Part shown: in pieces, positions 1 to 64,000 of the stretch | How the letters are laid out: the number at the start of each line of letters is the position of its first letter | Position numbering within the stretch: position 1 is the first letter of the stretch | From: an uncultured Candidatus Berkelbacteria bacterium | GTDB lineage: Bacteria; Patescibacteriota; UBA1384; UBA12157 | Direction: 5' to 3' | DNA length: 64,000 bases | NCBI GenBank assembly: GCA_903877885.1 | Contig: CAIRFN010000004.1 | Coordinates: forward strand, 19,869-83,868 | The notes under the pieces: generated by a model | What the model saw: the letters and a program-made list of their open reading frames with translations, nothing else | The model's database searches: none | Told to the model about the DNA's origin: nothing | Program-made: the position numbers and the translations under genes

Positions 1-22
1 TCAAGGCATTGACCTAAAAATT

Positions 23-553
23 TTGCTGTGGCTAAATAATTTTGTCAGAAATTGGGGATTTTTAAATAAAATTTTTGCCGAATATTTGATTTATATTTTG
101 CCAATCGCTTTAATTTGGCTCTGGCTTTATGATTTGAAAGCCAAAAAAACCGCGCTGCGTGCATTGATTTCGGCCGGAGTGGCTTTTTTTGCCATTGCTC
201 ATACGATTGGTAAATTTATTCACCGAGCCAGACCAACCGATACTGGCGGTATTAAAGAACTTTTGTTTCATCGACCGGATTATTCTTTTCCGTCGGATCA
301 TGCGACGGTCTTTTTTGCCATTGCCGCTTCGTTTTACTTTTCCGGTAACAAAAAACTCGGTATTATTTTCTTCATTTTAGCGATTATTAACTCGACTTTT
401 AGAGTGGCCACTGGACTGCATTGGCCAACCGATGTAATTGCCGGCGCTGGCATTGGCATTTTGACATCCTATCTCGTTTATCTTTTCGACAAACCTTTAA
501 ATATTGTTTACGATTTTGTAATTAAGTTGGCGAAGAAAGTAAAATTGGCATGA
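23..553 (+). CDS. PAP2-family phosphatase (undecaprenyl-diphosphatase/phosphatidate phosphatase-like). Start is TTG near the window edge, so the N-terminus may be incomplete.
   Basis: PAP2 motifs KFIHRARP ... PSDH ... plus several TM helices. ATGA overlap with the next ORF. Confidence 0.7.
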   Translation: MLWLNNFVRNWGFLNKIFAEYLIYILPIALIWLWLYDLKAKKTALRALISAGVAFFAIAHTIGKFIHRARPTDTGGIKELLFHRPDYSFPSDHATVFFAIAASFYFSGNKKLGIIFFILAIINSTFRVATGLHWPTDVIAGAGIGILTSYLVYLFDKPLNIVYDFVIKLAKKVKLA

Positions 554-1155
554 AAACATCAGAACGAAGTTTGTTAAATTACATTGCCTTTGGTATTTCG
601 GCGATTTTTAGTCCTTATGTGGCGGCGGCGATTTTTATTGTCTTGATCGTCTACAAATATTCGAATAATTTTGGTCAGTTTTTGCCTTGGATGATAACAT
701 TCTTCTTATTTGCCTTGGTTTTACCGGGACTTTATATTCTATGGCTATTGGAAGCGCGCAAAATTACTGATATTCATATGGCTGATCCTAATGAACGCAA
801 AACGCCTTTGATGCTGACGGCCATTTCCTCGATTGTTGGCTCAGTGATTTTATTTTATCTTCATGCTGCCAGACCGATTTTTATGATTTCGATTATTTAT
901 GCCGTAAACAGTTTAATGATTGGAATTGTAACTCAATGGTGGAAAATTAGTGTTCACACAGCTATGTTTGCCTCGATTGCCACGATTGCGGTAGTGATTT
1001 TTGGCGCGCAATTTTGGTGGTTGTATTTGATTTTATTGCCACTAGCCTGGTCCAGAATTTATCGCAAGCGCCATACGGTTTGGCAAACAATTTTCGGCGC
1101 CTCCGGCGCAACTCTAATTACTTTGCTAGTTTTTACAATTTTCGGATATATCTAA
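550..1155 (+). CDS. Polytopic membrane protein, possibly a divergent PAP2-like protein
   Basis: At least 5 hydrophobic helices. SRIYRKRHTVWQ resembles the SRx5Hx3D PAP2 motif. Start is coupled to the upstream stop. Confidence 0.45.
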   Translation: MKTSERSLLNYIAFGISAIFSPYVAAAIFIVLIVYKYSNNFGQFLPWMITFFLFALVLPGLYILWLLEARKITDIHMADPNERKTPLMLTAISSIVGSVILFYLHAARPIFMISIIYAVNSLMIGIVTQWWKISVHTAMFASIATIAVVIFGAQFWWLYLILLPLAWSRIYRKRHTVWQTIFGASGATLITLLVFTIFGYI

Positions 1156-1159
1156 ATTT

Positions 1160-1780
1160 ATGGCAACAATTATTTTATCGGCAATTGCTAACTGGATTAT
1201 GTCGGTTATTACTTCGCTTGGTTATGGCGGAGTAGTTTTGCTAATGGCCATCGAGTCGATGAATATTCCACTGCCTTCAGAAGTGATTATGCCGTTTGCT
1301 GGTTTTCAAGCGGCATTGGGCACAATGAACATTTGGTGGGCTGGGCTTGCTGGCGCCATCGGTTGCGTTTTAGGTTCTAGTCTTTCTTATTGGATTGGAA
1401 TGATTGGTGGTCGTCCGCTAATCGAAAAATACGGCAAATATATTTTAATTTCCCATCATGATTTAAATTTGGCCGAAAAATGGTTTGCCAAACACGGTGA
1501 GGTGACAGTCTTAGTTGGCCGACTTTTACCAGTTATTCGGACTTTTATTTCTTTTCCGGCTGGGATTACCAAAATGAATTTTCAACGATTTATTATATAT
1601 TCTTTTATTGGTTCTTTTCCATGGTGCGTGGCTTTAGCTTATTTAGGTCTTAAGCTAGGCGAAAATTGGGAATCGCTTCGAACTTATTTTCATGGTTTTG
1701 ACTGGGCAATTTTAGCTTTGCTTATTTTGGGAATTGTTTGGTATATCTGGCGACATATTAGAAATAGCCGAAAAAAATAA
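1160..1780 (+). CDS. DedA/SNARE-associated (VTT domain) membrane protein
   Basis: GYGGVVLLMAIESMNIPLPSEVIMPFAGF and GRLLPVIRTFISFPAGI are typical of the DedA family. Confidence 0.8.
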   Translation: MATIILSAIANWIMSVITSLGYGGVVLLMAIESMNIPLPSEVIMPFAGFQAALGTMNIWWAGLAGAIGCVLGSSLSYWIGMIGGRPLIEKYGKYILISHHDLNLAEKWFAKHGEVTVLVGRLLPVIRTFISFPAGITKMNFQRFIIYSFIGSFPWCVALAYLGLKLGENWESLRTYFHGFDWAILALLILGIVWYIWRHIRNSRKK

Positions 1781-1863
1781 TTTGTCATCAATTCTAAATA
1801 TTTCAAAAAAGCGCCATCGGCGCTTTTTTGGTATCCATTTTTCATACTTCTTGATTCATACTT

Positions 1864-2955
1864 CTAATCTAATGCCATGTCATCTAAGTCGTCATTACCT
1901 CCCGCTGGAGTTGGATTTTTTTGACCGGAATTAAATTGAGTGTCTTCTGGAGTTTGGATCACATCAATTGAACTGCCAGAATTATTGTTGGGAATTGTTG
2001 GACTACTAGTTAAACCACTACCAGATATAATCGGCGCGGCTGGCATTGGTGTATTAGATTGGGTATTGGTTGGGTTGGAATCAATCGTAATTGGACTACT
2101 GACTGGTTGAGGTTGCGTTTGCCCCATCGGATTTGGAGTGGAAATATTAATCGAATTATCAGGAGTAACTGGAGTTGGCGCAACTGGTGCTGGCATCGGT
2201 GTTGGTGGAGTTGGCGGAATTGGGGTTGGTGCCGGATTTACTGGCGCTGGAGTCGGTTGCGATGTCGCTGGTGGTGCTGGGGCCCAAGCTGGTTTTTCAG
2301 TCGGTGTTGGTGTCGGTAGGGTTGGAGTTGAAACTGGTGAAGGCGTTGGTGCTGGAATGGCAACTGGAGTTGGAATTGGATTCGATGCCGGCGGTGTCCA
2401 AGGTTTGGATTGTGGCGCTGGTGTTGGTGTTGGCACTGAAATTGGATTTGGTATCGGAGTAGCTGGTGGGGTAGAACTACTAGAACTTGGTGACGGCGTT
2501 AAAGTGACTGGTTTGGGTGAAACTGGTTGAAAATTAATTTTTGGCGGAATATTAGTCGCTTGATTATTAGTGGAACTAGCTGAATTTTGATTACTTGGTG
2601 TAAAAACCGGTTTTGGAATACTGTTGAAAGTTGGTGGAATTGGCGGTGTCGGTTTGTTTTGATTAAAACTGGGCGCCGAAGGTTGATTTTGTTGGGAATT
2701 AGCGACCGGAATCATTGGTGTACGACCAACTCGGGATGGATCTTTGGAAATTTCTTTTTCAATATTAACCGAATTGATTGAACCGCCGGTTAAACTTTCT
2801 AGATATCGGACATCAATCACAGCCACAGCCGGTTTGCCACCTTTAGTTAAGATGTAAAGTTTGTCGCGCAAAACTTCGTTGACGATTTGCGAAAAATGAT
2901 CGCGTGCTTCGGTCAGTGGAATAATGTTTTCCAACGAGACTTTTAGATTAGCCAT
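1864..2955 (-). CDS. Phd/YefM antitoxin-like N-terminal domain fused to a ~270-aa Pro/Thr/Ser-rich low-complexity tail with an acidic C-terminus
   Basis: N-terminus IPLTEARDHFSQIVNEVLRDKLYILTKGGKPAVAVIDVRYLESL matches the Phd_YefM fold. The rest is PTPxP repeats. No adjacent toxin gene. Confidence 0.6.
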   Translation of the reverse strand: MANLKVSLENIIPLTEARDHFSQIVNEVLRDKLYILTKGGKPAVAVIDVRYLESLTGGSINSVNIEKEISKDPSRVGRTPMIPVANSQQNQPSAPSFNQNKPTPPIPPTFNSIPKPVFTPSNQNSASSTNNQATNIPPKINFQPVSPKPVTLTPSPSSSSSTPPATPIPNPISVPTPTPAPQSKPWTPPASNPIPTPVAIPAPTPSPVSTPTLPTPTPTEKPAWAPAPPATSQPTPAPVNPAPTPIPPTPPTPMPAPVAPTPVTPDNSINISTPNPMGQTQPQPVSSPITIDSNPTNTQSNTPMPAAPIISGSGLTSSPTIPNNNSGSSIDVIQTPEDTQFNSGQKNPTPAGGNDDLDDMALD

Positions 2956-3023
2956 AAGACTTCCTTCCTTTTTGATTAGTGCTTTTTACTGTCCATTTTA
3001 ATCATATAACATATGCCTAACTA

Positions 3024-3052
3024 TTGACAAGAGCTGAAATATTTGTTACAAT
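3024..3052 (+). promoter_or_regulatory. Near-consensus sigma70-like promoter (TTGACA-17-TACAAT)
   Basis: ttgaca at 3024-3029, 17-nt spacer, tacaat at 3047-3052, followed by an SD and a small ORF. Confidence 0.55.
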
Positions 3053-3096
3053 ACTATAATGCTTAAAAAATAACAAAGCGTTAAGGAGAGGAAAAA

Positions 3097-3213
3097 ATGA
3101 ACAAAGAATTTAATTGCCCAGTAGCCGAGCAACTTCCAGAAGAAGAGCTCGAAGCGATCGAAACTGAATATACGATTGCCCCTGATGGTTCAGTTGTCGA
3201 AGCCACTTGCTAA
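3097..3213 (+). CDS. 38-aa acidic small protein (MNKEFNCPVAEQLPEEELEAIETEYTIAPDGSVVEATC) with its own promoter and terminator
   Basis: Strong SD (taaggagagg) 6 nt upstream of the ATG. Rho-independent terminator at 3243-3276. Below the 60-aa cutoff of the ORF track. Confidence 0.4.
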   Translation: MNKEFNCPVAEQLPEEELEAIETEYTIAPDGSVVEATC

Positions 3214-3242
3214 ATAAGAACTCAAAATAGAAATTTTCAAAA

Positions 3243-3276
3243 AATCAGCTAACATCTCAACGAGCTGATTTTTTGT
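3243..3276 (+). terminator. Rho-independent terminator
   Basis: atcagct...agctgat stem followed by TTTTTT. Confidence 0.6.
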
Positions 3277-3406
3277 TGTCTTTTTCTCTCTTGAAAATAT
3301 CCGGTAAGGCGAGTATATTAAGTTTAAATGTGATCAGATTAAAGATTGCCGCGCTTGAATTGCCATTCATGCGCGCAATGACAAAATAACAAATCAGAGG
3401 AAAAAT

Positions 3407-4684
3407 ATGTTAAATTACCAACTAACAACTTTAGATAATGGTTTAAGAGTAATTACGGCGCCGGTTACGAGTACAAAAGCGGTGACCGCCTTGGTTTTGT
3501 TTGGCGTTGGTAGTCGCTATGAAGACAAAACCGAAAACGGGATCTCGCACTTTTTGGAACATATGTTTTTTAAAGGCACCGAAAAACGACCAACCACTTT
3601 GGACATTTCTCGCGAACTTGACAGTGTTGGTGCTGGTTATAATGCCTATACCGGCGAAGAATATACCGGCTATTTTGTGCGCGTGCCTTCGGAACATTTT
3701 ACTTTGGGCTTTGATGTTTTAACTGATATGCTTTTGAACTCCAAATTCGATGCCGAAGAACTGGCTAAGGAAAAAGGCGTTATTATTGAAGAAATTAATA
3801 TGTATAATGATGATCCAAAAGCCAAAGTTGATTTGGTTGCCAGAGAATTAGTTTATCCAGATCAACCGCTGGGCCGAAATATTGCTGGTGAAAAAGATAT
3901 TATCAAAAATATGACGAGCGAGAAAATGGTGGCCTACAAAAATAAATTTTACACGCCGGAAAACATTGTCGTCGCCATTGCTGGTGGTAAAGACTCGGTT
4001 GATTGGTTAAAAGCGGTTGAAGAAAAATTTGGCAAATTACCAAAAACCCAAAAAAACGAGTTTGCAAAAGTTACCGAAGCCCAAACCGAACCGGCTGTCA
4101 AAATTTTTGAAAAGACAACCGATCAAGCCAATTTTATTTTAGGTTTTCGTTCAATCGAACGAACCGATGACCGCCGTCCGATTCTGAAAGTTTTAACTAA
4201 TTTAATGGGTCAAATGATGTCTAGCCGACTTTTTATTGAGGTTCGAGAAAAGCGGGGACTTTGCTATTACATCAATGCCGATCAATACGAATTTCAAGAT
4301 GCCGGGTTTTGGGCAGTTTCGGCTGGCGTTGATTTAAATCGAATTAAAGAGGCGATTAAGGTCATTTTAGCCGAAGTTGAAAAATTAAAAACAGATTTGA
4401 TTACCGACGAAGAATTAAGCCGCGCCCGCGAAAACTTAAAAGGTCATTTATATTTGAATTTGGAAGAATCAATGGCTGTCGCCGACTTTTTGGCTGAACA
4501 AGAATTATTATGGAATAAGATTGAAGATCCGGAAGTGGTGGCTGGTAGATACGAAAAAGTTACCCGTGAAGAAATTCGCCAAATGGCTCAAGAATTTTTT
4601 ATTCCAGCCAATTTGAATTTGGCCATCGTCGGTCCATACAAAGACGATGAAAAGTTTAAAGAAATATTAAAAAATTTTAAATAA
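3407..4684 (+). CDS. M16-family zinc metallopeptidase (insulinase/pitrilysin-like)
   Basis: Inverted zinc motif HFLEHMFFKG (HxxEH) and a downstream E. Size typical of bacterial M16B. Confidence 0.85.
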   Translation: MLNYQLTTLDNGLRVITAPVTSTKAVTALVLFGVGSRYEDKTENGISHFLEHMFFKGTEKRPTTLDISRELDSVGAGYNAYTGEEYTGYFVRVPSEHFTLGFDVLTDMLLNSKFDAEELAKEKGVIIEEINMYNDDPKAKVDLVARELVYPDQPLGRNIAGEKDIIKNMTSEKMVAYKNKFYTPENIVVAIAGGKDSVDWLKAVEEKFGKLPKTQKNEFAKVTEAQTEPAVKIFEKTTDQANFILGFRSIERTDDRRPILKVLTNLMGQMMSSRLFIEVREKRGLCYYINADQYEFQDAGFWAVSAGVDLNRIKEAIKVILAEVEKLKTDLITDEELSRARENLKGHLYLNLEESMAVADFLAEQELLWNKIEDPEVVAGRYEKVTREEIRQMAQEFFIPANLNLAIVGPYKDDEKFKEILKNFK

Positions 4685-4692
4685 AGGAAAAC

Positions 4693-5295
4693 ATGTCAAA
4701 CAAAAACACCGAACGCACCGTGGTTTTTATTAAACCAGAATCAATCCAACGCCATTTGATCGGCGATTTTATGAACCGCTTTGAACGTCGTGGCTTAAAA
4801 TTAGTTGCTTGCAAATTAATTGCCCCAACCGCTGAACAGGTTGGTAAACATTATCCAGACGATGAGTCCTGGCTTATTCCGACTGGTGAAAAAGCTTTGA
4901 AAAGTTATCAAGAAAAAGGTATTGATACCGGAAAAACCGCGATTGAAACCGCTCAACTTATTCGCCAACGCTTGATTGAACATTTTGCTGATCGTCCGCT
5001 TTTAGTCACTGTTTGGGAAGGACCACACGCCGTGGCCATGGGTCGCAAAACCGCTGGCGCTACCAACTGTTTAGTCGCTGACGTTGGTTCAATTCGCGGT
5101 GATTACTCAATGGAAAGTTATGATTTGGCCGACGCACTCGAGCGACCAATTCATACTTTAGTTCATGCTTCCGGATCGGTTGAAGAAGCGCAACAAGAAA
5201 TGAAAATTTGGTTGACTGAAGATGAGATTTTGGACTATGATTTACTTGACGAAACCGTTATCTACGAAAAAGGTTGGGGAAAAGTAAAGAGGTAG
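4693..5295 (+). CDS. ndk: Nucleoside-diphosphate kinase with an internal ~50-aa insertion
   Basis: VVFIKPESIQRHLIGDFMNRFERRGLKLVACK and active-site HASGS (cf. HGSDS). 200 aa versus ~140 for canonical NDK. Confidence 0.7.
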   Translation: MSNKNTERTVVFIKPESIQRHLIGDFMNRFERRGLKLVACKLIAPTAEQVGKHYPDDESWLIPTGEKALKSYQEKGIDTGKTAIETAQLIRQRLIEHFADRPLLVTVWEGPHAVAMGRKTAGATNCLVADVGSIRGDYSMESYDLADALERPIHTLVHASGSVEEAQQEMKIWLTEDEILDYDLLDETVIYEKGWGKVKR

Positions 5296-5303
5296 GAGGC
5301 CTT

Positions 5304-5903
5304 TTGTTTTACACGATTGAGGGAATCGATGGGGCAGGTTGCGGCGTGGTACGCCGCGCTTTAGAAAAACGTTTAACCGAAGAAAAAATTCCGTTTGAAA
5401 GTTTAAAATATCCAGTACCAAGTCTTCCTTTCGGTCGCGATATTTACGATTTTTTGGACTCTAAAATCGAAATGACTTCCGAAACGCAATTTATTGCCTT
5501 TATTGGTCAAATGGTGGCCGAAAAAGCCCGAATTCAAAAATTACGCCAAAAAGTGGTTATTGTTGACCGCTATTTACCTTGCACTTTGGTTTTTCAAGGC
5601 GCCAACGGTTTCCCTTTAAAAAAAGGTTTAGCCATGGCGAAATTGTTTGAACTGGAAAAGCCAGATCGAATTTTTTATTTACAACTTCCTTGGAAAGTCG
5701 CCTTTGAGCGTAAAAACAAAGAGGCGAGAGCCAGCGACCGTCACGAAAAAGATAAAAAATTATACCAAAAAACCAGCGAATTGTATGACGAGTTATCAAA
5801 CAAAAAAGTTTTCGGCTCTTGGCAAATAATCGATGCGACCCAAACACCGGAACAAGAAGCTGAAGAAATTTTAAAAAGAATTAAAAAAGACATAAAAAAA
5901 TAA
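5304..5903 (+). CDS. tmk: Thymidylate kinase. Probable TTG start at 5304; the ORF track starts at 5274.
   Basis: P-loop region YTIEGIDGAGCG and DRYLPCTLVFQG (cf. DRY..S.AYQG). RBS ggagg 5 nt upstream of the TTG. Confidence 0.7.
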   Translation: MFYTIEGIDGAGCGVVRRALEKRLTEEKIPFESLKYPVPSLPFGRDIYDFLDSKIEMTSETQFIAFIGQMVAEKARIQKLRQKVVIVDRYLPCTLVFQGANGFPLKKGLAMAKLFELEKPDRIFYLQLPWKVAFERKNKEARASDRHEKDKKLYQKTSELYDELSNKKVFGSWQIIDATQTPEQEAEEILKRIKKDIKK

Positions 5904-5904
5904 A

Positions 5905-6999
5905 ATGATTCAAACCTATATTGCTCCAATTATTATCGCGGCGCTAATGACTTGCGGTTTAACTTATTCAGTTAAATTAATCGCCGAACATTTGGGCATT
6001 TTTGATCAGCCTAATGAACGACGGGTTAATACTAAAGCGATTCCGCGTTTAGGTGGTGTGGCGATTGTGATTGCCTTTTTGCTCACAACTTTAGGTTATG
6101 TTTTGGCTAGCCATCGCTTGGAATTCGATCACACCAAATTTTATATTTTTGATTTGAAATTAGTTGGGGTAATTTTCGGCGCGCTCGTTCTGCTGATTGT
6201 CGGTATTTTTGATGATATTCGTGGCATTAAACCGATTTTTAAACTGCTTTGGCATATTGTCGCGGCGACGATTGTGGTAGTTTTTGGTTTGACCATAAAT
6301 TATATTCGGCTGCCTGCTGGGCTCCATATCGAATTATCCAACTGGGTGATTCCGTTCCAACTTTTTCATCAGACTTTTAATTTTGTGGTTTGGGCGGATT
6401 TACTGACAGTTTTCTGGATTGTGTTGATGATTAATACTTTAAATTTTCTCGATGGACTTGACGGCCTGGCTAGTGGCGTTTCAGTTATCGCCGCCATTAG
6501 TATTTTCTTTTTGAGTTTATCTTTGGGACAAAACGCCGCCGCTTTATTAGCTTTGATTTTTGCCGGTTCCGTCTTGGGTTTTATTCCCTGGAATTTTAAT
6601 CCGGCCAAGATTTTTATGGGCGATTCTGGCAGTATGTTTTTAGGTTATCTACTCGGTGTTTTAGCCGTTATCTCTGGTGGAAAAGTGGCAACCGCTTTCT
6701 TAGTTTTAGGCATTCCGGTTTTGGATGTTGGTTGGGTCGCTTTGCGCCGCATTTTTACCGGTCATTCACCATTTCAGGCTGATAAATTTCATTTGCATCA
6801 TCGACTTTTAGCCGCGGGTTTGACCCAGCGTCAAGCGGTTTTAATGCTTTATTTAATTTCGGCCATTTTTGGCGGCATTGCCATCTTTAGCCAAACCGCT
6901 GGCAAAATCCAAGCGATTATCTGGTTACTTTTAGTCATGGGCGCTTTAGCAATTTTGTTAATTGTATTAGAATGGAAGAAGCGAGGTAAAAGTGTATAA
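5905..6999 (+). CDS. Polyprenyl-phosphate N-acetylhexosamine-1-phosphate transferase (GT4 MraY/WecA family)
   Basis: IFMGDSGSMFLGY, DDIRGI and the HLHH motif. 10 or more TM helices. Confidence 0.8.
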   Translation: MIQTYIAPIIIAALMTCGLTYSVKLIAEHLGIFDQPNERRVNTKAIPRLGGVAIVIAFLLTTLGYVLASHRLEFDHTKFYIFDLKLVGVIFGALVLLIVGIFDDIRGIKPIFKLLWHIVAATIVVVFGLTINYIRLPAGLHIELSNWVIPFQLFHQTFNFVVWADLLTVFWIVLMINTLNFLDGLDGLASGVSVIAAISIFFLSLSLGQNAAALLALIFAGSVLGFIPWNFNPAKIFMGDSGSMFLGYLLGVLAVISGGKVATAFLVLGIPVLDVGWVALRRIFTGHSPFQADKFHLHHRLLAAGLTQRQAVLMLYLISAIFGGIAIFSQTAGKIQAIIWLLLVMGALAILLIVLEWKKRGKSV

Positions 7000-7095
7000 G
7001 AAAAAAATCCAAAAAGCCGTTTTTGTACTAGTAATTGTGGTTTTAATCGTCGGCACCATCTTGCCATTTTTTACTAAATTATGGAAGTGAGCAAA

Positions 7096-7617
7096 ATGAA
7101 AAAATCAGAAAAAGAACTCGAGGTTGACAATCAACGACCAGATGAAATCGTAGTACTGCAAATGCGGCGCCATCCGTGGGTTCTATTTAATCCGTTTTTA
7201 GTTTTGTACGCGGTTTTAATCGGGACTTGGATTTTGATTTTGATTTTCGGCTGGCCGATTTTTATCATCTATTTTTCGATTATTGCCGTGGCTTTTATAA
7301 TTAGTTATGGCAGTATTGCCTGGTTTAGCTACACTCACGATTTATTTGTTTTGACCAATCAACGGATTATCAAAATCGACCAAAAAGGTTTGTTTAGTCG
7401 TAAAGTTTCCGAAACCGAATTAGATAATGCCATTAACGTTAATTATGAAATTCATGGCATGAGAAAAACCTTGATGAATTATGGCGATGTCAATGTTTCC
7501 ACGGTCGGCGATGAGGTTTCGATGATTGCCATTCATGATATTAGTAATCCTCATTTTGTCCAAGAACGCATTATTGATCTACACAAAAAATACAAAGCTC
7601 ACTTGAACTCTCAATAG
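7096..7617 (+). CDS. Membrane protein with a YdbS/bPH-like domain. ATG at 7096 is preferred over 7081 because of the RBS.
   Basis: Two TM helices followed by a soluble domain. No catalytic motifs. Confidence 0.45.
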   Translation: MKKSEKELEVDNQRPDEIVVLQMRRHPWVLFNPFLVLYAVLIGTWILILIFGWPIFIIYFSIIAVAFIISYGSIAWFSYTHDLFVLTNQRIIKIDQKGLFSRKVSETELDNAINVNYEIHGMRKTLMNYGDVNVSTVGDEVSMIAIHDISNPHFVQERIIDLHKKYKAHLNSQ

Positions 7618-7623
7618 ACCAGA

Positions 7624-7653
7624 TTACCACCTTGGAGGTGGTAACATATGGTT
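7624..7653. repeat. Copy A of a conserved ~30-40-nt palindromic element (ttaccacc-ttgga-ggtggtaacatatggtt)
   Basis: The same flanks and stem recur at 32641-32670 with the loop sequence inverted. Confidence 0.6.
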
Positions 7654-7656
7654 TAA

Positions 7657-7890
7657 TTATTTTTTTTCGAGTATTTTTTCGATTCTGGCTTTGTCAAAGC
7701 CGACGATTATTTCGTCGTCGATTTTAATAACCGGTACGCCCATTTGACCGGAAAGATCAATCATTTCTTTGGCTTTGGCTTGATCGAGTCCAACATTAAA
7801 ATCCTCAAACGGAATATTTTTGCCTTTGAAATAATTTTTGGCCAGCGTACACCACGGGCAACTTAAGGTTGAATAAATTGATATTTTCAT
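7657..7890 (-). CDS. Glutaredoxin-like protein (NrdH/YruB-type)
   Basis: CPWC redox motif and a C-terminal thioredoxin-fold pattern (IDDEIIVGFD). Confidence 0.75.
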   Translation of the reverse strand: MKISIYSTLSCPWCTLAKNYFKGKNIPFEDFNVGLDQAKAKEMIDLSGQMGVPVIKIDDEIIVGFDKARIEKILEKK

Positions 7891-7900
7891 AAAATCCTTT

Positions 7901-8266
7901 TTAAAATTTCTTAGCTAATTTTTGGGCATAATCGCCAATAATTGGCAGTTTAAAACTTTCGCCTTGATAGGCCTTGATCATTAAAATAATCCAAGTGGCA
8001 AAGATGGCCGCCCAGAGTAAATACAAAAATGGTCCAAGTAAAAACCATAAGATAAAACCAAGAATCATCACGGCAATGTAAATAGCGGCCATGGCGACAT
8101 TAAACAGAATCGATTGCATGGCGTGAAACCGAACATAAGGATTTTTACTGGTGACAAAAAATACAATTCCGCCTACGAGCCAAAAAAAGTAACTCAAAGT
8201 GGCAGCTACTTTTAGATCAAGTGTATTCTTAATCGATGGTTTGTGTGGTTCGACATTCTCGCTCAT
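7901..8266 (-). CDS. Small membrane protein (DUF4870-like)
   Basis: Three hydrophobic helices. No other motif. Confidence 0.45.
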   Translation of the reverse strand: MSENVEPHKPSIKNTLDLKVAATLSYFFWLVGGIVFFVTSKNPYVRFHAMQSILFNVAMAAIYIAVMILGFILWFLLGPFLYLLWAAIFATWIILMIKAYQGESFKLPIIGDYAQKLAKKF

Positions 8267-8444
8267 TTTTCTCTCCTTATATATTTAGATTAAGGCAAAT
8301 TCGGCTTTGTGTCAATTGATATTATAATTGGCTTGTGAGTCGAGGTTTTTAGGATTAGAATAAAAGTAATAGTTCATAAGCAAGCGTAAAACCTCGAGCG
8401 GTTTAGCTCATGGAGCTTCATAAAAGAAAAAATCAAGGAGAACT

Positions 8445-9293
8445 ATGTCAGACGAAATTATTATTATTCAAAAAGAACTGGAAAAAATTAGACGGGTTGA
8501 GCAAGATATTGAATATTGGACGGCCAGAGATTTAATGCCGATGTTGGGCTATAAAAAGTGGTCAACTTTTTTAAAAGCTATCGATAGGGCAAAATCATCA
8601 TGCGAAAATAGTAGCCAAAACGTATTAGACCATTTTGCCGGCGCCGGCAAAATGGTTGTTCTTGGATCAGGTAGTCAAAGAGAAATTGAAGATTTTTTAC
8701 TCACTCGTTACGCTTGTTATTTAATAGCTCAAAACGGTGATCCCAGAAAACCGGAAATTGCTTTCGCGCAGACTTATTTCGCGATTCAGACTCGCAGACA
8801 GGAAATAAACGAACAACGAATTGAAGAAGATAAAAGACTCGAAGCTAGATATAAGCTAAAAGAAACCGAAGAAACAATCGAACAAACTGTGTACGAGCGC
8901 GGTATAAAATTACCAATAGAATTCGCAACTTTTAAAAATAAACATATCAAGGCGCTTTATGGCGGAATTGATGCTATCGATTTGAAGATAAAAAGAAATA
9001 TTCCAAAACATCGAGCTCTGGCTGATTTTGATAGTCATGTCGAACTTCGTGCAAAAGATTTTGCTTTAGCAATGACAGATCACAATATCAGAGAAAAGAA
9101 TTTGGTTGGTATTCCTAAACTCGAAAGTGAAGTTATGGCTAATAGCCATGCGACAAGAAAAACTTTAATTGAAAGAGGAATCAAACCAGAAAATTTGAGG
9201 CCTGAAGAAGATATAAAAAAGATCGAAAATAGACGAAAAAAGATTGAAAAATTGCAGAATAGTACAAATAAATATTTAACTGAAAAATTGTAA
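8445..9293 (+). CDS. dinD: DNA-damage-inducible protein D-like (KilA-N/Bro-N domain)
   Basis: The first ~110 aa (WTARDLMPMLGYKKWSTFLKAIDRAKSS...KMVVLGSGSQREIEDFLLTRYACYLIAQNGDPRKPEIAFAQTYFAIQTRRQE) closely follow the E. coli DinD pattern. Confidence 0.65.
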   Translation: MSDEIIIIQKELEKIRRVEQDIEYWTARDLMPMLGYKKWSTFLKAIDRAKSSCENSSQNVLDHFAGAGKMVVLGSGSQREIEDFLLTRYACYLIAQNGDPRKPEIAFAQTYFAIQTRRQEINEQRIEEDKRLEARYKLKETEETIEQTVYERGIKLPIEFATFKNKHIKALYGGIDAIDLKIKRNIPKHRALADFDSHVELRAKDFALAMTDHNIREKNLVGIPKLESEVMANSHATRKTLIERGIKPENLRPEEDIKKIENRRKKIEKLQNSTNKYLTEKL

Positions 9294-9306
9294 AATAAAC
9301 TAAATC

Positions 9307-12300
9307 CTATTCGATATCCACACTTCCGTCTTCGACGACTTCTTGAAGTCGTTTAGTTAAGGCTGATTTAAGTTCCACTCGAGTTTTGGTTTTGATTTCT
9401 TCAAAACCAATATTTTTTGGCACTCGTAAATATACTGCCAACCCTTCATTTTCTTCGGCCAAATATTGTTTTAAAATATCTTTGATTTTTAACAAAACTT
9501 CTTTTGGGGCGCGATTGGCTAAAGTGATAATCAATTTTTCCGGCGCCGCTTTTTTAGGTTTCTCGTCATCGGCTGTCACCGCTTGCTCGGTTGGCTGCAT
9601 GGCGAGTGCTTCTTCGAAAGTTTGGGCCGAAGCGGCAATGACTTTAGCCACATTTTCTTTGCGATCTAGCCGACCATCAATTAACAGAGGTTCATCTGAA
9701 CTCCAAATGGCTGGATTTTGGGCCAATGTTCGCGGAAAAACAATCACTTCAATTTTGCCAGTCAAATCTTCGACCGTTAAAAACATCATTGGTTCTTTAT
9801 TTTTGGTCATGATTTTTCGGGATTGGCTAATTACGCCGCCAAATTGAACCTTGTCATTTGAACTCATGGTTTCTAATTGGGCGATTGATTGACCAATCGT
9901 ACCCAGTTTAGCGGCGATTTCTCGCAAAGGATGTTCCGACAAATAAATGCCCAACAGTTCTTTTTCCCAAGATAATCTTTGTTTTTGGGGTGCGGCTTCC
10001 ACCGACTCTAACTTTAGCTCCGCTAAAGGCGCGGCGGAAGCATCGCCAAATAAATTCATCTGGTTTAAATTTTTAGATTTATTTAAACCTTGAATAAATT
10101 TTAAAATCATGTCAATTTGTAAGACAATCTGATTTCGTTCGGCAAATTGATCTAGAGCGCCGGCTTTAGCCAAAGCCTCGATTACTTTTTTATTCAAAAC
10201 TTTGCTCGAAAGTCTGGTTATAAAATCACCAAAACTTAAATATGGACCGTTTTTTCGCTCTTCCACAATTTCGAGGGATACACCCATGCCAACGTTTTTA
10301 ATGGCCGCCAGTCCAAAGCGAATATTGCCGGTACTTTTTACCACACCAAATTCAACAAAAGATTCGTTCACATCTGGCGGCAAAACTTGAATGCCCATCC
10401 GTTGGCATTCGCCAATGGCAAAGGCAATTTTGTCAATATTTTGTTGTTCGGCGGTTAGCCACGCGGCCATAAAAGCCGACGGATAGTGAGCTTTCAAATA
10501 GGCGGTTTGATAGGCAATCATGGCATAACAGGCGGCGTGGGCGCGGTTAAAACCATATTTGGCAAAAGGTTCGATAAAGTCCCAAACCGCTTGCGCTGTG
10601 TGATGATCCGAACCTTCTTTAATGGCGCCTTCAACAAATTTAACTTTTTGTTCGTCAAGCAATTTCTTGATTTTTTTACCCACTGCTTTACGAAGGATAT
10701 CGGCTTGGCCATAAGTAAAACCGGCAAAATGGCGGGCGATTTGCAACACCTGATCCTGGGTAACAATGACACCGTAAGTACTGGAAAGAATTGGTTCGAG
10801 TTTGGGATCAAGATAAGTGATGGTTTTGCGGCCGTGTTTAGCATCAATAAAATCGGGAATCGAATCCATCGGACCCGGTCGGTAAAGGGCAACCATAGAA
10901 ATAATATCTTCAAACCGTGTTGGTTTTAATTCTTTCAAATAACGTTTCATGCCGTCAGATTCCAGCTGAAATACGCCGGAAGAGTCCCCTCGCGCCAAAA
11001 GCTCATAACTTTCTTTGTCATCAATCGGAATCTTGCTTAAGTCGATATCCACTTCGGCAATTTTTTTAATAATTCGCAAAGCATTTTTGATAATCGTGAG
11101 GTTAGCCAGCCCCAAAATATCCACTTTCAAAAGGCCAACTTCGTCGATATATTTCATCGAATATTGAGTCACAATATTGGTGTCGCCTTTTGGCGGATAT
11201 TGCAGCGGCACATAATCGGTTAAATTGTCTTGGGAAATTACTACCCCGGCAGCATGGGTGCCAGCATTTCGGGCGACGTTTTCCAAGCGTTTTGCCATAT
11301 CAATCAAGCGGCGAAAGGGTGGTTCATTATCATAGATTTTTTTAAGTTCAGCGACCGAGGAAATTGATTCATCGAGCGTCATCCCTTGAGGAATAAGTTT
11401 GGCAATCCGGTCGCCGTCGTCGTAGGCCATACCAAGAGCGCGGGCGACATCGCGAATGGCCATGCGCGCTTTCATCAAACCAAAAGTAATAATTTGGGCG
11501 ACGTGGTCTTTACCATATTTTTGACTAATGTATTGAATCACCTCACCCCGACGGTCGTCAGCAAAATCCAAATCAATATCAGGCGGGGAAATGCGTTCCG
11601 GGTTCAGAAATCGCTCAAACAGCAAATCATAGGCAATCGGGTCGAGGTCGGTAATTTCTAAAACATAGGCGATAATCGAACCGGCGGCCGAACCACGGCC
11701 CGGACCAACGACAATGCCGGCGTCTTTGGCAAATTTAACGTAATCGCGCACAATCAAGAAATAGTCTTCAAAATGACATTTAATGATAATCGAAAGTTCA
11801 TAGTCCAAGCGTTCGCGAATCTGTGGTGTAATAGTTTCATAGCGATCTTTTGCGCCCTGTTCGCACAGCTCGCGCAAATATTCTTCACTCGACAAATTAT
11901 CGGGCGTATCAAACTTGGGTAAAATTGTTAAGCCCAATTGCATTTCCAAATTACATTGTTCAGCAATTTTGACCGTATTGGCCAAAGCTTCAGGTACGTC
12001 TTTAAAATTCTCGGCCATTTGTTCTGGCGAAATCATCGAGAGATTAAATTCCTTGAGTGACAACCGGTTTTCGTCATCAAAATCTTTACCGGTTTGCACT
12101 GCCAACAAAACCTCATGGGCGTCGCGATCTTCTTCGCGGACATAATGAATATCGTTGGTGCAAACCAAACCAATATTTAATTCTTTTGATAGACGAATCA
12201 ATTCTTTATTAACCAGTTTCTGTTCAGCCAGTTCCGGATGATATTGCAGTTCCAAATAAAAATTATCTTTCCCAAAAATATCCTGATATTCCTTGATAGC

Positions 12301-12774
12301 TTCATAAATTCGATCTTTTTGGTCTGAGGCAATTGCTCGCGGAATTTCACCAGCCAAACAAGCTGACAGAGCAATTAGGCCGGCACTATGTTTTTTTAAA
12401 AATTCCTTGTCCACTCGCGGTTTGTAATAATATCCTTCCAAATGCGCGACAGTCGTGATTTTTAAGATATTTTGATAACCTTCATGGTTTTTGGCCAACA
12501 AAACCAAATGATATGGTTTGCTGTCGATCTTGGAATCTTTATCTTGCATAGTCCGCGGCGCGACGTAAGTTTCGACGCCAATAATCGCTTTAATGCCTTC
12601 GTCATGGCATTTTTTGTAAAACTCCACCGCGCCATACATGACGCCGTGGTCAGTCAAAGCCAGCGTATCCATTCCTAATTCTTTGGCACGCGAAATCAGA
12701 TCCGGGAGCTTGCCAAGACCGTCGAGCAGGGAATAATGCGAGTGAGTGTGTAAGTGAACAAATTTTTGACTCAT
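9307..12774 (-). CDS. dnaE: DNA polymerase III alpha subunit
   Basis: N-terminal PHP domain HLHTHSHYSLLDG, 1155 aa, polymerase core and a C-terminal OB region. Confidence 0.95.
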   Translation of the reverse strand: MSQKFVHLHTHSHYSLLDGLGKLPDLISRAKELGMDTLALTDHGVMYGAVEFYKKCHDEGIKAIIGVETYVAPRTMQDKDSKIDSKPYHLVLLAKNHEGYQNILKITTVAHLEGYYYKPRVDKEFLKKHSAGLIALSACLAGEIPRAIASDQKDRIYEAIKEYQDIFGKDNFYLELQYHPELAEQKLVNKELIRLSKELNIGLVCTNDIHYVREEDRDAHEVLLAVQTGKDFDDENRLSLKEFNLSMISPEQMAENFKDVPEALANTVKIAEQCNLEMQLGLTILPKFDTPDNLSSEEYLRELCEQGAKDRYETITPQIRERLDYELSIIIKCHFEDYFLIVRDYVKFAKDAGIVVGPGRGSAAGSIIAYVLEITDLDPIAYDLLFERFLNPERISPPDIDLDFADDRRGEVIQYISQKYGKDHVAQIITFGLMKARMAIRDVARALGMAYDDGDRIAKLIPQGMTLDESISSVAELKKIYDNEPPFRRLIDMAKRLENVARNAGTHAAGVVISQDNLTDYVPLQYPPKGDTNIVTQYSMKYIDEVGLLKVDILGLANLTIIKNALRIIKKIAEVDIDLSKIPIDDKESYELLARGDSSGVFQLESDGMKRYLKELKPTRFEDIISMVALYRPGPMDSIPDFIDAKHGRKTITYLDPKLEPILSSTYGVIVTQDQVLQIARHFAGFTYGQADILRKAVGKKIKKLLDEQKVKFVEGAIKEGSDHHTAQAVWDFIEPFAKYGFNRAHAACYAMIAYQTAYLKAHYPSAFMAAWLTAEQQNIDKIAFAIGECQRMGIQVLPPDVNESFVEFGVVKSTGNIRFGLAAIKNVGMGVSLEIVEERKNGPYLSFGDFITRLSSKVLNKKVIEALAKAGALDQFAERNQIVLQIDMILKFIQGLNKSKNLNQMNLFGDASAAPLAELKLESVEAAPQKQRLSWEKELLGIYLSEHPLREIAAKLGTIGQSIAQLETMSSNDKVQFGGVISQSRKIMTKNKEPMMFLTVEDLTGKIEVIVFPRTLAQNPAIWSSDEPLLIDGRLDRKENVAKVIAASAQTFEEALAMQPTEQAVTADDEKPKKAAPEKLIITLANRAPKEVLLKIKDILKQYLAEENEGLAVYLRVPKNIGFEEIKTKTRVELKSALTKRLQEVVEDGSVDIE

Positions 12775-12858
12775 ATGTTGTTGTTATCGTAACAAAAATT
12801 AGAGGAAAATCAAAGTTTTAAAAAATCTATGTAATAAAAAACCGCCTTCGGTTTGCGC

Positions 12859-13428
12859 CTAGGGCGGGGTGGGGTAGAGTATAGTTTGGAATTGTTTGGC
12901 AAAGGAGTTAGTTTCGATTTCTTTGGCCAGGCTATTTTGAAGTAAAGGGAGAGTATCAATTATTTGGGTTATATGTAGTTTTTGCTTAATAGTCAGACTG
13001 TTTAACGTTTCTTGAAAGATGGTTTCGTGTTGAGGGTATCGTTCACTGATATAACAATTTTCTTTGACAATAATATTGAACGAACCGTGGGCATAACCAA
13101 CTGATAATTTTTGTTTTCCGGATTCGTAAATGACAATTGAATTTTCTTCTGAATCAATATTGATATAAATTTTATTTCCATCGCAATCAATTTCAAAAAG
13201 GCATCCGTGCAGGCCTTGCGTGAATTGAAAATCGTTTTTATTGTGATTTATCGCTGAAAGATCGGCTTCTCCTCTTGTGATTACGGCGAATAATTGTTCA
13301 TTATTGGCAATCCGATTCATTTTCCGCGTTGATAAAGCGAGGAAACCACAATATTTGAGCATGGCGTTTGTGTCGCGTGCATTTTGCTGATTTTGCTGGG
13401 TGATATAATCAAATCGATCTTTTCTCAT
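12859..13428 (-). CDS. Hypothetical protein
   Basis: 189-aa ORF with no recognisable motifs. Confidence 0.35.
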   Translation of the reverse strand: MRKDRFDYITQQNQQNARDTNAMLKYCGFLALSTRKMNRIANNEQLFAVITRGEADLSAINHNKNDFQFTQGLHGCLFEIDCDGNKIYINIDSEENSIVIYESGKQKLSVGYAHGSFNIIVKENCYISERYPQHETIFQETLNSLTIKQKLHITQIIDTLPLLQNSLAKEIETNSFAKQFQTILYPTPP

Positions 13429-13734
13429 AATGCCCTCCTTATGAGCATTTTAATTGTTAAGTATCTGATTAGTCAGTTTTAATCAGACAATCAATTATAC
13501 CTGTGTAAACCCTGTGAGTCAATAGGTATGTCAATATAAAAAGAGAACCGTCCCTTTTGTTTGGAATTTTCCAATCAAAATATTGACAATCCTTGGTTTT
13601 TGTGGTTAAATGAGGTATATTCAATATATCAAATAAAACATTAATTTCCAATTTTCAGTTTACTTTACCTAAAGGCAGTTTTCATTTAAATTTGAAAATT
13701 GAGAACTGATAATTGAGAATTCTTCGGAGAAGTT

Positions 13735-14007
13735 ATGGCTCATACAAAAGCAAAAGGTACAAGTAGATTAGGTCGCGACAGTCGCGCCAAACGTTTAGGT
13801 GTCAAAAAATTTGGTGAACAAGTGATTGAAGCTGGCCAAATTATTATTCGCCAACGCGGTTCAAAATTTTATGCTGGTGAAGGTACTGCCATGGGCGCAG
13901 ATGATACTTTGTATGCCAAAGTTGCTGGAAAAGTACATTTCAAAAAAACCCAAATCATGAAGTTTACTGGTTCCAAAGTCAACAAAACCATCGTTTCAGT
14001 TAATTAA
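13735..14007 (+). CDS. rpmA: 50S ribosomal protein L27
   Basis: [29 protein letters not shown]...IIRQRG is nearly canonical L27. Confidence 0.95.
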
Positions 14008-14224
14008 GATCTAACTAAATCAACCAATTTTTTTGGTTAGATTTAATTAATTGTAACTTAACTTAATATTTGCCAAGGAATTTATTCTTTGGAAAATCCC
14101 CAGAAAGCCCCATCTTTTTCGAAAGGAGAATGCTTATGCATTCGCTATCTCCGTAAGAAGATTTCTCCGCGTCAATCCACAAATAGAATATGGTTTTGCA
14201 ACATTCTGACAAGGGAGTTTAACT

Positions 14225-14590
14225 ATGGCTACTCTAAGTTTTGGCGGAGTGATTCCGGCCAGTTTTCAACGAAGCACCGGCGATTTGGCAGAGCAAGGGA
14301 CAGACACCTATGACAAAACCGTTGCTCTGTCGATGAAAAAGTCGCAGCCACTGCCGGTCGATACCAATTCTTTGGCTATCGATATGGCCCAACTTGAGCT
14401 GTTGGCTTGCCATCAGACGGAATTTTCCGATCTGGATTCACTGATCGTAGCGATCGGACATGGTTCGGACTTGAGCCATGAAAACAAGCCGAAGTTGACG
14501 ACTCAGGAAAAGCGTGATCTCGCCCTTTTCCATGAGTATAAGGAAGTGTTGCCGAAATTCGGCTGGAAGCCACCGCAACTCCGTCGTTAA
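14225..14590 (+). CDS. Hypothetical protein, noticeably GC-richer than its neighbours
   Basis: 121-aa ORF followed by a clean terminator. No motifs. Confidence 0.35.
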   Translation: MATLSFGGVIPASFQRSTGDLAEQGTDTYDKTVALSMKKSQPLPVDTNSLAIDMAQLELLACHQTEFSDLDSLIVAIGHGSDLSHENKPKLTTQEKRDLALFHEYKEVLPKFGWKPPQLRR

Positions 14591-14612
14591 GGGATACCAC
14601 AAGGACAGTTTT

Positions 14613-14642
14613 GTCCGGCATTCGATTGCCGGACATTTTTTT
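14613..14642 (+). terminator. Rho-independent terminator
   Basis: gtccggca...tgccggac stem followed by TTTTTTT. Confidence 0.65.
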
Positions 14643-14715
14643 GCCTTTACAAAAAAATATTTATATGGTAAAATTAATTAGTAAAAAATAATTCTTCAAA
14701 ATACAAAAGGATAAA

Positions 14716-15228
14716 ATGGAAATTCAAGATTTAACCAAAACCTATCAAAAGAAAAATGTTCCAGAAATTCGCGTCGGTGACACCGTGCGGATTCATTTTA
14801 AGATTACTGAAGGTGCAAAAACCCGTATTCAAGCTTTTGAAGGCTTGGTTATTGCCACTAAACACGGTCAAGGTCTTGATGGTTCAATCAAAGTTCGCAA
14901 AGTTACCGACGGTGTCGGCATTGAACGAACTTTTCCAATTCACTCACCTTTGATTGTTAAATTTGAAAAAGTTAAATCCTATAATCCGGGACGGGCTAAA
15001 CTTTATTTTGTGCGCGATTTAGTCGGCAAGAAAAAGAAAAAAGTAGTGGAAACTAAATCTGGTCAAACTTGGGAAGAACCAACTGGCGAAAGCGAAATTG
15101 AAAAAATTGAAGCTGCCAAAGTTGCTGAAGCCGAAGCCAGATTAGCCGAAAAAGAAGCGAAAGAAAAAGAACTCGAAGAAAAATTTGAAGAAGCTGTGGC
15201 CAGCCATTTGGAAGCTAAAGCGGAATAA
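14716..15228 (+). CDS. rplS: 50S ribosomal protein L19 with a ~55-aa Lys/Glu/Ala-rich C-terminal extension
   Basis: RVGDTVRIHFKITEGAKTRIQAFEGLVIATKHGQG is canonical L19. The tail is a KEKE-type charged repeat. Confidence 0.9.
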   Translation: MEIQDLTKTYQKKNVPEIRVGDTVRIHFKITEGAKTRIQAFEGLVIATKHGQGLDGSIKVRKVTDGVGIERTFPIHSPLIVKFEKVKSYNPGRAKLYFVRDLVGKKKKKVVETKSGQTWEEPTGESEIEKIEAAKVAEAEARLAEKEAKEKELEEKFEEAVASHLEAKAE

Positions 15229-15301
15229 GCGGGTTCTATTAAAATTGATTAAAACTAAGAAAATCCCGCGAAAGTGGGATTTTCTGTTGTTAGGATGAGA
15301 T

Positions 15302-15646
15302 ATGTCATTTGCGCGTAAAAAGTTGGGAGCCGAAGGCGAAGATCTCGCTTTTGAATATCTGACAAAAAAAGGTTATGAACTCATCGGTCGCAATGTTAGG
15401 CTTTTTTGCGGTGAAATCGATTTGCTAATGCAAGACAAAAAGACTTTAGTGTTAGTGGAAGTTAAAACTAAATCTAATCGAGAATATGGTTTGGCTGAAG
15501 AAAAAGTTAATTATCAAAAACAGCGGAAATTATTGACATTAGCCCGCGCCTTGACTAGTAAATACCCGAACGACTCTGTTAGAATAGATGTAGTGGCTAT
15601 CAACGGTCAGGAAATAAACCATATTATAAATGCAGTGGAAGGATAA
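15302..15646 (+). CDS. yraN: YraN-family (UPF0102) endonuclease-fold protein
   Basis: GEDLAFEYLTKKGYELIGRNVR..GEIDLLMQDKKTLVLVEVKTKS is the YraN signature. Confidence 0.8.
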   Translation: MSFARKKLGAEGEDLAFEYLTKKGYELIGRNVRLFCGEIDLLMQDKKTLVLVEVKTKSNREYGLAEEKVNYQKQRKLLTLARALTSKYPNDSVRIDVVAINGQEINHIINAVEG

Positions 15647-15649
15647 TTG

Positions 15650-16495
15650 ATGTTGGAAAAATCAAAAAAATTAACGATTTTTGAAAAGGAAAAAATCCGT
15701 CGATTTTGGGATGAGGCTAAGGAATTATGGTATTTTTCAATAATCGATATTATCGGTGTTTTAATCGAACAACCAGACTTTAAAAAGGCCAAAAGTTACT
15801 GGTCTACTCTTAAGAATCGTCTCAAAAATGAAGGTAGTGAGCTGGTCACAAAATGTGACCAACTGAAAATGCCATCCGCAGACGGCAAATTTTACAACAC
15901 TGATGTGGCTGACGTGGAAACAATTTTGCGCTTAGTCCAATCGGTGCCCAGCCCAAAAGCCGAGCCGATTAAATTATGGTTAGCAAAAGTCGGCTATGAG
16001 AGAATGCAAGAAATAATTGATCCGGAAAAATCCATTAATCGTGGTCGGCTGAATTGGCAAAGAATGGGGCGAAGCGAGAAATGGATTCAACAGCGGATGA
16101 TGGGCCAAGAAATCAGAAATAAATTGACAGATTATTGGGCGGATCATGAAGTTAAAGAAAAAGGTGAATATGCGATTCTTACAAATATTATTCATCAAGA
16201 ATGGAGCGATTTAACAGTTAAAGAACATAAAAATCTTAAGAAACTTAAAACTGAAAATCTTCGCGATCATATGACCGATGCAGAATTGGTTTTTACGGCT
16301 CTAGCTGAGCTTTCGACGCGTCAAATTGCCGAAACTGTAGGAGCAAACGGTTTAGTGGAAAACAAAATTCCAGCTGAAAAAGGTGGTCAAATTGCAAAAA
16401 ATGCGCGTTTGGAGCTAGAACAAAAAACTGGTCAAAAAGTGGTGAGCGGGAGTAATTTTAAAGCTTTATCGGGACAAAAAAGTAAAATAAAATAA
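15650..16495 (+). CDS. Bro-N/KilA-N domain protein (phage antirepressor-like). ATG at 15650 is preferred.
   Basis: FSIIDIIGVL...AEPIKLWLAKVGYERMQEI resembles the Bro-N fold. Paralogous in architecture to the dinD-like gene at 8445. Confidence 0.5.
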   Translation: MLEKSKKLTIFEKEKIRRFWDEAKELWYFSIIDIIGVLIEQPDFKKAKSYWSTLKNRLKNEGSELVTKCDQLKMPSADGKFYNTDVADVETILRLVQSVPSPKAEPIKLWLAKVGYERMQEIIDPEKSINRGRLNWQRMGRSEKWIQQRMMGQEIRNKLTDYWADHEVKEKGEYAILTNIIHQEWSDLTVKEHKNLKKLKTENLRDHMTDAELVFTALAELSTRQIAETVGANGLVENKIPAEKGGQIAKNARLELEQKTGQKVVSGSNFKALSGQKSKIK

Positions 16496-16503
16496 AGGAC
16501 CAA

Positions 16504-18261
16504 ATGAAAAAAGAAATTTTTTCTCAAGACTTAAATTCACTTCTGAAAAACATTTGTGTTAATGAAAATGATTTTTATGAAACCGCTAACTCTAACACTA
16601 AGTTTTTAAAAAATATTTTTAGTAGTTTGGATAAGGATTACATTTTTCTATTAGTCGATTATCAAAAAGATGAAAAGTTAGTTGATAAAGGTTTGGTTAT
16701 TGGCGATTTAGTCAAAAATCCAGATTATAATTATTCTTTTGTGCCACTTGGTATTATTATTGAAGGTGAAGTGATTGTAAATAAAGGCGGGAAAGCCACC
16801 AAACGCTTAACAGAAGGTGATTTTATTGGTTTGTTTGAGACAAGTGATTGGTTAGAAACTGGAAAAAGAAGAGAAATTGGCGACTGGACTCTTATCGCTG
16901 GTCAAAATACTCAAATTGTTTTTTTCCCTTCTAAATTTTTTACAACTGATAATAAGATTAGCCAAACCTTTAATAACTATTTGACTGAATTAGCGCGAAA
17001 TGATCGGGTGCCGCAACCAATCACCGATTTGCCTCTTCTAGATTGGGCCGCAAGTCATACAACTAAATCAAGACTTTCCGACTATGTGATTGTGGTACAT
17101 ACTCATTTATTGCCAAATTCTTTTCCGTTTTTTCGCCAATTAGCTCATTTGGGAAATTTTGGCAAAATATTTATTATGGAAAAGCCATATTCAACAGTTC
17201 GCCAAACTTTTAACAATCTAATTCAAGCTGGTTGCGAGGTCGTCCAGGTCCAAATGGAACCAGGCCTCCCTTATGAATTTTCGGTTAAAAAGAGTCTCGA
17301 TCTTTTGTGGGCAAAAGTTATTGACGAGCAAAAGAAAACTTCTTTTAAAAAATTGTTGATAGTAGATGATGGGGCCGAACTTTGGCTTTCAATTCCATGG
17401 AATGATTTAAAAGATGTTTTAATCGCTGGCGTTGAACAAACTCAAAGAGGGATTACTCGAATCAAAAATAGCAATCATCATATTCCTCCGATTGTTAGTG
17501 TTGCTTCTAGTGGTGTCAAAAAGATTGTTGAATCGATTTTTATCGGACAGTCAGTGGTTAATAAATTTAATGAGCTAGGTATTTTTTCACAAAACAAGAA
17601 AATCGGCATTATCGGTATGGGCAGTATCGGGTCAGCTGTGGCTGATTATTTAAGCGAAAATAATCAGGAATCTTATTTTTACGACCCGCTTGGTCGCGAA
17701 AAAGTAGACACAAAAGCAATTAGTTATCCTTCACTTGATTCATTACTTAATAATTGCGATATAATTATTGGTACGACTGGTACAGACGCACTTAAAGGTA
17801 TCGCATTCGATAGAGTCCATGGGCAAAAAATTCTAGCAAGCGCGTCTTCGACTGATGTAGAATTTGCGACACTTTTAAAACTTGCAGAACCAACTACCGA
17901 GCCATTTGGTGTTCGTAAAGTAAAAGTAAATGAAAATTTAGAATTTGATATTTTGAATGGCGGTTATCCACTTAATTTTGATAGAGAAAAAAACGCAACA
18001 CCTGATGAAGACATTGTTTTAACCTGGTGTTTAATGTATATAGGCGCAATGCAGGCAGTGCGGTTGATTGATAAAAAAATTCGAGATGGTAAAATTTACG
18101 ATTTAGATATAATTTCTCAAGAAAAAATTCTAAAAAAGTGGATTGAAGAAAAAATAAAATTAGGGCAAAATCCAAACATTCTAGATGACGAGATTAAACG
18201 AATAATAAATTCCACACATCTTGATGGCGCTGGAACTATACCGAGTGTTTGGGAAGATTAA
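16504..18261 (+). CDS. Fusion of an N-terminal cNMP-binding-like domain with an adenosylhomocysteinase (AHCY)-like two-domain enzyme
   Basis: The N-terminal region has a cyclic-nucleotide-binding-like beta-roll (GDFIGLFE). The C-terminal ~430 aa track AHCY block by block: GVEQTQRGITR~EETTTGV, IGIIGMGSIGSAV~GYGDVGKG Rossmann fold, IIIGTTGT~VTTTG, LIVDDGAEL~ILDDGGD. Confidence 0.55.
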   Translation: MKKEIFSQDLNSLLKNICVNENDFYETANSNTKFLKNIFSSLDKDYIFLLVDYQKDEKLVDKGLVIGDLVKNPDYNYSFVPLGIIIEGEVIVNKGGKATKRLTEGDFIGLFETSDWLETGKRREIGDWTLIAGQNTQIVFFPSKFFTTDNKISQTFNNYLTELARNDRVPQPITDLPLLDWAASHTTKSRLSDYVIVVHTHLLPNSFPFFRQLAHLGNFGKIFIMEKPYSTVRQTFNNLIQAGCEVVQVQMEPGLPYEFSVKKSLDLLWAKVIDEQKKTSFKKLLIVDDGAELWLSIPWNDLKDVLIAGVEQTQRGITRIKNSNHHIPPIVSVASSGVKKIVESIFIGQSVVNKFNELGIFSQNKKIGIIGMGSIGSAVADYLSENNQESYFYDPLGREKVDTKAISYPSLDSLLNNCDIIIGTTGTDALKGIAFDRVHGQKILASASSTDVEFATLLKLAEPTTEPFGVRKVKVNENLEFDILNGGYPLNFDREKNATPDEDIVLTWCLMYIGAMQAVRLIDKKIRDGKIYDLDIISQEKILKKWIEEKIKLGQNPNILDDEIKRIINSTHLDGAGTIPSVWED

Positions 18262-18280
18262 AAAACTACAAAGGAATCAA

Positions 18281-19741
18281 ATGTCAGAAGAAGAAATTAG
18301 AACCCGAATTGCGCCGAGTCCAACCGGATATTTTCATATCGGCACGGCTCGCGCCGCTTTATTTAACTGGCTTTACGCCAAACGTTTTGGCGGAAAATTT
18401 ATTTTGCGAATGGAAGATACGGATAAAGCTCGTTCAACCGAGGAATATGCCATTGATATTATGGAATGTATGAGCTGGTTAGGTTTGGATTGGGATGAGG
18501 GTCCGGAAAATCCGGATTTATATGGTCCATATCGCCAATCAGAACGGGCGGAAATTTATCAAAAATATGCCAAACAACTTCTCGATGAGAGGTTGGCTTA
18601 CAAATGTTATTGCACGCCAGATGAATTGGAAGCCGAGAAAAAATTGCAGATGGAACGGCACGAACCACCAAAATATTCTGGTCGTTGCCGCAATTTGTCG
18701 CCCGAACAAATTTTGGCTTTTGAAAATGAAGGTCGCAAACCGGCTCTGCGCTTTAAAATCGACGAAAGTAGTCCAATCAAATTCAAAGATTTAATTAAAG
18801 GCGAAATGGAATTTGACCCAAAGCTTTTCGGTGATTTTATTGTGATGAAATCTGATAATTTACCGGCTTTTATGTTTGCCGGCATTATTGATGATTCGGA
18901 AATGAAAATTTCTTTAGTTATGCGCGGCGAAGATCATCTATCAAATACGCCACGACAAATTTTGTTAGCCAAAGCTTTGGATTTACCGATTCCTGATTAC
19001 GCTCATCTGTCGATGATTTTAAATTCTGACAAAACCAAAATGAGTAAACGCAAAAATCCAGTGTCGGTCTCTAAAGATTTTCGCGATAAAGGCTATTTGC
19101 CGGAAGCAATGATTAACTTTTTGGTACTACTTGGTTGGTCACCGAAAGAGGGGAAATCCGACGAAATTTATAGTTTAGATGATTTAACTAAAGAATTTGA
19201 TTTGTCGGAGGTGGGTAAATCTCCAGCGATTTTTGATACGACTAAACTCGATTTTTTCAATGGATATTATATCCGTCAAATGGAACTGGGCGAGTTAGCC
19301 AAGCGCTGTCTGCCATATTTGTTGGCTGCCGATTTAATTAAAAAAGAAGATGAAAAAATTTTGAAAGTCGTCGCTTTGGTCCAAGAAAGAATGAAAAAAT
19401 TGTCCGAAGTCGTCGAATTAACTGATTTTATGTTTAAAGAAATTGACTATCCAGCCGAACTTTTAATTACCAAAGGCACAACTAAAGAAATTACTTTGAA
19501 GGCTTTAGAAGAATCGGCCAAAGTTTTGACTGACGAAACCGATTATAGTCGCGATTCTTTGGACGGATTACTTCGAGCTTTGGCTACCAAACTTGGGTTT
19601 ACAGCCGGTCAAATTTTATGGCCAATTCGGGTAGCTTTATCTGGAAAACCGGCGTCGCCTGGTACATTCGAACTCTTAGATTTCTTTGGCAAAGATGAAA
19701 GTCTATCGCGTATTAAAAAAGCGATTGATATGCTAAAATAA
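18281..19741 (+). CDS. gltX: Glutamyl-tRNA synthetase. ATG at 18281; the ORF track starts earlier at 18221.
   Basis: HIGH region APSPTGYFHIGTAR and KMSKS motif KMSKR. Confidence 0.95.
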   Translation: MSEEEIRTRIAPSPTGYFHIGTARAALFNWLYAKRFGGKFILRMEDTDKARSTEEYAIDIMECMSWLGLDWDEGPENPDLYGPYRQSERAEIYQKYAKQLLDERLAYKCYCTPDELEAEKKLQMERHEPPKYSGRCRNLSPEQILAFENEGRKPALRFKIDESSPIKFKDLIKGEMEFDPKLFGDFIVMKSDNLPAFMFAGIIDDSEMKISLVMRGEDHLSNTPRQILLAKALDLPIPDYAHLSMILNSDKTKMSKRKNPVSVSKDFRDKGYLPEAMINFLVLLGWSPKEGKSDEIYSLDDLTKEFDLSEVGKSPAIFDTTKLDFFNGYYIRQMELGELAKRCLPYLLAADLIKKEDEKILKVVALVQERMKKLSEVVELTDFMFKEIDYPAELLITKGTTKEITLKALEESAKVLTDETDYSRDSLDGLLRALATKLGFTAGQILWPIRVALSGKPASPGTFELLDFFGKDESLSRIKKAIDMLK

Positions 19742-19845
19742 GAACCTTTCTTCGAAAGAACCTTGTTTTACTCGTCGATAACTCGTAAAATAAGAACCTT
19801 TCTTCGAAAGAACCTTGTTTTACTCGTCGATAACTCGTAAAATAA
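19742..19845. repeat. Perfect tandem duplication of a 52-bp unit (2 copies) between gltX and the GT4 gene
   Basis: gaacctttcttcgaaagaaccttgttttactcgtcgataactcgtaaaataa occurs twice back to back. Each unit has a small hairpin (ctttc-ttc-gaaag). Confidence 0.8.
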
Positions 19846-19849
19846 TAAT

Positions 19850-20965
19850 ATGAAACTACATGTTTTAGAAATAATTGGCGATAGTTCTTTGGCGGGGGCG
19901 CCTCGTCATCTTTTGTCGATTTTGGAAAACTTAGATACCGACAAATTCCAAACCAGTTGCATTTGTCCGCCCGGCGAGTTGGCCAATGAAATCCGACATA
20001 TTCATCGTCACATTAGCCTGGAAACGATCCGGATGAACTCGCGATTCGATTTGAAAGCGATTGGCAAAATCCGTCATTTTGTTAAACTTCATCAACCGGA
20101 TTTGATTCATGTTCATGGCACTCGCGCCGGCGCTTTGGGCCGGCTGGCCTCGATTGGTCTGGGAAAGCCAGTTATTTACACTGAACATTTGTGGACGAAA
20201 AATTTCCAACTAAATAACCGACTTTTGAATTATCTTCACCATATTGGCGGTTGGTTTTTGGATTTATTTACGACTCAAAATATTGCTGTTAGTCAAGCAG
20301 TCAAAGATTTTATGATCGAGGCTAATATTAGCTACGCTGATAAAATCAAAGTGATTTATAATGGCATTGAGCCAACCAAAACTCGGGCCGATATTTTTCA
20401 AAATGGTCAGGAAATTTGGCTAGGCACAGTCGGTACTTTAATTCCTTTGAAAGGTATTCAATATTTGTTGAAAGCCATGCCGATTATTCGTCAGCAATTT
20501 CCAGAAGTTCATTTGGAAATCATTGGCGAAGGTCCGTATCGAAAAAAGCTGGAAAAACAAACCAAAAAATTAAAATTAACCAAATTTGTTAAATTTGCCG
20601 GTTTTCAAGCTGATGTAGAAAAAAGTTTAGCTAAATTGGATTTATATGTTCAGCCGTCGGTTTCGGAAAGTTTTGGTTTGGCCATTGTCCAAGCCATGTC
20701 GGTGGGCTTGCCGGTTGTGGCGACGCGTACCGGCGGCATTCCGGAATTAGTAACCGAAGGAAAATCCGGCATTCTGATTGAAGCTGGCAATTCCAAAGCG
20801 ATTGCCGAAGCAGTTTTAAAATTGCTTTTCGACCACTCTCTGGCTCGCAAAATGGGCGAAATGGCCCGCCGCGAATCAACTGTTAGATTTAACCTTAAAG
20901 ATATGATCCTGGATGTGGAGAACTTGTATGAAGAAGTGGTTAAAAACCCTACTTTCCCTCAATAG
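19850..20965 (+). CDS. GT4-family glycosyltransferase (BshA/MshA-like retaining GT-B)
   Basis: ESFGLAIVQAMSVGLPVVATRTGGIPELV is the GT4 EX7E-region signature. Confidence 0.85.
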   Translation: MKLHVLEIIGDSSLAGAPRHLLSILENLDTDKFQTSCICPPGELANEIRHIHRHISLETIRMNSRFDLKAIGKIRHFVKLHQPDLIHVHGTRAGALGRLASIGLGKPVIYTEHLWTKNFQLNNRLLNYLHHIGGWFLDLFTTQNIAVSQAVKDFMIEANISYADKIKVIYNGIEPTKTRADIFQNGQEIWLGTVGTLIPLKGIQYLLKAMPIIRQQFPEVHLEIIGEGPYRKKLEKQTKKLKLTKFVKFAGFQADVEKSLAKLDLYVQPSVSESFGLAIVQAMSVGLPVVATRTGGIPELVTEGKSGILIEAGNSKAIAEAVLKLLFDHSLARKMGEMARRESTVRFNLKDMILDVENLYEEVVKNPTFPQ

Positions 20966-21731
20966 TTTAAGAAAAAAACTCGATAATGATCTTTTTTTCC
21001 GCGCCGCGGAATTTAACTATCATATTGAAATTTTGCCAGAATTAGAAGCGACCAGCCAGAAAATTTTGGTTTTAGCACCGCATCCGGATGACGATTGTTT
21101 TGGTTTAGGCGGAACAATTAAAAAAATTACTCAAGCTGGCGGTCAAGTGACGGTGGCTTATTTTTGCGATGGTAGCGGCGGGACCGAAGAAATAAGAAAT
21201 AAGAAAAAAGAAATCAGTTCTAAAGATTTAATTTCGATTCGCAAAGAAGAAGCGAAAAAAACCAAGGAAATTTTGGGAATTTTTGAACAGATTTTTTACG
21301 CCTATCCTGACGGCAAACTAAGCAATTCTGTCACCGCCCAAAAAGCCTTGATTAGTTTGATAAATAAGACCAGACCAGATATAATTTTCTTGCCGTCGAT
21401 GATTGATAATCACCCGGATCATCGGGCGGTCAACGACATTTTGGCCTCGGTAATAAAAACCGTAAACCTAACTTTTCAGGTTTGGCAATACGAGGTTTGG
21501 ACGCCGCTTTCTCCTAATCGAATTGTCTTAATCAATCACGAGCTGAAAGATAAGGAAGAAGCGATGGTGGCACATCAATCGCAACTGGCTACTCGCGGTT
21601 ATGCCCAAGCAATTTTTGGCTTGAACCAATATCGAGCGGAAATGAATAATCAGGCCGGTTTTGCCGAAGCCTTTTTTTCCGCCACACCAGAAATTTATTT
21701 GAAAATGTATCAGATTGTAAATAATAAATAA
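20928..21731 (+). CDS. LmbE/PIG-L family N-acetylglucosaminyl deacetylase. Start is ambiguous (20913 or 20928) and overlaps the end of the GT4 gene.
   Basis: ILVLAPHPDDDCFGLGGTI and a downstream HPDH motif. Confidence 0.8.
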   Translation: MKKWLKTLLSLNSLRKKLDNDLFFRAAEFNYHIEILPELEATSQKILVLAPHPDDDCFGLGGTIKKITQAGGQVTVAYFCDGSGGTEEIRNKKKEISSKDLISIRKEEAKKTKEILGIFEQIFYAYPDGKLSNSVTAQKALISLINKTRPDIIFLPSMIDNHPDHRAVNDILASVIKTVNLTFQVWQYEVWTPLSPNRIVLINHELKDKEEAMVAHQSQLATRGYAQAIFGLNQYRAEMNNQAGFAEAFFSATPEIYLKMYQIVNNK

Positions 21732-21794
21732 TTTTTTAAGTATTTGACAAGGGGTTGATTTGTAAATAGAATTAATTCTATGAAGGAATAAGAA

Positions 21795-23174
21795 ATGGAA
21801 GAGCAAAAAATCGTAGAAAAATATAATTTGATGTGGAATAGGCTTTTCTTTGAAGAATTTTTTAGTAATCCTGAATTTATGGATTTTGCTAGAAATTTTT
21901 CCGCCGAACGAAGCGATTATACTAAGGGTGCGAATTTTTTGCCAACAACATTGAAACCTAGATTTAATACGCTCAAGCAAGAGGAATTAATTAGAGAATC
22001 AACAGAAAATATAATATCTGCTCTCAAAAAAATAGAACAAGAATTGGTTAAGGGAAATAAAGAATTACAAGATTTTATGGGGCTAAATGAAAATCAAATG
22101 GAAGTCTTGAAGTTTCCATGTCGCTACAAAAATAGCTATTTTTGGGTAAGGTTTGATTGTGCTTTAGAAGATTTGTCACTAAAAGTTCTCGAAATTAATC
22201 TCAATTTTCCGGGTGGTCCAGGATTTTTAGATGAGATTTATGAAAATTTTGCTAAATTAAGCATCATCGATAAGTTTTCAAAGTTCACAGAAATAAAACC
22301 AAACTATGGCCTAAACGAGATATTTTATCAGACCGCATTAAAAAACTATAAAGAAGCGGGATTTGAGGAAAACAAACCAAATATAATCATATTAAAAATG
22401 GATGAACTTGGTTATGCGATGGACTCGGAAAGTGTAAAAAAATATTTTGAAAAAAACGGACACAAAGTTGTAATCGTTGATCCAAGCCGAGTTAAATACG
22501 ATGGTAAATATTTGATTTATGGCGATCACAAAGCCAATTTGATTTTAAAATGGTTTGATATAGATGATTTATTTAAGAAAAAGGGTAAATGTAAAGATTT
22601 TTATAAGGCTCTTAAAGATAATAGTTTAGCCTTAATGAACCCTTTGAGTATTGGAGTTGTAGCCGCTAAAAGCACTTTTGCCGTGATGACTAGCGAAAAA
22701 TATGCTTATCTTTTTTCCGATCAAGAAAAATCATCAATTAATAAATGTATTTTATGGACAAGGATTTTTGGAAATTACGATTCTGAAGATAAGTTGGGTA
22801 AGAAAATAAATTTACTAAAATATGCGAAAGAAAATAAAGACGAGATAGTTTTGAAACCTTCGGTTGGAACTGGCGGTGAAAAAGTCTTCGTAGGTGTTTC
22901 TTATACTGAAAAAGAATGGAACAAGATTATTAATGATATTATTAAAGAGAAAAGGAATTATATAATTCAGGACCGAGTCGAAATAATATCAGAATATTTT
23001 CCAAACATTCATAATGATAGTTTGATATTTGAAAAACGCAGAATAGATTTATTACCATATATCATGGACGAAAAATATTTTTGTTCTGGTTCAAGATGTG
23101 CTAGCGGTTACATTTTAAATGTCAAAGACGGCGCTATCGGCGGAATAAATTACACAATTTTAAATAATCAATAA
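21795..23174 (+). CDS. Glutathionylspermidine-synthase-like (GSP_synth / pre-ATP-grasp) amide ligase
   Basis: FWVRFDCALEDLSLKVLEINLNFPGGPGFLDE matches the GspS-family R-x-D...E-x-N core. IVLKPSVGTGGEKVFVG is ATP-grasp-like. Confidence 0.55.
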   Translation: MEEQKIVEKYNLMWNRLFFEEFFSNPEFMDFARNFSAERSDYTKGANFLPTTLKPRFNTLKQEELIRESTENIISALKKIEQELVKGNKELQDFMGLNENQMEVLKFPCRYKNSYFWVRFDCALEDLSLKVLEINLNFPGGPGFLDEIYENFAKLSIIDKFSKFTEIKPNYGLNEIFYQTALKNYKEAGFEENKPNIIILKMDELGYAMDSESVKKYFEKNGHKVVIVDPSRVKYDGKYLIYGDHKANLILKWFDIDDLFKKKGKCKDFYKALKDNSLALMNPLSIGVVAAKSTFAVMTSEKYAYLFSDQEKSSINKCILWTRIFGNYDSEDKLGKKINLLKYAKENKDEIVLKPSVGTGGEKVFVGVSYTEKEWNKIINDIIKEKRNYIIQDRVEIISEYFPNIHNDSLIFEKRRIDLLPYIMDEKYFCSGSRCASGYILNVKDGAIGGINYTILNNQ

Positions 23175-23175
23175 T

Positions 23176-24321
23176 ATGAATAATATTGAAAGAATAAACG
23201 TTTTATATCCAGAGCAAACCGGAGATTCGGAATCAGAGAAAATTTGGCTTAAAGCGGAAAACTTTATTCAAAATAATCCAGTTGAATTCTCTGAGGATGA
23301 AGAAAGCCAGTTAATGGATAGTTATAGCCAACTCGAATCTCAAGGACTAAACGGTGTTGTCCATATTATTCATCAAGGCTCCGCGACTGGCGAGATGGTC
23401 GCAAGGGAATTACCATCGAGTTTCAAAGAAAAATATTATCATCGCCTTCATATTATAAAAGCCGAAAACAGAGAAAGTCAGTCTGGTTTTGTCAGAGAAG
23501 GTGATACCGTAGTTTATATCTCCCAAGATGGATCGATAGACAAAGAAAATAAGGAAATGCTAGAAGACACTCTTAAAGATAGAGTGGGAATAATTTCCGG
23601 TGGTGGTGATGGCAGCCCAAAAGATAGAATTTATATTCCTCTGCTTAATGCTTTGGAAAGAGAAATAGAGAGTAATACTCCTAGTGCTGGTATTTGTTTG
23701 GGTCATCAGCTTTATGGAGAGCTAATTTTAAGCATGAGAAACAAAGCTACGGAAGGGACGATGCCAGGATATCTTGAAGGCGTTACGTCGATGGAACGAA
23801 TAACTAATAATGGCAAAGAAAATCCGATTTTTTCAAGACTTGGGGAAAGAGTGAATATTGTTTCTTTGAATATGTTTCACCTCGTCATGCCGAAAGGAAC
23901 TGAATCTGGCCAAGATGTTTTTCCACATGGTAAGGTTTTAACGAGAAGTGAGGCCACTGAATATCCAACATCATTGGAATTAAGAGGTGTAGAAGAAGGT
24001 CAGATTATTACGACACAAAGACATCCTGAAGTGGGAATGTGGGGATTTGGCGAAGATGTTATTTTTAAAGATGAAATTATCAATCTTCCGAGCGGTTCGA
24101 AATTAGTTGTACCCGCGGGGAGTCATCCGGATATGATAAAATTCGCAAAATATTTTACTCCTAAACCAATACTTGAGTTTCTGGGGCAGAAATATGGAAT
24201 TACCGAAGAGGATATTCAAAATATGTTTGTAAAAGAAAGAATGACTAAACATTTAGGTAAAGATTTTTATGGTCCAATGCTTAATTACCTAGCTGATTAT
24301 AGATTTAAATTTAATAAATAA
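23176..24321 (+). CDS. Class-I glutamine amidotransferase-like / peptidase C26-type (gamma-glutamyl) hydrolase
   Basis: Nucleophile elbow AGICLGHQL and a QRHPE motif (GATase1 Cys-His-Glu triad). The start overlaps the upstream stop. Confidence 0.55.
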   Translation: MNNIERINVLYPEQTGDSESEKIWLKAENFIQNNPVEFSEDEESQLMDSYSQLESQGLNGVVHIIHQGSATGEMVARELPSSFKEKYYHRLHIIKAENRESQSGFVREGDTVVYISQDGSIDKENKEMLEDTLKDRVGIISGGGDGSPKDRIYIPLLNALEREIESNTPSAGICLGHQLYGELILSMRNKATEGTMPGYLEGVTSMERITNNGKENPIFSRLGERVNIVSLNMFHLVMPKGTESGQDVFPHGKVLTRSEATEYPTSLELRGVEEGQIITTQRHPEVGMWGFGEDVIFKDEIINLPSGSKLVVPAGSHPDMIKFAKYFTPKPILEFLGQKYGITEEDIQNMFVKERMTKHLGKDFYGPMLNYLADYRFKFNK

Positions 24322-24329
24322 TTATCAAT

Positions 24330-24524
24330 ATGGAAGACAAAAAAGAAGAATTATTATCAATTGTAGAAAGCATAGTTTTATCAGAGTTTTTTACTGAAGA
24401 AGAAAAAGGTGAGGTCTTTCATCTGATAACTGAAGGAAATAAAGACATAGATGAATTGATCGAACTATTGAGAAAATATTTAGTAGCTAAAGTTGCTACT
24501 GGTATTAAAAAAATATCTAATTAA
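24330..24524 (+). CDS. 64-aa acidic small protein of unknown function
   Basis: ORF only, in a tight operon context between the amidase and the dehydrogenase. Confidence 0.3.
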   Translation: MEDKKEELLSIVESIVLSEFFTEEEKGEVFHLITEGNKDIDELIELLRKYLVAKVATGIKKISN

Positions 24525-24541
24525 CAGATTCCGGAGGACAC

Positions 24542-25546
24542 ATGAAGATTGCTTTTTTTGAGGTTGCTGACGAAGAAAAAACTTATTTCCAAGAAAAATT
24601 GCCAAATGATGATTTGATTTTTTTGGAAGAACCGCTCGATGAAGATTTTGGCTTAAGTTTAGCCGAAGTGGAAATTTTGTCAGTTTTTATTTATTCCAAA
24701 GTCACCGCCAAAGTCCTTAAAAAAATGCCAAAACTAAAATTGGTGATTACGCGCTCAACCGGGTTTGATCATATCGATTTAGCCTATTGTAAGGAAAACA
24801 AAATTTTAGTCGCCAATGTGCCGCTTTATGGTGAAAACACGGTGGCGGAACATACTTTTGCTTTGATTTTGGCTTTGAGCCGCAAAATCGTCGCCTCCAA
24901 TGAACATATTCGCCACAATAATGATTTCTCGCTGGAAGGTCTGCGCGGTTTTGACTTGGAAGGAAAAACCATTGGCATTATTGGCACCGGTAAAATCGGG
25001 GCCAAAGTGGCGAAAATGGCCAACAGCTTTGGTATGAAAATTATCGCCTTCGATAAATTTCAAAATGAAGATTTGATTAAAAAATATAAAGTCGAATATT
25101 TGCCGCTTAAAAAAGTTCTGGCTGAATCTGATGTTATTTCCTTAAATATGCGTCACACGGCCGAAACGCATCATATGATTAACGCCCAAACGATTGAATC
25201 GATTAAACCTGGCGCCATTTTGGTTAATACCGCCCGCGGCGGTTTGATTGATACGCCGTGCCTTTTGCCGGCGCTGGAATCTGGAAAACTAGCCGGCGTG
25301 GGACTCGACGTTTTGGAAGAAGAAGGCGCGGTCAAGGAAGATATTGCCCTTTCCAGCCGACAGTTTACCCGTCGGAGCTTGATGGTCGGGCTGGCCAACG
25401 CAATGTTGACTCACAAATCTAATGTGATTGTAACGCCTCACAATGCTTTCAATTCGGTCGAGGCTTTTCGCCGAATTATGGATACGACGATCGATGATAT
25501 TCTGGCTTTCCAAAAATCCGAACCGATTAACTTGGTGAAAGAATAA
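24542..25546 (+). CDS. D-isomer-specific 2-hydroxyacid dehydrogenase (NAD-dependent)
   Basis: GKTIGIIGTGKIGAKVAKMA Rossmann motif and a catalytic R/E/H pattern (TARGGLID ... VTPH). Confidence 0.85.
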   Translation: MKIAFFEVADEEKTYFQEKLPNDDLIFLEEPLDEDFGLSLAEVEILSVFIYSKVTAKVLKKMPKLKLVITRSTGFDHIDLAYCKENKILVANVPLYGENTVAEHTFALILALSRKIVASNEHIRHNNDFSLEGLRGFDLEGKTIGIIGTGKIGAKVAKMANSFGMKIIAFDKFQNEDLIKKYKVEYLPLKKVLAESDVISLNMRHTAETHHMINAQTIESIKPGAILVNTARGGLIDTPCLLPALESGKLAGVGLDVLEEEGAVKEDIALSSRQFTRRSLMVGLANAMLTHKSNVIVTPHNAFNSVEAFRRIMDTTIDDILAFQKSEPINLVKE

Positions 25547-25687
25547 AATTAGTCTTTCGTATTTTGTCATCCTGAGCGTAGCGAAGGATCTAATCTATTA
25601 TGAATAGATTCTTCGCCGCTTTCTAGCGGTTCAGAATGACATTAGAACTGGATTTTTAACCAGATATATGGTACAATCTTTTTGTAT

Positions 25688-25761
25688 TCCCGGATCGTCT
25701 AATGGCAGGACGATAGGTTCTGGTCCTATAAGTTGGGGTTCGAATCCCTATCCGGGAGCCA
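25688..25761 (+). tRNA. tRNA-Gln (anticodon CTG), CCA encoded
   Basis: Manual fold: acceptor tcccgga/tccggga, anticodon stem atagg/cctat, loop ttCTGgt, T-loop ttcgaat. Confidence 0.75.
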
Positions 25762-25771
25762 ATTAAAATAC

Positions 25772-25843
25772 GGCCTCATCGTCTAACGGTCAGGACACTA
25801 GGTTCTCATCCTAGAAACAGGGGTCCGACTCCCCTTGAGGCTA
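25772..25843 (+). tRNA. tRNA-Glu (anticodon CTC), no encoded CCA
   Basis: Manual fold: acceptor ggcctca/tgaggct, anticodon stem ctagg/cctag, loop ttCTCat, T-arm agggg-tccgact-cccct. Confidence 0.75.
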
Positions 25844-25856
25844 AAATGATTTTATG

Positions 25857-25889
25857 CGCGATTATTGCGCGATTATTGCGCGATTCTAA
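25857..25889. repeat. 11-bp unit gcgcgattatt repeated 3 times (third copy imperfect) directly after the tRNA pair
   Basis: Read directly from the sequence. Confidence 0.8.
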
Positions 25890-25910
25890 ATAATCGTTTA
25901 TAATATAAAT

Positions 25911-26966
25911 ATGTTTAATCCAAAATATATTCTTTCAAATAAAATCGTATCAATGTTAACTTCAATTGCCGAGTCAAAAGTGATTATTGAACGTGCTAAG
26001 TTATTGCCGAAAAATGAAGTCAGACTTCGTCGTCAAGCTTTGATAAGAATGACTCACAGTTCAACAGAAATTGAGGGTAATATTCTCAACATTCAACAAG
26101 TTGAGCGACTGTTTGCCAATAAAAAGGTTGACGCTCCAGAAAGAGATATTTACGAAGTTGAAAATTATATTAAAGCTCTAAAATATATCGAAACAGTTAT
26201 AGAAGCTAAAAAACCGATAAACAGTACAATTCTTTTAAAAATACATGGACTTGTAACTCATAATACCTTGCCAAAAGAACAATCTGGCCATTTTCGCCAA
26301 AGTCTGATTTATATTGTACAGCGTCGTCTTGGGATGCCGAATAAAGTTATGTATACCGGTCCGGAATCTGATCGTGTATCTGAATTATGCAAAGATCTTT
26401 TTGACTGGTTAGACCAAAGCAAAGAAAAAAATATCAATCCAGTCATCGTCGCCGGTATAGTTCACCAAGAAATTGCCGCTATCCATCCTTTTGCTGATGG
26501 AAACGGCCGAACAGCGCGAGCAATGGCAACTTTAATTCTCTATGAACGTGGTTATGATTTTCGACGACTTTTTGCTTTAGAAGATTATTACAATAAAGAT
26601 CGGTCAAGTTATTATGAAGCAATAAATATTGGAAAGAATTATTCAGAGCGACGGACCGATATTACGTCTTGGCTCGAATATTTTGTGAAAGGTTTTAAAG
26701 GAGAGATTGACTTAGTTAAGGCGCAAATTGCTAATTTATCGCTTCGAAATCTTAATGATAAAATCGAATCAAAGATTTTTCTTGAGAAAGATCAAATGCT
26801 TATTTTGGATTTTATTGATCAGATGGGAAAAATTACGGTTACTGACGTTATCGATATTCTTCATTGTCCGAGACGTACCGCGCAATCTAAACTATTAAAG
26901 CTAAAAGAACTAGGAATAATTATCCAAACAGGAAAGGGCCCATCAACCGCTTATATTTTGAAATAA
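25911..26966 (+). CDS. Fic-family protein (AMPylator-type) with a C-terminal winged-helix domain
   Basis: Canonical Fic motif HPFADGNGRTARA. Confidence 0.85.
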   Translation: MFNPKYILSNKIVSMLTSIAESKVIIERAKLLPKNEVRLRRQALIRMTHSSTEIEGNILNIQQVERLFANKKVDAPERDIYEVENYIKALKYIETVIEAKKPINSTILLKIHGLVTHNTLPKEQSGHFRQSLIYIVQRRLGMPNKVMYTGPESDRVSELCKDLFDWLDQSKEKNINPVIVAGIVHQEIAAIHPFADGNGRTARAMATLILYERGYDFRRLFALEDYYNKDRSSYYEAINIGKNYSERRTDITSWLEYFVKGFKGEIDLVKAQIANLSLRNLNDKIESKIFLEKDQMLILDFIDQMGKITVTDVIDILHCPRRTAQSKLLKLKELGIIIQTGKGPSTAYILK

Positions 26967-27164
26967 AAGTATGACAAGACTATTAAAAAACAGGTTTAAG
27001 GTATTAAATTAATTTTAATATTTTGGACCTGTTTTTTAAATTGTTTTTATCCCCTAAAAATGCTAATTACATAGGAAAAATCCAAAATTTTTGTTATAAT
27101 AAAAGGAATGATTATTAACCCAGGCGGAAATATTAGAAGGTGAAAATATAATGTGTAACTTAAT

Positions 27165-27692
27165 ATGAACAATTTTAATTATCAAACCAATTGGCGAAGT
27201 TCCCTCCAAACTATTGTTATTTTTGTCATTATTTTTGCGGCAATTGGATTTGTTGGGGATTATTTTGGAAAAATATCTCTAACAAATCAGCTCCAAACTG
27301 CAGAAAATATAATTGGAAATAATGTTAAAATTGCTCCATTTTATGTTTTAGGCAAAGAAAATATTCTAAATGGTAGCTATAAAAGTTATCTTATAGAATC
27401 ACAAGTTTCTAATTATGATACCAGACAGGAAGCTGAAGGAAAATTCGATTTTATCGGGATTCGGCTCAAGAAAACACCAGATTCATCTACTATCGATAAA
27501 TACTCATCGCTTTTAAAAGATTACAACTTAGATGGAAATCTTCTTTATGTCAACGCCTATCATAGAGGGAAAGTTAACGCTGATATTTTTGATGTTCCAT
27601 ATTCTAATACTAAATTTAAAAAAACTGTTGATCAGGATTTTCCTAGCGTACTTAATGATTTATATCAATTAGCAAGCCAATTAGATCGCTAA
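27165..27692 (+). CDS. Hypothetical protein with an N-terminal signal anchor
   Basis: N-terminal TM helix. No motifs. Confidence 0.35.
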   Translation: MNNFNYQTNWRSSLQTIVIFVIIFAAIGFVGDYFGKISLTNQLQTAENIIGNNVKIAPFYVLGKENILNGSYKSYLIESQVSNYDTRQEAEGKFDFIGIRLKKTPDSSTIDKYSSLLKDYNLDGNLLYVNAYHRGKVNADIFDVPYSNTKFKKTVDQDFPSVLNDLYQLASQLDR

Positions 27693-27822
27693 AATAAAAA
27701 TTATCAAAGTCCAGGGTAAAAGAGAACCGTCCCCTAATTTATTGGTTTTTAAATCTTGACATTTCTCATCAATTTGTGCTAGAATTGCTAGTTCTGGGAA
27801 AACCAGAAAATTTGGAGGAGGA

Positions 27823-28353
27823 ATGGTGATGAGAATTGTACTTTTTGTTGTAACGATGTTGATTATGGTTCAAATTGGTTTGGCTTTGCCAATCAATTTG
27901 GCACCAACCCAGTCGGTTCAGGCGGAGCCGGCGATTGTCAGTTCGGATATCACGCTTCTACCCGGAAAGGTTGTGGAAGTAACTTGTGATGCTGGTGGCA
28001 TGATCGAAGAAAATCAAACCATGGCCATCGTTTCACTTAAAGAGGAACAACCAAAAAGTATTAATCGCGATACGGCCAGGTTAATGACGCTTGGGTTAAT
28101 GGTTGTCGACTGGGGCCAAACCCGCGATCTGGTCCAAAATCGAACCAGCCGAGTGGAGTTAAACCCGATGCTTGGACCTCATCCCAGTGTCGGCCAGGTG
28201 GATACGCATTTTGCGTATGGTATGGGTTCGTATCTGTTGCTTCAGACCATCTTACCGGAAAAAATCAAAGACAGTTACAATTTCTTTTGTTTGCTTCTCG
28301 AATCAGTCTGTGCCGATAGTAATAACAGAACAAGTTTAAAAGTCCGTTTCTAA
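27823..28353 (+). CDS. Hypothetical secreted protein (GC-richer gene)
   Basis: Signal-peptide-like N-terminus. Strong RBS ggaggagg. Confidence 0.35.
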   Translation: MVMRIVLFVVTMLIMVQIGLALPINLAPTQSVQAEPAIVSSDITLLPGKVVEVTCDAGGMIEENQTMAIVSLKEEQPKSINRDTARLMTLGLMVVDWGQTRDLVQNRTSRVELNPMLGPHPSVGQVDTHFAYGMGSYLLLQTILPEKIKDSYNFFCLLLESVCADSNNRTSLKVRF

Positions 28354-28393
28354 AATCAAAAATCAAAAATCCTTTTTTCTACTCCAGGCCCAC

Positions 28394-28418
28394 CGCCTGG
28401 TTTTTTGTTGCAAAATTT
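28394..28418 (+). terminator. Rho-independent terminator
   Basis: ccaggcccaccgcctgg stem followed by TTTTTTGTT. Confidence 0.65.
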
Positions 28419-28471
28419 TTAAAGTGGCGTAAACTAAAGATACAAAGAAAAATAATTTAAAGGAGATTACT

Positions 28472-28672
28472 ATGGCTGACGAAGCAAAAAAAATCACTGT
28501 TGATCCAGAAAAATGTATTGGTTGCGGCCTTTGCGCTTCAACTTGCCCCGATGTTTTCGCCATGGGCGATGATGGCAAAAGCTATGTCAAAAGTTCTGAA
28601 GCTTGCGCTAATTGCAATTGCCAAGCATCGATCGATGACTGTCCAGCCCATGCCATTAGCTGGGTAGAATAA
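28472..28672 (+). CDS. Small [4Fe-4S] ferredoxin
   Basis: CIGCGLCASTCP cluster motif and a second CxxC...CP. Confidence 0.8.
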   Translation: MADEAKKITVDPEKCIGCGLCASTCPDVFAMGDDGKSYVKSSEACANCNCQASIDDCPAHAISWVE

Positions 28673-28680
28673 GGAGTTAC

Positions 28681-29589
28681 ATGTTAGATTCTATTGTTAT
28701 TGGTGGCGGCCCGGCAGGAATGTCGGCGGCCATCTATTTAATTCGCAAAAAAATGAATATTTTGTTGATCAGTCCGGATTTTGGTGGCCAAGCGGCCAAA
28801 TCTTCCGAAGTGGAAAACTATTTGGGTTTTGAAACCATTTCCGGTCCGGAGCTGATGCAAAAGTTTTCTTCCCATATTGAAAAACTGGGAGTCCAAACTA
28901 AACAAGGCGAAGAAGTAAAATCGATTGCCAAAACCGAAACTGGTTTCATGGTAAAAACAGCCGAAGGCGAATATGAAACCAAAACTGTTTTGATTGCTTC
29001 TGGAAAAATGCCGCGGCGTTTGAATGTGCCGGGCGAAGAAGATTTTTTTGGCAAAGGCATAAGTTACTGCGCTATCTGCGATGGACCGCTTTTTCACGAT
29101 AAAGTTGTGGCTATTATCGGAGGTGGAAATTCCGCTCTCGATGCTGCTTTGGAAATTGAAAAATACGCCGCTAAAGTTGTTTTAGTTAATTTAGAAAAAG
29201 ACTTTATTGGCGATGAAATTAGAAAAGATCGGGTCAAAGAGTCGAAAAAAATCGAAACTATTTTTGAAGCTACTACGACGGAATTTTTTGGCGAACAGTT
29301 TTTGAAAGGCTTAAAATACAAAGATAAAGACGGCCAAATCAAAGAAGTGGCCTGCGACGGCGCGTTTGTCGAAGTTGGCTGGACGCCGGCAACCGGCTTT
29401 GCTAAAGATTTAGTGGAACTAAATCCACTGGCTGAAATCAAAATTGATTTAGAAAATAAAACTAATGTGTCGGGAATTTTTGCCGCTGGCGATGTGACTG
29501 ACATCAAAGAAAAGCAAATTATTATTGCTGCCGGCGAAGGCGCCAAAGCCGCGCTTAACGCCTGGCAATATATCGTGCTGAAGAAATAA
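28681..29589 (+). CDS. trxB: Thioredoxin reductase (FAD/NAD(P)-dependent)
   Basis: GGGPAGMSAA FAD motif, redox CAICDG and a second Rossmann motif GGGNSALD. Confidence 0.85.
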   Translation: MLDSIVIGGGPAGMSAAIYLIRKKMNILLISPDFGGQAAKSSEVENYLGFETISGPELMQKFSSHIEKLGVQTKQGEEVKSIAKTETGFMVKTAEGEYETKTVLIASGKMPRRLNVPGEEDFFGKGISYCAICDGPLFHDKVVAIIGGGNSALDAALEIEKYAAKVVLVNLEKDFIGDEIRKDRVKESKKIETIFEATTTEFFGEQFLKGLKYKDKDGQIKEVACDGAFVEVGWTPATGFAKDLVELNPLAEIKIDLENKTNVSGIFAAGDVTDIKEKQIIIAAGEGAKAALNAWQYIVLKK

Positions 29590-29600
29590 ATAATAAAAAC

Positions 29601-29634
29601 AAAAAAATACTCTTGAACTCGAGAGTATTTTTTA
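29601..29634. terminator. Bidirectional rho-independent terminator between trxB and the convergent minus-strand gene
   Basis: atactcttgaactcgagagtat palindrome flanked by an A-run and a T-run. Confidence 0.65.
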
Positions 29635-29644
29635 AATACAAATT

Positions 29645-30364
29645 TTAGTACGAGTTGGAGATATCTTTAAAATTATTATAGGCAAGCGTGCCTTGCCAAT
29701 CTTTTGGTAAAATCTCGGCCGGTAAGTGCGGGTCGCGCTCAAAAATTTCGGCAAAACGTTGCTCGAGAATTTTAGCTTGGAGTGGCCAAAGTCGGGCGTG
29801 ACGTTGAATCCGTTGAGTTGCCTTAATAAAACTTTCGTAATCTTTGTTGATTTTTTCAATTGGCCAATATTTGGTCATATTTTTTTCTTCATCAAATTTT
29901 TCAGTGGTAAAAAGCGAGACATTTTGGCGAATACCCAAATGGTTGGTTAGCCGATCAATCAGATTCAAAAGGGGATAAGCGGAAATGTAAGCGCCGCGGT
30001 GAAGATTGCCAAAACCGAGGCGAGCGAGAGCGTCAACTAATTGTAGGCGATACTTGCGATCGGATTGATCTAAATCAAACAAAACCACTCGCCATTTACT
30101 GTCCCAAGGTCCAAATTTTTTGAAGGCCAGTCGTGTCTTAATTTCCAATTTTCCTTTAGTCGACAAGATCGGATAGGGTTTTCGATAACGCAAGCGAAAG
30201 GTAATTAAGCCTTCTTTTTTGAGTAAAGAAAATTCTTTGCGCAAAGTGGTAATCTCGTGGGCCAGACCGACTTTGGTAAAATCGAGCGAAACTTTTTCAT
30301 AGGAAAAACGGCTATCTAAAACATAGCCAATATAGGTCAGCAAATTGTTTCTTAAATTTTGCAC
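29645..30364 (-). CDS. PaaX-family-like regulator (wHTH plus PaaX_C domain)
   Basis: WDSKWRVVLFDLDQSDRKYRLQLVDALARLGFGNLHRGAYIS resembles the PaaX C-terminal (Cas2-like fold) domain. Confidence 0.5.
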   Translation of the reverse strand: MQNLRNNLLTYIGYVLDSRFSYEKVSLDFTKVGLAHEITTLRKEFSLLKKEGLITFRLRYRKPYPILSTKGKLEIKTRLAFKKFGPWDSKWRVVLFDLDQSDRKYRLQLVDALARLGFGNLHRGAYISAYPLLNLIDRLTNHLGIRQNVSLFTTEKFDEEKNMTKYWPIEKINKDYESFIKATQRIQRHARLWPLQAKILEQRFAEIFERDPHLPAEILPKDWQGTLAYNNFKDISNSY

Positions 30365-30432
30365 AATTTAATTTTACTACTTACGAGAACGAAAAGCAAA
30401 AAATGAGTAAGAAACATAATACAAACTCAATT

Positions 30433-31278
30433 TTAGATTTCGATTTTCATACCGTCAAAAGCAACATCGATATTTAAGTTTGGATTTTTTTCTACTTCTT
30501 TAATCAATAAATCATGATCGCCGTCAATTGTTTTATGTCGTGAACCATCAATATGGGTGATTATTACTTTTTTTGGTTGTAACTTTTCTATTTCCAAAAT
30601 ATTTTCTTCAAAACTGGCATGATCATGCCAATAATGGTTTTTTGGCAAAGTTTCTCTTAGTTGGGTTTTCCCATCCCAACCTTTTTCCATAATCAAAAGA
30701 TCTAAATTATTGTAATAACCATCAACTTTCCAATCAAAAATCGAACAAGGTGCGTAAAAAACTTTTTTATTTTTTTCTTCAATTAAATAACCGTATCTAG
30801 TACGATCAGCTCGTTTAAAATCAATTGGTGTAATTATAATCGGTCCAAAAGCAATCGGTAATCGATCATTAGTCTTAACAATACTAATAAAGCCCATCAT
30901 TTCAAAATATTTTAAAGCAGGCAATCTGTCCATAAATTCTTCATAAGCATTTTCTGGAATATAAACTTTGATTGGGTCTGGCTTTTGTTCTTCAGGATAA
31001 ACTGATTGAATTTGTTCAAATATTCTTAAGCCTTGAGTATGGTCAGGATGCCAATGAGTATAAAAAACATGTTTAATTGATTGAATTTTTTCTCGCTCGA
31101 TTTGAATTCTTGTTTCTTCTGGAGTATCAAATAAAATTGCCTCATCTTCTAAAAATAAAGATGGACCTGTCCGAGTATAAGGAATTCCTTTGTCTCGGGA
31201 TTTTTCGCAATTTCTACAATGGCAAAGCGGTCTAGGAATTGCCTCACAACCGCCTGAGCCTAAAATAATTAACTTCAT
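30433..31278 (-). CDS. MBL-fold metallo-hydrolase
   Basis: HTHWHPDH (HxHxDH) metal-binding motif. Confidence 0.75.
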   Translation of the reverse strand: MKLIILGSGGCEAIPRPLCHCRNCEKSRDKGIPYTRTGPSLFLEDEAILFDTPEETRIQIEREKIQSIKHVFYTHWHPDHTQGLRIFEQIQSVYPEEQKPDPIKVYIPENAYEEFMDRLPALKYFEMMGFISIVKTNDRLPIAFGPIIITPIDFKRADRTRYGYLIEEKNKKVFYAPCSIFDWKVDGYYNNLDLLIMEKGWDGKTQLRETLPKNHYWHDHASFEENILEIEKLQPKKVIITHIDGSRHKTIDGDHDLLIKEVEKNPNLNIDVAFDGMKIEI

Positions 31279-31279
31279 A

Positions 31280-32566
31280 TTACGGTCTCAATCTTTTAAC
31301 ATCTCTTGGAAAAAGGACAGCCTCTTTAACACTACCCAGACCTAAGATCAGTTGGATGATGCGTTCCGAACCAAGTCCCCAACCACCGTGTGGTGGCATG
31401 GCGAATTTGAAGGTGTTCAAATAAAATTCCATGCCGGCTGGCTTAACGCCTTTGGCTTTCATGTTTTCTAGAAGCATTTCATATTCATGAATGCGTTGTG
31501 AGCCGGTGGCAATTTCCACACCTTTGAAGAGCAAGTCAAAACCTTCAGTTTCATTTTGGTCTTTGTCCGATGGCATGGTGTAAAACGGTTTGTCTTTCCA
31601 ATAATAATTGGTCACAAAAACAAAATCCGAGTTATGTTCTTCTTTAGCCCAACGACCGGCTAGACGTTCGCCTTCCGGATCAATGTCAGTCGATTCTGGA
31701 ATAGTATAATCATATTTTTCTTTAACCAATTTTTTCAGATCCGCTAATTTAATCGCAGGGATTTTAGCTGGCACTTCGGGAATTTCCACGTTGTAAAGTT
31801 TAGCATATTCTTCGCCATTGGTTCTTAAATGATCAAAAACACCTTTGATGGCTAAATTGAGCATTTTCATCACATCTTCATAGCTTTTGATAAAACCCAT
31901 TTCAGCGTCGAGCGAAACATATTCGTTGACATGGCGAGTGGTAAAATGCGGTTCGGCGCGAAAAACCGTGCCGATTTCAAAAACGCGTTCAAAAACGCCA
32001 ACCATAATCTGTTTGTAAAATTGTGGGCTTTGGGCCAAAAAGGCTTCTTTGTCAAAATAGTTAATCTTAAAAAAGTTGGCGCCGCCCTCGCTGGCTGCTT
32101 CCAAAATTTTCGGTGTTTTAATTTCGGTAAAACCTTCGGCTCGCATGGTTTTTTCATAGCCTTCCAAAAGCAAATCATAAAGTTTAAAAATCGCTTGAGT
32201 TTTAGGGTGACGCAGTGAAGTGGTGCGCAAATCTAACAGAGTATTAAGTTGCAAATTTAAATCTTTGCCAGCAAAGTCATAGGGAAGTTCTTCGAGGTTG
32301 GCCGAAATTGTTTCCAACTTTTCACCACCTACTTCCACACCATTTTTGGCTCTGGAATCTTCTTTAACTTTACCTTCAATTTTTACAACTTCGCCGATGC
32401 CGACTTTGGTTTCGGTTTCAAAAACGACTTGAACAGCGCCAGAGTAATCTTGAACCACGACAAAAAGAATTGCGGCGCCAAGCTTTCGAATATTCAAGAC
32501 CCGTCCGCTAATTTCCACATCTTGCCCAACTTTTTCTTTAAGATTTTTGATCAATGTCCTGGCCAT
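31280..32566 (-). CDS. Class IIb aminoacyl-tRNA synthetase, archaeal-type Asp/Asn-tRNA ligase (short form)
   Basis: N-terminal OB fold, motif 2 GTVFRAE and motif 3 GGWGLGSERIIQLILGL. 428 aa. Confidence 0.8.
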   Translation of the reverse strand: MARTLIKNLKEKVGQDVEISGRVLNIRKLGAAILFVVVQDYSGAVQVVFETETKVGIGEVVKIEGKVKEDSRAKNGVEVGGEKLETISANLEELPYDFAGKDLNLQLNTLLDLRTTSLRHPKTQAIFKLYDLLLEGYEKTMRAEGFTEIKTPKILEAASEGGANFFKINYFDKEAFLAQSPQFYKQIMVGVFERVFEIGTVFRAEPHFTTRHVNEYVSLDAEMGFIKSYEDVMKMLNLAIKGVFDHLRTNGEEYAKLYNVEIPEVPAKIPAIKLADLKKLVKEKYDYTIPESTDIDPEGERLAGRWAKEEHNSDFVFVTNYYWKDKPFYTMPSDKDQNETEGFDLLFKGVEIATGSQRIHEYEMLLENMKAKGVKPAGMEFYLNTFKFAMPPHGGWGLGSERIIQLILGLGSVKEAVLFPRDVKRLRP

Positions 32567-32640
32567 ATAGACTCCTAAAACTAGTTATTTTCTTTCTAAA
32601 TAATACACCAAATACTAACTGATTGAAAGAGGAAACCACG

Positions 32641-32670
32641 TTACCACCTCCAAGGTGGCAACATATGGTT
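32641..32670. repeat. Copy B of the conserved palindromic element (ttaccacc-tccaa-ggtggcaacatatggtt)
   Basis: Matches 7624-7653 with the 5-nt loop reverse-complemented and one stem mismatch. Confidence 0.6.
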
Positions 32671-32767
32671 GAAGTCTTGAGAAAAAAGGTATATAATAAT
32701 GCCAGCTTGTTGAGCTTAGCTTTAGCTCTGATCTCGGCGAGTGAATCTTAACAAAAGGGGAACGTTG

Positions 32768-34387
32768 ATGAAGACTCGCGTCCTGTTTTTGGCGTTGGTG
32801 CTGATTTTCAGTATCAATCTTGTTCTGGCTGATCCGGAGATTCAAGTTTATCGGTTCCAAAATAATGGTTGGGTTCGTGATGAAGCTAAATGGCAAAAAG
32901 GCCGAATTAGTTTTTTAATTCATGGTTATCCAATTATTGATGACGGAAATAATCGCGAAGGTTTAAAAAATCTAGCGATTCATTTCGCTGAAGAACGCAA
33001 GTTTAATGATCAAACTATTCCAGCCTATGACGCAATTTATGCGGCAGAATATCCAAAAGGATATCATATTTTGGAAACCGCAAAAGTTGTAGCTGATATT
33101 GTAAATAATCGGTGTGGTAATTTGCCGAATGATGTAAAAATCGATGTTTTTGCCCATAGTATGGGTGGATTAATTGCTCGAACGGCAATTGGTTGCTCGG
33201 AAGAGGTTTTAGGTACAAAGAATATAGGCAACCGAGTTGCCCATTTGGTGATGATGGGGACGCCGCAATATGGTTTCTATGAAATCGAGGTAGCAAAATT
33301 CGCGCTCGGAAATTCCGATGATGTGGCTGATATGAACGCTTCCGGTGATTTTTTAAATAAGATCGTAAATAATGCGGAAGTATCCAGGGCCAAAAATGTC
33401 GATAGTTACATGGTAATCGGAACATGTTCTTTTAAACCGAAATTGTTTATGAATGGGTTAAAGCGAATCGCTGATAAACTAGAAAAAGTTCATGACGGTT
33501 TGGTTGGCCTGAATTCCTCTAGTTACGATCTTTCTATTTTTTATCGTTCATACAAAAACGTCAAATTAGAATTAAATCATGATTACACTAAAGACGATCC
33601 GCAAGTTTTTACCGCAATCGATCAATGGATGATTAAGGATAAATGGTTTAAAACAGAAATCAAACCGTTACAAATCGGAAAATACACAGGTGGTTTACCG
33701 GTAGTTGTCGGGAAATCAAGACAAGAAATAGTTAAGATATTTGGTAATAATTGTTTGCGTAAACAGCCATCAGGTTTTTTGGAATATAGTCCGAATGCTA
33801 GTAATATTCAAGGAACAACAGAGTGGTTTTATGTCGAAAGTTTAGTTAAAGATTGTTGTTTTACGGTTTATTTTACTACTTATGGCGCTGACTTAGGTTC
33901 TACTGATTCAATTAAAAAGTATATAACTGATCGAGCTGAGGCGATAAATTATAGCAATATATATAAAAACCGATATGGTCATATCCTGCCATGTTGTCCT
34001 CAAGAAGTTGTGCCAAAAGAAATTTTAGAACAAAAACCTGAAGAAATTTGCTGGGAAAACTATGGAGATTTTGGAGTAGTAGTTGTTTGGAGATATTGCG
34101 GTAACACTTTTGTTTTAGGAGTAAAAGACACACGTCGAAATTTGGTAGATGTAATTAGACCTGAAGATGATGCGAATTTCAAAGTTAGAAAAAATAAAAA
34201 TACAGATGATTTCCGTAATGCCGACAAAGTCTTTTTCTTTATTCAAATTAGCGGTATTGTAAATTTGTTTAACGAAAAAGAAACATGGGATAATCCATCT
34301 GCTTGTCTTTGTAATGACGAAGTAAAATTTGAAGATTGCGGCAAAGTAGTGGAGATCTCGCGATGTTTCTATCGTTTTACTAAATAA
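32768..34387 (+). CDS. Secreted alpha/beta-hydrolase (lipase/PGAP1-like) with a Cys-rich C-terminal domain. ATG at 32768 is preferred.
   Basis: Signal peptide and nucleophile elbow AHSMGG (GxSxG). Confidence 0.6.
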   Translation: MKTRVLFLALVLIFSINLVLADPEIQVYRFQNNGWVRDEAKWQKGRISFLIHGYPIIDDGNNREGLKNLAIHFAEERKFNDQTIPAYDAIYAAEYPKGYHILETAKVVADIVNNRCGNLPNDVKIDVFAHSMGGLIARTAIGCSEEVLGTKNIGNRVAHLVMMGTPQYGFYEIEVAKFALGNSDDVADMNASGDFLNKIVNNAEVSRAKNVDSYMVIGTCSFKPKLFMNGLKRIADKLEKVHDGLVGLNSSSYDLSIFYRSYKNVKLELNHDYTKDDPQVFTAIDQWMIKDKWFKTEIKPLQIGKYTGGLPVVVGKSRQEIVKIFGNNCLRKQPSGFLEYSPNASNIQGTTEWFYVESLVKDCCFTVYFTTYGADLGSTDSIKKYITDRAEAINYSNIYKNRYGHILPCCPQEVVPKEILEQKPEEICWENYGDFGVVVVWRYCGNTFVLGVKDTRRNLVDVIRPEDDANFKVRKNKNTDDFRNADKVFFFIQISGIVNLFNEKETWDNPSACLCNDEVKFEDCGKVVEISRCFYRFTK

Positions 34388-34441
34388 TAATAAACAACAC
34401 AGTGTTCGTTTTTTAAACGGGCACTTTTTTTATTTCAATTT

Positions 34442-35767
34442 TTATTCCAACATTTTCTTCACGGTGTCGATTAAACCATCGAAATTGGTTTCGATCTGCT
34501 CGTTCTCGCCGAATTTTTCGGTCATTTTTTTGACTGTGTAAATATCTTTGGCAACTTGGTCGGCAAAAGTGATAACGCAAACCGGAACGGCTAATTTATT
34601 AGCATAAGTTAGTTGCGGCCCGAGCGCAGATTTTCCACCCAAATAGATTTCGGTTTTAATGTTGTTTTCTCTTAAAATTTGAGCGATTTTGACCGAATCA
34701 GTTGGGTTTTCCTCAAAAACCGTGACTAAAACCTGGGTTCCATCGGTAACTTTTGGCAGTAATTCCAATTTTTCCATGGCGGCAAAAAGGCGATCGACTC
34801 CTAAAGAAACGCCGACGGCCGGCACGTTGGTGCCAATAAAATAACCAATCAATTCATCATAGCGGCCGCCGGAAAAAACTGAACCAAATTCTGGGGCATC
34901 GAGCAGGATGGTTTCATAAACAATGCCAGTGTAATAGTCGAGGCCGCGAGCAATCGAAAGATCAATTTTAATTATATCCATATCGACTTCGGCTGCTTGA
35001 AGATAATTAACAGTTTCCTCTAATTCTTCAGTTCCTTCTAAACCGATTGAATTATCAACAAAAATTTCTTTGAGTTTAGCAATGATTTGGGAGTTAATGC
35101 CTTTGGTTTTAACAAACTCCAAGATTTTTTCAGTTTGGCTAGCGCTTAAAATATCCAACAACGATTTTTCAAAATCTTCGGCTGAGATTTTTTCAATCTT
35201 GTCGATCAGCTGAAAAACTTTAGTTGAATCATCTTTATCGATTTTTGCCCACTCAATTAGACCGTTTAAAACTTTGCGATTATTAATTCGAATATTAAAT
35301 TTGGCAATGCCTAAACTTTGCATCGATGTACTAATTAAGTTAACCATTTCACTATCAGCTAAGGTTGAAGAAGACCCGGCGACATCAACATCGAACTGAT
35401 AAAATTCGCGATAGCGGCCAGCCTGCGGGCTGTCCGCACGCCAAACCGGCGCCACCTGATAGCGCTTGAACGGTTTAACTAATTCCGGATATTGGGCAAT
35501 CACCCTGGCAAATGGCACGGTTAAATCGTAGCGCATACTAACGTCGCGCTCGCCTTGATCCTTGAAGCGATACATTAAGCGTTTGGCTTCCTCGCCATAT
35601 TTACCGAGCAAAATATCGGAAAATTCCAAAACTGGCGTTTCGAGCGGTGAAAAGCCAAAAGATTCATAAACTGATTTGACTTGGTTGATCATCCAATCGC
35701 GTTGTCTTTTTTTCTCTGGCAAAAAGTCACGAAAACCTTGCAAAAGTCGGGGATTGATTTTATCCAT
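34442..35767 (-). CDS. hisS: Histidyl-tRNA synthetase
   Basis: RYDLTVPFARV, ARGLDYYTG and a C-terminal anticodon-binding domain. Confidence 0.9.
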   Translation of the reverse strand: MDKINPRLLQGFRDFLPEKKRQRDWMINQVKSVYESFGFSPLETPVLEFSDILLGKYGEEAKRLMYRFKDQGERDVSMRYDLTVPFARVIAQYPELVKPFKRYQVAPVWRADSPQAGRYREFYQFDVDVAGSSSTLADSEMVNLISTSMQSLGIAKFNIRINNRKVLNGLIEWAKIDKDDSTKVFQLIDKIEKISAEDFEKSLLDILSASQTEKILEFVKTKGINSQIIAKLKEIFVDNSIGLEGTEELEETVNYLQAAEVDMDIIKIDLSIARGLDYYTGIVYETILLDAPEFGSVFSGGRYDELIGYFIGTNVPAVGVSLGVDRLFAAMEKLELLPKVTDGTQVLVTVFEENPTDSVKIAQILRENNIKTEIYLGGKSALGPQLTYANKLAVPVCVITFADQVAKDIYTVKKMTEKFGENEQIETNFDGLIDTVKKMLE

Positions 35768-35896
35768 ATTTTATCTTTCTAGTTTGTTAATAATACCTTA
35801 ATATTACTCTTGAATAGTCAAATCGGCAAGAAGCATTGACAGAACAATTATTTTAGAGTAATATTCGGTTAGAACTATTCCGAGAAGGAGGCTGTT

Positions 35897-36193
35897 ATGA
35901 CAGCGAAAAAGAAAGGTACGGGGTCAATGACCGTAGCCGAAGCCGGTCGCAAGGGCGGCACGAAGACTGCCAAAACTCATGGTCACGAGTTCTATGAGGA
36001 AATCGGCCGCAAGGGCGGGGTTAAAGTCAGGGATGAATATGGCGTGGCGTTTTACGAGGAGATTGGCCATAAAGGTGGTCAGAAGGTCAAGGATCTGATC
36101 GAAATGGGCAAGCGTGCTCAAGCCGCCGAAACCGAAGCCGATCGACGTCTGGCCGAGCGGGCCAAGGCTATCAAAAAGGGAGTCGGGAAATGA
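35897..36193 (+). CDS. KGG-repeat stress-induced protein (YciG/GsiB-like), GC-rich
   Basis: Repeats of EAG(R)KGG...K..FYEEIG(R/H)KGG. Confidence 0.75.
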   Translation: MTAKKKGTGSMTVAEAGRKGGTKTAKTHGHEFYEEIGRKGGVKVRDEYGVAFYEEIGHKGGQKVKDLIEMGKRAQAAETEADRRLAERAKAIKKGVGK

Positions 36194-36390
36194 GCGAGAA
36201 GAAATCTGGTGGTCAAATGACTGTGGCCGAAGCGGGTCGCCGCGGCGGCAATGCAGTCAAGAAAAAATACGGCACGGCGTTTTACGAGGAAATTGGCCAT
36301 AAAGGCGGTCAAAAGGTTAAACGTCTGATCGAACAGGCCAAACGAATTGAGGCCGCCGAGAAGCGCGCCGCCGAAACGCCGTGGGACTAA
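36190..36390 (+). CDS. KGG-repeat stress-induced protein, tandem paralogue
   Basis: Same repeat architecture. ATGA overlap with the upstream gene. Terminator at about 36404-36430. Confidence 0.75.
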   Translation: MSEKKSGGQMTVAEAGRRGGNAVKKKYGTAFYEEIGHKGGQKVKRLIEQAKRIEAAEKRAAETPWD

Positions 36391-36470
36391 CAACTAAATA
36401 TTGAACCAACCTCCACCTTAACCGGTGGTTTTTTAATGCCAAACTGGTAAAATATAGATAAAGGAGAAAT

Positions 36471-36863
36471 ATGCCTTATTTGCAAACACAAGTTACAACT
36501 CAAGCAATTATTAAAAATGAAATTGGTGAAATTTTATTATTAAGACGTAATAAACCTGGTGGCTGGTTTACCTTGCCAGGCGGCACGGTTGAGGAAGGGG
36601 AAACGGTTATTCAGGCCTTAGAACGAGAGATTCTCGAAGAAACTGGTTCGAAACTAAAAACTGCCAATCCTGTTTGGGTTTGGCAAAGTAACCATATCGG
36701 CAAAGATTTGTTAGGAATTGTTTTTAATGTTGCAGAAATTGTAAAAAAAGATACAAAAATTGAACTTACAGAAGAGCACGATAAATATCAATGGTTTAAA
36801 ATCGAGGATCTGATGGATGACGAATCAGTCGATCCTTATATCAAAAAACCAGAACTCTTTTAA
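36471..36863 (+). CDS. NUDIX hydrolase
   Basis: Nudix box GGTVEEGETVIQALEREILEETG. Confidence 0.8.
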   Translation: MPYLQTQVTTQAIIKNEIGEILLLRRNKPGGWFTLPGGTVEEGETVIQALEREILEETGSKLKTANPVWVWQSNHIGKDLLGIVFNVAEIVKKDTKIELTEEHDKYQWFKIEDLMDDESVDPYIKKPELF

Positions 36864-36921
36864 TCAAATGAAAAATATGTTTAAATAGAGTAAATAAAAT
36901 TTTAATAGATCGGAAATAATA

Positions 36922-37713
36922 ATGATTATTGATTCGCATTTACATTTAACCAAGATGACTGAAAATGAAACGCATGAAGATGCGCTTGTTTTGCTGAAAG
37001 AAAATATGGTTAAAAATAATATTGATAAGGCGATTATTATTGCGGATAACATCATTGGTTCCGATTGTGCTGATACAGATACTCTTCTTAAACTTTTAAA
37101 AACAGAAAATAATTTTTACATGGTCGGTTCGTTGCTAGTTTTAGATTATAGTCAGGCTGACTTAGATAAATTTGATAATCTTTTAAAAGAAAAGAAAATA
37201 ATTGCTCTTAAACTTTTCCCTGGTCATGATCCTTATTATCCAACTGATGCTCGTTGCGAGCCAATTTATGAATTATGCCTCAAACATGATTGTCCGATAA
37301 TCATTCATACTGGAATTAATATTGGTGATGAAGATTGTGCCAAATATAATGATCCAAAACATATTGTTGAGGTAGCTAAAAAATATTCTAAATTAAAAAT
37401 AGTAATTGCTCATTATTTCTGGCCAAAAATGGAATATTGTCACGAAATCACTAAACCTTATGACAATATTCTTTTCGATACATCAGCCATGGCTGATATT
37501 GACGTTGTCGAAGCTACTGGCGGAATAGAAAAAGTTAAAAATATCTTAGAACAAACGATTAAAGAAAAACCAAATGGAGTAATGTTCGGAACCGATTATC
37601 CATGTTGCGAAATTAAACCACATGTTGATTTGATTAATTCTTCGAATATTTCACAAGAAGAAAAAGAAAAAGTTTTTTCTGGGAACTCAATCGAGGTGTT
37701 TAAAATTAAATAA
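36922..37713 (+). CDS. Amidohydrolase-2/TatD-like TIM-barrel metal-dependent hydrolase
   Basis: N-terminal IIDSHLHL and spaced His/Asp pattern (HTG...H...D). Confidence 0.6.
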   Translation: MIIDSHLHLTKMTENETHEDALVLLKENMVKNNIDKAIIIADNIIGSDCADTDTLLKLLKTENNFYMVGSLLVLDYSQADLDKFDNLLKEKKIIALKLFPGHDPYYPTDARCEPIYELCLKHDCPIIIHTGINIGDEDCAKYNDPKHIVEVAKKYSKLKIVIAHYFWPKMEYCHEITKPYDNILFDTSAMADIDVVEATGGIEKVKNILEQTIKEKPNGVMFGTDYPCCEIKPHVDLINSSNISQEEKEKVFSGNSIEVFKIK

Positions 37714-37878
37714 AATCATTGGTATTCGCCGATGGTTTATTTAGAAGAGGAGTGCTCTTTTAAAGAATACTAATTTTCGATTTGAAGGATATTTTGAGAA
37801 CCGTCCTCGGAGTTTTATAATTTTTTGTATTTAAAAACCGCTCGAAGATTCGGGCGGCAATAGTCTAAGAAATAATGA

Positions 37879-38613
37879 TTAGCTATTTAAATTTAATTCG
37901 TTGTCGCAAAGATATTTGGCAAGACTGACCAGATTGATTTGTGGGACGATTTTCACTTGCCCGATTGTTTTAATTTCAGCAATGTTTTGCGGCATTTTTG
38001 CAATTTGTGCTAAACATTCTTCTTTGCTAAAAAGAGGCTTCATGCGTGAGTCAAACTCGTCCAATATTCCGTCTTTGCCGGCTTTTTGAAAAAAATTCCT
38101 GTATAATGACGGTTGCTTAGGTATGAATTCAACCATTTTCTCCCAGTAAGGATAATTGTTTACGCTCCAGTGCGCATAATTTTCTGCGTAATCGGATGGG
38201 TTAAACCATATGTCTGTCAATGCGCCAACAGGGTTGTTATAGCCGAGTAGGTAATATTGGCTGTATCTGCAGCTATCTTCAGGAATTCTAAAAAATATTT
38301 CTTTCATGAAGAATTGTTCGGTAAAGCTATAAACAATCATTTGTGTCGGTGAGTTGATGGCAATTGCAATACCTGCTAAGTGGTCGTTTTGACAATGAGC
38401 ATCAAATTCGCCTTCATAATGAGCGTTGATGATAGGTTCTGAGCTATCATGATCTTCAGGAAGACGATTATTAGGATGAATATACCCATTTATGTATATT
38501 GGCAATTCTTTAGGAATAGGCTCATCGCTCGCATTTCGGAGTGTATTGTATAATTCCCGAATAGTTGTTTCAAAGATCTTCATTGCTTGTTCTGACGCTG
38601 TCATAATGTGCAC
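37879..38613 (-). CDS. Hypothetical protein
   Basis: 244-aa ORF with no motifs. Minus-strand terminator ccgcccgaatcttcgagcgg+T5 downstream at about 37829-37860. Confidence 0.35.
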   Translation of the reverse strand: MHIMTASEQAMKIFETTIRELYNTLRNASDEPIPKELPIYINGYIHPNNRLPEDHDSSEPIINAHYEGEFDAHCQNDHLAGIAIAINSPTQMIVYSFTEQFFMKEIFFRIPEDSCRYSQYYLLGYNNPVGALTDIWFNPSDYAENYAHWSVNNYPYWEKMVEFIPKQPSLYRNFFQKAGKDGILDEFDSRMKPLFSKEECLAQIAKMPQNIAEIKTIGQVKIVPQINLVSLAKYLCDNELNLNS

Positions 38614-38876
38614 CTCCTGATAGGATAGCTTTATTTTAGCATAAGCCGAGAAAAAGTCAATAATAACAAAGAGTAACCGTATAATATTTGTTTCAAAATT
38701 TGTTACAAAGTGAGTATTGATATTGTCGATTATCTTTATGAAAAAGATAAAATCGTATTTTTTTGAGTTGGTAATAATAGATTATAAAAGTTTATATGCA
38801 TTGACAACATAAATAAAATACTATATTATTGAGTCCATCTGCTAGTCAGAGCATTTTAATAATGGAGGTTACGTTC

Positions 38877-39776
38877 ATGGTTGTCAGATTACCAAGCGCC
38901 AATCATTTTTTCAAAGGTACTAATGCCGACGAAAAAAACTATGCGAAGGAGTGTAAAAGATTGCTCCCAATAGTTGAAAAAGTATTTCAAAAATGGGTAA
39001 ATGAAATTCATCCTCAAAACAATGAAAAATTTATATATATATCTGTGAGTCAAATTCCTCTGCCACCTAGTGATGATTTTATTGGTATCTACCCAATTAG
39101 TGTATTGGATAGTGTGTTGGACAATAAGGGAAGAATCGGTCTATTAGCTATTTATAGAAAAGCTAAAGGTGAGTTTGGCTGGGAGTGTGCTATTTATCCA
39201 TCTAAAGAAAGTACAGTAAAAGAGCTAATTATTAAGACTAAAGTTGGTAATGCAAGCTTTATTAATTCAAGGATTAATAACTTAAGTCCAAAAATGGAAC
39301 AGTTTTTTACTGAAGCCAATCGAGTTAGTGAAGCTCTTATGCAATATGATACAATCGAATTATTTTTAGTCTCTCTGAGAAATTCAATCACTAGTGATGG
39401 GCTTATTCATGAAAGCGTTTTGCGGCAAAAATTGGTTGATTTCCATAAAAAATCTTTGAGAGCAATTACGATTGACAGATGTATCGCCTGGCTTTTGGAT
39501 GGTGGCATATTAAATGCAATCGAAGAAAATGGAAATTATAAATTTAAACCAATGGAATACTTCTTTTTGCTTTGTTATAAATATGATATCAAGGAAAAAG
39601 AAAATACTCAGATGAAACTGAACTTAGAATTAAAAAGGTTATTTTCTAAACGAGACAAAGCTTTAAAAGCCAAAAAAGATTTTCTGGAGGAGGCTGAAAA
39701 ACAATCAAGAATCGTTGATTCATTAGATATCGAGATTAACGATATTTCTAATAAGCTCACTGAAACCAATGATTGA
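38877..39776 (+). CDS. Hypothetical protein with a C-terminal coiled-coil. ATG at 38877 after RBS aatggagg.
   Basis: ORF only. Low-GC region. Confidence 0.35.
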   Translation: MVVRLPSANHFFKGTNADEKNYAKECKRLLPIVEKVFQKWVNEIHPQNNEKFIYISVSQIPLPPSDDFIGIYPISVLDSVLDNKGRIGLLAIYRKAKGEFGWECAIYPSKESTVKELIIKTKVGNASFINSRINNLSPKMEQFFTEANRVSEALMQYDTIELFLVSLRNSITSDGLIHESVLRQKLVDFHKKSLRAITIDRCIAWLLDGGILNAIEENGNYKFKPMEYFFLLCYKYDIKEKENTQMKLNLELKRLFSKRDKALKAKKDFLEEAEKQSRIVDSLDIEINDISNKLTETND

Positions 39777-39941
39777 ATTATAAAAATGAGCGCCGCAATA
39801 TCTTTATAGTATGCCGAAGTGCGAGAATGAACGACTTCCTTAATTAATTCTTCGTTCTATTAAGTTGTTAGAGAATAAATTCCCTTGACAATTAATTTTA
39901 ATATAGTAGTATAAAGATAATCTAGGATCGATAATAGATGT

Positions 39942-40018
39942 TCCCCTGTAGCTCAGTTGGATAGAGCATCTGTCTTCGGAACAGAGTGTCGCAGGTTCGA
40001 ATCCTGTCAGGGGAACCA
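39942..40018 (+). tRNA. tRNA-Arg (anticodon TCG), CCA encoded
   Basis: Manual fold: acceptor tcccctg/cagggga, D-arm tagctcagttggatagagca, anticodon stem tctgt/acaga, loop ctTCGga. Confidence 0.75.
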
Positions 40019-40057
40019 ATCTATTCAAAATCCAAAACTCACTCAAATGCCGTACGT

Positions 40058-40134
40058 TCCCGGGTAGCTCAGTTGGATAGAGCATGAGATTGCGGATCTC
40101 AAGGTCGTGGGTTCGAGTCCCATCTCGGGAACCA
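40058..40134 (+). tRNA. tRNA-Arg (anticodon GCG), CCA encoded. G34 rather than the usual A34.
   Basis: Same scaffold as the neighbouring tRNA-Arg. Anticodon stem tgaga/tctca, loop ttGCGga. Confidence 0.65.
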
Positions 40135-40223
40135 TCCCTTTTCCTTCTTTTCTCCACCTCCCGTCATTAGTTGACGGGTTTTTTATTTAAAAAAGCGCTG
40201 ATTTAATTCAGCGCTGTAATAGA

Positions 40224-41255
40224 TTATAAATTTATACTCCAGATTTTAGTATCAGGGGTTTGTTCAAAACCAAGCCTGTAGAATGCTGGGTCCATAATCA
40301 TCCAAGTCGGACATTGTTTGATATCGACAGATAATTGTTTGCAACAAAGATTTTTAGCCTCAGAAATTGCAGCCTCAGCCATTTTAATGGTTGTGTCATA
40401 ATCGTCAAGAATACCTTGAACGGCCATAGTTTGGATTATCAAAGTTTCAGTTTCTACTGAATGGACAAGTTTCATACACCCATGAATATCACTATCAATA
40501 GCGTAAACGTAGAATTCATTAATATTTGTGCTGATATATTTTATGTCAGCACGATGATAAAAACTATCTTGAGCTAAAATTCTGATGATTTCAGCAATAT
40601 CGTCATTATTTGCTTTACGGCAATTTTGATAAATATTAGCAGAAATCATTGTTCCGACTCCTTCTGTCGAAAATAGTTCTTTGATTAAACTATTTTCTCG
40701 ATGACGGTGTCCAGAGATAAAATGGACCCTCTTAATTCCTTCTTCGCAGGCTTTTATAGCTAGAAGGAGTTTATGTTTCATAAAACCTTTGATAACTGAT
40801 GTGTCGGCAATATTTTTAGCACTAGCTATATCAAGCTGATGTAGAAGCGCTTGTTCGTTATTGTATATGCCATCACTGGTAGTGATAAAAATTAATTTAT
40901 CCGCTCCTATCTTGATAGCTAATTCATAAGCGCGTACATCAGCGTCTTCATCTGCGCCTTTGATTAAAATAGGTATTATTCCATGTCCCATTTCAGTAAA
41001 ACCAGCCGAGAAGTCATATAGTAGACTCATGTCATCGATAACACTACCCAGCGGCTCGATTCCGGCCAAATAGATTAGCATATTTGTTGTCTCGGCTATC
41101 AAAATAATGTCTTTAGCTAAACCATTTTTTAATATATTTTCGCAGACATTGTGGTCGATTTTGATGACAACTTTCTGTCCATCAAAATGCTTAGCATAGA
41201 GTAGTACATTCCTGATTAAACGGCTCGTATTCATGATTTTCCTCCTTTGCAACAA
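40224..41255 (-). CDS. N-acetylglutamate-synthase-like protein: amino-acid-kinase fold fused to a C-terminal GNAT acetyltransferase domain
   Basis: AAK-fold blocks (VVIKIDHN..., IPILIKGADEDADVRAYELAIKIGADKLIFITTSDGIY, GVGTMIS) and a C-terminal GNAT-like ~130 aa. The Gly-rich phosphate loop is degenerate. Confidence 0.5.
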   Translation of the reverse strand: MLQRRKIMNTSRLIRNVLLYAKHFDGQKVVIKIDHNVCENILKNGLAKDIILIAETTNMLIYLAGIEPLGSVIDDMSLLYDFSAGFTEMGHGIIPILIKGADEDADVRAYELAIKIGADKLIFITTSDGIYNNEQALLHQLDIASAKNIADTSVIKGFMKHKLLLAIKACEEGIKRVHFISGHRHRENSLIKELFSTEGVGTMISANIYQNCRKANNDDIAEIIRILAQDSFYHRADIKYISTNINEFYVYAIDSDIHGCMKLVHSVETETLIIQTMAVQGILDDYDTTIKMAEAAISEAKNLCCKQLSVDIKQCPTWMIMDPAFYRLGFEQTPDTKIWSINL

Positions 41256-42442
41256 AAATGACGAATTAGCTCGACATAATGAGTAATGTGGATCGGATCA
41301 AGGAAATTTTCATCAATAGATTCGAAGTCTTGATGCGCATCCCTAATCGATCCCGGCCCTAATATTATTGTATCAGCGCCAGTTCTATGACTAAATATAG
41401 TGGCTTCAGAGCTATAGGAAACTCCTTCGGCTTTTCTATCAAAAATTGTTTCAGCTGCTTCAACCAAATTACATGATTTACTTGTCTCAAGTGGTAGAGT
41501 TGGCGAAGTATTGAACTCAACTTGAATATTTATTCTCTTGTCTTCACTCCGATTCCGATTAATATTATCCGCTATTTGTTCGATAGTAGATTCTAAAAGA
41601 TTGAAAATCGTACCACTATCCTGTCCGTGCATAAAACGTATATCACATTCCAGTTTTATTTCACCAGGAATGATATTTTTAGCTGCATTTGCCCCCATGA
41701 CAATATTACCAATATTCATAGTGGCGTAGTTAGGATCATAATTAACATCTTTAAATTTTCTTAGATGTAGTCCAAATTTTTCAAGTCCGTCAATTACTTG
41801 TGGCAAAGCAATTGTTATTACGTTTACTAAATCTCGAGGGTCAGAACTGTGACTACAACCTTTATTACTTTTCCGCGTGATATTTATTCGGAAGAACATA
41901 TAGCCTTTCTGAAAACGCATCGGGACAAGTAAAGTTGGTTCGCCAACGATAATATTTTTTGCGGGAATAAATTCTTTTTCTGAAAGAAGAAGTTTAACAC
42001 CTTTACAACCTAGTTCTTCGGTATGCGTAAAATATAAAGCCAGACTCTCTGATAGGTCTTCATCTGGAATAGAACTAGCTGCTAGCATGGCCATAGCCAA
42101 AAAAAGTTTCATATCAGTTATGCCTAAACCTTGATATCTTTTTCCTTTTTTAGCGACTGTAAAAACATTGTCTTTCCAGCTTTTGGGATTATAAGAAACA
42201 GTATCAGTATGACCAGATAAAGCTAAGATTGGTTTAGCACTTGGTCCTTTAACGGCCACAAGGTTTGTTTTTTTGCCATTGCCGAAAGAAGTGATTTTGA
42301 ATCTATTTTTTTCACAAAATTCTGCAATGTATTCCAGTGTTAATTTATAACCAGTACCGTCATCAGAAACTACACACTCTTTACTGATAGTGTTAAAACT
42401 TACTAATCTGGTGACCAGATCGAGTAAAGTCAGAGTTTTCAT
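41231..42442 (-). CDS. M20-family metallohydrolase (ArgE/DapE-like deacylase)
   Basis: ALSGHTDTV and GITDMK metal-binding motifs. It overlaps the downstream NAGS-like gene, so it is an operon. Confidence 0.75.
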   Translation of the reverse strand: MKTLTLLDLVTRLVSFNTISKECVVSDDGTGYKLTLEYIAEFCEKNRFKITSFGNGKKTNLVAVKGPSAKPILALSGHTDTVSYNPKSWKDNVFTVAKKGKRYQGLGITDMKLFLAMAMLAASSIPDEDLSESLALYFTHTEELGCKGVKLLLSEKEFIPAKNIIVGEPTLLVPMRFQKGYMFFRINITRKSNKGCSHSSDPRDLVNVITIALPQVIDGLEKFGLHLRKFKDVNYDPNYATMNIGNIVMGANAAKNIIPGEIKLECDIRFMHGQDSGTIFNLLESTIEQIADNINRNRSEDKRINIQVEFNTSPTLPLETSKSCNLVEAAETIFDRKAEGVSYSSEATIFSHRTGADTIILGPGSIRDAHQDFESIDENFLDPIHITHYVELIRHFCCKGGKS

Positions 42443-42488
42443 GGTTTATCCTCCGTCAGATAAATTGTCAAGGTTCCTTGATTACTTC

Positions 42489-42505
42489 TGTTCTATCACA
42501 GAACA
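42489..42505. promoter_or_regulatory. Inverted repeat TGTTCT-N5-AGAACA in the divergent intergenic region between argS and the M20/NAGS-like operon (candidate operator)
   Basis: Read directly from the sequence. Confidence 0.35.
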
Positions 42506-42611
42506 AATAATAAATCAACTAAAATATTTAGGCATCTTGACATTAGTTGAATATAATGTTATTAATAAGGCCAGCGTACCTTAACTTATCAATAAAAAGG
42601 GGGATTGTCCG

Positions 42612-44462
42612 ATGACAAGTATTGTGACTCTGCGACAACATATTACCGACATGGTAATTACGATGCTCGAAAAGGTTTATAAGAAAAAACCCGAGGTTGT
42701 TAACCTCTCATTGGCTACCGATTTGCGATTCGGCGATTTTCAGATTGCTTGTTTTCAATTTGCTAAGTTCGCAAAGACAAGTCCTGTCGAAATTGCCAAA
42801 GTAATTGCACTGGAATTGGGTAGTTCACCAGACTGGATTTTTTCAAAAGTCGAAGCTATTGGTCCGTATGTTAACCTTACAATTAAGCCAAATCTCTTAT
42901 TTAGTTTGGTTTGTCTTGATTTAGATCAACATGATTTGTTTAGTCAAATATCAATTGGTCATGGTCAGAAGGTAATGGTTGAATATCTCTCGCCAAATAC
43001 AAATAAACCGCTTCATCTCGGTCATGTTCGTAACGGCGTGTTAGGTACGGCATTATCTAATATTTTGACATTAGTGGGTTACAATTTAATCAAAGCTAAT
43101 TTGATCAATGACCGTGGTATCCATATCTGTAAATCAATGTTAGCTTGGCAACGTTGGGGAAATGGCGAGACGCCTGAAACAAATAGTAAAAAAGGCGATC
43201 ACTTAGTTGGCGATTATTATGTTAAATTTGATACTGAGTTTAAAAAGCAACTTTATTCATTAAGAGATGATCGACCAGAATTGAGTGGAAAAACTGATAA
43301 AGAAATTGATGAACTCGCTGACGATTATTTTTTCGAAACTGAAATCGGTCAAGCAGCGCAAGCAATGTTGCGGCATTGGGAGGATGGGAATCAAGAAATC
43401 CGTGATATTTGGAAGATGATGAATCAATGGGTTTACGCTGGTTTTAACGAAACCTACGAGCAATATGGCTTTTCTTTTGATCGTTTTTATTATGAAAATC
43501 AAACTTATTTACTCGGTAAAGATATCGTTCAATCTGGTATTGACCGCGGAATATTTGTTACTGAAGAGAACGGTCAAGTTGTGGCATTATTACCCAAAGA
43601 TGGGTTTGGCTTAGAATCGGGTGGTCACCAAAAACGTATTACCGTGTTGCGCCCTGATGGCACTAGTGTTTATATGACACAGGATATTGGAACTGCTCAG
43701 TTAAAATATGATGATTACGGTTTAGATCGTTCAATTTATATTGTTGGTTCGGAGCAGAACTATCATTTCCAATGTCTATTTCATATTCTAAAGTCACTTG
43801 GATTTAATTGGGCACACGGTTGTTTTCATCTTTCATACGGTATGGTTTATTTACCGCATGGTCGGATGAAATCACGAGAGGGTACAGTAGTTGATGCCGA
43901 TAATTTATTGGAAGAAGTGATTAAGCTTGCAGAGGTGCAAGTTAGAAGTCACAACGAAAATTTACCTTGTCGTGAGATTCTGAAACGGGCACACGATATC
44001 GCTTTAGCAGCCATTAAGTTCTTTTTGTTACGTGTTGGCTCTAGTGTCGATATTCATTTTGATCCAGAAGAATCACTTTCGTTTGAAGGTAATACTGGCC
44101 CGTATTGTCAATATGCTTTTGCTCGAGCCTGTTCTGTAATGGAAAAAGCTGCAAATTTAAGTTTAATACAAACGCCAAATTTCAGTTTATTAGGTAATGC
44201 TGAAGAACGAGCATTGGCTCAAAAGATTATCGGTTTCGCCGATAGTGTTAAAGCGTCTGCTGAAGATATGAGTCCTTCGAAAGTGGCAAACTATATCTTC
44301 GATTTAGCTCGAGCCTTTAATCTGTTCTACGAAAAGCATAAGATTATCGATAGTGACAATATTGAATTAACCACTGCAAGATTTGCTTTGGTTCGTTCAG
44401 TGGCTATGGTGTTAAAACGAGGACTGTTATTATTGGGAATTCCGGTTTTGGAAAATATGTAA
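42612..44462 (+). CDS. argS: Arginyl-tRNA synthetase
   Basis: Class I HIGH-region PLHLGHVRNG, MKSREG (KMSKS variant), N-terminal Arg_tRNA_synt_N-like domain, DALR-like C-terminus. Confidence 0.9.
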   Translation: MTSIVTLRQHITDMVITMLEKVYKKKPEVVNLSLATDLRFGDFQIACFQFAKFAKTSPVEIAKVIALELGSSPDWIFSKVEAIGPYVNLTIKPNLLFSLVCLDLDQHDLFSQISIGHGQKVMVEYLSPNTNKPLHLGHVRNGVLGTALSNILTLVGYNLIKANLINDRGIHICKSMLAWQRWGNGETPETNSKKGDHLVGDYYVKFDTEFKKQLYSLRDDRPELSGKTDKEIDELADDYFFETEIGQAAQAMLRHWEDGNQEIRDIWKMMNQWVYAGFNETYEQYGFSFDRFYYENQTYLLGKDIVQSGIDRGIFVTEENGQVVALLPKDGFGLESGGHQKRITVLRPDGTSVYMTQDIGTAQLKYDDYGLDRSIYIVGSEQNYHFQCLFHILKSLGFNWAHGCFHLSYGMVYLPHGRMKSREGTVVDADNLLEEVIKLAEVQVRSHNENLPCREILKRAHDIALAAIKFFLLRVGSSVDIHFDPEESLSFEGNTGPYCQYAFARACSVMEKAANLSLIQTPNFSLLGNAEERALAQKIIGFADSVKASAEDMSPSKVANYIFDLARAFNLFYEKHKIIDSDNIELTTARFALVRSVAMVLKRGLLLLGIPVLENM

Positions 44463-44481
44463 TATTTGAAGATTCCAGCTG

Positions 44482-44507
44482 GCCGTTGTGAAAACAACGG
44501 CTTTTTT
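44482..44507 (+). terminator. Rho-independent terminator after argS
   Basis: gccgttgt-gaaa-acaacggc followed by TTTTTT. Confidence 0.7.
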
Positions 44508-44515
44508 GATACTTA

Positions 44516-44544
44516 TTGACAAAATTGAAGTTTCATGTGATAAT
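44516..44544 (+). promoter_or_regulatory. Promoter with an extended -10 (TTGACA-N14-TGTGATAAT) driving tRNA-Arg(TCT)
   Basis: ttgaca at 44516-44521 and tgtgataat at 44536-44544. Confidence 0.5.
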
Positions 44545-44559
44545 AGCCAAAGTTGATGT

Positions 44560-44637
44560 TCCCGTGTAGCTCAGTTCGGATAGAGCAACTGCCTTCTAAG
44601 CAGTAGGTCACCGGTTCAAATCCGGTCACGGGAACCA
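44560..44637 (+). tRNA. tRNA-Arg (anticodon TCT), CCA encoded
   Basis: Acceptor tcccgtg/cacggga, D-arm tagctcagttcggatagagca, anticodon stem actgc/gcagt, loop ctTCTaa. Confidence 0.75.
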
Positions 44638-44737
44638 ATTATCTTTTTTAAAGGCCGCCTTCGGGCGGCCTTATTCATTGACAATTTTTAACTTATAGAA
44701 TAGAATACAATTAACCGACGAGGTAAGGAGGTTGGTC

Positions 44738-45094
44738 ATGATTGTAATGGGTTGCAATGAGGAAACTGTACCTCTGCAGATGGTCAACTATCTGCTTCAG
44801 GTCTTTCGACAGTTTGGCAAAGTTGGTATTGCCGCTAACAGTATTAATTCTCAAAGTATCGCGATTCGAAGTATGCAATTACTTTGCGAAGAAATTTCGC
44901 AAGAAGATCGGCACAAAATAGAATTCTACGTACTTGATGAAGACATTAATGTGTTAGGAGAAAGTAAACTTGCTGGTTTAGAAGCTGTACCGATTACTGA
45001 CATTGATAAAGCGATGAATCGATTCAACCAAACTCATAACGGATTTCATTATATTTGTCTCGTTGCAAAAAAATGTTTAGACTACCAAATCTGA
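44738..45094 (+). CDS. Hypothetical small protein. ATG at 44738 after RBS aaggagg.
   Basis: ORF followed by a terminator (ccgggctaacacccgg+T7 at about 45100-45125). Confidence 0.35.
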   Translation: MIVMGCNEETVPLQMVNYLLQVFRQFGKVGIAANSINSQSIAIRSMQLLCEEISQEDRHKIEFYVLDEDINVLGESKLAGLEAVPITDIDKAMNRFNQTHNGFHYICLVAKKCLDYQI

Positions 45095-45129
45095 ATTTCC
45101 GGGCTAACACCCGGTTTTTTTATTCTCTA

Positions 45130-45290
45130 TTGACAAGATGAATAAAACAATTTATATTAAAATTACGAATATGAATATAATCCGTCGTCGAAATTTATTA
45201 AATCGCTTAAGGTTGCTTGATGGCAATTTGACTTAGTATTATCAAAAAAATCGAATTTCTATCAAGCGACCTTAAGCGAGGTCGTTTTTT
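45130..45290 (+). promoter_or_regulatory. Candidate transcription-attenuation leader: promoter, Arg-codon-rich leader peptide, and alternative antiterminator and terminator helices
   Basis: ttgaca 45130-35 and tatatt 45153-58. Segment 45204-45221 is complementary (18 bp, one G.U) to 45261-45278. The latter overlaps the terminator stem cgacc(45267-71)/ggtcg(45280-84) plus T6. Confidence 0.55.
45171..45236 (+). CDS. Putative leader peptide MNIIRRRNLLNRLRLLDGNLT (21 aa; 5 Arg codons including the cgt-cgt-cga tandem)
   Basis: An in-frame ATG at 45138 would extend it to 32 aa. Poor or no SD. It lies entirely within the attenuator-like leader. Confidence 0.4.
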   Translation: MNIIRRRNLLNRLRLLDGNLT

Positions 45291-45334
45291 GTATTCTCGG
45301 TACCTTACAACTTATGCGCAAAGGGGGAATGGTC

Positions 45335-46591
45335 ATGGCGAAGATATTTGAATGTCTAATCTGTGGTAATACAGTTTATGAAAGTGATATTTACACACAC
45401 AAAGCTGTACATCCTGGTTTAAAAAGCTATGGTTATATGTGGCCAAGCTATTATGAAGAAAACCCAAATCGGAATCTTCGGTTAGCTCCAATTCACCAGT
45501 CTACATTATTTGCTGAGGCTATCGGTGTAAGTGAAGTGTATATTCGTGACGAAGGCCAAAATCTTTCTGGTAGTATGAAAGATTATATCGTTGAAGAAGC
45601 AGTGAATTTAGGTATTGCTGACGGCGCCAATGTTTTTACAGTAGTTTCAAGCGGTAATCAAGCTTTTTCATTAGCTAAATACACGCAATTGGCTGGGAAA
45701 AAAGCTGTTTTGTTCGCACCAGAATCATCATCAAAGATTGGTATACTTTCTACTCTAGATAACGTTTTCATCTTAGCTGTAAAAGATGCCATCTTCGAAG
45801 ATGTATATCGTTTGGCAGCGGATCTAAACTTACCTGGCGTGTACAACGCCAATGTAACGAACGATTTATTGCTACCTGGTTTAGTTACAGTGAGTCGACA
45901 GATTATTGAGGCAGGGCTTAATATCGATTATGTTTTGTCTGGTGTTGGTAATGGTACATATTTGGCTGGCCTAACACTTGGCTTTATGAAGTATCGATAC
46001 GCTTTGCCAAAAATCATTCCAGTTGGGATGATGGGGGCTTTCCCAACTCAAGTCGCACTTGAAAACGGGATATCTTGTTATGAATATCAAGACTTTCAAG
46101 TTGATGAATCGATTATAGATGCGGCTGAAGGTTCGATTGCTATTGCTAGTTACAGTATGCCTCAGCTCATCCATGCTATCACTGTTTCCAATGGTTTTTG
46201 TCTTGGCGATTTACTTAATTCTGATTTGGCTACAGCCTATGATCTTTTGTATCAGGACAAAGCGTTGGTTGATGCAGGTGCTATTCCTGAACCAACAGGT
46301 ATAATGGGTTTAGCTGCGGCAATCAAATATCGCAACTGTTTTGGGTCAAAAAGTCGTTTACTTATCTCATTTACTGGTCATGGAGTCAAAGATTTAGAGG
46401 GAATTAAGCGACTTGTGCCAAATTTGTATGACGAATTGTCTGCGGCGGCTTTAGCTAGTCGTCCGGATTTATCTGTGTCCTTCGCGGAAATGGATATGTC
46501 CAAGATCAAGCTAATCGACAAAGAAATGTCAAAAACTGACATTGAGTCGATAGTGTATAACTGGCTTCGGAAAGAAGGGGGTAACTTATGA
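45335..46591 (+). CDS. PLP-dependent fold-type-II enzyme (threonine-synthase/Trp-synthase-beta-like) with an N-terminal C2H2-like zinc ribbon. ATG at 45335 is preferred.
   Basis: PLP-lysine region NLSGSMKDY and SSGNQAFSLAKY (cf. ThrC SSGNTA). N-terminus CLICGNTVYESDIYTHKAVH (C-x2-C-x12-H-x3-H). Confidence 0.65.
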   Translation: MAKIFECLICGNTVYESDIYTHKAVHPGLKSYGYMWPSYYEENPNRNLRLAPIHQSTLFAEAIGVSEVYIRDEGQNLSGSMKDYIVEEAVNLGIADGANVFTVVSSGNQAFSLAKYTQLAGKKAVLFAPESSSKIGILSTLDNVFILAVKDAIFEDVYRLAADLNLPGVYNANVTNDLLLPGLVTVSRQIIEAGLNIDYVLSGVGNGTYLAGLTLGFMKYRYALPKIIPVGMMGAFPTQVALENGISCYEYQDFQVDESIIDAAEGSIAIASYSMPQLIHAITVSNGFCLGDLLNSDLATAYDLLYQDKALVDAGAIPEPTGIMGLAAAIKYRNCFGSKSRLLISFTGHGVKDLEGIKRLVPNLYDELSAAALASRPDLSVSFAEMDMSKIKLIDKEMSKTDIESIVYNWLRKEGGNL

Positions 46592-47820
46592 AACGGATAA
46601 TCATCGACACTCAAAGCAACAGGCTTTTTCAAGGTATTGCTGCTGAACAAAATTATGATCAGCGAGGTGGACTTTGTCAAGTTGGAGAAGGTAATGTTGT
46701 CGTAACAACTAATCCTATCAATGTTGATTATTTGGATTATTGGCAAGAAGTCGGTTTTAGTTTGCCACATCTACTTACAGTTGGACCATTCGATCCTAGT
46801 TGTACAATTTCAGATTTAATTGTTCGTAATTTGGATGTCCAGACAGAAATTAAACGTTTAATTGATGGCTCAAATGCTCGTTTAGAATTCTTTTGTATTG
46901 AAGAATCTGAACGTAAGCTTGTTGAAACATTGGGCATCGAACCATATTGTAATATTGACGTTTCGATCAAACTTTCGAGAAAGCATAATTTTAAATCTTT
47001 ATGTGAAGAAATCGGTCTACCAACTCCAGAGTGGTTGGTTGGCAGAGATCGACGCGATCTCGCGAAGTATGGCAAAAAATTTCTGAGCGACTATTCTCAA
47101 CCATTTTTAGTAAAATCAGTTGATGGTACTGGTGGAATTTCTTGCGGCGGTATGGCATTAGTCAGAAATCAAGAGGAATTACTCCATCTTTGTAGTAATT
47201 CTGCTACGCTTGGTAACCATTTTATTTTGGAAAAGTTAATTCCTGATAAGGATGTTGAACTGTCGATTCATTGGCAGATAACTAAAGATTATGAATTAAT
47301 GGTTACTGATATTTTTTGTCAGCTTTCCGATAATTTTGCTTATGCTGGTGCTTGTGGTCCAGTCGACATTGCGCCGTCAATTAAAGATGAGATTATCTTA
47401 ACCTTAAAGGATATTTTCGCTCCAGCTTTGATTAAGGCGGGTGCTATTGGCTTCTTCTGTTGTGACCTGATCGTCGATAAATCTGGAAAAGTTTTTTGGA
47501 TTGACTTCAATCCGAGAAAAGGTGCAATCATCTATATTCATAGTATGGTTAGCCGTCTTTCCCAGAATGTTTTTGATAATAAGAGGCTCCATTTTTTTCA
47601 CCGGCATTGCCAGGCTGATAAAAATTTAAGCTTTTCTGAAGTGTATCAAAAAATCGGTCATCTTATGACACCAAGCGAAGATCCATTCGTAGTCATTACA
47701 AATCCTGGTTTGATTGAATATGGCTACGTTGATATCACTGGTATCTCTCATAATTCTGTTGATGAAGCACGTGAGTTTTTTGTCCAAGCCGAACAAACGA
47801 TAAAAAACACAGCGTGTTAA
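46588..47820 (+). CDS. ATP-grasp family ligase
   Basis: PTPEW, LVKSVDGTGGIS and FFCCDLIVDKSGKVFWIDFNPRKG (ATP-grasp C-domain pattern). ATGA coupling to the upstream gene. Confidence 0.6.
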   Translation: MKRIIIDTQSNRLFQGIAAEQNYDQRGGLCQVGEGNVVVTTNPINVDYLDYWQEVGFSLPHLLTVGPFDPSCTISDLIVRNLDVQTEIKRLIDGSNARLEFFCIEESERKLVETLGIEPYCNIDVSIKLSRKHNFKSLCEEIGLPTPEWLVGRDRRDLAKYGKKFLSDYSQPFLVKSVDGTGGISCGGMALVRNQEELLHLCSNSATLGNHFILEKLIPDKDVELSIHWQITKDYELMVTDIFCQLSDNFAYAGACGPVDIAPSIKDEIILTLKDIFAPALIKAGAIGFFCCDLIVDKSGKVFWIDFNPRKGAIIYIHSMVSRLSQNVFDNKRLHFFHRHCQADKNLSFSEVYQKIGHLMTPSEDPFVVITNPGLIEYGYVDITGISHNSVDEAREFFVQAEQTIKNTAC

Positions 47821-47923
47821 AAAGTTATTTCACAGGGTAATCCGCGTGATTACCCTTTTTAATTACTATTTAACACATAATTAAAAAATTTAGTTAAAGA
47901 ACTGAATATGGTAAAATTTTAAT

Positions 47924-49006
47924 ATGAAAATAAAATCGATTACGTTTAAAGAATTTAATTTAAAACTTTCAGAGCCGTTTAGCTACTATACGGCGACTTT
48001 AGAATGTCTTCCTTATGAAATTATAACAATAAAGACTGATAACGAGATCTTCGGATTTGGCGAAGCGGCTTTGGCTTGGGATGTAACTGGAGAAACACAA
48101 GAAGGAGCACTTGGTCTTTTTAAATATATTAAACCTTTGTTAATAAATCATAAACTGAATTCTATCGAAGATATTAAAGAAATGATGAAAAATATCGACC
48201 TAAATGTTCATGAGAACTCTGCCTTGAAATCAGGTATAGAATTTGCTCTTTTAGACGTTTTGGGAAAATTTAAAAACAAACCAGTTTACAAACTATTAGG
48301 TGGAAAAGAAAAAGAATTTGTTGTTGCTCAAAGAGTTTTTCCTTATAAAGAAAAACATTCCGATGATCTTCAACAAAAAATTACTTTAAGCCTTCAAAAC
48401 GGCGCAGAAATCATTAAATTTAAAGCAGGAGAAAATTCAGAGATAGATTACCAAATTATCGAAAAAGTTGTTAACTTTTTTCCGACAATAAAATTAGTCT
48501 TAGATGTCAACCAAGGTTGGAAAAATTTCTTGAATGCTTGGCCAATAATTAAAAAATTGGAAAAATTTAAAAAAAATATTTTATGGATTGAACAACCGAT
48601 ATTTTCAAGTGATTATGAAGGGCTAGCTGAACTGAGTAAGAAAAGCGAAATTTTGATTATGGCTGACGAAAGTTGTCATAATCTACTTGATTTGAAAAAT
48701 CTTTACCTAAACAAATCAGTCAAACTAATTAATATTAAATTAGCAAAATGCGGTGGGATTCTCCCAGCGATGGAAATGGTTAAGTTTTGTGAAGAAAAAG
48801 ATATAAAATATATGTTAGGTGATATGATCAATTCCCCTTTAGGGACTGCTGCCAATCTTCAGATGGCTACATTAGGAAATTTCATTAGTTACGATCTGAC
48901 ACTCAATAATAAAATTGAGTCTGATCCGACTTCTGGTCTAAAAATTGATGGTTATAAATTCTATATACCACAAACATCTGGCATAGGTGTAAGCTTAAAG
49001 AATTGA
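47924..49006 (+). CDS. Enolase-superfamily enzyme of the MR/MLE subgroup (dipeptide epimerase / o-succinylbenzoate-synthase-like)
   Basis: KFKAGE (KxK), LVLDVNQGW, LWIEQP, IMADES, NIKLAKCGG. These are the canonical metal ligands and catalytic lysines. Confidence 0.8.
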   Translation: MKIKSITFKEFNLKLSEPFSYYTATLECLPYEIITIKTDNEIFGFGEAALAWDVTGETQEGALGLFKYIKPLLINHKLNSIEDIKEMMKNIDLNVHENSALKSGIEFALLDVLGKFKNKPVYKLLGGKEKEFVVAQRVFPYKEKHSDDLQQKITLSLQNGAEIIKFKAGENSEIDYQIIEKVVNFFPTIKLVLDVNQGWKNFLNAWPIIKKLEKFKKNILWIEQPIFSSDYEGLAELSKKSEILIMADESCHNLLDLKNLYLNKSVKLINIKLAKCGGILPAMEMVKFCEEKDIKYMLGDMINSPLGTAANLQMATLGNFISYDLTLNNKIESDPTSGLKIDGYKFYIPQTSGIGVSLKN

Positions 49007-49099
49007 AATAAAAGATAAAATATGATATGAATAGGTTGGTAGAAGATAAAAAATTATCTGCTACTGATCATTAACATTGAAGAAGGGGAGGAATTAGTC

Positions 49100-50167
49100 A
49101 TGAGTTTGTCCAACACATTTAGAGAATTAGTAGAAATTGATAGTCCATCTGGCCAAGAGCAGGCAGTGGCTAAATATTTGGAAATTTGGCTGACTAGTCA
49201 AAATTTTGAATATTTTAAGGATGATATTGGTAACATTTTGGCTTTCCGATCTGGAAGTGGCGAACCGTTACTTTTATGTGCACATATGGACGTGGTAGAT
49301 CCTTGTTTAGGGGTTAAGCCATCGTTTATCAACGGTGTAGTTAAAAGTGATGGCACTACTGTTCTTGGCGCTGATAATAAAGCATCAATTGCTGCAATTA
49401 TTAAGGGGGTTGAAGATTATTTGGCGCAAACAGGTGAGCCAAGAGCAATCGAGATTCTTTTCGCTGTCAAGGAAGAAACTGGCGGTGGTGTAGAATTCAT
49501 GGACTTCTCTAAAATTAAGTCAAAACAAGGAATTATATTTGACTTAATTAAGCCGATTGGCACAATCGCTATTGCCTCACCATATATTTACAATTTTCAC
49601 ATTAAATTTACTGGCAAATCTTCTCATGCTAGTCGACCGGATGAAGGGAAAAGTGCACTTAAACCGGCGGCGAAATTGATTACTAGTGCCGATGATGGGT
49701 TTTTAGATAATGGTTTAACAACTATTAATTTCGGAAAAATAGAAGCTGGTACTGGTATTAATATTATACCAGAAACAGCAACTATTCATGGCGAAGTTCG
49801 CAGTTTTAAAAAAGATTTATTTGAAGCACATTTGGAAGCAATAGAGAAAATGGCTAAAAAATGTGCTAGTGAAGATGGCGTAAAAGTAGACTTTACCACG
49901 GACGGCCGTTGTGCCGGTTATGAGTTTCCAGAAGATGATACATTTATAAAAAAAATTAGCGCGGTTTTAGCTAAGAATGGTCATAAAATTGTTTTTTATA
50001 AAACATCTGGCATAAGTGATTCCAATCCGCTTGTTGAAGCCGGTATTAAAGTGGTGACTTTAGGTGACGGTATTACAAAAGCTCATACAGTCGAAGAAGA
50101 AATCAGCCTTGAATCGCTCGAAAGTATGCGAGCATTAGTTTTTGATTTTCTTCAAAAATTAGATTAG
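49100..50167 (+). CDS. M20-family peptidase (PepT/ArgE-like)
   Basis: LLLCAHMDVVD, GADNKASIAAI and VKEETGG metal- and catalysis-binding motifs. Confidence 0.75.
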   Translation: MSLSNTFRELVEIDSPSGQEQAVAKYLEIWLTSQNFEYFKDDIGNILAFRSGSGEPLLLCAHMDVVDPCLGVKPSFINGVVKSDGTTVLGADNKASIAAIIKGVEDYLAQTGEPRAIEILFAVKEETGGGVEFMDFSKIKSKQGIIFDLIKPIGTIAIASPYIYNFHIKFTGKSSHASRPDEGKSALKPAAKLITSADDGFLDNGLTTINFGKIEAGTGINIIPETATIHGEVRSFKKDLFEAHLEAIEKMAKKCASEDGVKVDFTTDGRCAGYEFPEDDTFIKKISAVLAKNGHKIVFYKTSGISDSNPLVEAGIKVVTLGDGITKAHTVEEEISLESLESMRALVFDFLQKLD

Positions 50168-50293
50168 TTTTAGAGAGGTTTGCCTGGCTTACCTCTTTTT
50201 TATAATATAATTTTTTTGTCTTGACTATCTAAGATCTTTAGTTTAAAATTTATTTATTGATTAATTCTAAAAGAAATATAGGAGAACTATCAA

Positions 50294-50770
50294 ATGATAA
50301 TAAATGTATCTCAAGGTTTGGGTACTGGCAAAACTGAACTTTCTGCTTTTGATAAAGCATTGTATGAAGCAGGTGTTGCTAATTATAATCTTGTTCGTCT
50401 GTCGTCAGTCATTCCAGTTGGCGCTGAAGTAAAAATAAATCAACTTAGTGATAATGCTCGTAACGAATTTGGTTATAAATTATTTTTAGTTTATGCTGAA
50501 CAACGTGAATCTGAAATTGGCAAAGAAGCTTGGGCGGGAGTTGGTTGGGTTCAAACCGAAGACGGTCGAGGGCTATTTGTTGAGCATGAAGGCTCGAGTG
50601 AAAAAGAAGTTCGTGGTTTAATTAAAAATAGTTTGACGGATATGGTCAAATATCGAAAAGATTATAAATTTGGCGAAATTAATTATTCGGTTTGTGGTAT
50701 ACGTTGTGAAGACCAGCCAGTCTGCGCTTTTATGGCCGCTGTTTATCAAAGTCAAAGCTGGGATAAATAG
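50294..50770 (+). CDS. pdaD: Pyruvoyl-dependent arginine decarboxylase
   Basis: SAFDKALYEAGVANYNLVRLSSVIP (Ser-Ser self-cleavage site) and CAFMAAVYQ closely track archaeal PdaD. 158 aa. Confidence 0.9.
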   Translation: MIINVSQGLGTGKTELSAFDKALYEAGVANYNLVRLSSVIPVGAEVKINQLSDNARNEFGYKLFLVYAEQRESEIGKEAWAGVGWVQTEDGRGLFVEHEGSSEKEVRGLIKNSLTDMVKYRKDYKFGEINYSVCGIRCEDQPVCAFMAAVYQSQSWDK

Positions 50771-51105
50771 TTACAGGACTAATTCGTTGGAATAGAATAT
50801 TTTACACCGTTCTAATTTATTTTAGATAAATAATTGTGCTAAAGACTTAAATAAAAAGTATGGGAGCTTCGTTCCGCGGAATTTTTAAATACGGGAATAT
50901 AACAGGTATTTAAAAATATAACAATAAGTGTACTATGGTCGTAATAAAAGTATAATGATAAGATAAGTTTTTAGTTAAAATTAAACTATGTCCCTTGACT
51001 TTTGGGTAAATTAAAGGTAAAATCATCTCAACTATTGAATGGTTGAGTCGAGTAACTTTGACTTAACTTTTCATGGAACTGAACAAATTAGAGGAGGGAA
51101 GGATA

Positions 51106-52383
51106 ATGAGTAATCTCGCTACGGCTAATAGGAATGGTGTGTTAACTCGCAATAAAGTTACTGATATGGGGCGTGGTGTCACCAGATTTCTGAAAGATTC
51201 TGGTTATTACCCGCATATTAGCAAAGTAGATTCCACGGTGGACGGTGAGGTCACAATTAATGGTAAGGCTTGCGTAAATTTTTATTCTAATTCATTCTTG
51301 GGTCTCACCAATCATCCGAAAATTATCGAAGCAAAGAAGGCAGCATTAGACAAATATGGCAATGGAAGCGGATCATCAAGAATGATCACGACGCAAAGTA
51401 TTTTGTATGAGTTAGAAGAAAGGATTGCGGCCTTCAAAAATCGTGAATCAGCCATTGTATTTTCTGCCGGCATGCTTGTTAATTGGGGTGTTATTCCTGC
51501 TTTAGCAAATTCATCACTAAAACCTCTAATAAGAGAGCTTGGCGGTGAAGACTTGTTTGCTCCAGTTTCACTCTTTCTTGACAAGTTTAATCATTCATGT
51601 ATTCATGATGGGGCCGCATTGTCTATGTGTAATTTTTGGGCTGGTCGTGCAAAAGTTCATATGTATGAGCATATGGATATGGCCGATCTCAGGAAAGAAT
51701 TGGAAAACGACAAAAATGAATATAAGATTATCATAACAGATGGAGTTTTCTCGATTCATGGCCATATAGCACCGTTAAATGAAATACTATTACTGGCGCA
51801 AGAGTTTAATGCTGCTATTTATGTCGATGATGCTCATGGTACTGGTGTTCTCGGGCCAAATGGCAGAGGAACAGCCGAAGAGCTAGGGATTGACTCAGAA
51901 ATCGATATTCCAGTTGGCACTTTCTCTAAAGCGTTTGGGTGTGCTGGTGGATTTGTTGTAGGCGATAAAGATTTTTGTGATTATCTGCGTGTTGCTTCCA
52001 GGACATATGTCTATCAAACGGCAATGCCACCAGAAAATGCAGGTGGTTTAATTGCAGCAATTGATATTGCAGAGAAGGAGCCATGGCGTCGTCGGCAAGT
52101 GCTAGCTAATGCAACAAAGGTCCGAAATGAATTTCAACGTTTGGGATTTAGTACTCTCGGTACAAAATTTCATATCGTTCCGATTCTAATTGAGGATGTT
52201 GAAGTCGCAACGAAGATTGCAGACGATTTGCTTGATCAGGGAGTTATTACAGGTTGCGTAAAGCCACCCGTTGCAACACAACCAATTATTCGTTGCAATA
52301 TGATGGCAACACACACAGAAGAGCATCTTGATCGTTTAGTCTCAATCATTGAGACAAGTGCGAAAAAGTATGGTCTGATCTAG
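51106..52383 (+). CDS. Alpha-oxoamine synthase family PLP enzyme (BioF/Kbl/serine-palmitoyltransferase-like). ATG at 51106 is preferred.
   Basis: YVDDAHGTGVLGPNGRG and PLP-lysine region GTFSKAFGCAGGFV. Confidence 0.85.
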   Translation: MSNLATANRNGVLTRNKVTDMGRGVTRFLKDSGYYPHISKVDSTVDGEVTINGKACVNFYSNSFLGLTNHPKIIEAKKAALDKYGNGSGSSRMITTQSILYELEERIAAFKNRESAIVFSAGMLVNWGVIPALANSSLKPLIRELGGEDLFAPVSLFLDKFNHSCIHDGAALSMCNFWAGRAKVHMYEHMDMADLRKELENDKNEYKIIITDGVFSIHGHIAPLNEILLLAQEFNAAIYVDDAHGTGVLGPNGRGTAEELGIDSEIDIPVGTFSKAFGCAGGFVVGDKDFCDYLRVASRTYVYQTAMPPENAGGLIAAIDIAEKEPWRRRQVLANATKVRNEFQRLGFSTLGTKFHIVPILIEDVEVATKIADDLLDQGVITGCVKPPVATQPIIRCNMMATHTEEHLDRLVSIIETSAKKYGLI

Positions 52384-52391
52384 TATCTATT

Positions 52392-52420
52392 AAAGGGGCA
52401 CCGGCATCGGTGCCCCTTTT
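52392..52420 (+). terminator. Strong rho-independent terminator
   Basis: aaaggggcaccg-gcat-cggtgcccctttt. Confidence 0.8.
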
Positions 52421-52454
52421 CAAAATAAAAATAAATTGTTAAACTAGAGTTAAT

Positions 52455-54272
52455 ATGAATATTAATAGTATCAACAATCTGCTTTTAATAATTTTTATCT
52501 TAATTTTACTTTTGTCATTCTATGTATGGAAGGCAAAACCTAAGAATAAATTAAACATTTCTTTTGCAGTTTTTTGTATTGTAACTGGATTATGGATATT
52601 TTTTAATTATCTTTGGGGAATATTCCAAACATCCGAACTTATTCTGACGTTAACTTATATAATTAGTCCATTCATAGTAATAAGTATGTTTGTTTGGGTA
52701 AACTTTTTGTATCACGATAAAATATCGAATATTTTAAAGTCTAGTATTTCAGTTATGTCTGGTTTTGGAATACTGTTATCATTTATAAGTTTTAATCCCC
52801 ACTATCCTTTAATTAATGCTGTCCAAAATCGTTTTGAGTTCAAAACTGGTCCAATATTTCCGATTTTTACCATATATTTTTCAATAGTAGTCATAGGGTT
52901 TCTGTTTTACTATTTTTATAAATTAAAGAGCGCAACTAAAGAGCTAAAGAAGTCATTGGTTGTGATGACGATAGGCATTTTCCTTAGTCTATTAATTGGC
53001 GCAGCTGTGTCTTTTGTATTACCTATGATCGGCTTTGTAAATTTAGCTATTCTCGATGCGCCATCTGCTATATTTTTTGTATCTTTCTCGGCTTATGCAA
53101 TTCTAAAAATGCAGTTATTTGATTTAAAAATGATTTTGACCGAGATACTAACATACTTTGTTCTAATAGTTTCGTTTATAATATTATTTTTTATAAAGGA
53201 AGATGTTAATATCATAGTAAAAATTATATTAATGTTAGTTTTTGTTTATGGTGGGTACCAATTAGTAAAAAGTGTCGATAGTGAAGTTAAACAAAAGGAA
53301 AAGCTTCAAGAACTTAGTACTCAACTTGCGCAAGCCAACTCTCACCTCAAAGACCTAGACAAAATGAAAACGGAATTTGTGAGTTTGGCATCACATGAGT
53401 TGCTGACTCCGGTTTCGGCGATTGAAGGTTATTTATCGATGATGCTGGATGAGCATTTGGTCAAGTTGGAAGATCCGAAAGCGGTCCAATATATGGATCG
53501 GGTTTATCGCTCGGCTAAACGCCTCGCGCGATTGATCGCCGATATGTTAAACATTTCTCGAATTGAAGAAGGCCGATTATTGGTTGAGAAAAAAGAAGTT
53601 AGTCTGACGGAACTGATTAATCAGGTTCTTGATGAACTTAAATTCAAAGCCGAAGAACACAAACAAAAAATCGTTTTTGAAAATTCCGGAACTGATACTT
53701 CTATGACTTACGCTGACCCTGACAAGGTTAAGGAAATTTTGGTCAATATTATTGGTAACTCAATTAAGTACACCATGAATCCGGGGACGATTACGGTATC
53801 GGTCGAAAAAGTGCCGACCAAGGTTTTGACCGATGAGTGGAGTAAACTTGAAGCCGTGATTTTAGCTAGCACCGTCGATGATCAAGAATCGATTCATGCA
53901 GTGGCTGACGAACATATGAAACAGATTTTGGGCGACCAACAATATTTGATTAAAGTTAAAGATCAGGGCATTGGGATTCCTAAAGAGGAATTGCCGAAAT
54001 TGTTTAAGAAATTCCATCGGGTGGGCGATTTTTCCACTGCTGAAAGCCAAGGCACGGGCCTGGGGCTTTATATTACTCGCGCGTTGGTAGAACTTCATCA
54101 TGGTCGGGTTTGGCCTGATTCAGAAGGCCAGGGCAAGGGTTCAACTTTCACTTTTAGTTTGCCAACAGTTGAATCAAAACAAGCTATCATTGACATCGAA
54201 AAACAAAGTCCTCAAACCAAGGAACAATTAAAGCCATTGGCAAAACCGATGGGAAACGATGATAGCCTATAA
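52455..54272 (+). CDS. Sensor histidine kinase with a multi-TM (7TMR-type) N-terminal region
   Basis: H-box ASHELLTPVSAIEG, HATPase N/G boxes (NIIGNSIKYT, GTGLGLYI), 8 or more TM helices. Confidence 0.85.
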   Translation: MNINSINNLLLIIFILILLLSFYVWKAKPKNKLNISFAVFCIVTGLWIFFNYLWGIFQTSELILTLTYIISPFIVISMFVWVNFLYHDKISNILKSSISVMSGFGILLSFISFNPHYPLINAVQNRFEFKTGPIFPIFTIYFSIVVIGFLFYYFYKLKSATKELKKSLVVMTIGIFLSLLIGAAVSFVLPMIGFVNLAILDAPSAIFFVSFSAYAILKMQLFDLKMILTEILTYFVLIVSFIILFFIKEDVNIIVKIILMLVFVYGGYQLVKSVDSEVKQKEKLQELSTQLAQANSHLKDLDKMKTEFVSLASHELLTPVSAIEGYLSMMLDEHLVKLEDPKAVQYMDRVYRSAKRLARLIADMLNISRIEEGRLLVEKKEVSLTELINQVLDELKFKAEEHKQKIVFENSGTDTSMTYADPDKVKEILVNIIGNSIKYTMNPGTITVSVEKVPTKVLTDEWSKLEAVILASTVDDQESIHAVADEHMKQILGDQQYLIKVKDQGIGIPKEELPKLFKKFHRVGDFSTAESQGTGLGLYITRALVELHHGRVWPDSEGQGKGSTFTFSLPTVESKQAIIDIEKQSPQTKEQLKPLAKPMGNDDSL

Positions 54273-54425
54273 TATATTCAACTCTAGGTACGTTTCCGCG
54301 GAGATTGCCGCCGCAATCATGGGAAACGACGACAGCCCATAAAGAACTCGTTAGAGAATTTAACCTTGACTTATTTTGATATTTAGTATAGAATGAAGAC
54401 ATCTTGTTTCAAAGGGGGAAATTCT

Positions 54426-54734
54426 ATGTCGACGCAGTCTGATGCCGAGTTGAAAGAGTTTTTCGAAATGAAGACCATGTTGACTGGTAAATGGGTTCGC
54501 GGTTCCTACTGGGTTGGTCAAATTCTGATTATCTGGTGGGCAATCCAAATGATGCACGATACAGGCTTGTTTCCAGCGATACTGATGGCTGCAATCCTTA
54601 GCTTTGCCTGGCGGATTATCAGTGAATTCTTTATCATTATCTTCGCGATTCATGAAGAGTTAGTGACGATTCGCCGGACACTAACGAAACAGGCCGAGCC
54701 GAACGACGAACCGCCGAATAATTCTACAGATTAA
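54426..54734 (+). CDS. Small two-TM membrane protein. ATG at 54426 after RBS aaggggga.
   Basis: ORF with two hydrophobic helices, followed by a terminator (agacttgaaactcaagtct+T7). Confidence 0.4.
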   Translation: MSTQSDAELKEFFEMKTMLTGKWVRGSYWVGQILIIWWAIQMMHDTGLFPAILMAAILSFAWRIISEFFIIIFAIHEELVTIRRTLTKQAEPNDEPPNNSTD

Positions 54735-54808
54735 AATAACTTTAAAGACTTGAAACTCAAGTCTTTTTTTGATAAAATGAGACCAACCTGAAGGGGAGGT
54801 GAACGACA

Positions 54809-55537
54809 TTGACAATCTATGAATATTTTGCGCATCTCGAACATATGCCGCGGATATTAGCCGTGGAAATTTTTTACGCTTTTCATTTTATCTGTAAATA
54901 TCAGGGGCCAGGCAAGCAGACGCGTCATTCTGGCGAACCGTATTTAGACCATCTGGCTGAAGTTGGATGGGAAATTTTGCAAATTAGACCAGATAATGCT
55001 CCGATTAATCATCATCATAATGGGGATTTTATTTTCTATTTAGATGATGAGGCAGAAATCGCGGCTTTATTGCATGATGGTATTGAAGACACCAAAGAAA
55101 TTACCAGAGAGCTGATTATCGAAGGTTTTAGTAAAGGTCGTGGTCAGGTTTTTGGCGAACGAGTGGCTAATATTGTTAGCGCTTGTTCAAAGCTGCCGAT
55201 TGGAAAATTTCATGGTGATAAAATTGCTCAAACCGAAGAAGCATTTTGTCGATGGAAAGACTATTGTCGAAAAGATTGGATGGCCCTGCCAGTTAAAGTC
55301 AAAGATCGACTTCACAATATGCGGACACTTCGAGGCTTAAATCAGGAGCGGCGATCGCGGATTGCTCTTCAAACGATGGAAGTAATGGTGCCATATTTGG
55401 AAAGTGAAGCCAAGCAAATCGTGCCGGCAGAATATCATAGTTGGTTAGAAAAAGATACTAAAGAAATTGGTTTAATTGCGGCGCAATTTTTACCGCAACG
55501 ATATAAAATTAGCATTTCAATTGTCGGCTCTAGTTAA
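54809..55537 (+). CDS. HD-domain protein resembling the RelA/SpoT (p)ppGpp hydrolase domain (small alarmone hydrolase-like). Start is TTG at 54809 or ATG at 54844.
   Basis: H...H (YLDHLAEVG) and AALLHDGIEDT, the SpoT-type HD signature. Confidence 0.6.
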   Translation: MTIYEYFAHLEHMPRILAVEIFYAFHFICKYQGPGKQTRHSGEPYLDHLAEVGWEILQIRPDNAPINHHHNGDFIFYLDDEAEIAALLHDGIEDTKEITRELIIEGFSKGRGQVFGERVANIVSACSKLPIGKFHGDKIAQTEEAFCRWKDYCRKDWMALPVKVKDRLHNMRTLRGLNQERRSRIALQTMEVMVPYLESEAKQIVPAEYHSWLEKDTKEIGLIAAQFLPQRYKISISIVGSS

Positions 55538-55628
55538 ATCTAGAGCCTTTTTTAATTGTTATAAATATTGTGGTACAATATACTAAATACATAATTCTAA
55601 ATACAAAATACTAACTTAGGGAGGGAAT

Positions 55629-56285
55629 ATGCCAAAAGGTAGCAAAGTGCTCATGGCCGATGATGACAAAATGCTCTTGGATATGTATAAGGAGCGATTG
55701 GAATTAGCTGGCTACACAGTTGAAAGTTATGGTAATGGCGAGGAAGCCTTGGCTCATGTGCATGATTTTATGCCAGATTTAATTATGCTTGATGTGATGA
55801 TGCCAAAGAAGAACGGTTATGAAACTTTGGCCGCGTTAAAAACTGATCCGGTGACGAAAAATATTCCGGTGATTATGCTTTCGGCTTTAATGCGCGATTT
55901 TAACCGTGAAAAAGCGGTTGAAGGCGGCGCCGAAGATTATTTAATTAAATCGGAAGCGATGCCCTCGGATGTGATTACTAAAATCGAACAGGTTTTACAA
56001 CACTATGGCAAGGGAACGGCAGCAATGCCTGGCGCGGTGACTGAACCGGCACCAACACCGCCAGCTGAAAATCCGACACCACCAGTGGCTCAACCAGCGC
56101 CAACTGAACCGACAGCCGCGCCGCAGGAAGCTCAAACGGAAGCTAAAAAAACCGATATTCCTAATGCCAAAACTGTTTATAAATCAAGCGCCAATAATGG
56201 CGGTAGTGAAGGCCTGATTATCATTGCGGTTTTGCTTGTTTTGGCCGCCGCAGTTGTGGCTTACTTTGTCTTTTTTAAAAAATAA
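55629..56285 (+). CDS. Receiver (REC) domain protein with a Pro/Thr-rich linker and a C-terminal transmembrane anchor
   Basis: REC motifs (VLMADDD..., MPDLIMLDVMMP, phospho-acceptor D). Then PTPPAENPTPP repeats and LIIIAVLLVLAAAVVAYFVFF. Confidence 0.7.
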   Translation: MPKGSKVLMADDDKMLLDMYKERLELAGYTVESYGNGEEALAHVHDFMPDLIMLDVMMPKKNGYETLAALKTDPVTKNIPVIMLSALMRDFNREKAVEGGAEDYLIKSEAMPSDVITKIEQVLQHYGKGTAAMPGAVTEPAPTPPAENPTPPVAQPAPTEPTAAPQEAQTEAKKTDIPNAKTVYKSSANNGGSEGLIIIAVLLVLAAAVVAYFVFFKK

Positions 56286-56423
56286 CTTAAGGCGATTATT
56301 TAGTATAACTTTAAGAGAATTTTACAAGAGATTATTTTAAATATATTTGACAAGTTCAAACCGTACAATTAGTATCATAATTAGAAGTAAATTAAATGAT
56401 ACTTTTGTATCAAAGGAGCTAAA

Positions 56424-56801
56424 ATGGAAAGTGGAAAAGTAATTTTATTGGTTGACGACGATCTCACTTTAAGAGAAATGTATGATGAACGGTTGAAGGC
56501 CGAGGGTTTTGAAATTATTCAGGCCAGTAACGGCGAAGAAGCAATTGCTAAAGCTAAAGATGTCAAACCAAATGTTATTTTGCTCGACATTATGATGCCA
56601 AAAATCAATGGTTTTGATGTTTTGAAAGATCTCAAAGAAAATCCGGAAACCAAGGATACACCAGTCATAATTTTAACGGCTCTAATTCAAGATGTTGATC
56701 GTTTGCAAGGCAAAAAACTTGGCGCCGCCGATTATATTGTTAAATCTGAAACTATGCCTGGTGAGGTCATCGCCAAGATTAAGAAAGTAATGGGGAACTA
56801 A
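56424..56801 (+). CDS. Single-domain CheY-like response regulator
   Basis: ILLVDDD..., NVILLDIMMP, TALIQ..K REC-domain pattern. Its last 43 nt are duplicated at 60840-60882. Confidence 0.85.
   Translation: MESGKVILLVDDDLTLREMYDERLKAEGFEIIQASNGEEAIAKAKDVKPNVILLDIMMPKINGFDVLKDLKENPETKDTPVIILTALIQDVDRLQGKKLGAADYIVKSETMPGEVIAKIKKVMGN
56753..56795. repeat. Left copy of a perfect 43-bp direct repeat (inside the 3' end of the response-regulator gene)
   Basis: tatgcctggtgaggtcatcgccaagattaagaaagtaatggg is identical at 60840-60882. Confidence 0.85.
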
Positions 56802-56836
56802 AAGAGAAATTAAAAAACCTGAAAGTATTAAAACTT

Positions 56837-57832
56837 TCAGGTTGTCATATTTGTAATAATTTTATTGATTTGTTCATATGCATATGCCTCATATTTTTTT
56901 TGTTTAACAAAATAATTATTGAGGAATACAAGTATTCCTAAAGCGTCCAGTAAATCAATTAATATTTGTACTTCATAATCATTTGCTGCATCAAATTTAG
57001 ATTCATCATAGGCTAATCTAAAAACCTCTAGTAGTTCTCTTGATTGAAGAGTTTTCCTAATTTTATTTATATCATATGCAATATCGCCAAACTCGGCTTG
57101 TGCATGATCCAAAAGATATATTTTTCCATTTTGATGGACTTGCCAGTTTCCGTAATGAACATCGCGGTGGCATAAACCTCTTGTACTGATCCTTGAACAT
57201 CTTTTTAAAAGTTTATTAAAGATAGTGATAATTCTTTCAAGATAATCAACGTCCAAATTTTTTTCTATTGTATGTATATTAGAATCAAATTTCGCAACGA
57301 TTTCTTCTTGGAATGTGCCAGTTATTACTTTAGGAATAAATTCTGTTCCTTGTTCATTTTCAAAAAAGGAATGAAGTTTTGCTAAAATTTTAGCCATCTC
57401 TTCGACTTGCCAATTTTCGACATTTTCCATAATGATTTTTCCAGGCAAATACTCCATGACAATAAGAGGAAACTCTAAGAATAACTTCTTTGGTTGAGGT
57501 ACTAATATCCCTTTGCTAAAAAGATATTCTCCGACATAAAAATCTATCTCGATTTTTTTAGCTTTTCTAGGCTCATGCCATTTAACAATTAATGGTTCTT
57601 GTTTTTCTATTTGGAAAATTGCAACATCATAGAATGGAACATTTTCATATTGACAACGAAAACGATCAAAATTAGTTATTTTTCCAAATTTTTCAATCAA
57701 AAATTTTTTGACTTCTTCACCTCGATCTTCGGCTGACAAAATAACATTATCCATTAATATACCTCCTCTGTTGTTTTCTGTTGTTAAAATGCAATTGAAC
57801 ATCATTATAACTGTTTTTTTGGATAATTTCAA
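56837..57832 (-). CDS. Aminoglycoside/choline/methylthioribose-kinase-fold phosphotransferase (APH family)
   Basis: Brenner motif HRDVHYGNWQV (HxDxxxxN) and a downstream D. Confidence 0.6.
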   Translation of the reverse strand: MKLSKKTVIMMFNCILTTENNRGGILMDNVILSAEDRGEEVKKFLIEKFGKITNFDRFRCQYENVPFYDVAIFQIEKQEPLIVKWHEPRKAKKIEIDFYVGEYLFSKGILVPQPKKLFLEFPLIVMEYLPGKIIMENVENWQVEEMAKILAKLHSFFENEQGTEFIPKVITGTFQEEIVAKFDSNIHTIEKNLDVDYLERIITIFNKLLKRCSRISTRGLCHRDVHYGNWQVHQNGKIYLLDHAQAEFGDIAYDINKIRKTLQSRELLEVFRLAYDESKFDAANDYEVQILIDLLDALGILVFLNNYFVKQKKYEAYAYEQINKIITNMTT

Positions 57833-57970
57833 CTTAATTTTTTATTTTATTTCATCAAAACCATTTAAGAGTGGACAGATGTTTATGTTTTGTGCTATAA
57901 TGATTGCGATTTGTTACATAAGTAACAAATGTTCTTTACAATTAAGTTTGGACAGAGGGGGTATGCGATA

Positions 57971-58690
57971 ATGTATTACGACTCGAAGGTAATAGATATT
58001 AGAAATTCTGTTGCTTCATCATTAGTCGTTCAATCTATCGACGTTAATGCTATATTTATTGATAGAATTGTTTCACGGATGTTCGCAAAGTGCAGCGTTC
58101 TTGATATCGGAACTGGCAACGGATTTGTGCTATCCGAAGTATTGAAGGTTTATATAGAACCTTGTCAACTTTTCGGTGTGGATAAATCGTTTGACATGGT
58201 GAAGCTGGCTAAGAATAATTTAGGAGAAGCAGCAATTATCTCAGAGGCTGATAATAGTTATTTACCATTTGGAGACGAAACGTTCGATATTGTTACGGCA
58301 AAAAATGTGACAAGATTTAGCTCAAGCGAAGTTTTCAGGGTTTTAAAGTCAGGCGGATATTTCATCTTTAGAGAATATGGGGCAGGAAAAGGGTTATTGG
58401 AATTAGCGAATATTTTCAAAGAGCGGCTTTTACGCTCTCGAAGTTACGATTTTTACACTAAATCATTAGCGGACAGCGGTTTCAGTGTAGTCAGCGTTGA
58501 AACATTCGAAGTGGTCCGGAGATATAGAGATGTCGAGTGTGTTATTAATATCGTGCAGAGTTTTCCTTTTATTGAGAATTATTCATATTCTGACGAGATT
58601 TGTATACGTGAATTATTTGGTGATGATGAAGTAAGCATCACATCTGATCCTTTTATTATAATCGCGCGCAAATTTACTGAAGGAGGGTAA
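57971..58690 (+). CDS. Class I SAM-dependent methyltransferase. ATG at 57971 is preferred.
   Basis: Motif I VLDIGTGNGF and motif post-II LPFGDETFDIV. Confidence 0.75.
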   Translation: MYYDSKVIDIRNSVASSLVVQSIDVNAIFIDRIVSRMFAKCSVLDIGTGNGFVLSEVLKVYIEPCQLFGVDKSFDMVKLAKNNLGEAAIISEADNSYLPFGDETFDIVTAKNVTRFSSSEVFRVLKSGGYFIFREYGAGKGLLELANIFKERLLRSRSYDFYTKSLADSGFSVVSVETFEVVRRYRDVECVINIVQSFPFIENYSYSDEICIRELFGDDEVSITSDPFIIIARKFTEGG

Positions 58691-58694
58691 TCGA

Positions 58695-59183
58695 ATGAGG
58701 AAAGTAGAGTTGCTATTTGACACTATTAGGTCGCCATATGATATTGCCCATATCATTCAGATTGCACAATCTATCGATTGCGTAGTCTATACTGCCGGTA
58801 AGAATTCCGTACCTTTCAATCATCACAAGGTTATTGGAAAAATAAGGTCCTGGAATATTAAAGGAGATATTTCTGAGATCCATTATAATACTTTTGATGA
58901 AGCCGTATATGATCTTAAGGGGATGGGAAAATTCTTAATAGGTACTTCGGGCAATGCGGATACGCTGTTTTATCAATTAGATTTTCCAGAGGAGAAAAAT
59001 ATCGTGCTTGTCTTTGGTACAGAGGCGTCTGGGTTGAATCAATCTAAACAAGAGTTGATGGACATCATAGTGAAGTTGCCGATGAATGAATCAAAGGTTG
59101 ACTTTCTAACATTACCTGTCGCTGTTTCTGCGATGGCCTATGAGTTGTATAGGCAATACAATTTTTCCAGAAGGGGGTACTGA
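58695..59183 (+). CDS. SPOUT (SpoU/TrmH/TrmL-like) RNA 2'-O-methyltransferase-fold protein
   Basis: LVFGTEASGL, the TrmH-family motif. ~160 aa, typical of TrmL-like proteins. Confidence 0.6.
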   Translation: MRKVELLFDTIRSPYDIAHIIQIAQSIDCVVYTAGKNSVPFNHHKVIGKIRSWNIKGDISEIHYNTFDEAVYDLKGMGKFLIGTSGNADTLFYQLDFPEEKNIVLVFGTEASGLNQSKQELMDIIVKLPMNESKVDFLTLPVAVSAMAYELYRQYNFSRRGY

Positions 59184-59184
59184 A

Positions 59185-60252
59185 ATGCTTACAAACAAAA
59201 CGATTTACATTGTTACCACTGGGGCAACAAAGGTAAAAAGCGTGAGTATGCTGTTGAATCAGTTCAAACAAGAAAAAGCTAATTGTGTGTTAATACCAAC
59301 ATCAATGTCTTGTTCTATGATGGATTGGGACTCTATCAACGGCTTCAATATAAGAAAGGATTATGCTGGCGAAGATAGTGAAAATCTGCCCGAAGAGGAT
59401 ATCGTAGTTGTTGCTCCTTGTACATTCAATTCCTTTTCAAAAATCGCTCATGGTATTGCTGATAATTATCCAATGTCAATATTGCACGCAGCGATAGGTA
59501 AAAATAAGCATGTAGTTATTGCACCAGCTATGAATTATTGGTATTTCAATCATCCATTAACAAAAGAGAATCTCTCTAAAATATCTTCATACGACAATGT
59601 CAGTATTGTGTATCCAGAATTTATCTACTCGAGTGACGGCAAGTTAGAAAAAATTACTATGGCACCTTGGGAAAAGATATTTGATAATGTTTGTCATAAA
59701 TATGAGAAAATCAGATATATTGATAGGAAGATTTTGTTTAACGGATCATCGTTAGTGGAGAAATACTTTTCTGAATTTTCTTTGACAGGTGTACATTTGC
59801 AAGAGAACCATTATGCGAATAGTACAGCAGGTTTTATGGCAATGAGAATTCCCGAAGGTATATTGATTACTTGCTCTGGTTCTTTAGTGGGTAGTCTATC
59901 TAGAGATGACATAACCATTATCCATGGTTGGGATAATCATGAGGTATTGTGGTCTGGAACTTCGAGGCCGTCTTTTGAGACACCTCTTGTCCTTGAAATG
60001 TTTGAAGCATTTCCATATAAAACTGTCATAGTGCATGGGCATTGTCGGGATGTTACCTATAGCCCAAAAACATTAAAATACAATAGCCTCGGCTATCTGA
60101 AATATGGTGAGTGGAATGAATTATATAAGATTAAACCAGTTTTAGAAGCTTATGGGAAGGGTATTATGAAACTCCACGGAGAGGTAATAATGGCAAATAA
60201 TTTTAAGGAAGCGTTGAATATGTATTTTGATATGTATAAAGAAACTCAATAA
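59185..60252 (+). CDS. Fusion of an HFCD-family flavoprotein domain (CoaC/EpiD-like) with a class II aldolase/adducin-like domain. ATG at 59185 is preferred.
   Basis: The N-terminal IYIVTTGATK...IVVVAPCTFNSFSKIAHGIADNYPMSIL matches the HFCD flavoprotein pattern (cf. lvvaPaTaNtlaKlAnGiaDnLl). The C-terminal half has the class II aldolase fold (VIVHGHCRD). Confidence 0.55.
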   Translation: MLTNKTIYIVTTGATKVKSVSMLLNQFKQEKANCVLIPTSMSCSMMDWDSINGFNIRKDYAGEDSENLPEEDIVVVAPCTFNSFSKIAHGIADNYPMSILHAAIGKNKHVVIAPAMNYWYFNHPLTKENLSKISSYDNVSIVYPEFIYSSDGKLEKITMAPWEKIFDNVCHKYEKIRYIDRKILFNGSSLVEKYFSEFSLTGVHLQENHYANSTAGFMAMRIPEGILITCSGSLVGSLSRDDITIIHGWDNHEVLWSGTSRPSFETPLVLEMFEAFPYKTVIVHGHCRDVTYSPKTLKYNSLGYLKYGEWNELYKIKPVLEAYGKGIMKLHGEVIMANNFKEALNMYFDMYKETQ

Positions 60253-60385
60253 TCGCATCTGAATTTGGCTGGATATAAAGAATTTTGTCCAGCCTTTTTA
60301 TATTCTTATTATTTTCATTATTTAGTGGTATAGTGAAAATTGAGGAAGATAAAAAATTTAATAAAAATTAAACATGAAAGTCTAA

Positions 60386-60811
60386 ATGATAAAGAAAAAA
60401 ATTTTAGCAATTGTTTATCGGAAAAAAAATAATAAAGAAGAAATTCTTGTACTAAAACAAAATGCTACTGATAAAATTCATCAAGCAGTCGGATTTTATG
60501 TAATTACTGGTGCAGTTGAAGGTAACGAAAGTTCGACTGATGCAGTAAAAAGAGAAATCAAAGAAGAGACAGGAGTCAAAAACATAATTAATATCCAGGA
60601 TTTAGAAACGGTCTTTGAATATAAACATCCGGCCGAAGGAGATTGTTTGTGTCAAGAATATTGTTTTGCTGTATTAGTTGATGATGAAGTGAGACATTTG
60701 AGCAAAGAGCATACAGAATACAGATGGCTATCAATAGAAGATTTTATAGAAACGGTATATTGGTATGGTGATAAATCAGATTTAAAGAAGTTATTAGATA
60801 AATTTATATAA
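60386..60811 (+). CDS. NUDIX hydrolase
   Basis: Nudix box GAVEGNESSTDAVKREIKEETGV. Confidence 0.7.
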   Translation: MIKKKILAIVYRKKNNKEEILVLKQNATDKIHQAVGFYVITGAVEGNESSTDAVKREIKEETGVKNIINIQDLETVFEYKHPAEGDCLCQEYCFAVLVDDEVRHLSKEHTEYRWLSIEDFIETVYWYGDKSDLKKLLDKFI

Positions 60812-60839
60812 TAATCTATTTGAGCAAGCAAAGCATTAG

Positions 60840-60882
60840 TATGCCTGGTGAGGTCATCGCCAAGATTAAGAAAGTAATGGGA
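60840..60882. repeat. Right copy of the 43-bp direct repeat (intergenic remnant of the response-regulator 3' end)
   Basis: Identical to 56753-56795. The next 6 nt differ (aaatta vs gaacta) before a shared taa stop triplet. Confidence 0.85.
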
Positions 60883-60894
60883 AATTAAAGAAAT

Positions 60895-60977
60895 GTCATT
60901 CCCGAGTCGAGTGGCACTCGACATCGGGAATCCAGTTCCTAGATTCCAGATCCTGCGGCCCGCCGGTCTGGAATGAC
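60895..60977. other. GC-rich structured element (nested hairpins), possibly an ncRNA, terminator complex or mobile-element end
   Basis: Outer gtcatt/aatgac pairing encloses attcccgagtcgag-tggca-ctcgacatcgggaat and ccaga...tctgg hairpins. Confidence 0.35.
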
Positions 60978-60985
60978 AATGATTT

Positions 60986-61123
60986 TTATTTTGGGCCGAA
61001 AATAAAGAGTAGAATAGTTCCGAGAACGATAAACAATAAAATAATTTCTAAAGAAACCGCGATCATTTGTTTGGCGCGGATTTCTTTTTGTAATTGCGGT
61101 GGTAAAAGATTAATGTGTTTCAT
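60986..61123 (-). CDS. PilN-like N-terminal fragment (45 aa, TM segment only), translationally coupled to pilM
   Basis: MKHINLLPPQLQKEIRAKQMIAVSLEIILLFIVLGTILLFIFGPK. The INLLP motif and TM helix match PilN. The start overlaps the pilM stop (ATGA). No periplasmic domain. Confidence 0.4.
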   Translation of the reverse strand: MKHINLLPPQLQKEIRAKQMIAVSLEIILLFIVLGTILLFIFGPK

Positions 61124-62037
61124 TCGTTTGCCTTCATAGCAAGCCCCACCGCAACGGAAAAAGCCGGGTCATAGGATTTAGTTTTGATCGCTGGCCGACC
61201 GACTACAGTTTGAGTGTGAATGCTTTGCTCTAAAGCCTCGACTGCGCCTTGGACATTGCTGCCGCCGCCGGCGAGAATAATTTTTTTAAAAATTTTGGCT
61301 TGAAGTAATTTGTTTTGATAGTATTTCATCAAATGGCTAATTTCTTGGCTTAAAACTTGAACTGACCCAGCTAAATCTGTGGCTAATTGGTCGCCACCGA
61401 TTTTAACCACCGAAGTTAAGCGAATTGTTCGATTGTCCAAGATTACCAGACTGGTGACTTTGGCGCCAATGTCAGCCATCAAAATCAATTCATTTTCTTT
61501 GGCTGAAATTAAAGCTCTGGTTAAAGCCAAAGGTTTGGTTTCAATATTAAGCATTTCAAGTCCAGCTAAATTCATGGTTTCGACTAAATCATCAACCGTT
61601 TTTTTGCTCGCCGCCACAGCCAAAACTTCAGTCGCGCCTTCGGGCGTTTGGCCCGCTACTTCCCAATCCAAATAAATTTCGTTTGCTTGCATCGGGAAAA
61701 ACTTAATCGCTTCATTGGTAATGTAACGAGTCAGTTCATCGGAACTAGCTTCGGGAATGGTTAGAAATTTAGTAAAAACCAGAGATTCCGGCAAACCTGA
61801 ATAGACAAATTTGGAAGTGATTGGTTGAGGTTTGGCTTCGGCCAAGGATTTTTTAATAATATCAGCCAAGATTTGTTTATCCTTAATGCCGTTATGGCTA
61901 AAAGAACCTTCGGGAATATTGGCGGCGTTAACGCCAATCAAATCAGGGCCTGAAACTTGGGCAATTTTAAGAGAACGTAGTCCGATATCCAAACCGAAAC
62001 CGGCTGGTTTAATTAAAAAATCGGTGAAATTACTCAT
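61120..62037 (-). CDS. pilM: Type IV pilus assembly protein PilM (actin-like ATPase fold)
   Basis: N-terminus GLDIGLRSLKIAQV and FtsA/PilM-like domain layout. ~305 aa. Confidence 0.8.
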   Translation of the reverse strand: MSNFTDFLIKPAGFGLDIGLRSLKIAQVSGPDLIGVNAANIPEGSFSHNGIKDKQILADIIKKSLAEAKPQPITSKFVYSGLPESLVFTKFLTIPEASSDELTRYITNEAIKFFPMQANEIYLDWEVAGQTPEGATEVLAVAASKKTVDDLVETMNLAGLEMLNIETKPLALTRALISAKENELILMADIGAKVTSLVILDNRTIRLTSVVKIGGDQLATDLAGSVQVLSQEISHLMKYYQNKLLQAKIFKKIILAGGGSNVQGAVEALEQSIHTQTVVGRPAIKTKSYDPAFSVAVGLAMKANE

Positions 62038-62053
62038 GATTGATAAATCTGTA

Positions 62054-62545
62054 TCATTTTTGAGGCATGTATTGATTTAAAATATGTTCTAATTCGTTAA
62101 TGGTACAAAGCAGACTTTTGATTTCCAAACCGGTTTTCTGGTTCAAAAATTCTTGGGCTTCAACGTTTGATGGGCTTAACATCACGATAGTTAAAATATT
62201 GCCATCAAGCGAGATTGGTGCCAAATCATATTGGCGAGCAATGTGTTCCGGTACCAGTTGTAAAACCCTTCGCGGTACTTTGATTTTTTTCAAATCCAAA
62301 TTAACAATGTCGGAAATTTTTTCCAGCAACGTTTCCGATTGATTATCGGCTTTAGCTTCATCGGTTAAGGAAAACATACCCAAACCTTCGATTTCCACAC
62401 TTTCGCCACGATTAACCGCCCGATTAACTGTATCGGTGATGATCTTTAAAACTTCAGCGGTTTTAGATATACTCAAGCCGCATTTTATTGAAACCGTTTT
62501 GATTAAATCGGTATATTCCATGTATTTATTGTAACACGATTGCAT
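62054..62545 (-). CDS. Fusion of an HU/IHF-like N-terminal half-domain with a type-II-secretion/T4P ATPase N-terminal (T2SSE_N/MshEN-like) domain
   Basis: The N-terminus DLIKTVSIKCGLSISKTAEVLKIITDTVNRAVNRGESVEIEGLGMFS resembles HU. The C-terminus LVPEHIARQYDLAPISLDGNILTIVMLSPSNVEAQEFL resembles the GspE N-domain. Confidence 0.5.
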   Translation of the reverse strand: MQSCYNKYMEYTDLIKTVSIKCGLSISKTAEVLKIITDTVNRAVNRGESVEIEGLGMFSLTDEAKADNQSETLLEKISDIVNLDLKKIKVPRRVLQLVPEHIARQYDLAPISLDGNILTIVMLSPSNVEAQEFLNQKTGLEIKSLLCTINELEHILNQYMPQK

Positions 62546-62573
62546 AAATTTAAAAATAAGATATCATAAAGAC

Positions 62574-64000
62574 ATGTCACTCTACCGCAAGCATCGTCCG
62601 CAACAATTTAACGATATCGTTGGTCAAGAACATATTAAAACGACTTTAGCTAATGCTTTGAAACAAGGCAGTTTTTCGCATGCATACATTTTTGCCGGGC
62701 CCAAAGGTTCAGGTAAAACGACCACCGCCAGACTTTTAGCCAAGGCTTTGAATTGCTCTGGCCGCGATATTACTCAAAATATCGAGCCGTGCGAAAAATG
62801 TATGTCTTGTCTGGAAGTAACCAAAGGTCAATCGATGGATGTGGTGGAAATTGATGCGGCCAGTAATCGCGGCATTGATGAAATTCGCGATTTACGCGAA
62901 AAAGTTAGGTTTGCGCCAACGGCGGGCAAATATAAAGTTTATGTGATTGACGAATGTCATATGTTAACCAAAGAGGCGTTTAACGCTTTGCTTAAGACTT
63001 TGGAAGAGCCGCCAAAGCATGCGGTTTTTATTTTAGCCACGACTGAACTGCATAAAGTGCCGGCGACGATTTTGTCACGGGCCCAACTGTTTGATTTTAA
63101 AAAAGCCAAAGTTGAAGAAGTGATGTCCTTGTTGGAAAGCGTAGTCAAAAAAGAAAAAATCAAAATTTCCAAAGAGGCGTTACAATTGATTGCCAGATTG
63201 GCTTATGGCGCGTATCGCGATGGTTTAACTTTGCTTGATCAAGTCGCCTCAATCAAATCCGATGGCGAAATTACCTTAGCTCAAGTCCAAGCGGTTTTGG
63301 GTCAAGCGACCGAACAATCAGTTTGGGATTTGGTCGAAGCAATCTCTCAAAAAAACCGCAATTCAGCTTTAAAAAATATTAATGATGTTTATTTTGAAGG
63401 CAAAGATTTAGCTTATTTTACAGGTGAAGTAATCGAGCTTTTACGTAAAATTATTTTGACTCAAGCGGGATTAGCAAATCAATTTGAAGTATCTAAAGAA
63501 GAAAAACTAAAAATCGAAAATTTTGCCAAGAATTTTACCAGCGCCGAATTAGTTTTATTAATTCAAAAATTATCGGCCGTGATCGGACAAGTAAAATCTT
63601 CGATTCTTGGGCAATTGCCGTTAGAGATGGTGATTTTTGAGCTGACCGAAAGTCAGAATCATGAATCAAGAATCATGAATCATGAAGAAAAAAAAGAAAA
63701 GCCAAAAATAGAAGTAAAACCTAAATTAGTAATTGAAACCGAAGAAGAAATAAAAGCTAAAGAAATCGTAGTTGAAGAACCAATTATCGAAGAAAAACCA
63801 GTCAAGAATATTGAGATCGAAAGTGATATTAAAAAAGCCTGGCCGGCTATTGTGAAAATTGTTAAAGCCAACAACAATGCCATTGCCGCGATGTTGCGCG
63901 ATACGGTGATTAAAGAAGAAACTGACGAGAGTATTTTGCTTGGGACTAAATTTAAATTTCAGGCTGATCAACTTTGCAATGTTAAAATTCGACCACTGAT
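62574..64000 (+). CDS. dnaX: DNA polymerase III subunit gamma/tau (3' end beyond the window)
   Basis: MSLYRKHRPQQFNDIVGQEH...FAGPKGSGKTTTARLLAKALNC clamp-loader AAA+ signature. No stop before position 64000. Confidence 0.9.
   Translation, partial: MSLYRKHRPQQFNDIVGQEHIKTTLANALKQGSFSHAYIFAGPKGSGKTTTARLLAKALNCSGRDITQNIEPCEKCMSCLEVTKGQSMDVVEIDAASNRGIDEIRDLREKVRFAPTAGKYKVYVIDECHMLTKEAFNALLKTLEEPPKHAVFILATTELHKVPATILSRAQLFDFKKAKVEEVMSLLESVVKKEKIKISKEALQLIARLAYGAYRDGLTLLDQVASIKSDGEITLAQVQAVLGQATEQSVWDLVEAISQKNRNSALKNINDVYFEGKDLAYFTGEVIELLRKIILTQAGLANQFEVSKEEKLKIENFAKNFTSAELVLLIQKLSAVIGQVKSSILGQLPLEMVIFELTESQNHESRIMNHEEKKEKPKIEVKPKLVIETEEEIKAKEIVVEEPIIEEKPVKNIEIESDIKKAWPAIVKIVKANNNAIAAMLRDTVIKEETDESILLGTKFKFQADQLCNVKIRPL

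Follow-up and report, generated by a model that had tools for sequence, protein, structure and literature searches.

A CNB-like domain fused to an AHCY-like enzyme half that belongs to a large separate family

How is one to read a protein that joins a domain resembling cyclic-nucleotide-binding (CNB) modules to a partner resembling adenosylhomocysteinase (AHCY)? The question is raised by a 585-residue open reading frame in the window (the whole 64-kb stretch of DNA analysed here), which comes from a bacterium of the Patescibacteria type with a small genome. Sequence models (Pfam, NCBIfam, PADLOC, and PHROGs) return a generic NAD-binding match and weak AHCY similarity for this target, and nothing more. 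The protein is confirmed here as a genuine fusion of a CNB-like and an AHCY-like part.

The gene and its CNB-like module

The frame and its upstream surroundings are as follows:

15302-15646: YraN/UPF0102 gene (E 2.8e-24)
15647-16495: Bro-N-like gene (Pfam E 2.4e-5; 25.3 bits, just below the cut-off of 25.6)
16495-16499, + strand: AAGGA, a Shine-Dalgarno-like box 4 nt 5' of the ATG, read from the sequence
16504-18261, + strand: open reading frame, ATG start, 585 aa plus TAA stop, read from the sequence

The frame starts 8 nt past the end of the Bro-N-like gene, and the gltX ATG (18281) follows 19 nt further on, all on the same strand. A homologue search with the 585-aa protein returned more than 150 full-length relatives at 40-62% identity, and 68 columns are invariant across 45 aligned members; both findings mark 16504-18261 as a real, constrained gene. 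Both neighbours named in the initial annotation, Bro-N and YraN, are present beside it, and the Bro-N-like protein is a full-length match to the PADLOC candidate PDC-S13 (E 1.8e-119). An Rfam scan of the whole window found five tRNAs only, none of them close to the gene.

Three features define the amino-terminal part:

16504-17001, + strand: N-terminal module, residues 1-166 (AF2, Foldseek, hhalign)
16816-16899, + strand: most conserved N-terminal stretch, residues 105-132 (GDFIGLFETSDWL...R.IGDWTLIA), at the position of the CNB phosphate-binding cassette
16996-17064, + strand: conserved linker, residues 165-187 (R.D.VP.P.t.LPLLDW.A.HTT; alignment, AF2 secondary structure)

The module consists of a short helical lead-in, an eight-stranded CNB-type β-barrel (strands between residues 47 and 140), and two helices (143-147 and 151-166). 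Modelled separately, residues 1-176 reach an AF2 pLDDT of 92.4, and a Foldseek search of the PDB with this model returned CNB domains throughout its top 50: PKA-R, PKG, HCN, SLC9C1, and Bd1971 (E 3e-6 to 7e-5; TM 0.5-0.6 on the target). The domain also aligns with E. coli CRP (hhalign E 1.4e-5). The initial annotation had described the first ~140 residues as cNMP-binding or cupin-like; the predicted structure confirms a CNB domain at the level of fold. Support at the level of sequence is weak: Pfam cNMP_binding (PF00027) has no match on the 585-aa protein and is matched by 2 of 45 relatives at about E 2e-3 (1.9e-3), and the sub-threshold PDB sequence matches of the N-terminus are to CNB domains only, at E 0.09. 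The annotation had allowed that a missing cNMP-binding hit would undo its reading; the hit is indeed missing for the Pfam HMM on the 585-aa sequence, but the fold search overrides that result.

Within residues 105-132, six positions are invariant: G109, F111, E112, R123, G126, and W128. The 'GDFIG' of the module is identical in E. coli CRP. At the cassette, GDFIG-LFE...R123 carries the invariant E112 and R123, but the spacing of Glu and Arg is unlike the canonical FGE...R[ST]A, and alignments conflict on the register. Since the spacing differs, ligand binding by the CNB-like domain is at most putative, and the domain may serve in docking or have a structural role instead of acting as a sensor.

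The linker connects the last CNB helix with the first helix of the AHCY-like part, and much of it is invariant or nearly so (R165, D167, V169, P170, P172, P177, L178, L179, D180, W181, A183, and H185-T187). The full-length AF2 model has a pLDDT of 91.7 and a pTM of 0.91, the latter of which suggests a fixed arrangement of CNB-like domain and enzyme.

The AHCY-like half and family X

Residues ~176-585 are predicted to form a complete AHCY fold. The 50 best Foldseek matches in the PDB are SAH hydrolases without exception (E as low as 5e-17; TM 0.70-0.75 across entire AHCY chains; identity 14-20%); AHCY-like 2/3 and AHCY lead the PDB sequence matches of the family profile (E 3e-10); and hhalign of the 585-aa protein with human AHCY gives a probability of 93.7%. 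Fold, profile, and hhalign thus bear out, for ~410 residues, the block-by-block AHCY likeness first described for the C-terminal ~430, and the motifs quoted for it are present. The parts are these:

17029-17550, + strand: AHCY-like substrate-binding domain, first part, residues ~176-349 (profile and hhalign mapping; limits approximate, transferred from human AHCY)
17551-17964, + strand: predicted NAD-binding Rossmann domain, residues ~350-487 (Pfam 2-Hacid_dh_C, mapping, conservation)
17605-17631, + strand: GxGxxG loop, G368-G376
17683-17685, + strand: acidic D394, at the end of beta-2
17839-17865, + strand: S446-x-S448-S449-x-D451-x-E453-F454, in place of AHCY N-I-G-H301-F-D-V-E
17965-18258, + strand: C-terminal part, residues 488-585 (alignment, AF2)

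Landmarks of the substrate domain can be followed along the chain: H201 (His55 of human AHCY); K227-x-Y229-S230; D288-D289 (Asp130/131); E311-Q312-T313-x-x-G316 (Glu155/Glu156/Thr157...Gly160); and K339...E343-S344 (Lys186...Asp190-Asn191). The Rossmann domain adds a GTTG motif (residues 423-426) to its GxGxxG loop and conserved D394, so that the two-domain AHCY fold comes with the signature of a predicted NAD site. Its Pfam match, 2-Hacid_dh_C on residues 362-423 (E 3.3e-10, 40 bits), is the sole domain above threshold in the protein. The C-terminal part holds a G487-Y-P489-x-N491-F492 loop, shorter than the GCAMGHP loop of AHCY; the substrate domain's return helices come next, and then a conserved tail with PSVW.D at its end. 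In AHCY this tail (Lys426/Tyr430) extends to the cofactor site of the neighbouring subunit; by analogy, the conserved tail may reach the adjacent site here as well.

Catalytic residues were mapped by alignment (human AHCY numbering), and the substitutions suspected earlier are real. His55 (H201), Asp131 (D289), and Lys186 (K339) are kept and invariant. Near-invariant changes affect Glu156 (Q312), Asp190 (E343), Asn191 (S344), and His301 (S449); Thr158/159 become Q314/R315, and Asn181 becomes A334. The canonical set of His55, Asp131, Glu156, Lys186, Asp190, Asn191, and His301 is thus incomplete. In site-directed mutagenesis of AHCY, changes at Glu156, Asn191, or His301 strongly impair hydrolysis; as all three are replaced, plain SAH hydrolysis by this pocket is doubtful. 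The adenine-contacting Thr57 and Glu59 give way to L203 and N205, so the bound base may be other than adenine. In AHCY, His301-Phe302 lies beside the homocysteine channel; in the window protein Ser-x stands in its place.

Family models agree. Neither Pfam AdoHcyase nor AdoHcyase_NAD matches the 585-aa protein even at E<=10, and the ahcY equivalog PRK05476 (NCBIfam) scores 30.2 bits against a cut-off of 275. With these models failing and at least four catalytic or cofactor-contact positions held by other conserved residues, the protein, judged by its sequence, is not a canonical metabolic AHCY; the simpler possibility of a long-form AHCY with intact residues, raised at the outset, falls with the AdoHcyase and AdoHcyase_NAD searches and the replaced residues. 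No canonical ahcY was found among ten window ORFs scanned, including all seven of ~400-440 aa; 64 kb says little about the whole genome.

The enzyme half belongs instead to a large, separate paralogous group, termed here family X. This set of uncharacterised paralogues of AHCY, delimited here by profile and signature motifs, has 859 representatives at E<=1e-30. Most are stand-alone proteins of ~420 aa, present in many phyla and on conjugative plasmids of Legionella and Simkania. Matched to positions ~180-565 of the family profile, stand-alone members reach 215-290 bits (E ~1e-60), whereas solved AHCYs score 24-42 bits. The signature comprises (Q/T)-H-L-L, K-x-Y-S, DDGG, E-Q-T-x-x-G, V-A-x-S-x-x-K-x-x-x-E, S-x-S-S-x-D-x-E-F, and G-G-[FY]-P-x-N-F; the window protein has every one of these motifs and is a member.

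Conservation among 106 stand-alone members is strict. It is complete at H201, K227, Y229, S230, G290, T313, G316, K339, E343, and G371/G373/G376 of the dinucleotide-binding glycine motif; 99% at D288, S446, S449, E453, and T507; 98% at D394 and N491; 91% at Q312; and 88% at G368 of the same motif. This pattern of residues fits a working pocket, not a decayed one. In L. pneumophila, family X is an extra plasmid gene beside the organism's own canonical SAHH (Lpg2021, PDB 8wwg). By profile and motif, family X is a sister family distinct from the canonical SAH hydrolases.

The fusion had at first seemed unusual. It is common in Patescibacteria, and its enzyme half belongs to a family with hundreds of representatives, so that remark needs qualifying. 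Several database records call relatives 'adenosylhomocysteinase', and many others NAD(P)-dependent oxidoreductase or D-2-hydroxyacid-type dehydrogenase. Full-text searches of the literature found no work on a bacterial family of this kind (the matches concerned animal IRBIT only) and no combination of CNB and AHCY-like domains, and 50,697 phage records gave no match.

Recurrent partners and neighbourhoods

Family X recurs with two partners: the CNB-like domain, and one subfamily of HemK2/MTQ2-like methyltransferases. In nine loci a gene, here called Y, lies directly upstream of X, and the Y protein shares homology at its N-terminus with the N-terminal domain of the window protein (hhalign probability 96.9%, E 1.6e-10). 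Run on all ORFs of ~60 loci, an HMM of the Y N-terminus matched its own source Y proteins and the CNB-X proteins, and nothing else. The link was obtained by hhalign, or by starting from Y; at E 1e-4, an HMM iteration seeded with nothing but the Patescibacteria N-terminal domain fell short of Y. For the C-terminal ~300 residues of Y, neither Pfam and NCBIfam nor the PDB sequences gave a match, and neither the window nor the Patescibacteria loci contain a homologue.

Proteins of ~850 aa carry the CNB-like domain, a middle region, and X in one chain. In other phyla, then, the CNB-like domain either sits on a separate gene just upstream of a stand-alone X or is fused to it, which makes the two a split/fused gene pair. 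This pairing lends independent support to the initial proposal of a regulated, ligand-gated AHCY-like protein.

The partner methyltransferases share motif IV FNLPYH and a mutual identity of 35-77%. They adjoin X upstream in four Parcubacteria loci, are fused N-terminally in L005, L022, and L023, and are fused C-terminally in L024, L027, L030, L033, L059, and P0127; none was found anywhere in the window. At least six loci have a conserved operon in which an ECF S-component (CD3073 family, E 1.2e-30) is followed by a ~230-aa protein, an ABC ATPase, Y, and X-MTase. A minority of loci have the ECF-type transporter, which is missing from both the window and the Patescibacteria loci, and most stand-alone family-X genes have neither a methyltransferase nor a CNB-like neighbour.

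Patescibacteria relatives lie in varied settings: between map and adk in a ribosomal-protein cluster; next to LigT; and others. Recurring neighbours there are the methyltransferase (four closely related loci) and a loose linkage to gltX (three to four loci), with no others. The initial annotation had argued from the Bro-N and YraN genes for a sensor or effector instead of a metabolic AHCY. Neither gene recurs in 20 related Patescibacteria loci, so they carry no functional weight; nor does a nucleotide cyclase lie beside the gene in any of ~60 loci examined or in its neighbourhood in the window. Among 123 neighbours of distant relatives, ABC_tran alone recurs as a Pfam family, with no other enrichment. 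Close to some of the distant relatives are integrases, type IV secretion genes, or plasmid regions rich in toxin-antitoxin genes. Three 612-aa relatives (P0092, P0097, and P0104) have an N-terminal extension that looks ribbon-helix-helix-like by eye, without Pfam support in P0092 and P0104, the two scanned.

Possible function and comparison with known systems

Because the CNB-like domain, X, and the methyltransferase occur together repeatedly, fused or adjacent, we propose a ligand-regulated, redox-neutral, NAD-dependent enzyme acting on SAH or a related 5'-substituted nucleoside and tied to SAM-dependent methylation, a proposal in which our confidence falls somewhat short of even. From folds, homology, residue pattern, and gene associations we infer three things: NAD-dependent 3'-oxidation; a link to SAH and SAM; and allosteric control. 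The C-terminal ~410 residues would form a complete two-domain, AHCY-fold, NAD-binding enzyme of family X, in which the equivalents of His55, Asp131, Lys186, and the acidic position 190 would support transient oxidation at the ribose 3'-OH by NAD and abstraction of the C4' proton, as in AHCY. The pocket is the family's own, with Gln in place of Glu156, Ser in place of both His301 and Asn191, an invariant Lys-x-Tyr-Ser, changed adenine contacts, and a shortened His353 loop. Its substrate, SAH or a related 5'-substituted nucleoside, would arise in connection with the HemK2/MTQ2-like methyltransferase. CNB domains usually signal ligand binding to an effector through a helix-linker; here the conserved helix-linker would couple the CNB-fold domain to the enzyme, and the domain could govern the open/closed motion that AHCY-type catalysis needs.

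A bolder version, which we regard as possible but doubtful, takes the methyltransferase, the CNB-like domain (with or without the ~300-residue Y body), and family X as an enzymatic module, not recognised before, that would have a nucleoside or SAM-derived chemistry of its own. Its AHCY-fold enzyme, gated by ligand, would use transient NAD oxidation on a new substrate to form or break down a modified nucleoside or an adenosyl thioether other than SAH; the window protein would represent the smallest fused version. The set sometimes has a dedicated ECF importer, is spread by conjugative elements, and is kept by host-dependent bacteria (Patescibacteria, Legionella, and Simkania).

Other explanations stay closer to annotated families. 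A housekeeping SAH hydrolase, in which a divergent AHCY of long form carries an extra regulatory domain and recycles the SAH left by every methyltransferase, would account for the AHCY fold, the 'adenosylhomocysteinase' records of relatives, contexts that look housekeeping (such as that between map and adk), the lack of a canonical ahcY among the ~400-440-aa window ORFs, and an association with methyltransferases that fits SAH removal. We think it quite unlikely, however, given 30 bits against an equivalog cut-off of 275 and no AdoHcyase Pfam match; the replacement of Glu156, Asn181, Asn191, His301, Thr158/159, and the adenine-binding Thr57 and Glu59; the presence of family X as an extra plasmid gene in L. 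pneumophila with a canonical SAHH; and the small bearing of a 64-kb absence on the genome. The same degree of doubt applies to a non-catalytic pseudoenzyme like animal AHCYL1/2 (IRBIT), which would bind NAD and a nucleoside and act as a sensor or regulator, for example of the partner methyltransferase. The best PDB sequence-profile matches are the AHCY-like 3gvp and 3mtg (E 3e-10 and 1e-9), several catalytic positions are substituted, and the fusion is to a sensor-type domain; yet the His/Asp/Lys/acid core and further polar pocket residues are invariant over hundreds of very distant members, which is more than binding usually demands. The reading that many records give, an NAD(P)-dependent dehydrogenase of the usual D-2-hydroxyacid type, is scarcely credible. 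2-Hacid_dh_C is its only domain above threshold, but that match covers profile positions 34-97 of 178, the dinucleotide-binding beta-alpha-beta unit; the catalytic half has no match, the 50 top structural matches are all AHCY, and the AHCY substrate-domain motifs (the His55 motif, DDGG, and E-x-T..G) are present.

Two further accounts draw on context. Family X might act on some other small molecule (a nucleoside, cofactor, or sugar derivative) that some bacteria would import through the ECF-type transporter and N-methylate with the partner methyltransferase, in a pathway of salvage or modification and not of SAH handling. The operon of S-component, ABC ATPase, Y, and X-MTase in at least six loci speaks for this, as does the altered pocket, with its invariant Lys227 and Tyr229 and the exchange of His301-Phe302 for Ser-x at the homocysteine channel; we nonetheless hold it unlikely, with the transporter confined to a minority of loci outside the window and the Patescibacteria, and with no candidate substrate named by the data. 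Very unlikely is an anti-phage effector of Pycsar or CBASS type, in which a CNB sensor would trigger an NAD-binding effector on cyclic nucleotide. A CNB domain joined to an effector is indeed the layout of Pycsar effectors, the Bro-N-like neighbour matches PDC-S13, and some distant relatives lie near integrases, T4SS, or TA regions. Against this, no cyclase is adjacent in ~60 loci; Bro-N and YraN are not conserved neighbours; PADLOC gives the 585-aa protein only weak Rossmann-level E1-E2 matches and no model; the 50,697 phage records are without a match; and the 123 neighbours show only ABC_tran as recurrent.

The proposed ligand-regulated, NAD-dependent enzyme would matter beyond this locus. 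The AHCY fold is generally regarded as close to a one-reaction fold: hydrolysis of SAH or S-inosylhomocysteine, plus the inactive IRBIT. A strictly conserved, different pocket in hundreds of family-X representatives, with three recurrent partners (the CNB-like domain, the methyltransferase subfamily, and the ECF-type importer), points to a new reaction or a new regulation of methylation by-products. Its carriers include ultra-small Patescibacteria as well as plasmids of intracellular pathogens. Neither 'adenosylhomocysteinase' nor 'NAD(P)-dependent oxidoreductase' is likely to be the right annotation for family X, and metabolic reconstructions of Patescibacteria that count it as ahcY would be misled. 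The description of family X as a large separate family with CNB-like and methyltransferase partners is new here. Its fused 585-aa form, small, probably soluble, and predicted with high confidence, is a convenient entry point for biochemistry.

CNB-regulated proteins (CRP/FNR, PKA-R, PKG, HCN channels, the CNB-EAL protein Bd1971, and Pycsar effectors) have a β-barrel and helical hinge in common with the N-terminal module, a 'GDFIG' strand leading into a short helix-loop with conserved Glu and Arg at the cassette position, and a C-terminal helix that continues straight into the effector. They differ in the cassette itself, FGE[LI]AL...R[ST]A against GLFETSDWL...R.IGDW, and in their significant matches to Pfam cNMP_binding; the window protein also has a conserved 14-residue insertion (Y77, V80-P81-L82-G83).

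SAHH (EC 3.13.2.1; human 1li4, T. maritima 3x2f, and L. pneumophila Lpg2021 8wwg) shares the whole two-domain fold at TM 0.70-0.75: a Rossmann domain whose NAD site has GxGxxG, an acidic position following beta-2, and a TTG motif; the conserved C-terminal tail; and equivalents of His55, Asp130/131, Glu155, Thr157, Gly160, Lys186, and the acidic 190. At 14-20% identity, far under thresholds, the window protein departs from it in several exchanges (Glu156 to Gln, Asn181 to Ala, Asn191 to Ser, His301 to Ser, Thr158/159 to Gln/Arg, Thr57 to Leu, and Glu59 to Asn), a shorter His353 loop, the new invariant Lys227 and Tyr229, and an added N-terminal CNB-like domain of ~170 residues. AHCYL1 and AHCYL2 (IRBIT; 3mtg and 3gvp) likewise are AHCY-fold proteins that carry a regulatory region at the N-terminus and whose function as hydrolases is doubtful or absent. 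Their extension, however, is disordered, phosphorylated, and of PEST type instead of a folded CNB domain, and this animal family keeps most AHCY catalytic residues; the relation runs only through the shared superfamily. The archaeal S-inosyl-L-homocysteine hydrolase (7r37-7r3a) still scores as AHCY, lacks an extra domain, and keeps the catalytic set, differing mainly in its base-recognition residues; it offers a precedent for an AHCY-fold enzyme with changed nucleoside specificity.

Folds of the two halves

The target ORF (16504-18261, forward strand) was initially annotated as a cyclic-nucleotide-binding-like (CNB-like) domain fused to a non-canonical adenosylhomocysteinase (AHCY)-like enzyme. 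Sequence models say little about it. Pfam matches residues 362-423 alone, to the dinucleotide-binding portion of 2-Hacid_dh_C, and found neither an AdoHcyase nor a cNMP_binding domain; on the NCBIfam AHCY model, whose cut-off is 275 bits, the protein scores 30. These results agree that the protein is no standard AHCY.

Structure prediction settles both folds. For the full-length model (pLDDT 91.7, pTM 0.91), the top 50 PDB structural matches are all SAH hydrolases, aligned along their entire chains (best E 5e-17; TM 0.70-0.75; identity 14-20%), which bears out the AHCY-like carboxyl-terminal part. For residues 1-176 modelled separately (pLDDT 92.4), the top 50 are all CNB domains: PKA-R, PKG, HCN, SLC9C1, and the CNB-EAL protein Bd1971. 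Weaker evidence from sequence agrees: the amino-terminal profile has only sub-threshold matches among PDB sequences, all to CNB domains; hhalign to E. coli CRP gives E 1.4e-5 with 'GDFIG' identical; and two of 45 relatives reach Pfam cNMP_binding. The proposed amino-terminal domain thus holds as a fold, although not as a Pfam match.

Gene setting

An AAGGA box lies 4 nt 5' of the target ATG, within a tight string of co-directional genes.

Genes of the string and of the cluster downstream of gltX
13735-14007, co-directional with target: rpmA
14716-15228, co-directional: rplS
15302-15646, co-directional: yraN/UPF0102
15647-16495, +: Bro-N-like gene, directly upstream of target
16504-18261, +: target, 585 aa, ATG start
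ATG at 18281, co-directional: gltX
19850-20965, +: GT4 glycosyltransferase
20913-21731, +: PIG-L deacetylase
21795-23174, +: circularly permuted ATP-grasp domain, weak sub-threshold match (E 3.1e-7; 30.1 bits, cut-off 32)
23176-24321, +: class-I glutamine amidotransferase

From end to end the Bro-N-like product matches PDC-S13, a defense candidate in PADLOC (E 1.8e-119); it also matches PHROG 15286 (E 2.6e-92), and its Pfam Bro-N score is borderline (25.3 versus 25.6 bits). The gene looks like a mobile or phage-derived insertion that came between yraN and the target in a run of housekeeping genes. The rpmA-rplS gap (14008-14715, about 700 bp) holds no convincing gene: a 121-aa ORF (14225-14590) lacks a Pfam match, and Rfam at gathering thresholds found nothing. 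Downstream of gltX, the co-directional cluster (19850-24321, forward strand) includes a GT4 and PIG-L pair reminiscent of the two steps that open bacillithiol or mycothiol synthesis.

The Bro-N and YraN genes adjoin the target as annotated, but neither recurs beside the gene in 20 Patescibacteria loci, so the sensor or effector role argued from these neighbors loses its footing. Only gltX is loosely linked (three to four loci). Other settings are between map and adk in a ribosomal cluster, beside a caspase-like peptidase, and beside LigT. Among 123 neighbors of distant relatives, ABC_tran is the only recurrent Pfam family.

A family and its partners

A search of 5.8 billion proteins found 156 relatives of the target, nearly all full length (560-612 aa; identity 40-62%), from Patescibacteria/Parcubacteria metagenome genomes and named 'hypothetical', 'NAD(P)-dependent oxidoreductase' or 'adenosylhomocysteinase'. 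These relatives, and 68 invariant columns across both halves in an alignment of 45 members, establish a real gene under constraint. Two full-length relatives (L017, L018; 52-54% identity) on contigs of about 5 kb carry Gammaproteobacteria or Methylococcaceae labels; these are probably mis-binned Patescibacteria, not true proteobacterial occurrences. Three 612-aa relatives (P0092, P0097, P0104) bear an amino-terminal extension of about 45 residues, ITINDKLADIVSSVQQKYPIYDVNDAIEYLIARG, which by eye looks like a ribbon-helix-helix DNA-binding motif; Pfam scans of P0092 and P0104 gave no support for it.

The target sits inside a sizeable uncharacterized family, here termed X. Searched exhaustively with the profile, 1.84 billion representatives yielded 859 proteins at E<=1e-30, most of them stand-alone (400-450 aa). 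The stand-alone proteins align only to profile positions ~180-565, at ~215-290 bits, versus 24-42 bits for solved AHCYs. Hosts include Bradyrhizobium, Solirubrobacter, Nitrospirota, Acidobacteriota, Verrucomicrobiota, Gammaproteobacteria, Woesearchaeota and others, and stand-alone X genes are also carried by conjugative plasmids of two intracellular bacteria, Legionella pneumophila (L060: NZ_CP015948.1, 58056-59420) and Simkania negevensis (L061: pSn, 124156-125382). Toxin-antitoxin pairs surround the former gene, as do a recombinase and a gene with a WGR domain; the latter precedes an SDR oxidoreductase and an EamA transporter. Because L. pneumophila has a canonical SAHH (Lpg2021, among the PDB matches), its X is an additional paralogue. 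No member was found in phage genomes, no X-specific model in NCBIfam or Pfam, and nothing on the family in a literature search.

In nine loci from other phyla, stand-alone X directly follows a gene for a ~400-500-aa protein, Y (L058 5607-6998; L059 5579-6910; L030 8476-9999; also L031, L032, L033, L034, L042 and L027). The first ~140 residues of Y are homologous to the target's amino-terminal domain (hhalign probability 96.9%, E 1.6e-10), and an HMM of this region, run against all ORFs of ~60 loci and the window, matches only Y and CNB-X fusions. The remaining ~300 residues, an uncharacterized domain, match nothing in Pfam, NCBIfam or the sequences of the PDB. In proteins of ~850 aa, one chain carries a CNB-like domain and X with ~290 aa between them. 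The window protein is thus the compact fused version of a split pair, a classical sign that its two parts function jointly.

A second partner is one methyltransferase subfamily with motif I VLE[IL]G.G and motif IV FNLPYH, closest to NCBIfam models PRK14968 and HemK2/MTQ2. It is absent from the 64-kb window, but four Parcubacteria loci have its gene immediately 5' of CNB-X; the enzyme is also fused amino-terminally (L005/P0119, L022, L023) or carboxyl-terminally (L024, L027, L030, L033, L059, P0127). The most complete fusion observed, from a Pacebacteria MAG (L023, 114-2624, 836 aa), comprises a winged helix (FeoC/HTH_24-like), methyltransferase, CNB-like domain and X. A third recurrent partner is an ECF-type transporter. 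In at least six loci its S component (CD3073 family) is followed by a ~230-aa protein and then by an ABC ATPase whose amino terminus is extended by ~190 aa, all ahead of Y and X in a conserved operon that ends in X-methyltransferase (L059 3199-8683; L030 6061-11746; also L024, L027, L033, L034, L039). The L059 operon adjoins type IV secretion genes (VirB8, CagX, TrbI).

Active site and candidate function

Residues were mapped through profile-to-PDB alignments and hhalign to human AHCY, with numbering that matches the published catalytic positions. The substitutions suspected initially are present.

Human AHCY residues and window-protein counterparts
His55: H201, kept
Thr57/Glu59 (adenine contacts): L203/N205, replaced
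Asp130/131: D288/D289, kept
Glu155: E311, kept
Glu156: Q312, replaced
Thr157: T313, kept
Thr158/159: Q314/R315, replaced
Asn181: A334, replaced
Lys186: K339, kept
Asp190: E343, conservative change
Asn191: S344, replaced
His301: S449, replaced

This non-AHCY pocket is almost invariant among 106 stand-alone members: H201, K227, Y229, S230, T313, K339 and E343 at 100%, S449 at 99%, and Q312 at 91%.

The simplest model, favored tentatively, is a regulated enzyme that is NAD-dependent yet redox-neutral and whose substrate would be SAH, or else a related 5'-substituted nucleoside, linked to the partner methyltransferase; this model is suggested by the kept oxidation and proton-abstraction residues, the hinge architecture, and the repeated joining to a SAM-dependent methyltransferase. 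Bound NAD would oxidize the ribose 3'-OH, the C4' proton would then be abstracted, and the CNB-like domain may use the conserved helix-linker (residues 151-187) to control how the enzyme's domains close. The regulated, non-canonical reading of the initial annotation survives here, shorn of its argument from neighbors.

Plain SAH hydrolysis is disfavored because Glu156, Asn191, the adenine contacts and the His301-Phe302 pair (which in AHCY lies beside the homocysteine channel) are replaced. This argues against a housekeeping SAHH, an unlikely identity, and leaves room for a new substrate; a role in a different small-molecule pathway is conceivable if doubtful. That the protein is a non-catalytic sensor is likewise unlikely, and a plain dehydrogenase is scarcely credible. 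The domain layout would suit a defense effector; however, no nucleotide cyclase adjoins the gene at any of the ~60 loci examined, PADLOC does not recognize the target, and the Bro-N and YraN neighbors are not conserved. The layout is therefore all that speaks for defense, and we consider that role very improbable.

Family X retains the two-domain hinge architecture of AHCY. In the window protein a shorter GGYP takes the place of the GCAMGHP loop, and the NAD site motifs are intact (GxGxxG 368-376, D394, GTTG 423-426). Given this intact site and the pattern of kept and replaced residues, the window protein is neither a canonical nor a decayed AHCY.

Follow-up and report, generated by a model that had tools for sequence, protein, structure and literature searches.

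Computational analysis of the window (the whole stretch of DNA studied, 64,000 nucleotides) demonstrates that the genes for a PLP enzyme, an ATP-grasp ligase, an enolase-superfamily protein and an M20 hydrolase (45335-50167) form one operon behind a ribosome-mediated attenuator. The most likely output of this operon is usable L-arginine, obtained from D- or N-acylated forms; the complete reading, in which arginine shortage induces an operon that raises L-arginine by acylation, epimerisation and deacylation, PLP step included, is given an even chance of being correct, with substrates assigned by inference from homology, structure models and gene swapping. In this ultra-small (CPR) bacterium the four-enzyme module adjoins argS, and it recurs in many CPR lineages, its core order being fold-II PLP enzyme, N-acylating enzyme, enolase-superfamily racemase and M20 hydrolase; a literature search found no publication on an Arg-switched operon beside argS. 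The gene content of 39942-52420 is real and mostly conserved in relatives, and the arginine theme that the initial annotation saw in this neighbourhood was upheld by synteny comparison, the genes being conserved together and not scattered. The features are as follows:

39942-40018, plus strand: tRNA-Arg (TCG), ARAGORN; Rfam tRNA 68.8 bits
40058-40134, plus strand: tRNA-Arg (GCG), ARAGORN; Rfam 66.5 bits
40224-41255, minus strand: NAGS-like protein, an AA-kinase C-lobe fragment plus GNAT; Pfam AA_kinase covers residues 104-180 only
41231-42442, minus strand: ArgE/DapE-family M20 deacylase; TIGR01892 210.8 bits, cut-off 297.7
42612-44462, plus strand: argS, arginyl-tRNA synthetase; TIGR00456 419 bits, cut-off 262
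44560-44637, plus strand: tRNA-Arg (TCT), ARAGORN and Rfam; own promoter-like site 44516-44544
44732-45094, plus strand: 120-aa ORF with its own promoter-like site and terminator
45130-45158, plus strand: promoter-like site TTGACA-17 nt-TATATT (11/12 match) for leader and operon
45171-45236, plus strand: leader peptide ORF MNIIRRRNLLNRLRLLDGNLT, 21 codons, with CGT CGT CGA as three consecutive Arg codons
45204-45278, plus strand: antiterminator helix
45264-45293, plus strand: intrinsic terminator, a 10-bp stem (45264-45287) followed by a T-run; conserved
45335-46591, plus strand: fold-type II PLP enzyme of an uncharacterised compact family (PALP), first operon gene
46588-47820, plus strand: ATP-grasp ligase of the BesA/PGM1/LdmS structural class (domain match, structure model)
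47924-49006, plus strand: enolase-superfamily (MLE subgroup) racemase/epimerase, MR_MLE
49100-50167, plus strand: PepT-like M20 hydrolase; TIGR01883 194 bits, cut-off 274
50294-50770, plus strand: PdaD-like pyruvoyl-dependent arginine decarboxylase; Pfam PvlArgDC 90 bits
51073-52383, plus strand: BioF/Kbl/SPT-family alpha-oxoamine synthase (AONS); promoter-like site 50995-51023

Profile searches agreed with every domain call of the initial annotation (AA_kinase fragment with NAGS-like GNAT, ArgE-like M20, PALP, ATP-grasp, MR_MLE, PepT-like M20, PvlArgDC, and Aminotran_1_2 of BioF/Kbl type); no ArgE-like, NAGS-like, epimerase, PdaD or BioF match attains its NCBIfam equivalog cut-off.

The attenuator to which the initial annotation had alluded exists at 45130-45293 and is conserved. 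The leader ORF has almost no 5' UTR or Shine-Dalgarno sequence, so that its translation is a matter of inference. Its 3' part (45204-45231, within which segment 2 lies) pairs with 45251-45278, a stretch that takes in the terminator's loop and 5' arm. In folding calculations with the ribosome set on the Arg codons, the antiterminator reaches -37.2 kcal/mol in the window and -22 to -37 kcal/mol over the homologous leaders; with the ribosome moved on to the stop codon of the leader, the terminator is the sole remaining structure (-12.5 in the window, -10.6 to -14 overall). When charged tRNA-Arg is plentiful, a ribosome at the leader stop would cover segment 2, the terminator would form and transcription would halt; when it is scarce, stalling on CGU-CGU-CGA would allow segment 2 to pair with 45251-45278, blocking the terminator and permitting transcription of the operon.

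Homologous leaders occur in loci L002, L010 and L068; the layout of leader, antiterminator and terminator is nearly invariant in the four loci, at a protein identity of only 50-60%, and TTGACA is retained when the leader of the window is aligned with those of L002 and L010. Across these four sequences, with the structure derived from one of them, 86% of antiterminator cells are paired (28-46% in shifted registers) and eight pairs show double-sided changes (0-2 in shifted controls). Strict RRR mini-ORFs lie upstream of 10 of 36 PLP genes versus 3 of 199 other genes (p = 4e-7); the three in question belong to this neighbourhood too, being argS or GNAT genes. Arg-rich leaders, some unrelated to that of the window, precede the operon in 18 loci, in 13 of which a strict terminator follows 22-47 nt past the leader stop. 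In L012, L015 and L049 the leader is replaced by a T-box before the PLP gene with the specifier CGC (Arg); the L049 T-box scores 121 bits (gathering score 93) with the specifier GAA-CGC-G, read by a method that was verified with a GGC T-box preceding a GlyRS-like ORF. A recognisable Arg-sensing leader is absent from approximately 16 of 37 triad-type loci and from every archaeal, Anaerolineae and methyltransferase-type locus. Control by arginine limitation, as initially proposed, is thus borne out, with a conserved attenuator and Arg-specifier T-boxes substituting in three other lineages; leader, antiterminator, terminator and T-boxes indicate an operon induced by arginine shortage, and this logic favours arginine acquisition or salvage, one of the options initially raised.

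The three tRNA-Arg genes and argS were confirmed (ARAGORN, Rfam; TIGR00456). The tRNA genes do share one scaffold, with 73-82% mutual identity versus 40-62% to the tRNA-Gln and tRNA-Glu of the window, an identical D-arm, discriminator A73 and an encoded CCA; under standard wobble rules their anticodons should cover all six Arg codons. The codons CGU and CGC, found in the leader peptide and as T-box specifier in relatives, are those read by tRNA-Arg(GCG). The argS gene has a short 5' UTR without a leader and is followed by a terminator (44481-44502). The 120-aa ORF has no family match and is absent from every related locus; it is probably interposed and outside the module. The supposed lower GC content was not found, the region having 0.367 compared to 0.376 in the rest of the window, with 34% of equal-sized windows as low or lower; a genomic island starting at the tRNA pair is likewise unsupported, since GC is not distinct and neither an integrase nor another island mark was seen beside the pair, where two upstream ORFs match no Pfam family.

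The PLP gene probably starts at ATG 45335 after the Shine-Dalgarno-like AAAGGGGGA, the longest ORF beginning at 45314. Its tight linkage to argS was missed in the initial annotation: argS lies within 10 kb in 15 of 17 genome loci (CPR, Woesearchaeota, Anaerolineae), and in 13 of the 16 loci having at least 5 kb on either side, making the PLP gene the tightest argS partner of the set in bacteria and archaea. The linkage is kept in Woesearchaeota, whose ArgRS is archaeal-type, and in Anaerolineae, where five tRNA-Arg genes are also present along with a bona fide arginine deiminase; in several lineages the module is co-transcribed with argS. The "zinc ribbon" ascribed to the enzyme is present as a C-x2-C...H-x3-H motif, which is partly conserved (C17 in 19/25, H33 in 16/25). 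The protein is globally closest to threonine synthases (TS); that function was rejected, as the TS leaving-group site is lost and the asparagine loop is of the dehydratase/racemase and not the TS type. Arginine or a close relative is proposed as substrate, and a fold-II racemase- or lyase-type reaction feeding or complementing the route is the best guess.

The second position of the operon is occupied by one of two alternatives, ATP-grasp in the window and a GNAT of approximately 225 aa in close relatives. Modelled at pLDDT 94.5, the ATP-grasp structure most resembles the alpha-amine-acylating ligases BesA, PGM1 and LdmS, a likeness by which the enzyme would attach an acyl group to the alpha-amine of an amino acid. 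In the window and L002 the other enzymes correspond (PLP 61%, enolase 69%, M20 59%, argS 63% identity) but this position does not, and in the PLP tree the two types interleave repeatedly, indicating repeated swapping. The PepT-like M20 (best PDB match 3gb0) has orthologues of 47-59% identity in L002, L010, L007, L026 and L028, and is presumed to be the deacylase or dipeptidase of the module.

On the minus strand, the M20 deacylase and NAGS-like genes are indeed divergent from argS, as first described, and their 25-nt overlap makes co-transcription likely; the names "ArgE" and "NAGS" stand as resemblances and not as memberships, both scores being under cut-off. The NAGS-like protein (best PDB match N. 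gonorrhoeae NAGS 2r8v, residues 209-408) is probably an arginine-related N-acetyltransferase. It does not qualify as a certified ArgA (117 bits to NAGS model NF003641, cut-off 344) or as a kinase, since its AAK domain is a C-lobe fragment. The pair is kept in many loci (6 of the 16 with at least 5 kb either side of the PLP gene) and probably performs related N-acyl chemistry.

PdaD, whose LSS|VIP processing site aligns to 1n2m, and AONS follow after gaps of 126 and 302 nt; these larger gaps and their own promoter-like sites (50221-50249 for PdaD) place both probably outside the attenuated operon. Their initial inclusion in the module finds no backing in the 16 loci whose PLP gene is flanked by at least 5 kb either way (PdaD 0/16, AONS 1/16). 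PdaD is missing from all related loci examined, where PLP-type Arg/Orn decarboxylases recur, along with arginine deiminase, arginase and OTC. Such adjoining Arg-consuming enzymes could hint at catabolism; the polarity of the attenuator argues against this for the operon itself. In the preferred reading PdaD in the window, like the arginine deiminase, arginase and other decarboxylases of other loci, draws on the arginine pool downstream.

The same regulatory logic would suit an antimetabolite defence, in which starved or inhibited ArgRS induces an operon that clears molecules competing with L-arginine; an Arg analogue, for example the O-substituted homoserine canavanine, would be broken down by the PLP enzyme through beta- or gamma-elimination, and the acylating, epimerising and deacylating enzymes would turn toxic D-Arg into L-Arg. 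Threonine synthases, the nearest relatives of the PLP enzyme, catalyse gamma-elimination on O-phosphohomoserine, and coupling to argS instead of transporters fits protection of the charging step; however, canavanine comes from plants and is improbable as a pressure shared by all CPR and DPANN of groundwater and wastewater, the asparagine loop and lost leaving-group site point elsewhere, and no analogue-specific feature was found in this analysis, leaving this reading unlikely. It is also doubtful that arginine or ornithine is synthesised non-canonically from another precursor, with the N-acyl group protecting as in ArgA...ArgE, NAGS-like GNATs starting and M20 deacylases ending the route, and PLP enzyme and enolase performing new side-chain or stereochemical steps. 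In many loci the module is found together with NAGS-like and ArgE-like proteins, RRR leaders also precede small NAGS-like GNATs, OTC is present in L015 and L021, and BesA-type ATP-grasp enzymes install protecting gamma-glutamyl groups; yet a candidate for carboxylate reduction, guanidino building or ArgG/ArgH was found in no locus, no fold-II PLP reaction building the arginine side chain could be written, and the AAK fragment of the NAGS-like protein lacks kinase activity.

Recycling of peptidoglycan peptides or dipeptides by a Ddl-like ligase, an L-Ala-D/L-Glu-type epimerase and an M20 di-/tripeptidase, with arginine genes nearby solely for co-regulation, is distinctly improbable. The L-Ala-D/L-Glu epimerase model is the top NCBIfam match of the enolase, in which the D-x-D ammonium clamp still has its first Asp, the M20 resembles PepT, and ATP-grasp has weak Ddl matches; these scores are far under cut-offs (150 vs 500; 34 vs 246), the second clamp Asp is missing, in the 20s loop no counterpart of Arg24 was seen that could serve a Glu side chain, a plain GNAT unable to join free amino acids replaces ATP-grasp beside orthologous enolase and M20, and tRNA-Arg control has no rationale in murein recycling. 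Least probable is an Arg-derived secondary metabolite, a pseudo-peptide or polyamine conjugate with amide links from a PGM1-like peptide ligase, ketomethylene links from AONS and agmatine from PdaD. The ATP-grasp is structurally nearest natural-product ligases (BesA, PGM1, Streptomyces peptide ligases), and PdaD and AONS lie downstream of the operon in the window; against this stand their near-absence from relatives and separate promoter-like sites, co-transcription of the module with housekeeping argS in several lineages, and induction by arginine shortage, the wrong polarity for spending arginine. The initially suggested pairing of ATP-grasp and AONS is weakened because a plain GNAT freely replaces ATP-grasp beside orthologous enzymes, and this analysis found no support for a natural-product reading.

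The preferred reading is therefore the arginine-raising route of acylation, epimerisation and deacylation. ATP-grasp (GNAT in relatives) would put an acyl group on the alpha-amine of a stereoisomer or close analogue of arginine, the enolase would epimerise the alpha-carbon of the N-acyl compound by two-lysine, Mg-enolate chemistry, and the M20 hydrolase would deacylate the L-form only, a specificity assumed from family behaviour, which would render D-to-L conversion irreversible. As a caveat, this route looks redundant if the PLP enzyme is an arginine racemase, and leaves it without a defined role if it is not; D-arginine and N-acyl-arginines are not known to be abundant as nutrients where these bacteria live. 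The enolase has all catalytic residues, and its probable substrate is an N-acylated amino acid; among solved structures the closest is 2p88 (E = 1e-43), that of the B. cereus N-succinyl-Arg racemase NSAR2 (PMC5368075), and identity to BC0371, whose function is described in PMC2948282, is only approximately 35-38%. Its strand-8 motif is D-L-T, like E-L-T in BC0371, whereas dipeptide epimerases carry D-x-D (bioRxiv 10.1101/2022.05.01.490185); with the second clamp Asp missing and this closest solved relative, "dipeptide epimerase" is not the best label, and a dipeptide substrate is conceivable given this level of identity and the retained first Asp. Precedents for acylation, racemisation and deacylation in sequence are the Geobacillus NSAR pathway (Sakai 2006, cited in PMC5368075) and the DgcN-DgcA route for D-Glu (PMC10845958).

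The hub of the conserved arginine neighbourhood is a fold-type II PLP enzyme, which in the window heads an operon with an ATP-grasp enzyme, an enolase-superfamily enzyme and an M20 hydrolase, behind a predicted leader-peptide attenuator. Pfam and NCBIfam searches for the proteins, and ARAGORN and Rfam for the tRNAs, gave the following features, with every domain assignment of the initial annotation confirmed:

39942–40018, tRNA-Arg(TCG)
40058–40134, tRNA-Arg(GCG)
40224–41255, minus strand, amino-acid-kinase fragment with NAGS-like GNAT
41231–42442, minus strand, ArgE/DapE-family M20 protein
42612–44462, plus strand, argS (419 bits; cut-off 262)
44560–44637, tRNA-Arg(TCT)
45314–46591, PLP enzyme (PALP)
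46588–47820, ATP-grasp enzyme
47924–49006, enolase-superfamily enzyme (MR_MLE)
49100–50167, PepT-like M20 protein
50294–50770, candidate pyruvoyl arginine decarboxylase PdaD (PvlArgDC)
51073–52383, BioF/Kbl-like alpha-oxoamine synthase (AONS)

Among these genes, argS is the only one that exceeds an NCBIfam equivalog cut-off. The NAGS-like protein reaches 117 bits against the ArgA equivalog cut-off of 344 and covers only NAGS residues 193–424; its identity as N-acetylglutamate synthase (ArgA) was rejected on this sub-cut-off score and on the absent AAK N-lobe. Acetylornithine deacetylase (ArgE) was rejected for the neighbouring M20 gene (TIGR01892, 210.8 vs. 297.7; NF003474, 212 vs. 460), whose product is classified from its sequence as an M20 ArgE/DapE member at family level only. 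The PdaD candidate combines the PvlArgDC domain (90 bits vs. 22.7) with a Ser-Ser self-processing site, LSS|VIP, that aligns with the processing site of 1n2m; it scores below the cut-off of TIGR00286 (61.6 vs. 107). The three tRNA-Arg genes are 73–82% identical to each other, compared to 40–62% identity with the tRNA-Gln and tRNA-Glu of the window, and have the D-arm, the A73 discriminator and an encoded CCA in common. The initial annotation, otherwise largely confirmed, had described the block as lower in GC than its surroundings, which the numbers do not bear out (0.367 vs. 0.376 elsewhere in the window, with a GC no higher than this in a third of the windows of the same size). A genomic island at a tRNA gene is not supported, since this difference lies within the spread of the window, no mobility gene was seen, and the block is kept in relatives. 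Its flanks consist of ordinary CPR housekeeping genes (AspRS/AsnRS, HisRS, NUDIX, TrxR-like, PaaX, a 7TM histidine kinase with response regulator, and pilus genes) and are in part syntenic with Berkelbacteria CP011213.

Several other features of the window deserve mention. Downstream of the arginine block, positions 52455–56285 encode a 7TM-receptor histidine kinase (HisKA_7TM), an HD-domain protein and a response regulator; homologs of the kinase also adjoin the PLP operon in L010 (Berkelbacteria), L008 and L020 (L numbers designate related genome or metagenome loci fetched for comparison of the PLP gene), and this may be a second layer of control. A 120-aa ORF (44732–45094) between tRNA-Arg(TCT) and the leader has its own strong promoter-like site and terminator; it belongs to no family and lacks a homolog in all related loci mapped, and was therefore dismissed as a conserved module component; other unannotated ORFs take its place in L002 and L010. 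Within the operon, between the ATP-grasp and enolase genes, a terminator-like hairpin (47834–47856; 9-bp stem and T-run) could be a partial internal terminator or the trace left by replacement of the gene after the PLP gene (slot 2, see below). Elsewhere, a Fic/DOC-family protein is encoded right after a tRNA-Gln(CTG)/tRNA-Glu(CTC) pair (25688–26966), and a Flavoprotein domain (PF02441) is fused to a class II aldolase/adducin domain (59140–60252).

The PLP family is sharply bounded; in an exhaustive profile search of 1.84 billion representatives, full-length members scored at least 423 bits and the next full-length proteins at most 174. It is also compact, with about a dozen 50%-identity representatives in this set and ~110 clusters at 90% identity, distributed over Patescibacteria, Woesearchaeota and Chloroflexota. 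The window proteins were mapped onto a synteny sample of 17 genome loci and 46 metagenome loci. The argS gene lies no more than 10 kb from the PLP gene in 15 of 17 genome loci, and in 13 of the 16 loci that extend 5 kb or more to either side; its position is often immediately upstream, with a gap of 50–70 nt. The gene 3′ of the PLP gene (here termed slot 2) encodes an ATP-grasp enzyme in about 22 loci and a conserved GNAT of ~225 aa (GNAT225) in about 14; the enolase comes next in 24 of the 38 loci with enough downstream sequence, usually followed by the M20 gene, and many loci have the pair of ArgE-like and NAGS-like genes alongside. The further neighbors that recur are without exception enzymes of arginine metabolism: arginase-family proteins, an Orn/Arg decarboxylase and a deoxyhypusine-synthase-like gene (L023, L020, L063), arginine deiminase (L057) and OTC (L015, L021). 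In the Anaerolineae locus L021, a deiminase that exceeds its cut-off (520 bits) adjoins five tRNA-Arg genes, argS and EF-Tu; this deiminase (L021:5368-8559; 1063 aa) aligns to the ADI model in five pieces, and the adjoining argS product (L021:1263-3695; 810 aa) gives split matches. Each of the two gives the impression of an interruption or a duplication, for which inteins or insertions are possible causes. In Woesearchaeota, the PLP gene occurs with a second, ThrC-like PALP gene, an enzyme of the ADI/DDAH fold and an archaeal-type argS; the argS link therefore spans both the bacterial and the archaeal type of synthetase.

Other elements of the window block are not part of this pattern. PdaD was found in no other locus mapped and AONS in only one, and each has its own promoter-like site; synteny excludes them as pathway members, and the natural-product pathway that the initial annotation had entertained as an alternative is not supported. 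Clustering of tRNA-Arg genes was likewise rejected as a conserved trait, being limited to the window and one Anaerolineae locus. A separate PLP clade, mostly from one sample, has no argS nearby and is associated with NNMT-like and PRMT-like methyltransferases and solute-binding proteins; in its operon (L038, L040, L041, L044, L047) the three to four genes after the PLP gene encode an NNMT/PNMT-like methyltransferase, an ABC-type solute-binding protein and a periplasmic-binding-protein/MscS fusion, with an additional PRMT-like arginine methyltransferase in L047. In another genome of ~1 Mb (L070:7787-10233), a member of the ATP-grasp family occurs with M20 alone, with neither the PLP enzyme nor the enolase nearby, and with an EamA transporter and a GARS-like ATP-grasp gene a few genes away.

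Upstream of the operon, a strong promoter-like site (45130–45158) precedes a leader ORF of 21 codons (45171–45236; MNIIRRRNLLNRLRLLDGNLT) with the consecutive arginine codons CGT CGT CGA, and an intrinsic terminator (45264–45293; 10-bp stem and T-run) lies before the PLP gene. When the ribosome was placed on the arginine codons in folding calculations, an antiterminator (45204–45278) built from the 3′ part of the leader ORF absorbed the 5′ arm of the terminator, with a dG of −37 kcal/mol in the window and −22 to −26 in L002, L010 and L068; when it was placed at the leader stop, only the terminator could form (dG −10.6 to −14 across the four loci; −12.5 in the window). The layout of leader and terminator is nearly invariant in these three relatives, even though their proteins are only 50–60% identical to those of the window. 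In the four-sequence alignment, with the structure derived from one of its members, 86% of cells were paired vs. 28–46% in shifted registers, and double-sided pair changes numbered 8 vs. 0–2, small as this sample is. The window leader has both the sequence and the structure characteristic of a ribosome-mediated transcription attenuator, and folding supports a predicted switch by which tRNA-Arg charging would control the operon.

Arginine-rich leaders are not confined to these close relatives. Strict RRR mini-ORFs precede 10 of 36 PLP genes vs. 3 of 199 other genes (Fisher p = 4e-7), and the three exceptions belong to that neighborhood too: two are small GNAT genes, and the third is an argS that opens an argS-PLP operon. 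Leaders in other lineages are unrelated, yet contain RRR-type runs; altogether 18 loci have arginine-rich leaders, followed in 13 by a strict terminator 22–47 nt past the leader stop. Small GNATs also stand behind RRR-type leaders at L011:16417-16902 (minus strand, 161 aa) and L007:5833-6381 (182 aa), which suggests that the arginine-sensing regulon reaches beyond the PLP operon. The argS gene of the window has only a short 5′ UTR. No Rfam leader family matched the window between 39.7 and 52.6 kb, an Arg-codon leader family appeared in none of the Rfam scans run, and our literature search found no paper on this operon or on an arginine attenuator in CPR; as far as this search went, this would be the first described arginine-codon leader-peptide attenuator.

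In some lineages the leader is replaced by a T-box before the same operon (L049, L012, L015); the window has no T-box (RF00230). The T-box of L049 is canonical (121 bits; gathering score 93), with GAA-CGC-G at the specifier position; those of L012 and L015 have a short Stem I, score 59 and 49.5 bits, below the gathering score, and present the apical loops AAACGCG and GUCGCGA. Only one specifier reading fits all three, CGC with a purine after it; applied as a control to a T-box that precedes a GlyRS-like ORF, the same reading rule returned GGC (Gly). In L015 and L049 the T-box is positioned between argS and the PLP gene, and its control therefore appears to be aimed at the PLP operon and not at argS. 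The short-Stem-I T-boxes of CPR (L012:2767-2950, L015:9706-9879, and also L026 near 4613, minus strand) place the specifier in an apical loop of 7–9 nt; given the scores of 59 and 49.5 bits, standard annotation would miss them. Rfam at gathering score returned no regulatory family in 260 kb of related loci, and the T-boxes emerged only from targeted, permissive searches. Induction under scarcity of charged tRNA-Arg suggests that the operon serves arginine supply or ArgRS function, and not arginine consumption. The arginine-limitation-controlled salvage proposed in the initial annotation is supported and sharpened.

The structural model of the PLP enzyme (pLDDT 92.4) matched only generic fold-II enzymes, threonine synthases first, at no more than 23% identity; Foldseek against PDB gave a probability of 1.0 and TM scores of about 0.62–0.64 (query length) and 0.74–0.83 (target length). 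The enzyme shares with fold-type II enzymes the PLP lysine in SGSMKD and the glycine loop GNG, and with dehydratases and racemases the asparagine loop S-[S/C]-G-N-H-A; unlike the solved fold-II enzymes, none of which exceeds this low identity, it carries additional elements at both ends, a Cys/His motif at the N-terminus and a subdomain at the C-terminus. In the Thermus thermophilus threonine synthase, Asn154, Ser155 and Arg160 presumably form the O-phosphohomoserine phosphate site. Threonine synthase was rejected on scores (TIGR00260, 27.6 vs. 167; PRK06381, 69 vs. 266), on the replacement of the phosphate ligands Ser155 by Val and Arg160 by Leu, and on the loop SSGNH, instead of STGNT. An OrtB-like thiolase, prompted by the NCBI name “lyase/thiolase”, found no model match and no usable literature, and was dropped. 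The second position of the asparagine loop is occupied by S in 20, C in 4 and T in 1 member of the family, and we take it to correspond to the second-base Ser of serine racemase. In fold-II serine racemase, a Ser pairs with the PLP lysine as second base (PMC8142540). The PLP gene usually has an amine-modifying neighbor: in CPR this is a GNAT or an ATP-grasp enzyme, whereas Anaerolineae have a weak GNAT there and the separate clade an N-methyltransferase. Our best guess is that arginine or a close analog undergoes a racemase- or lyase-type reaction; if the enzyme were a simple arginine racemase, the triad of acylating enzyme, enolase racemase and M20 would look redundant.

The best solved relative of the window enolase is 2p88/2p8b/2p8c (E = 1e-43, about 35–38% identity), the only structure of the SFLD family NSAR2 (PMC5368075). 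The corresponding Bacillus cereus protein BC0371 is an N-succinyl-Arg racemase with a kcat/KM of 1.4e5, also termed an N-succinyl-Arg/Lys racemase (Song et al. 2007; PMC2948282). Aligned to 2p88, the MLE-subgroup catalytic set is complete in the window enolase (KxK, the Asp/Glu/Asp metal ligands and the second Lys). Dipeptide epimerases grip the substrate alpha-ammonium by an Asp-x-Asp at the end of strand 8, with roles assigned to D321, D323 and R24 (bioRxiv 10.1101/2022.05.01.490185). This motif reads D-L-D in the epimerase 3jva and D-F-D in 3q45, D-L-T in the window and E-L-T in BC0371; D-L-T is common to the GNAT-type and the ATP-grasp-type loci. The window enolase and BC0371 share the Lys/Lys and Asp/Glu/Asp set and apparently the loss of the second Asp of the ammonium clamp, and the arginine side chain as substrate suits the genomic context of the window; they differ at the first clamp position (Asp in the window, Glu in BC0371), and their identity is only about 35–38%. 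An L-Ala-D/L-Glu epimerase was rejected on scores (NF041118, 150 vs. 500; NF011708, 56 vs. 343), on Thr in place of the second Asp, and because no equivalent of Arg24 was seen in the 20s loop; murein recycling was rejected on these scores, the motif and the regulation.

For the acylating enzyme in slot 2, the window ATP-grasp protein had no PDB match by sequence search; its AlphaFold model (pLDDT 94.5) was closest to BesA and Streptomyces peptide ligases, 3wvq/3wvr (PGM1) and 7r8q (LdmS), with TM about 0.78. These enzymes add an acyl group to an alpha-amine, whether of an amino acid or of a peptide. GNAT225 gave weak matches only, to generic N-alpha-acetyltransferases. The nearest relative of the window, L002 (argS 63%, PLP 61%, enolase 69% and M20 59% identity), has a GNAT in slot 2 where the window has the ATP-grasp enzyme, and loci of the two types interleave repeatedly in the PLP protein tree; the two acylating enzymes therefore appear to be interchangeable in the pathway. 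The M20 protein of the operon is PepT-like.

The known GNAT/ligase-racemase-M20 architecture, the arginine context and the regulation make acylation, epimerisation and deacylation of a D-arginine-like substrate the most economical reading: the GNAT or ATP-grasp ligase would acylate the substrate, the enolase racemase would epimerise the N-acyl compound, and an L-specific M20 hydrolase would deacylate it to the L-form. Beyond this scheme, we propose tentatively, and with distinctly less than even confidence, that the PLP family catalyzes a previously undescribed arginine reaction (as a fold-II racemase, or as a lyase freeing arginine from an unrecognised conjugate) and forms, with its N-acylation, epimerisation and deacylation partners, a previously unknown arginine-supply pathway of CPR, DPANN and some Chloroflexi under an arginine-codon attenuator; if true, presumed strict arginine scavengers would be partly self-sufficient. 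CPR and DPANN are regarded as lacking amino-acid biosynthesis and as depending on building blocks that they scavenge. A conserved module with ties to argS, turned on by uncharged tRNA-Arg, would imply that arginine supply is actively managed in these groups; it points to a concrete route, in which arginine derivatives would be inverted in stereochemistry or deprotected, and to a rare PLP family. The substrates of the module, if identified, could guide media design for these mostly uncultured bacteria. With this leader, arginine would join the amino acids that ribosome-mediated attenuation can sense; one operon under attenuator or T-box, depending on lineage, amounts to a natural experiment in regulatory convergence. 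A CoA-dependent GNAT and an ATP-dependent ligase have repeatedly replaced each other at one position of the operon, a clear non-orthologous displacement. The acylate-epimerise-deacylate scheme and the attenuator principle are of already known kinds; what appears to be undescribed is the sensing of arginine, a PLP family linked to argS, displacement between GNAT and ATP-grasp enzymes, and conservation in CPR, DPANN and Chloroflexi alike.

The closest biochemical precedent is the pathway that Sakai and coworkers reportedly described in 2006 from Geobacillus kaustophilus, an irreversible D-to-L amino-acid conversion by a GNAT succinyltransferase, an N-succinylamino acid racemase and an M20 desuccinylase (Biochemistry; cited in PMC5368075). 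It shares with the operon the three-step logic and the combination of GNAT, enolase-superfamily racemase and M20 in one operon, with identical gene order in relatives such as L010 and L002. In contrast to Geobacillus, the racemase here appears to belong to the NSAR2/dipeptide-epimerase branch and not to NSAR/OSBS, the acylating enzyme of the window is an ATP-grasp protein, a fold-II PLP enzyme always heads the operon, and the operon is tied to argS, under tRNA-Arg-charging control, in CPR hosts. The DgcN-DgcA route for D-Glu proceeds by N-acetylation, racemisation of N-acetyl-D-Glu and deacetylation (PMC10845958), and shares the acylate-racemise-deacylate logic and an enolase-superfamily racemase; yet it is catabolic, acts on D-Glu, and has no PLP enzyme, argS link or tRNA-sensing control. 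The DgcA model (NCBIfam NF042940) gave the window enolase 99 bits, far below the cut-off of 400. In Pseudomonas aeruginosa, the coupled dehydrogenases DauA/DauB are said, after Li and Lu in 2009, to convert D-Arg to L-Arg; the net outcome is the one proposed here, but it is reached by oxidative deamination followed by reductive amination, with unrelated proteins. On the regulatory side, the leader shares with the trp, his, leu, thr, phe and ilv attenuators of Proteobacteria a short ORF in which the regulatory codons stand in tandem, an antiterminator and a terminator that exclude each other, and an antiterminator 5′ strand within the leader ORF; unlike the classical attenuators (the Rfam His, Leu, Thr and Trp families), its regulatory codons specify arginine, an obvious separate 1:2 pause hairpin is missing, the hosts are CPR, and the genes under its control do not make up a biosynthetic operon of the canonical kind. 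The T-box leaders of L049, L012 and L015 carry the invariant GGUGGUAyCGCG core and terminator of RF00230; they depart from its canonical form in the very short Stem I of L012 and L015, with the specifier in the apical loop, and in the specifier CGC (Arg).

Follow-up and report, generated by a model that had tools for sequence, protein, structure and literature searches.

The window, meaning the whole 64-kb stretch of DNA analysed here, contains argS and, downstream of it, a predicted operon of four enzyme genes that is preceded by a promoter, a short open reading frame (ORF) and an intrinsic terminator (Table 1). The regulatory element is compact, spanning about 160 bp with a leader of about 120 nt. 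An earlier reading of the letters alone (the sequence-only reading) had placed argS and three tRNA-Arg genes at this locus, and these were found, the tRNAs having the anticodons TCG, GCG and TCT. Genes for ArgE-like and ArgA-like proteins and for a pyruvoyl arginine decarboxylase also lie nearby in the window. The taxonomic signal of argS homologues is ambiguous; DnaE homologues assign this uncultured bacterium to the Patescibacteria.

Table 1. Features of the locus, with positions in the window.
Feature	Position	Strand	Remarks
tRNA-Arg(TCG)	39942-40018		
tRNA-Arg(GCG)	40058-40134		
argS (arginyl-tRNA synthetase)	42612-44462	+	Conserved cassette neighbour
tRNA-Arg(TCT)	44560-44637	+	
Intrinsic terminator of upstream 120-aa gene	45099-45121	+	CCGGG-loop-CCCGG and T7; from terminator scan
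Sigma-70-type promoter	45130-45158	+	TTGACA 45130-35, 17-nt spacer, TATATT 45153-58; 11/12 match
Leader ORF	45171-45236	+	ATG 45171, 21 codons, TAG 45234-36; encodes MNIIRRRNLLNRLRLLDGNLT
Regulatory Arg run	45183-45191	+	CGT CGT CGA; further Arg codons CGC 45204-06 and AGG 45210-12
Antiterminator 5' arm	45203-45234	+	Starts 14 nt after first base of last run Arg codon
Antiterminator 3' arm	45248-45279	+	Last 16 nt (45264-45279) contain whole terminator 5' arm (45264-45273)
Intrinsic terminator	45264-45290	+	AAGCGACCUU-AAGC-GAGGUCGUUU; 10 pairs, -12.5 kcal/mol; stem 45264-45287 into T6 (45285-45290)
5' UTR of first structural gene	45300-45329	+	Motif GTACCTTACAACTTAT; Shine-Dalgarno AAGGGGGAA 45321-29
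Predicted regulated operon	45335-50167	+	Four genes, downstream of attenuator
Fold-type-II PLP enzyme	45335-46591	+	Operon gene 1
ATP-grasp ligase	46588-47820	+	Operon gene 2
MR/MLE-family racemase or epimerase	47924-49006	+	Operon gene 3
M20 hydrolase	49100-50167	+	Operon gene 4

For the PLP enzyme, a PDB sequence search and an AlphaFold model searched with Foldseek reach no further than the fold class (type II), with relatives that include threonine synthase (about 23% identity), CapA2 and serine/aspartate racemases. The best solved relative of the racemase is 2p88/2p8b/2p8c, which we take to be B. cereus BC0371, an N-succinyl-Arg racemase. That activity has been reported (PMC2948282). The argS gene adjoins the cassette in many loci, and in other loci it stands directly upstream of the PLP-enzyme gene. 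In the window, the region upstream of argS has a promoter and a short UTR, without leader ORF or terminator. The 5' UTR of the PLP-enzyme gene is unstructured and shares the motif GTACCTTACAACTTAT with the argS 5' UTR at 42576; the regex pattern with which we surveyed CCTTAACAA-like UTR motifs is too loose for statistics. The gene neighbourhood suggests that the operon may be tied to arginine supply or salvage.

Upstream, the predicted terminator of the 120-aa gene insulates the leader as a putative transcription unit of its own. The promoter is predicted to start transcription near 45164-45168, which would leave a 5' UTR of about 3-7 nt. The four components named by the sequence-only reading (promoter, ORF with Arg codons, complementary arms and terminator) are all present at the positions it gave. 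Arg accounts for 5 of the 21 codons of the leader, compared with 3.7% of codons across the genes of the window, and by standard wobble rules these Arg codons together would be readable by all three tRNA-Arg isoacceptors encoded at the locus. With all six frames counted, the window contains 84 runs of at least three Arg codons, a density of about 0.66 per kb per strand. One Arg triplet alone is therefore not rare, and the significance of the run comes from comparative data and not from one locus. A search for a second Arg leader in the window returned only two other intergenic-looking Arg runs, at 35883 and 36366, which lie inside two small KGG-type genes.

We then examined the RNA structures available to the leader. 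The antiterminator arms constitute the longest inverted repeat of the window. The sequence-only reading had noted an 18-bp helix, for whose arms (45204-45221/45261-45278) 0.04 matches per window are expected by chance; these arms are indeed complementary with a single U.G pair, but the helix is longer than noted. Similarly, the CGACC/GGUCG core and T6 that it had assigned to a terminator are present in a stem that is larger, with up to 10 pairs. The leader folds at -42 kcal/mol, compared with -22.2 ± 3.3 kcal/mol for shuffled sequences (z = -6.05; none of 200 shuffles equally stable), and the antiterminator helix alone contributes -38.8 kcal/mol. As for the competition between the two structures on which the sequence-only reading depended, the helix wins over the terminator whenever its 5' arm is free, and folds constrained by a ribosome at the stop codon, with the footprint set at +12 nt, leave the terminator alone. 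With the CGA codon in the A site, the predicted leading edge of the ribosome lies at 45201, and the antiterminator 5' arm starts 2 nt past this edge.

The geometry had been likened to that of the trp, his and leu leaders. Our folds support a ribosome-mediated switch in silico, but one without the upstream 1:2 hairpin (pause or anti-antiterminator), unlike the trp leader: the unconstrained fold contains the antiterminator only, and no stable structure in it takes in 45171-45202. Because this hairpin is absent, RNA that is left untranslated is predicted to read through, making ON the default state. The antiterminator is also far more stable than the terminator, so that regulation would need prompt translation of nearly every transcript. 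The pause at the 1:2 hairpin by which the trp leader synchronises ribosome with polymerase has no counterpart here.

To place the element, we compared it with known RNA families and with homologous loci. At gathering threshold, a search of 4227 Rfam families over the whole window returned tRNAs only, and relaxing the threshold to E up to 10 on 44900-45500 added only spurious matches of miRNA hairpins to the long helix. This search rules out the known families of leaders, T-boxes and riboswitches. Beyond the window, 11 metagenomic loci have a homologous leader ahead of the PLP-enzyme cassette found here. Nine of these (L008, L012, L001, L015, L017, L018, L030, L039 and L031) each have their own promoter, ATG ORF, Arg run, hairpin and T-tract terminator, and two (L052 and L054) were added later. 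Homologues of the leader ORF itself occur in 11 loci including L008 and L012. The comparisons below use 12 complete leaders, namely 10 from a survey of PALP loci, the window among them, and two out of sample (L052 and L054). The contigs L003-L007 are 100% identical across the leader and uninformative. About two thirds of the cassette loci are without the leader. Where argS abuts the cassette, we found no leader upstream of argS in L048 or L010 and one, truncated at its 5' end, in L055.

The sequence-only reading had called for Arg codons in orthologous leaders, and runs of them are present. Upstream DNA was usable for 37 PALP loci, and an Arg-codon leader ORF was flagged in 11 of them, of which 10 are real leaders and one is spurious; dinucleotide shuffles of the 37 loci gave 2.0 ± 1.35 and the opposite strand gave 2. 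Arg is the sole amino acid enriched by this measure. The 12 leaders are homologues and not independent inventions, and the shuffle statistics accordingly overstate independence. All 12 have 3-5 Arg codons within 5 codons, spelled CGT CGT CGA/CGT in some loci and AGA AGA CGC, AGG AGG CGC AGA AGA or AGA AGG AGG AGG CGC elsewhere. Since the runs are written in two unrelated codon families (CGN and AGR), the target of selection appears to be the encoded amino acid instead of an RNA motif. AGGAGG-type runs could serve as an internal Shine-Dalgarno sequence for tiny ORFs in L015, L017 and L052; we rejected this reading as a general explanation because it cannot account for CGN-type leaders, the window included.

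Outside the Arg run, the leader peptides share nothing across subgroups (for example MNKITQILNNRRRPISA, MNLVFTTTKIIIRRRRRTSDG... and MNIIRRRNLLNRL...), and the number of residues between N-terminus and run ranges from 4 to 14. This bears on the alternative that the ORF is translated and controls the switch in response to something other than Arg-tRNA charging, the poly-Arg peptide or its codons stalling the ribosome by themselves or on a cue such as free arginine, ornithine or the general capacity for translation, in the manner of SpeFL, TnaC or a growth-rate sensor. Poly-basic tracts and clusters of AGG/AGA codons do slow ribosomes. Moreover, the Arg codons of rbfL cause pausing in vitro even under optimal conditions (PMC13009471), and the Salmonella orf34 leader joins the effects of ornithine and arginine (PMC6386406). 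Known arrest peptides, however, need specific sequences, which the variable peptides described above do not offer, and the conserved partners, argS and Arg-related enzymes, fit starvation sensing; we consider this alternative quite unlikely. Sensing of Arg-tRNA charging remains our preferred reading.

Conservation of the antiterminator is evident at the level of structure. In an alignment of 10 loci, 89% of antiterminator cells are paired and compensatory changes occur in 16 of 22 pairs; none of 500 shuffles scored as high and slid controls gave 35-53%. RNAalifold independently returned the antiterminator as the consensus structure of the 10 loci. The U.G pair at one antiterminator position is retained in 9 of the 10 sequences, and a covariance model scores 116 bits on the + strand versus 36 bits on the - strand. 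The retention of G.U pairs and the strand bias favour an RNA structure on the + strand, and a palindromic operator acting at the DNA level was rejected on the same grounds. A dispersed repeat or mobile hairpin (REP- or MITE-like) was rejected as well, the arms being single-copy in the window; likewise, a scan of 46 sources with the covariance model gave no second copy in this window or beyond it, except before the cassette. Three of four loci fetched after the model had been built match it, namely L054 (RRRR), L052 (RRRRR) and the 5'-cut copy before argS in L055.

The arrangement of the parts is equally constant. In all 12 leaders, the antiterminator begins at an offset of 13-17 nt from the first base of the last Arg codon and has 6-11 nt in common with the 5' arm of the terminator, the predicted terminator lies 46-63 nt past the stop codon, and constrained folds with a ribosome at the stop codon leave only the terminator in silico. 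The antiterminator is always the more stable of the two structures (-13.9 to -38.8 versus -7.4 to -19.9 kcal/mol).

Such a terminator/antiterminator switch might be real and yet be operated by an RNA-binding protein in trans, by a small ligand or by uncharged tRNA, any of which would bind the antiterminator 5' arm in the style of TRAP, PyrR, T-boxes or riboswitches, with the ORF being incidental. Conservation in parts of the antiterminator extends beyond pairing to the sequence itself (UUGAGGUUG...CAAGCGACC is one example, and the U.G is retained as well), a conserved motif follows the terminator, and the ORF of the window has no Shine-Dalgarno sequence, all of which would suit such a factor. 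Several observations argue against it: all 12 leaders retain an ATG ORF (15-34 codons) although indels have occurred, the CGN/AGR switching would be intolerable for a binding site read at the RNA level, the 13-17 nt spacing fits a ribosome footprint, Arg alone is enriched, and no Rfam family, T-box included, matches even at the relaxed threshold. We therefore regard operation by a trans-acting factor as very unlikely and a translating ribosome as the probable sensor.

How the leader ORF would be translated can be judged from its position relative to the promoter. The -35 hexamer is exactly TTGACA in 8 of 10 leaders scanned and likewise, by eye, in L052 and L054. The ATG follows the -10 hexamer by 6-9 nt in 7 of the 12 loci, a leaderless geometry, and by 17-24 nt in 4 of 12, where weak AGGA, AAGGA or AAGAG sequences are found. 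In the window the distance is 12 nt, and we found no Shine-Dalgarno sequence before the ORF on looking for one; this ORF is thus neither cleanly leaderless nor Shine-Dalgarno-led. The structural genes have strong Shine-Dalgarno sequences, unlike the leader ORFs. The sequence-only reading had listed the missing Shine-Dalgarno sequence as a point against itself; the sequence is indeed absent, but in view of the leaderless geometry of the other loci this is not fatal. The leader ORF is predicted to be translated, probably in a leaderless or short-leadered manner.

Alternatively, the element could have no conditional role at all, being simply a small gene that codes for a protein or an sRNA and ends in its own terminator, or else a partial terminator that acts constitutively and carries a stabilising hairpin, and the Arg run would then belong to a basic peptide with a function of its own. 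Action in trans is known both for terminated attenuator RNAs and for leader peptides (rnTrpL and peTrpL; PMC6614838, PMC7298713). Three loci (L001, L054 and L055) have a second promoter-like site past the terminator, so that their downstream genes may not rely wholly on readthrough. In the window, by contrast, the 44 nt that separate the terminator from the PLP-enzyme gene at 45335 showed no promoter-like site, and the operon there would consequently depend on readthrough. Furthermore, a free-standing gene would need neither a helix that always overlaps the terminator 5' arm nor one that starts a ribosome footprint past the Arg run, and the element is found only before the cassette or argS. 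We hold a role of this kind to be highly improbable.

Taken together, these observations make it probable that the element attenuates transcription by means of a leader peptide and its translating ribosome, gauging how much charged tRNA-Arg is available, and it most likely switches on the argS-linked enzyme operon when charged Arg-tRNA is scarce. In the mechanism that we propose, transcription would begin only a few nucleotides upstream of the AUG (45171), and ribosome loading would occur at or near the 5' end. When Arg-tRNA is plentiful, the ribosome would pass CGU CGU CGA, enter the antiterminator 5' arm and reach the stop codon at 45234-36, where it would cover 45203 to about 45246 and block the antiterminator; the terminator stem (45264-45287) followed by U6 would then fold and the transcript would end at about 45290. 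When Arg-tRNA is scarce, the ribosome would stall while an Arg codon occupies the A site, with the leading edge of the ribosome no further downstream than 45201. The antiterminator (45203-45234/45248-45279) would then form and sequester the terminator 5' arm, and RNA polymerase would read into the PLP-enzyme, ATP-grasp, racemase and M20 operon. A leader left untranslated would be read through. We infer that transcription and translation are coupled and that the response is to arginine.

A broader hypothesis, which we put forward as tentative and rather less likely than not to hold in full, is an arginine 'ribulon' in Patescibacteria. At low Arg-tRNA, the leaderless Arg-codon attenuator would turn on argS together with a cassette that acylates, racemises and deacylates its substrate, salvaging L-arginine in organisms unable to make it. 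The cassette would comprise the PLP enzyme, an acylating enzyme of the ATP-grasp or GNAT type, a racemase of N-acyl amino acids or dipeptides and the M20 hydrolase, and the sources could be, for example, D-arginine and acylated or peptide-bound arginine. If true, this would be the first Arg attenuator based on a terminator, and it would also offer a way into the function of the argS-linked pathway found in many CPR genomes.

For Patescibacteria, whose genomes are tiny and contain few regulators and for which no genetics is available, the element would be one of the rare cis-regulatory mechanisms predicted, and it suggests that leaderless translation is used for sensing in these bacteria. It also labels an argS-linked cassette, conserved on many CPR contigs, as predicted to be induced by arginine starvation, and offers a hypothesis for how auxotrophic episymbionts secure arginine. 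A conserved and covarying terminator-based Arg attenuator would fill a gap in the known attenuator set; we found none described in the literature searched. The view of the sequence-only reading that no Arg-codon attenuator is established thus stands for those with an intrinsic terminator and antiterminator, but Arg-codon leader ORFs as such are known (rbfL and orf34/speF), and in the literature searched their outputs are solely of other kinds, being RBS occlusion or RNase G and Rho.

T-boxes are 200-300 nt long, carry a Stem I, a specifier and a T-box sequence, and bind uncharged tRNA directly, without translation. Like the Arg-specific T-boxes of Firmicutes argS, the element described here is a cis-acting RNA before argS or Arg genes that would report tRNA-Arg charging through a terminator and antiterminator; unlike them, it has a leader of only about 120 nt and no T-box match. 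In S. aureus rbfL, a ribosome paused at two rare AGA/AGG codons occludes the rbf RBS and represses at low Arg, with no terminator or antiterminator (PMC13009471). Arg codons of a short upstream ORF that pause ribosomes at limiting arginine or tRNA-Arg and so affect a downstream gene are common to both, whereas our element is predicted to activate under Arg limitation. The orf34 (speFL) leader of Salmonella speF also has consecutive Arg codons in an upstream ORF, at which ribosome pausing picks between mRNA structures. This long leader, which regulates ornithine decarboxylase, works through Rho-dependent termination, RBS unfolding and RNase G sensitivity and needs a conserved peptide domain (PMC6386406); unlike our element, it has no intrinsic terminator overlapped by an antiterminator. 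The polycysteine leaderless sORF attenuators of mycobacteria are translational and unmask a downstream RBS (Canestrari et al., bioRxiv 10.1101/834739). They are leaderless first-cistron sORFs, a geometry predicted for 7 of our 12 loci though not clearly for the window. They resemble our element in their homopolymeric codon tract, whose amino acid is tied to the operon (in our case by gene neighbourhood), and in that stalling remodels, or here would remodel, a downstream duplex. The difference lies in the output, here predicted to be transcriptional through a hairpin and U-tract terminator and not through RBS sequestration, in the amino acid (Arg, not Cys) and in the phylum.

Classical leader-peptide attenuators respond to Trp, His, Leu, Thr, Ile/Val and Phe, and arginine is classically under ArgR-type repressors or T-boxes. 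The comparative surveys consulted likewise assign arginine to T-boxes or repressors and not to attenuators (PMC1262725). Like trpL, hisL, leuL, thrL, pheL, ilvL and pheST, the element has a promoter-proximal short ORF in which codons for one amino acid follow one another in a run, an intrinsic terminator before the structural genes, and an antiterminator that would be freed by a stalled ribosome and blocked by one at the stop codon. Unlike these, it is keyed to arginine, lacks the 1:2 hairpin so that an untranslated leader is predicted to read through, has a leaderless or short-leadered ORF in place of a Shine-Dalgarno-led one, matches no Rfam family, and is found in Patescibacteria, where it would control a cassette other than a canonical biosynthetic operon. 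The gene that follows the element in L055 encodes the cognate aminoacyl-tRNA synthetase, an arrangement known from pheST or, in Streptomyces, from trpS and leuS (PMC1262725).

Conservation among related loci, switching between codon families, covariation, a geometry matched to the ribosome footprint and loci retrieved after model building support the proposal, made earlier from the sequence only, that the leader upstream of the PLP-enzyme gene would act as an Arg-codon transcription attenuator. The promoter, Arg-codon ORF, 18-bp complementarity and terminator of that sequence-only reading were all recovered at the same positions, with the terminator core inside a slightly larger hairpin that leads into the T6 (table). 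The start codon of the leader ORF lies 12 nt past the -10 box. The 18-mers 45204-21 and 45261-78 are complementary except for the one U.G pair already recognized (chance expectation 0.04), but the true helix is longer (45203-45234/45248-45279) and constitutes the longest inverted repeat of the 64 kb. This helix, the antiterminator, has by itself a stability of -38.8 kcal/mol, and the leader folds at -42 kcal/mol compared with -22.2 +/- 3.3 for shuffles (z = -6.05). An unstructured 44-nt UTR separates the terminator from the first structural gene. No Rfam family matched the leader, whether the gathering threshold was applied or E was relaxed to 10.

Features of the window, with Arg-codon runs and covariance-model (R1) matches of related loci (L numbers: metagenomic loci related to that of the window)
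Locus	Feature	Position	Strand	Details
Window	tRNA-Arg(TCG)	39942-40018	+	
Window	tRNA-Arg(GCG)	40058-40134	+	
Window	ArgA-like acetyltransferase	40224-41255	-	
Window	ArgE-like deacylase	41231-42442	-	
Window	argS	42612-44462	+	
Window	tRNA-Arg(TCT)	44560-44637	+	
Window	Terminator of upstream 120-aa gene	45099-45114 + T7	+	terminator scan
Window	Promoter	TTGACA 45130-35, TATATT 45153-58	+	17-nt spacer; score 11/12
Window	Leader ORF	ATG 45171 to TAG 45234-36	+	21 codons; peptide MNIIRRRNLLNRLRLLDGNLT
Window	Arg codons of leader ORF	45183-45191; 45204-06; 45210-12	+	CGT CGT CGA; CGC; AGG
Window	Intrinsic terminator	45264-45287; T6 45285-90	+	AAGCGACCUU-AAGC-GAGGUCGUUU
Window	Shine-Dalgarno of first structural gene	45321-29	+	AAGGGGGAA; strong
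Window	Fold-type-II PLP enzyme	45335-46591	+	
Window	ATP-grasp ligase	46588-47820	+	
Window	MR/MLE racemase or epimerase	47924-49006	+	
Window	M20 hydrolase	49100-50167	+	
Window	Pyruvoyl arginine decarboxylase	50294-50770	+	
L008	Arg run			CGT CGT CGA
L012	Arg run			CGT CGT CGT
L018	Arg run			CGT CCT CGT CGT CGT
L031	Arg run			CGT GCG CGT CGT
L001	Arg run			AGA AGA CGC
L015	Arg run			AGG AGG CGC AGA AGA
L017	Arg run			CGG AGA TAC AGA AGA
L030	Arg run			AGG CGA AGA
L039	Arg run			AGA CGG AAT AGG AGG
L052	R1 match			E = 3.7e-4; peptide MLIKNKEITRRRRRATHNV...; AGA AGG AGG AGG CGC; offset 14
L054	R1 match			E = 1.6e-4; peptide MIKMQTISLRRRRNLKTMSGVVC; CGG CGT CGT CGT; ATG 6 nt past TATAGT; offset 17
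L055	R1 match	1-101		E = 1.4e-4; 5' end cut by contig end; peptide unrecoverable

The nearest relative, L008 (61% identity between the PLP enzymes), has a TTGACA-17-TATATT promoter, a 21-codon ORF (MKLMRRRNLLIHLGLLDSSLS), helix and terminator, with the same three tandem Arg codons. We scanned 37 related loci with at least 230 nt upstream for ATG ORFs of 8-45 codons carrying at least 3 Arg in 5 codons. As the sequence-only reading had led us to expect of orthologous leaders, 11 loci were flagged on the coding strand, compared with 2 on the opposite strand and 2.0 +/- 1.35 in dinucleotide shuffles, and no amino acid besides Arg stood out in these 37 loci. One flagged locus, L048, is spurious, its ORF lying inside argS. 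Arg is kept while its codons switch between the CGN and AGR families, as predicted by selection on the translated product; an RNA motif bound by a protein or a ligand is very hard to square with such switching. Peptides of different subgroups have nothing in common beyond the Arg run, evidence against an arrest peptide of defined sequence. The leaders are homologues, so that comparisons among them are not independent, and only about a third of the cassette loci carry one. A weak covariance-model match in L013 (2850-2930, E = 0.046; genome 56% GC), has a TTG-start ORF with just one pair of neighbouring Arg codons, and its terminator lacks a clean T tract; possibly it is an attenuator copy in decay.

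Ten leaders were aligned with MAFFT, and the RNAalifold consensus of this alignment is the antiterminator, with 89% of cells paired and compensatory changes in 16 of 22 pairs. None of 500 shuffles reached any of five measures, and sliding the partners by 1-3 columns left just 35-53% pairing. One U.G pair, conserved in nine of the ten sequences, appears to correspond to U45214.G45268 in the window. G45268 alternatively pairs with C45283 in the terminator, and the U.G pair could plausibly tune the balance between the two structures. The G.U pairs, together with the strand asymmetry of R1, the covariance model built from the leaders (116 versus 36 bits), place the structure in + strand RNA and not in DNA.

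Constrained folds were computed with the 5' part masked to mimic a ribosome whose leading edge is 12 nt downstream of the A-site codon's first base. In all 12 complete leaders, the first base of the last Arg codon of the run lies 13-17 nt (14 in the window) from the first paired base of the antiterminator. With this codon in the A site the antiterminator forms, and with the stop codon there the terminator is the sole fold (12/12 each), the outcome anticipated for a stalled and a terminating ribosome. Antiterminator stabilities range from -13.9 to -38.8 kcal/mol and those of the terminator from -7.4 to -19.9 kcal/mol; the antiterminator 3' arm overlaps the terminator 5' arm by 6-11 nt, the stop codon lies 46-63 nt from the end of the T tract, and the peptides are 15-34 residues long (12/12 in each case). 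No hairpin upstream of the antiterminator was found in any leader folded, so an untranslated leader should read through.

Four more loci (L052 to L055) were fetched once R1 existed, and three match it (table). The L055 element precedes argS (start 203), with the PLP, ATP-grasp, racemase and M20 genes 50 nt past argS; thus, in at least one lineage the predicted attenuator would also govern the cognate synthetase gene. The fourth, L053, has no R1 match and its PLP gene lies 59 nt behind another gene. There (4358-6228), genes for a methyltransferase and a YbaK-type tRNA_edit-domain protein come after the PLP-enzyme gene in place of those for the ligase and racemase, and a pyruvoyl arginine decarboxylase gene lies upstream of argS, a different Arg/tRNA-linked context. 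A second promoter-like TTGAC(A/T) sits between leader terminator and next gene in L001 (~5890-5920), L054 (~788-816) and L055 (~104-132), where the attenuator's control of downstream expression may be incomplete.

The ATG follows the -10 hexamer by 6 nt in L012, L031 and L054, 7 nt in L001, L018 and L039 and 9 nt in L030; in L015, L017, L008 and L052 the distance is 17-24 nt with a weak AGGA, AAGGA or AAGAG. Structural genes have a strong Shine-Dalgarno throughout. The simplest reading is that the mRNAs of the sensory ORFs would be translated with no leader or a very short one, for which the window's spacing is the least clean case; mycobacterial polycysteine attenuators provide a precedent (bioRxiv 10.1101/834739). 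A motif, GTACCTTA(C)AACTTAT then AAAGGGGGA, has exactly two copies in the window (42576-42603 and 45300-45329), ~35 nt upstream of the argS and PLP-enzyme start codons, respectively. Versions resembling CCTTTAACAAT lie behind the leader terminator or ahead of argS in other loci (L008 ~3541-3570, L015 272, L052 2937, L054 853, L055 ~170, L010 612). Both UTRs being unstructured, the motif may be a site for a protein or sRNA common to both genes, or else a signal for translation.

All named homologues of the window's DnaE are from Patescibacteria (Berkelbacteria, Falkowbacteria, Parcubacteria, 'Patescibacteria group'), and the contig belongs to the metagenome assembly ENA ERZ18625277. The gene order PLP enzyme, ATP-grasp or GNAT, MR/MLE, M20 is kept across ~45 related loci, very often with argS directly upstream. 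The argS and three tRNA-Arg genes already noticed in the window are present and cluster together, near the ArgE-like, ArgA-like and pyruvoyl arginine decarboxylase genes. The GCG anticodon is unusual, the usual bacterial one in that role being ACG (inosine). By standard wobble rules, the leader's five Arg codons would together be read by all three isoacceptors. The second-longest inverted repeat of the window (47814-47876; 29-nt arms, 83% complementary, 5-nt loop) occupies the ATP-grasp/racemase gap within the operon, where it could serve in processing, mRNA stability or internal attenuation. Two tandem small genes at 35898-36390, recognized by eye as encoding KGG-repeat-like, stress-protein-like peptides (...GRKGG...YEEIGRKGG...), are visibly GC-richer than their surroundings and are the source of out-of-frame Arg-codon runs there.

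The best solved relative of the racemase is 2p88/2p8b/2p8c (E = 1e-43), which we take to be Bacillus cereus BC0371. BC0371 reportedly neighbours genes for a GNAT and for an M20 hydrolase, with which it forms a D-to-L Arg/Lys conversion route. In L008 (4832-5521) a ~225-aa GNAT acyltransferase replaces the 410-aa ATP-grasp between PLP enzyme and racemase, as a GNAT also does in L011, L012, L014, L031, L039, L043, L044 and L050; this looks like non-orthologous replacement of an acylating step and would fit an acylate-racemise-deacylate logic. BC0371 is an N-succinyl-L-Arg racemase (PMC2948282). Gene neighbourhood and this one distant structural relative suggest the operon's connection with arginine. 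The PLP enzyme is assignable to fold class only, with matches to threonine synthases (~23% identity), CapA2 and serine/aspartate racemases; over its full length, the structure that matches best is CapA2 (PDB 9k3c, TMq 0.72). In sulfonolipid (capnine) synthesis, the cysteate synthase CapA is followed by a BioF/SPT-like enzyme, CapB. A BioF/serine-palmitoyltransferase-family enzyme is encoded 4.5 kb downstream of the PLP-enzyme gene (51073-52383), a pairing that is probably coincidental because no BioF-like gene was seen beside the cassette in related loci with inspected gene lists.

In the full-text literature, with most subscription journals outside it, we found no Arg-keyed intrinsic-terminator/antiterminator attenuator and no leader-peptide attenuator in Patescibacteria. 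The sequence-only reading knew of no established Arg-codon attenuator in bacteria: none based on a terminator was found, but Arg-codon leader ORFs do exist. In S. aureus rbfL, a ribosome paused in such an ORF occludes the rbf RBS (PMC13009471), and orf34 of Salmonella speF acts via Rho, RBS unfolding and RNase G (PMC6386406). Arginine operons showed no RNA element in a survey of actinobacteria, which assigns arginine to T-boxes elsewhere (PMC1262725). The likeness to trp, his and leu attenuators holds for the stall and stop geometry in the folds, but the trp-type design has a 1:2 hairpin that these leaders lack, their predicted default being readthrough. By mechanism the leader would belong with the classical attenuators; it differs from them in its amino acid, its predicted mode of initiation and its host.
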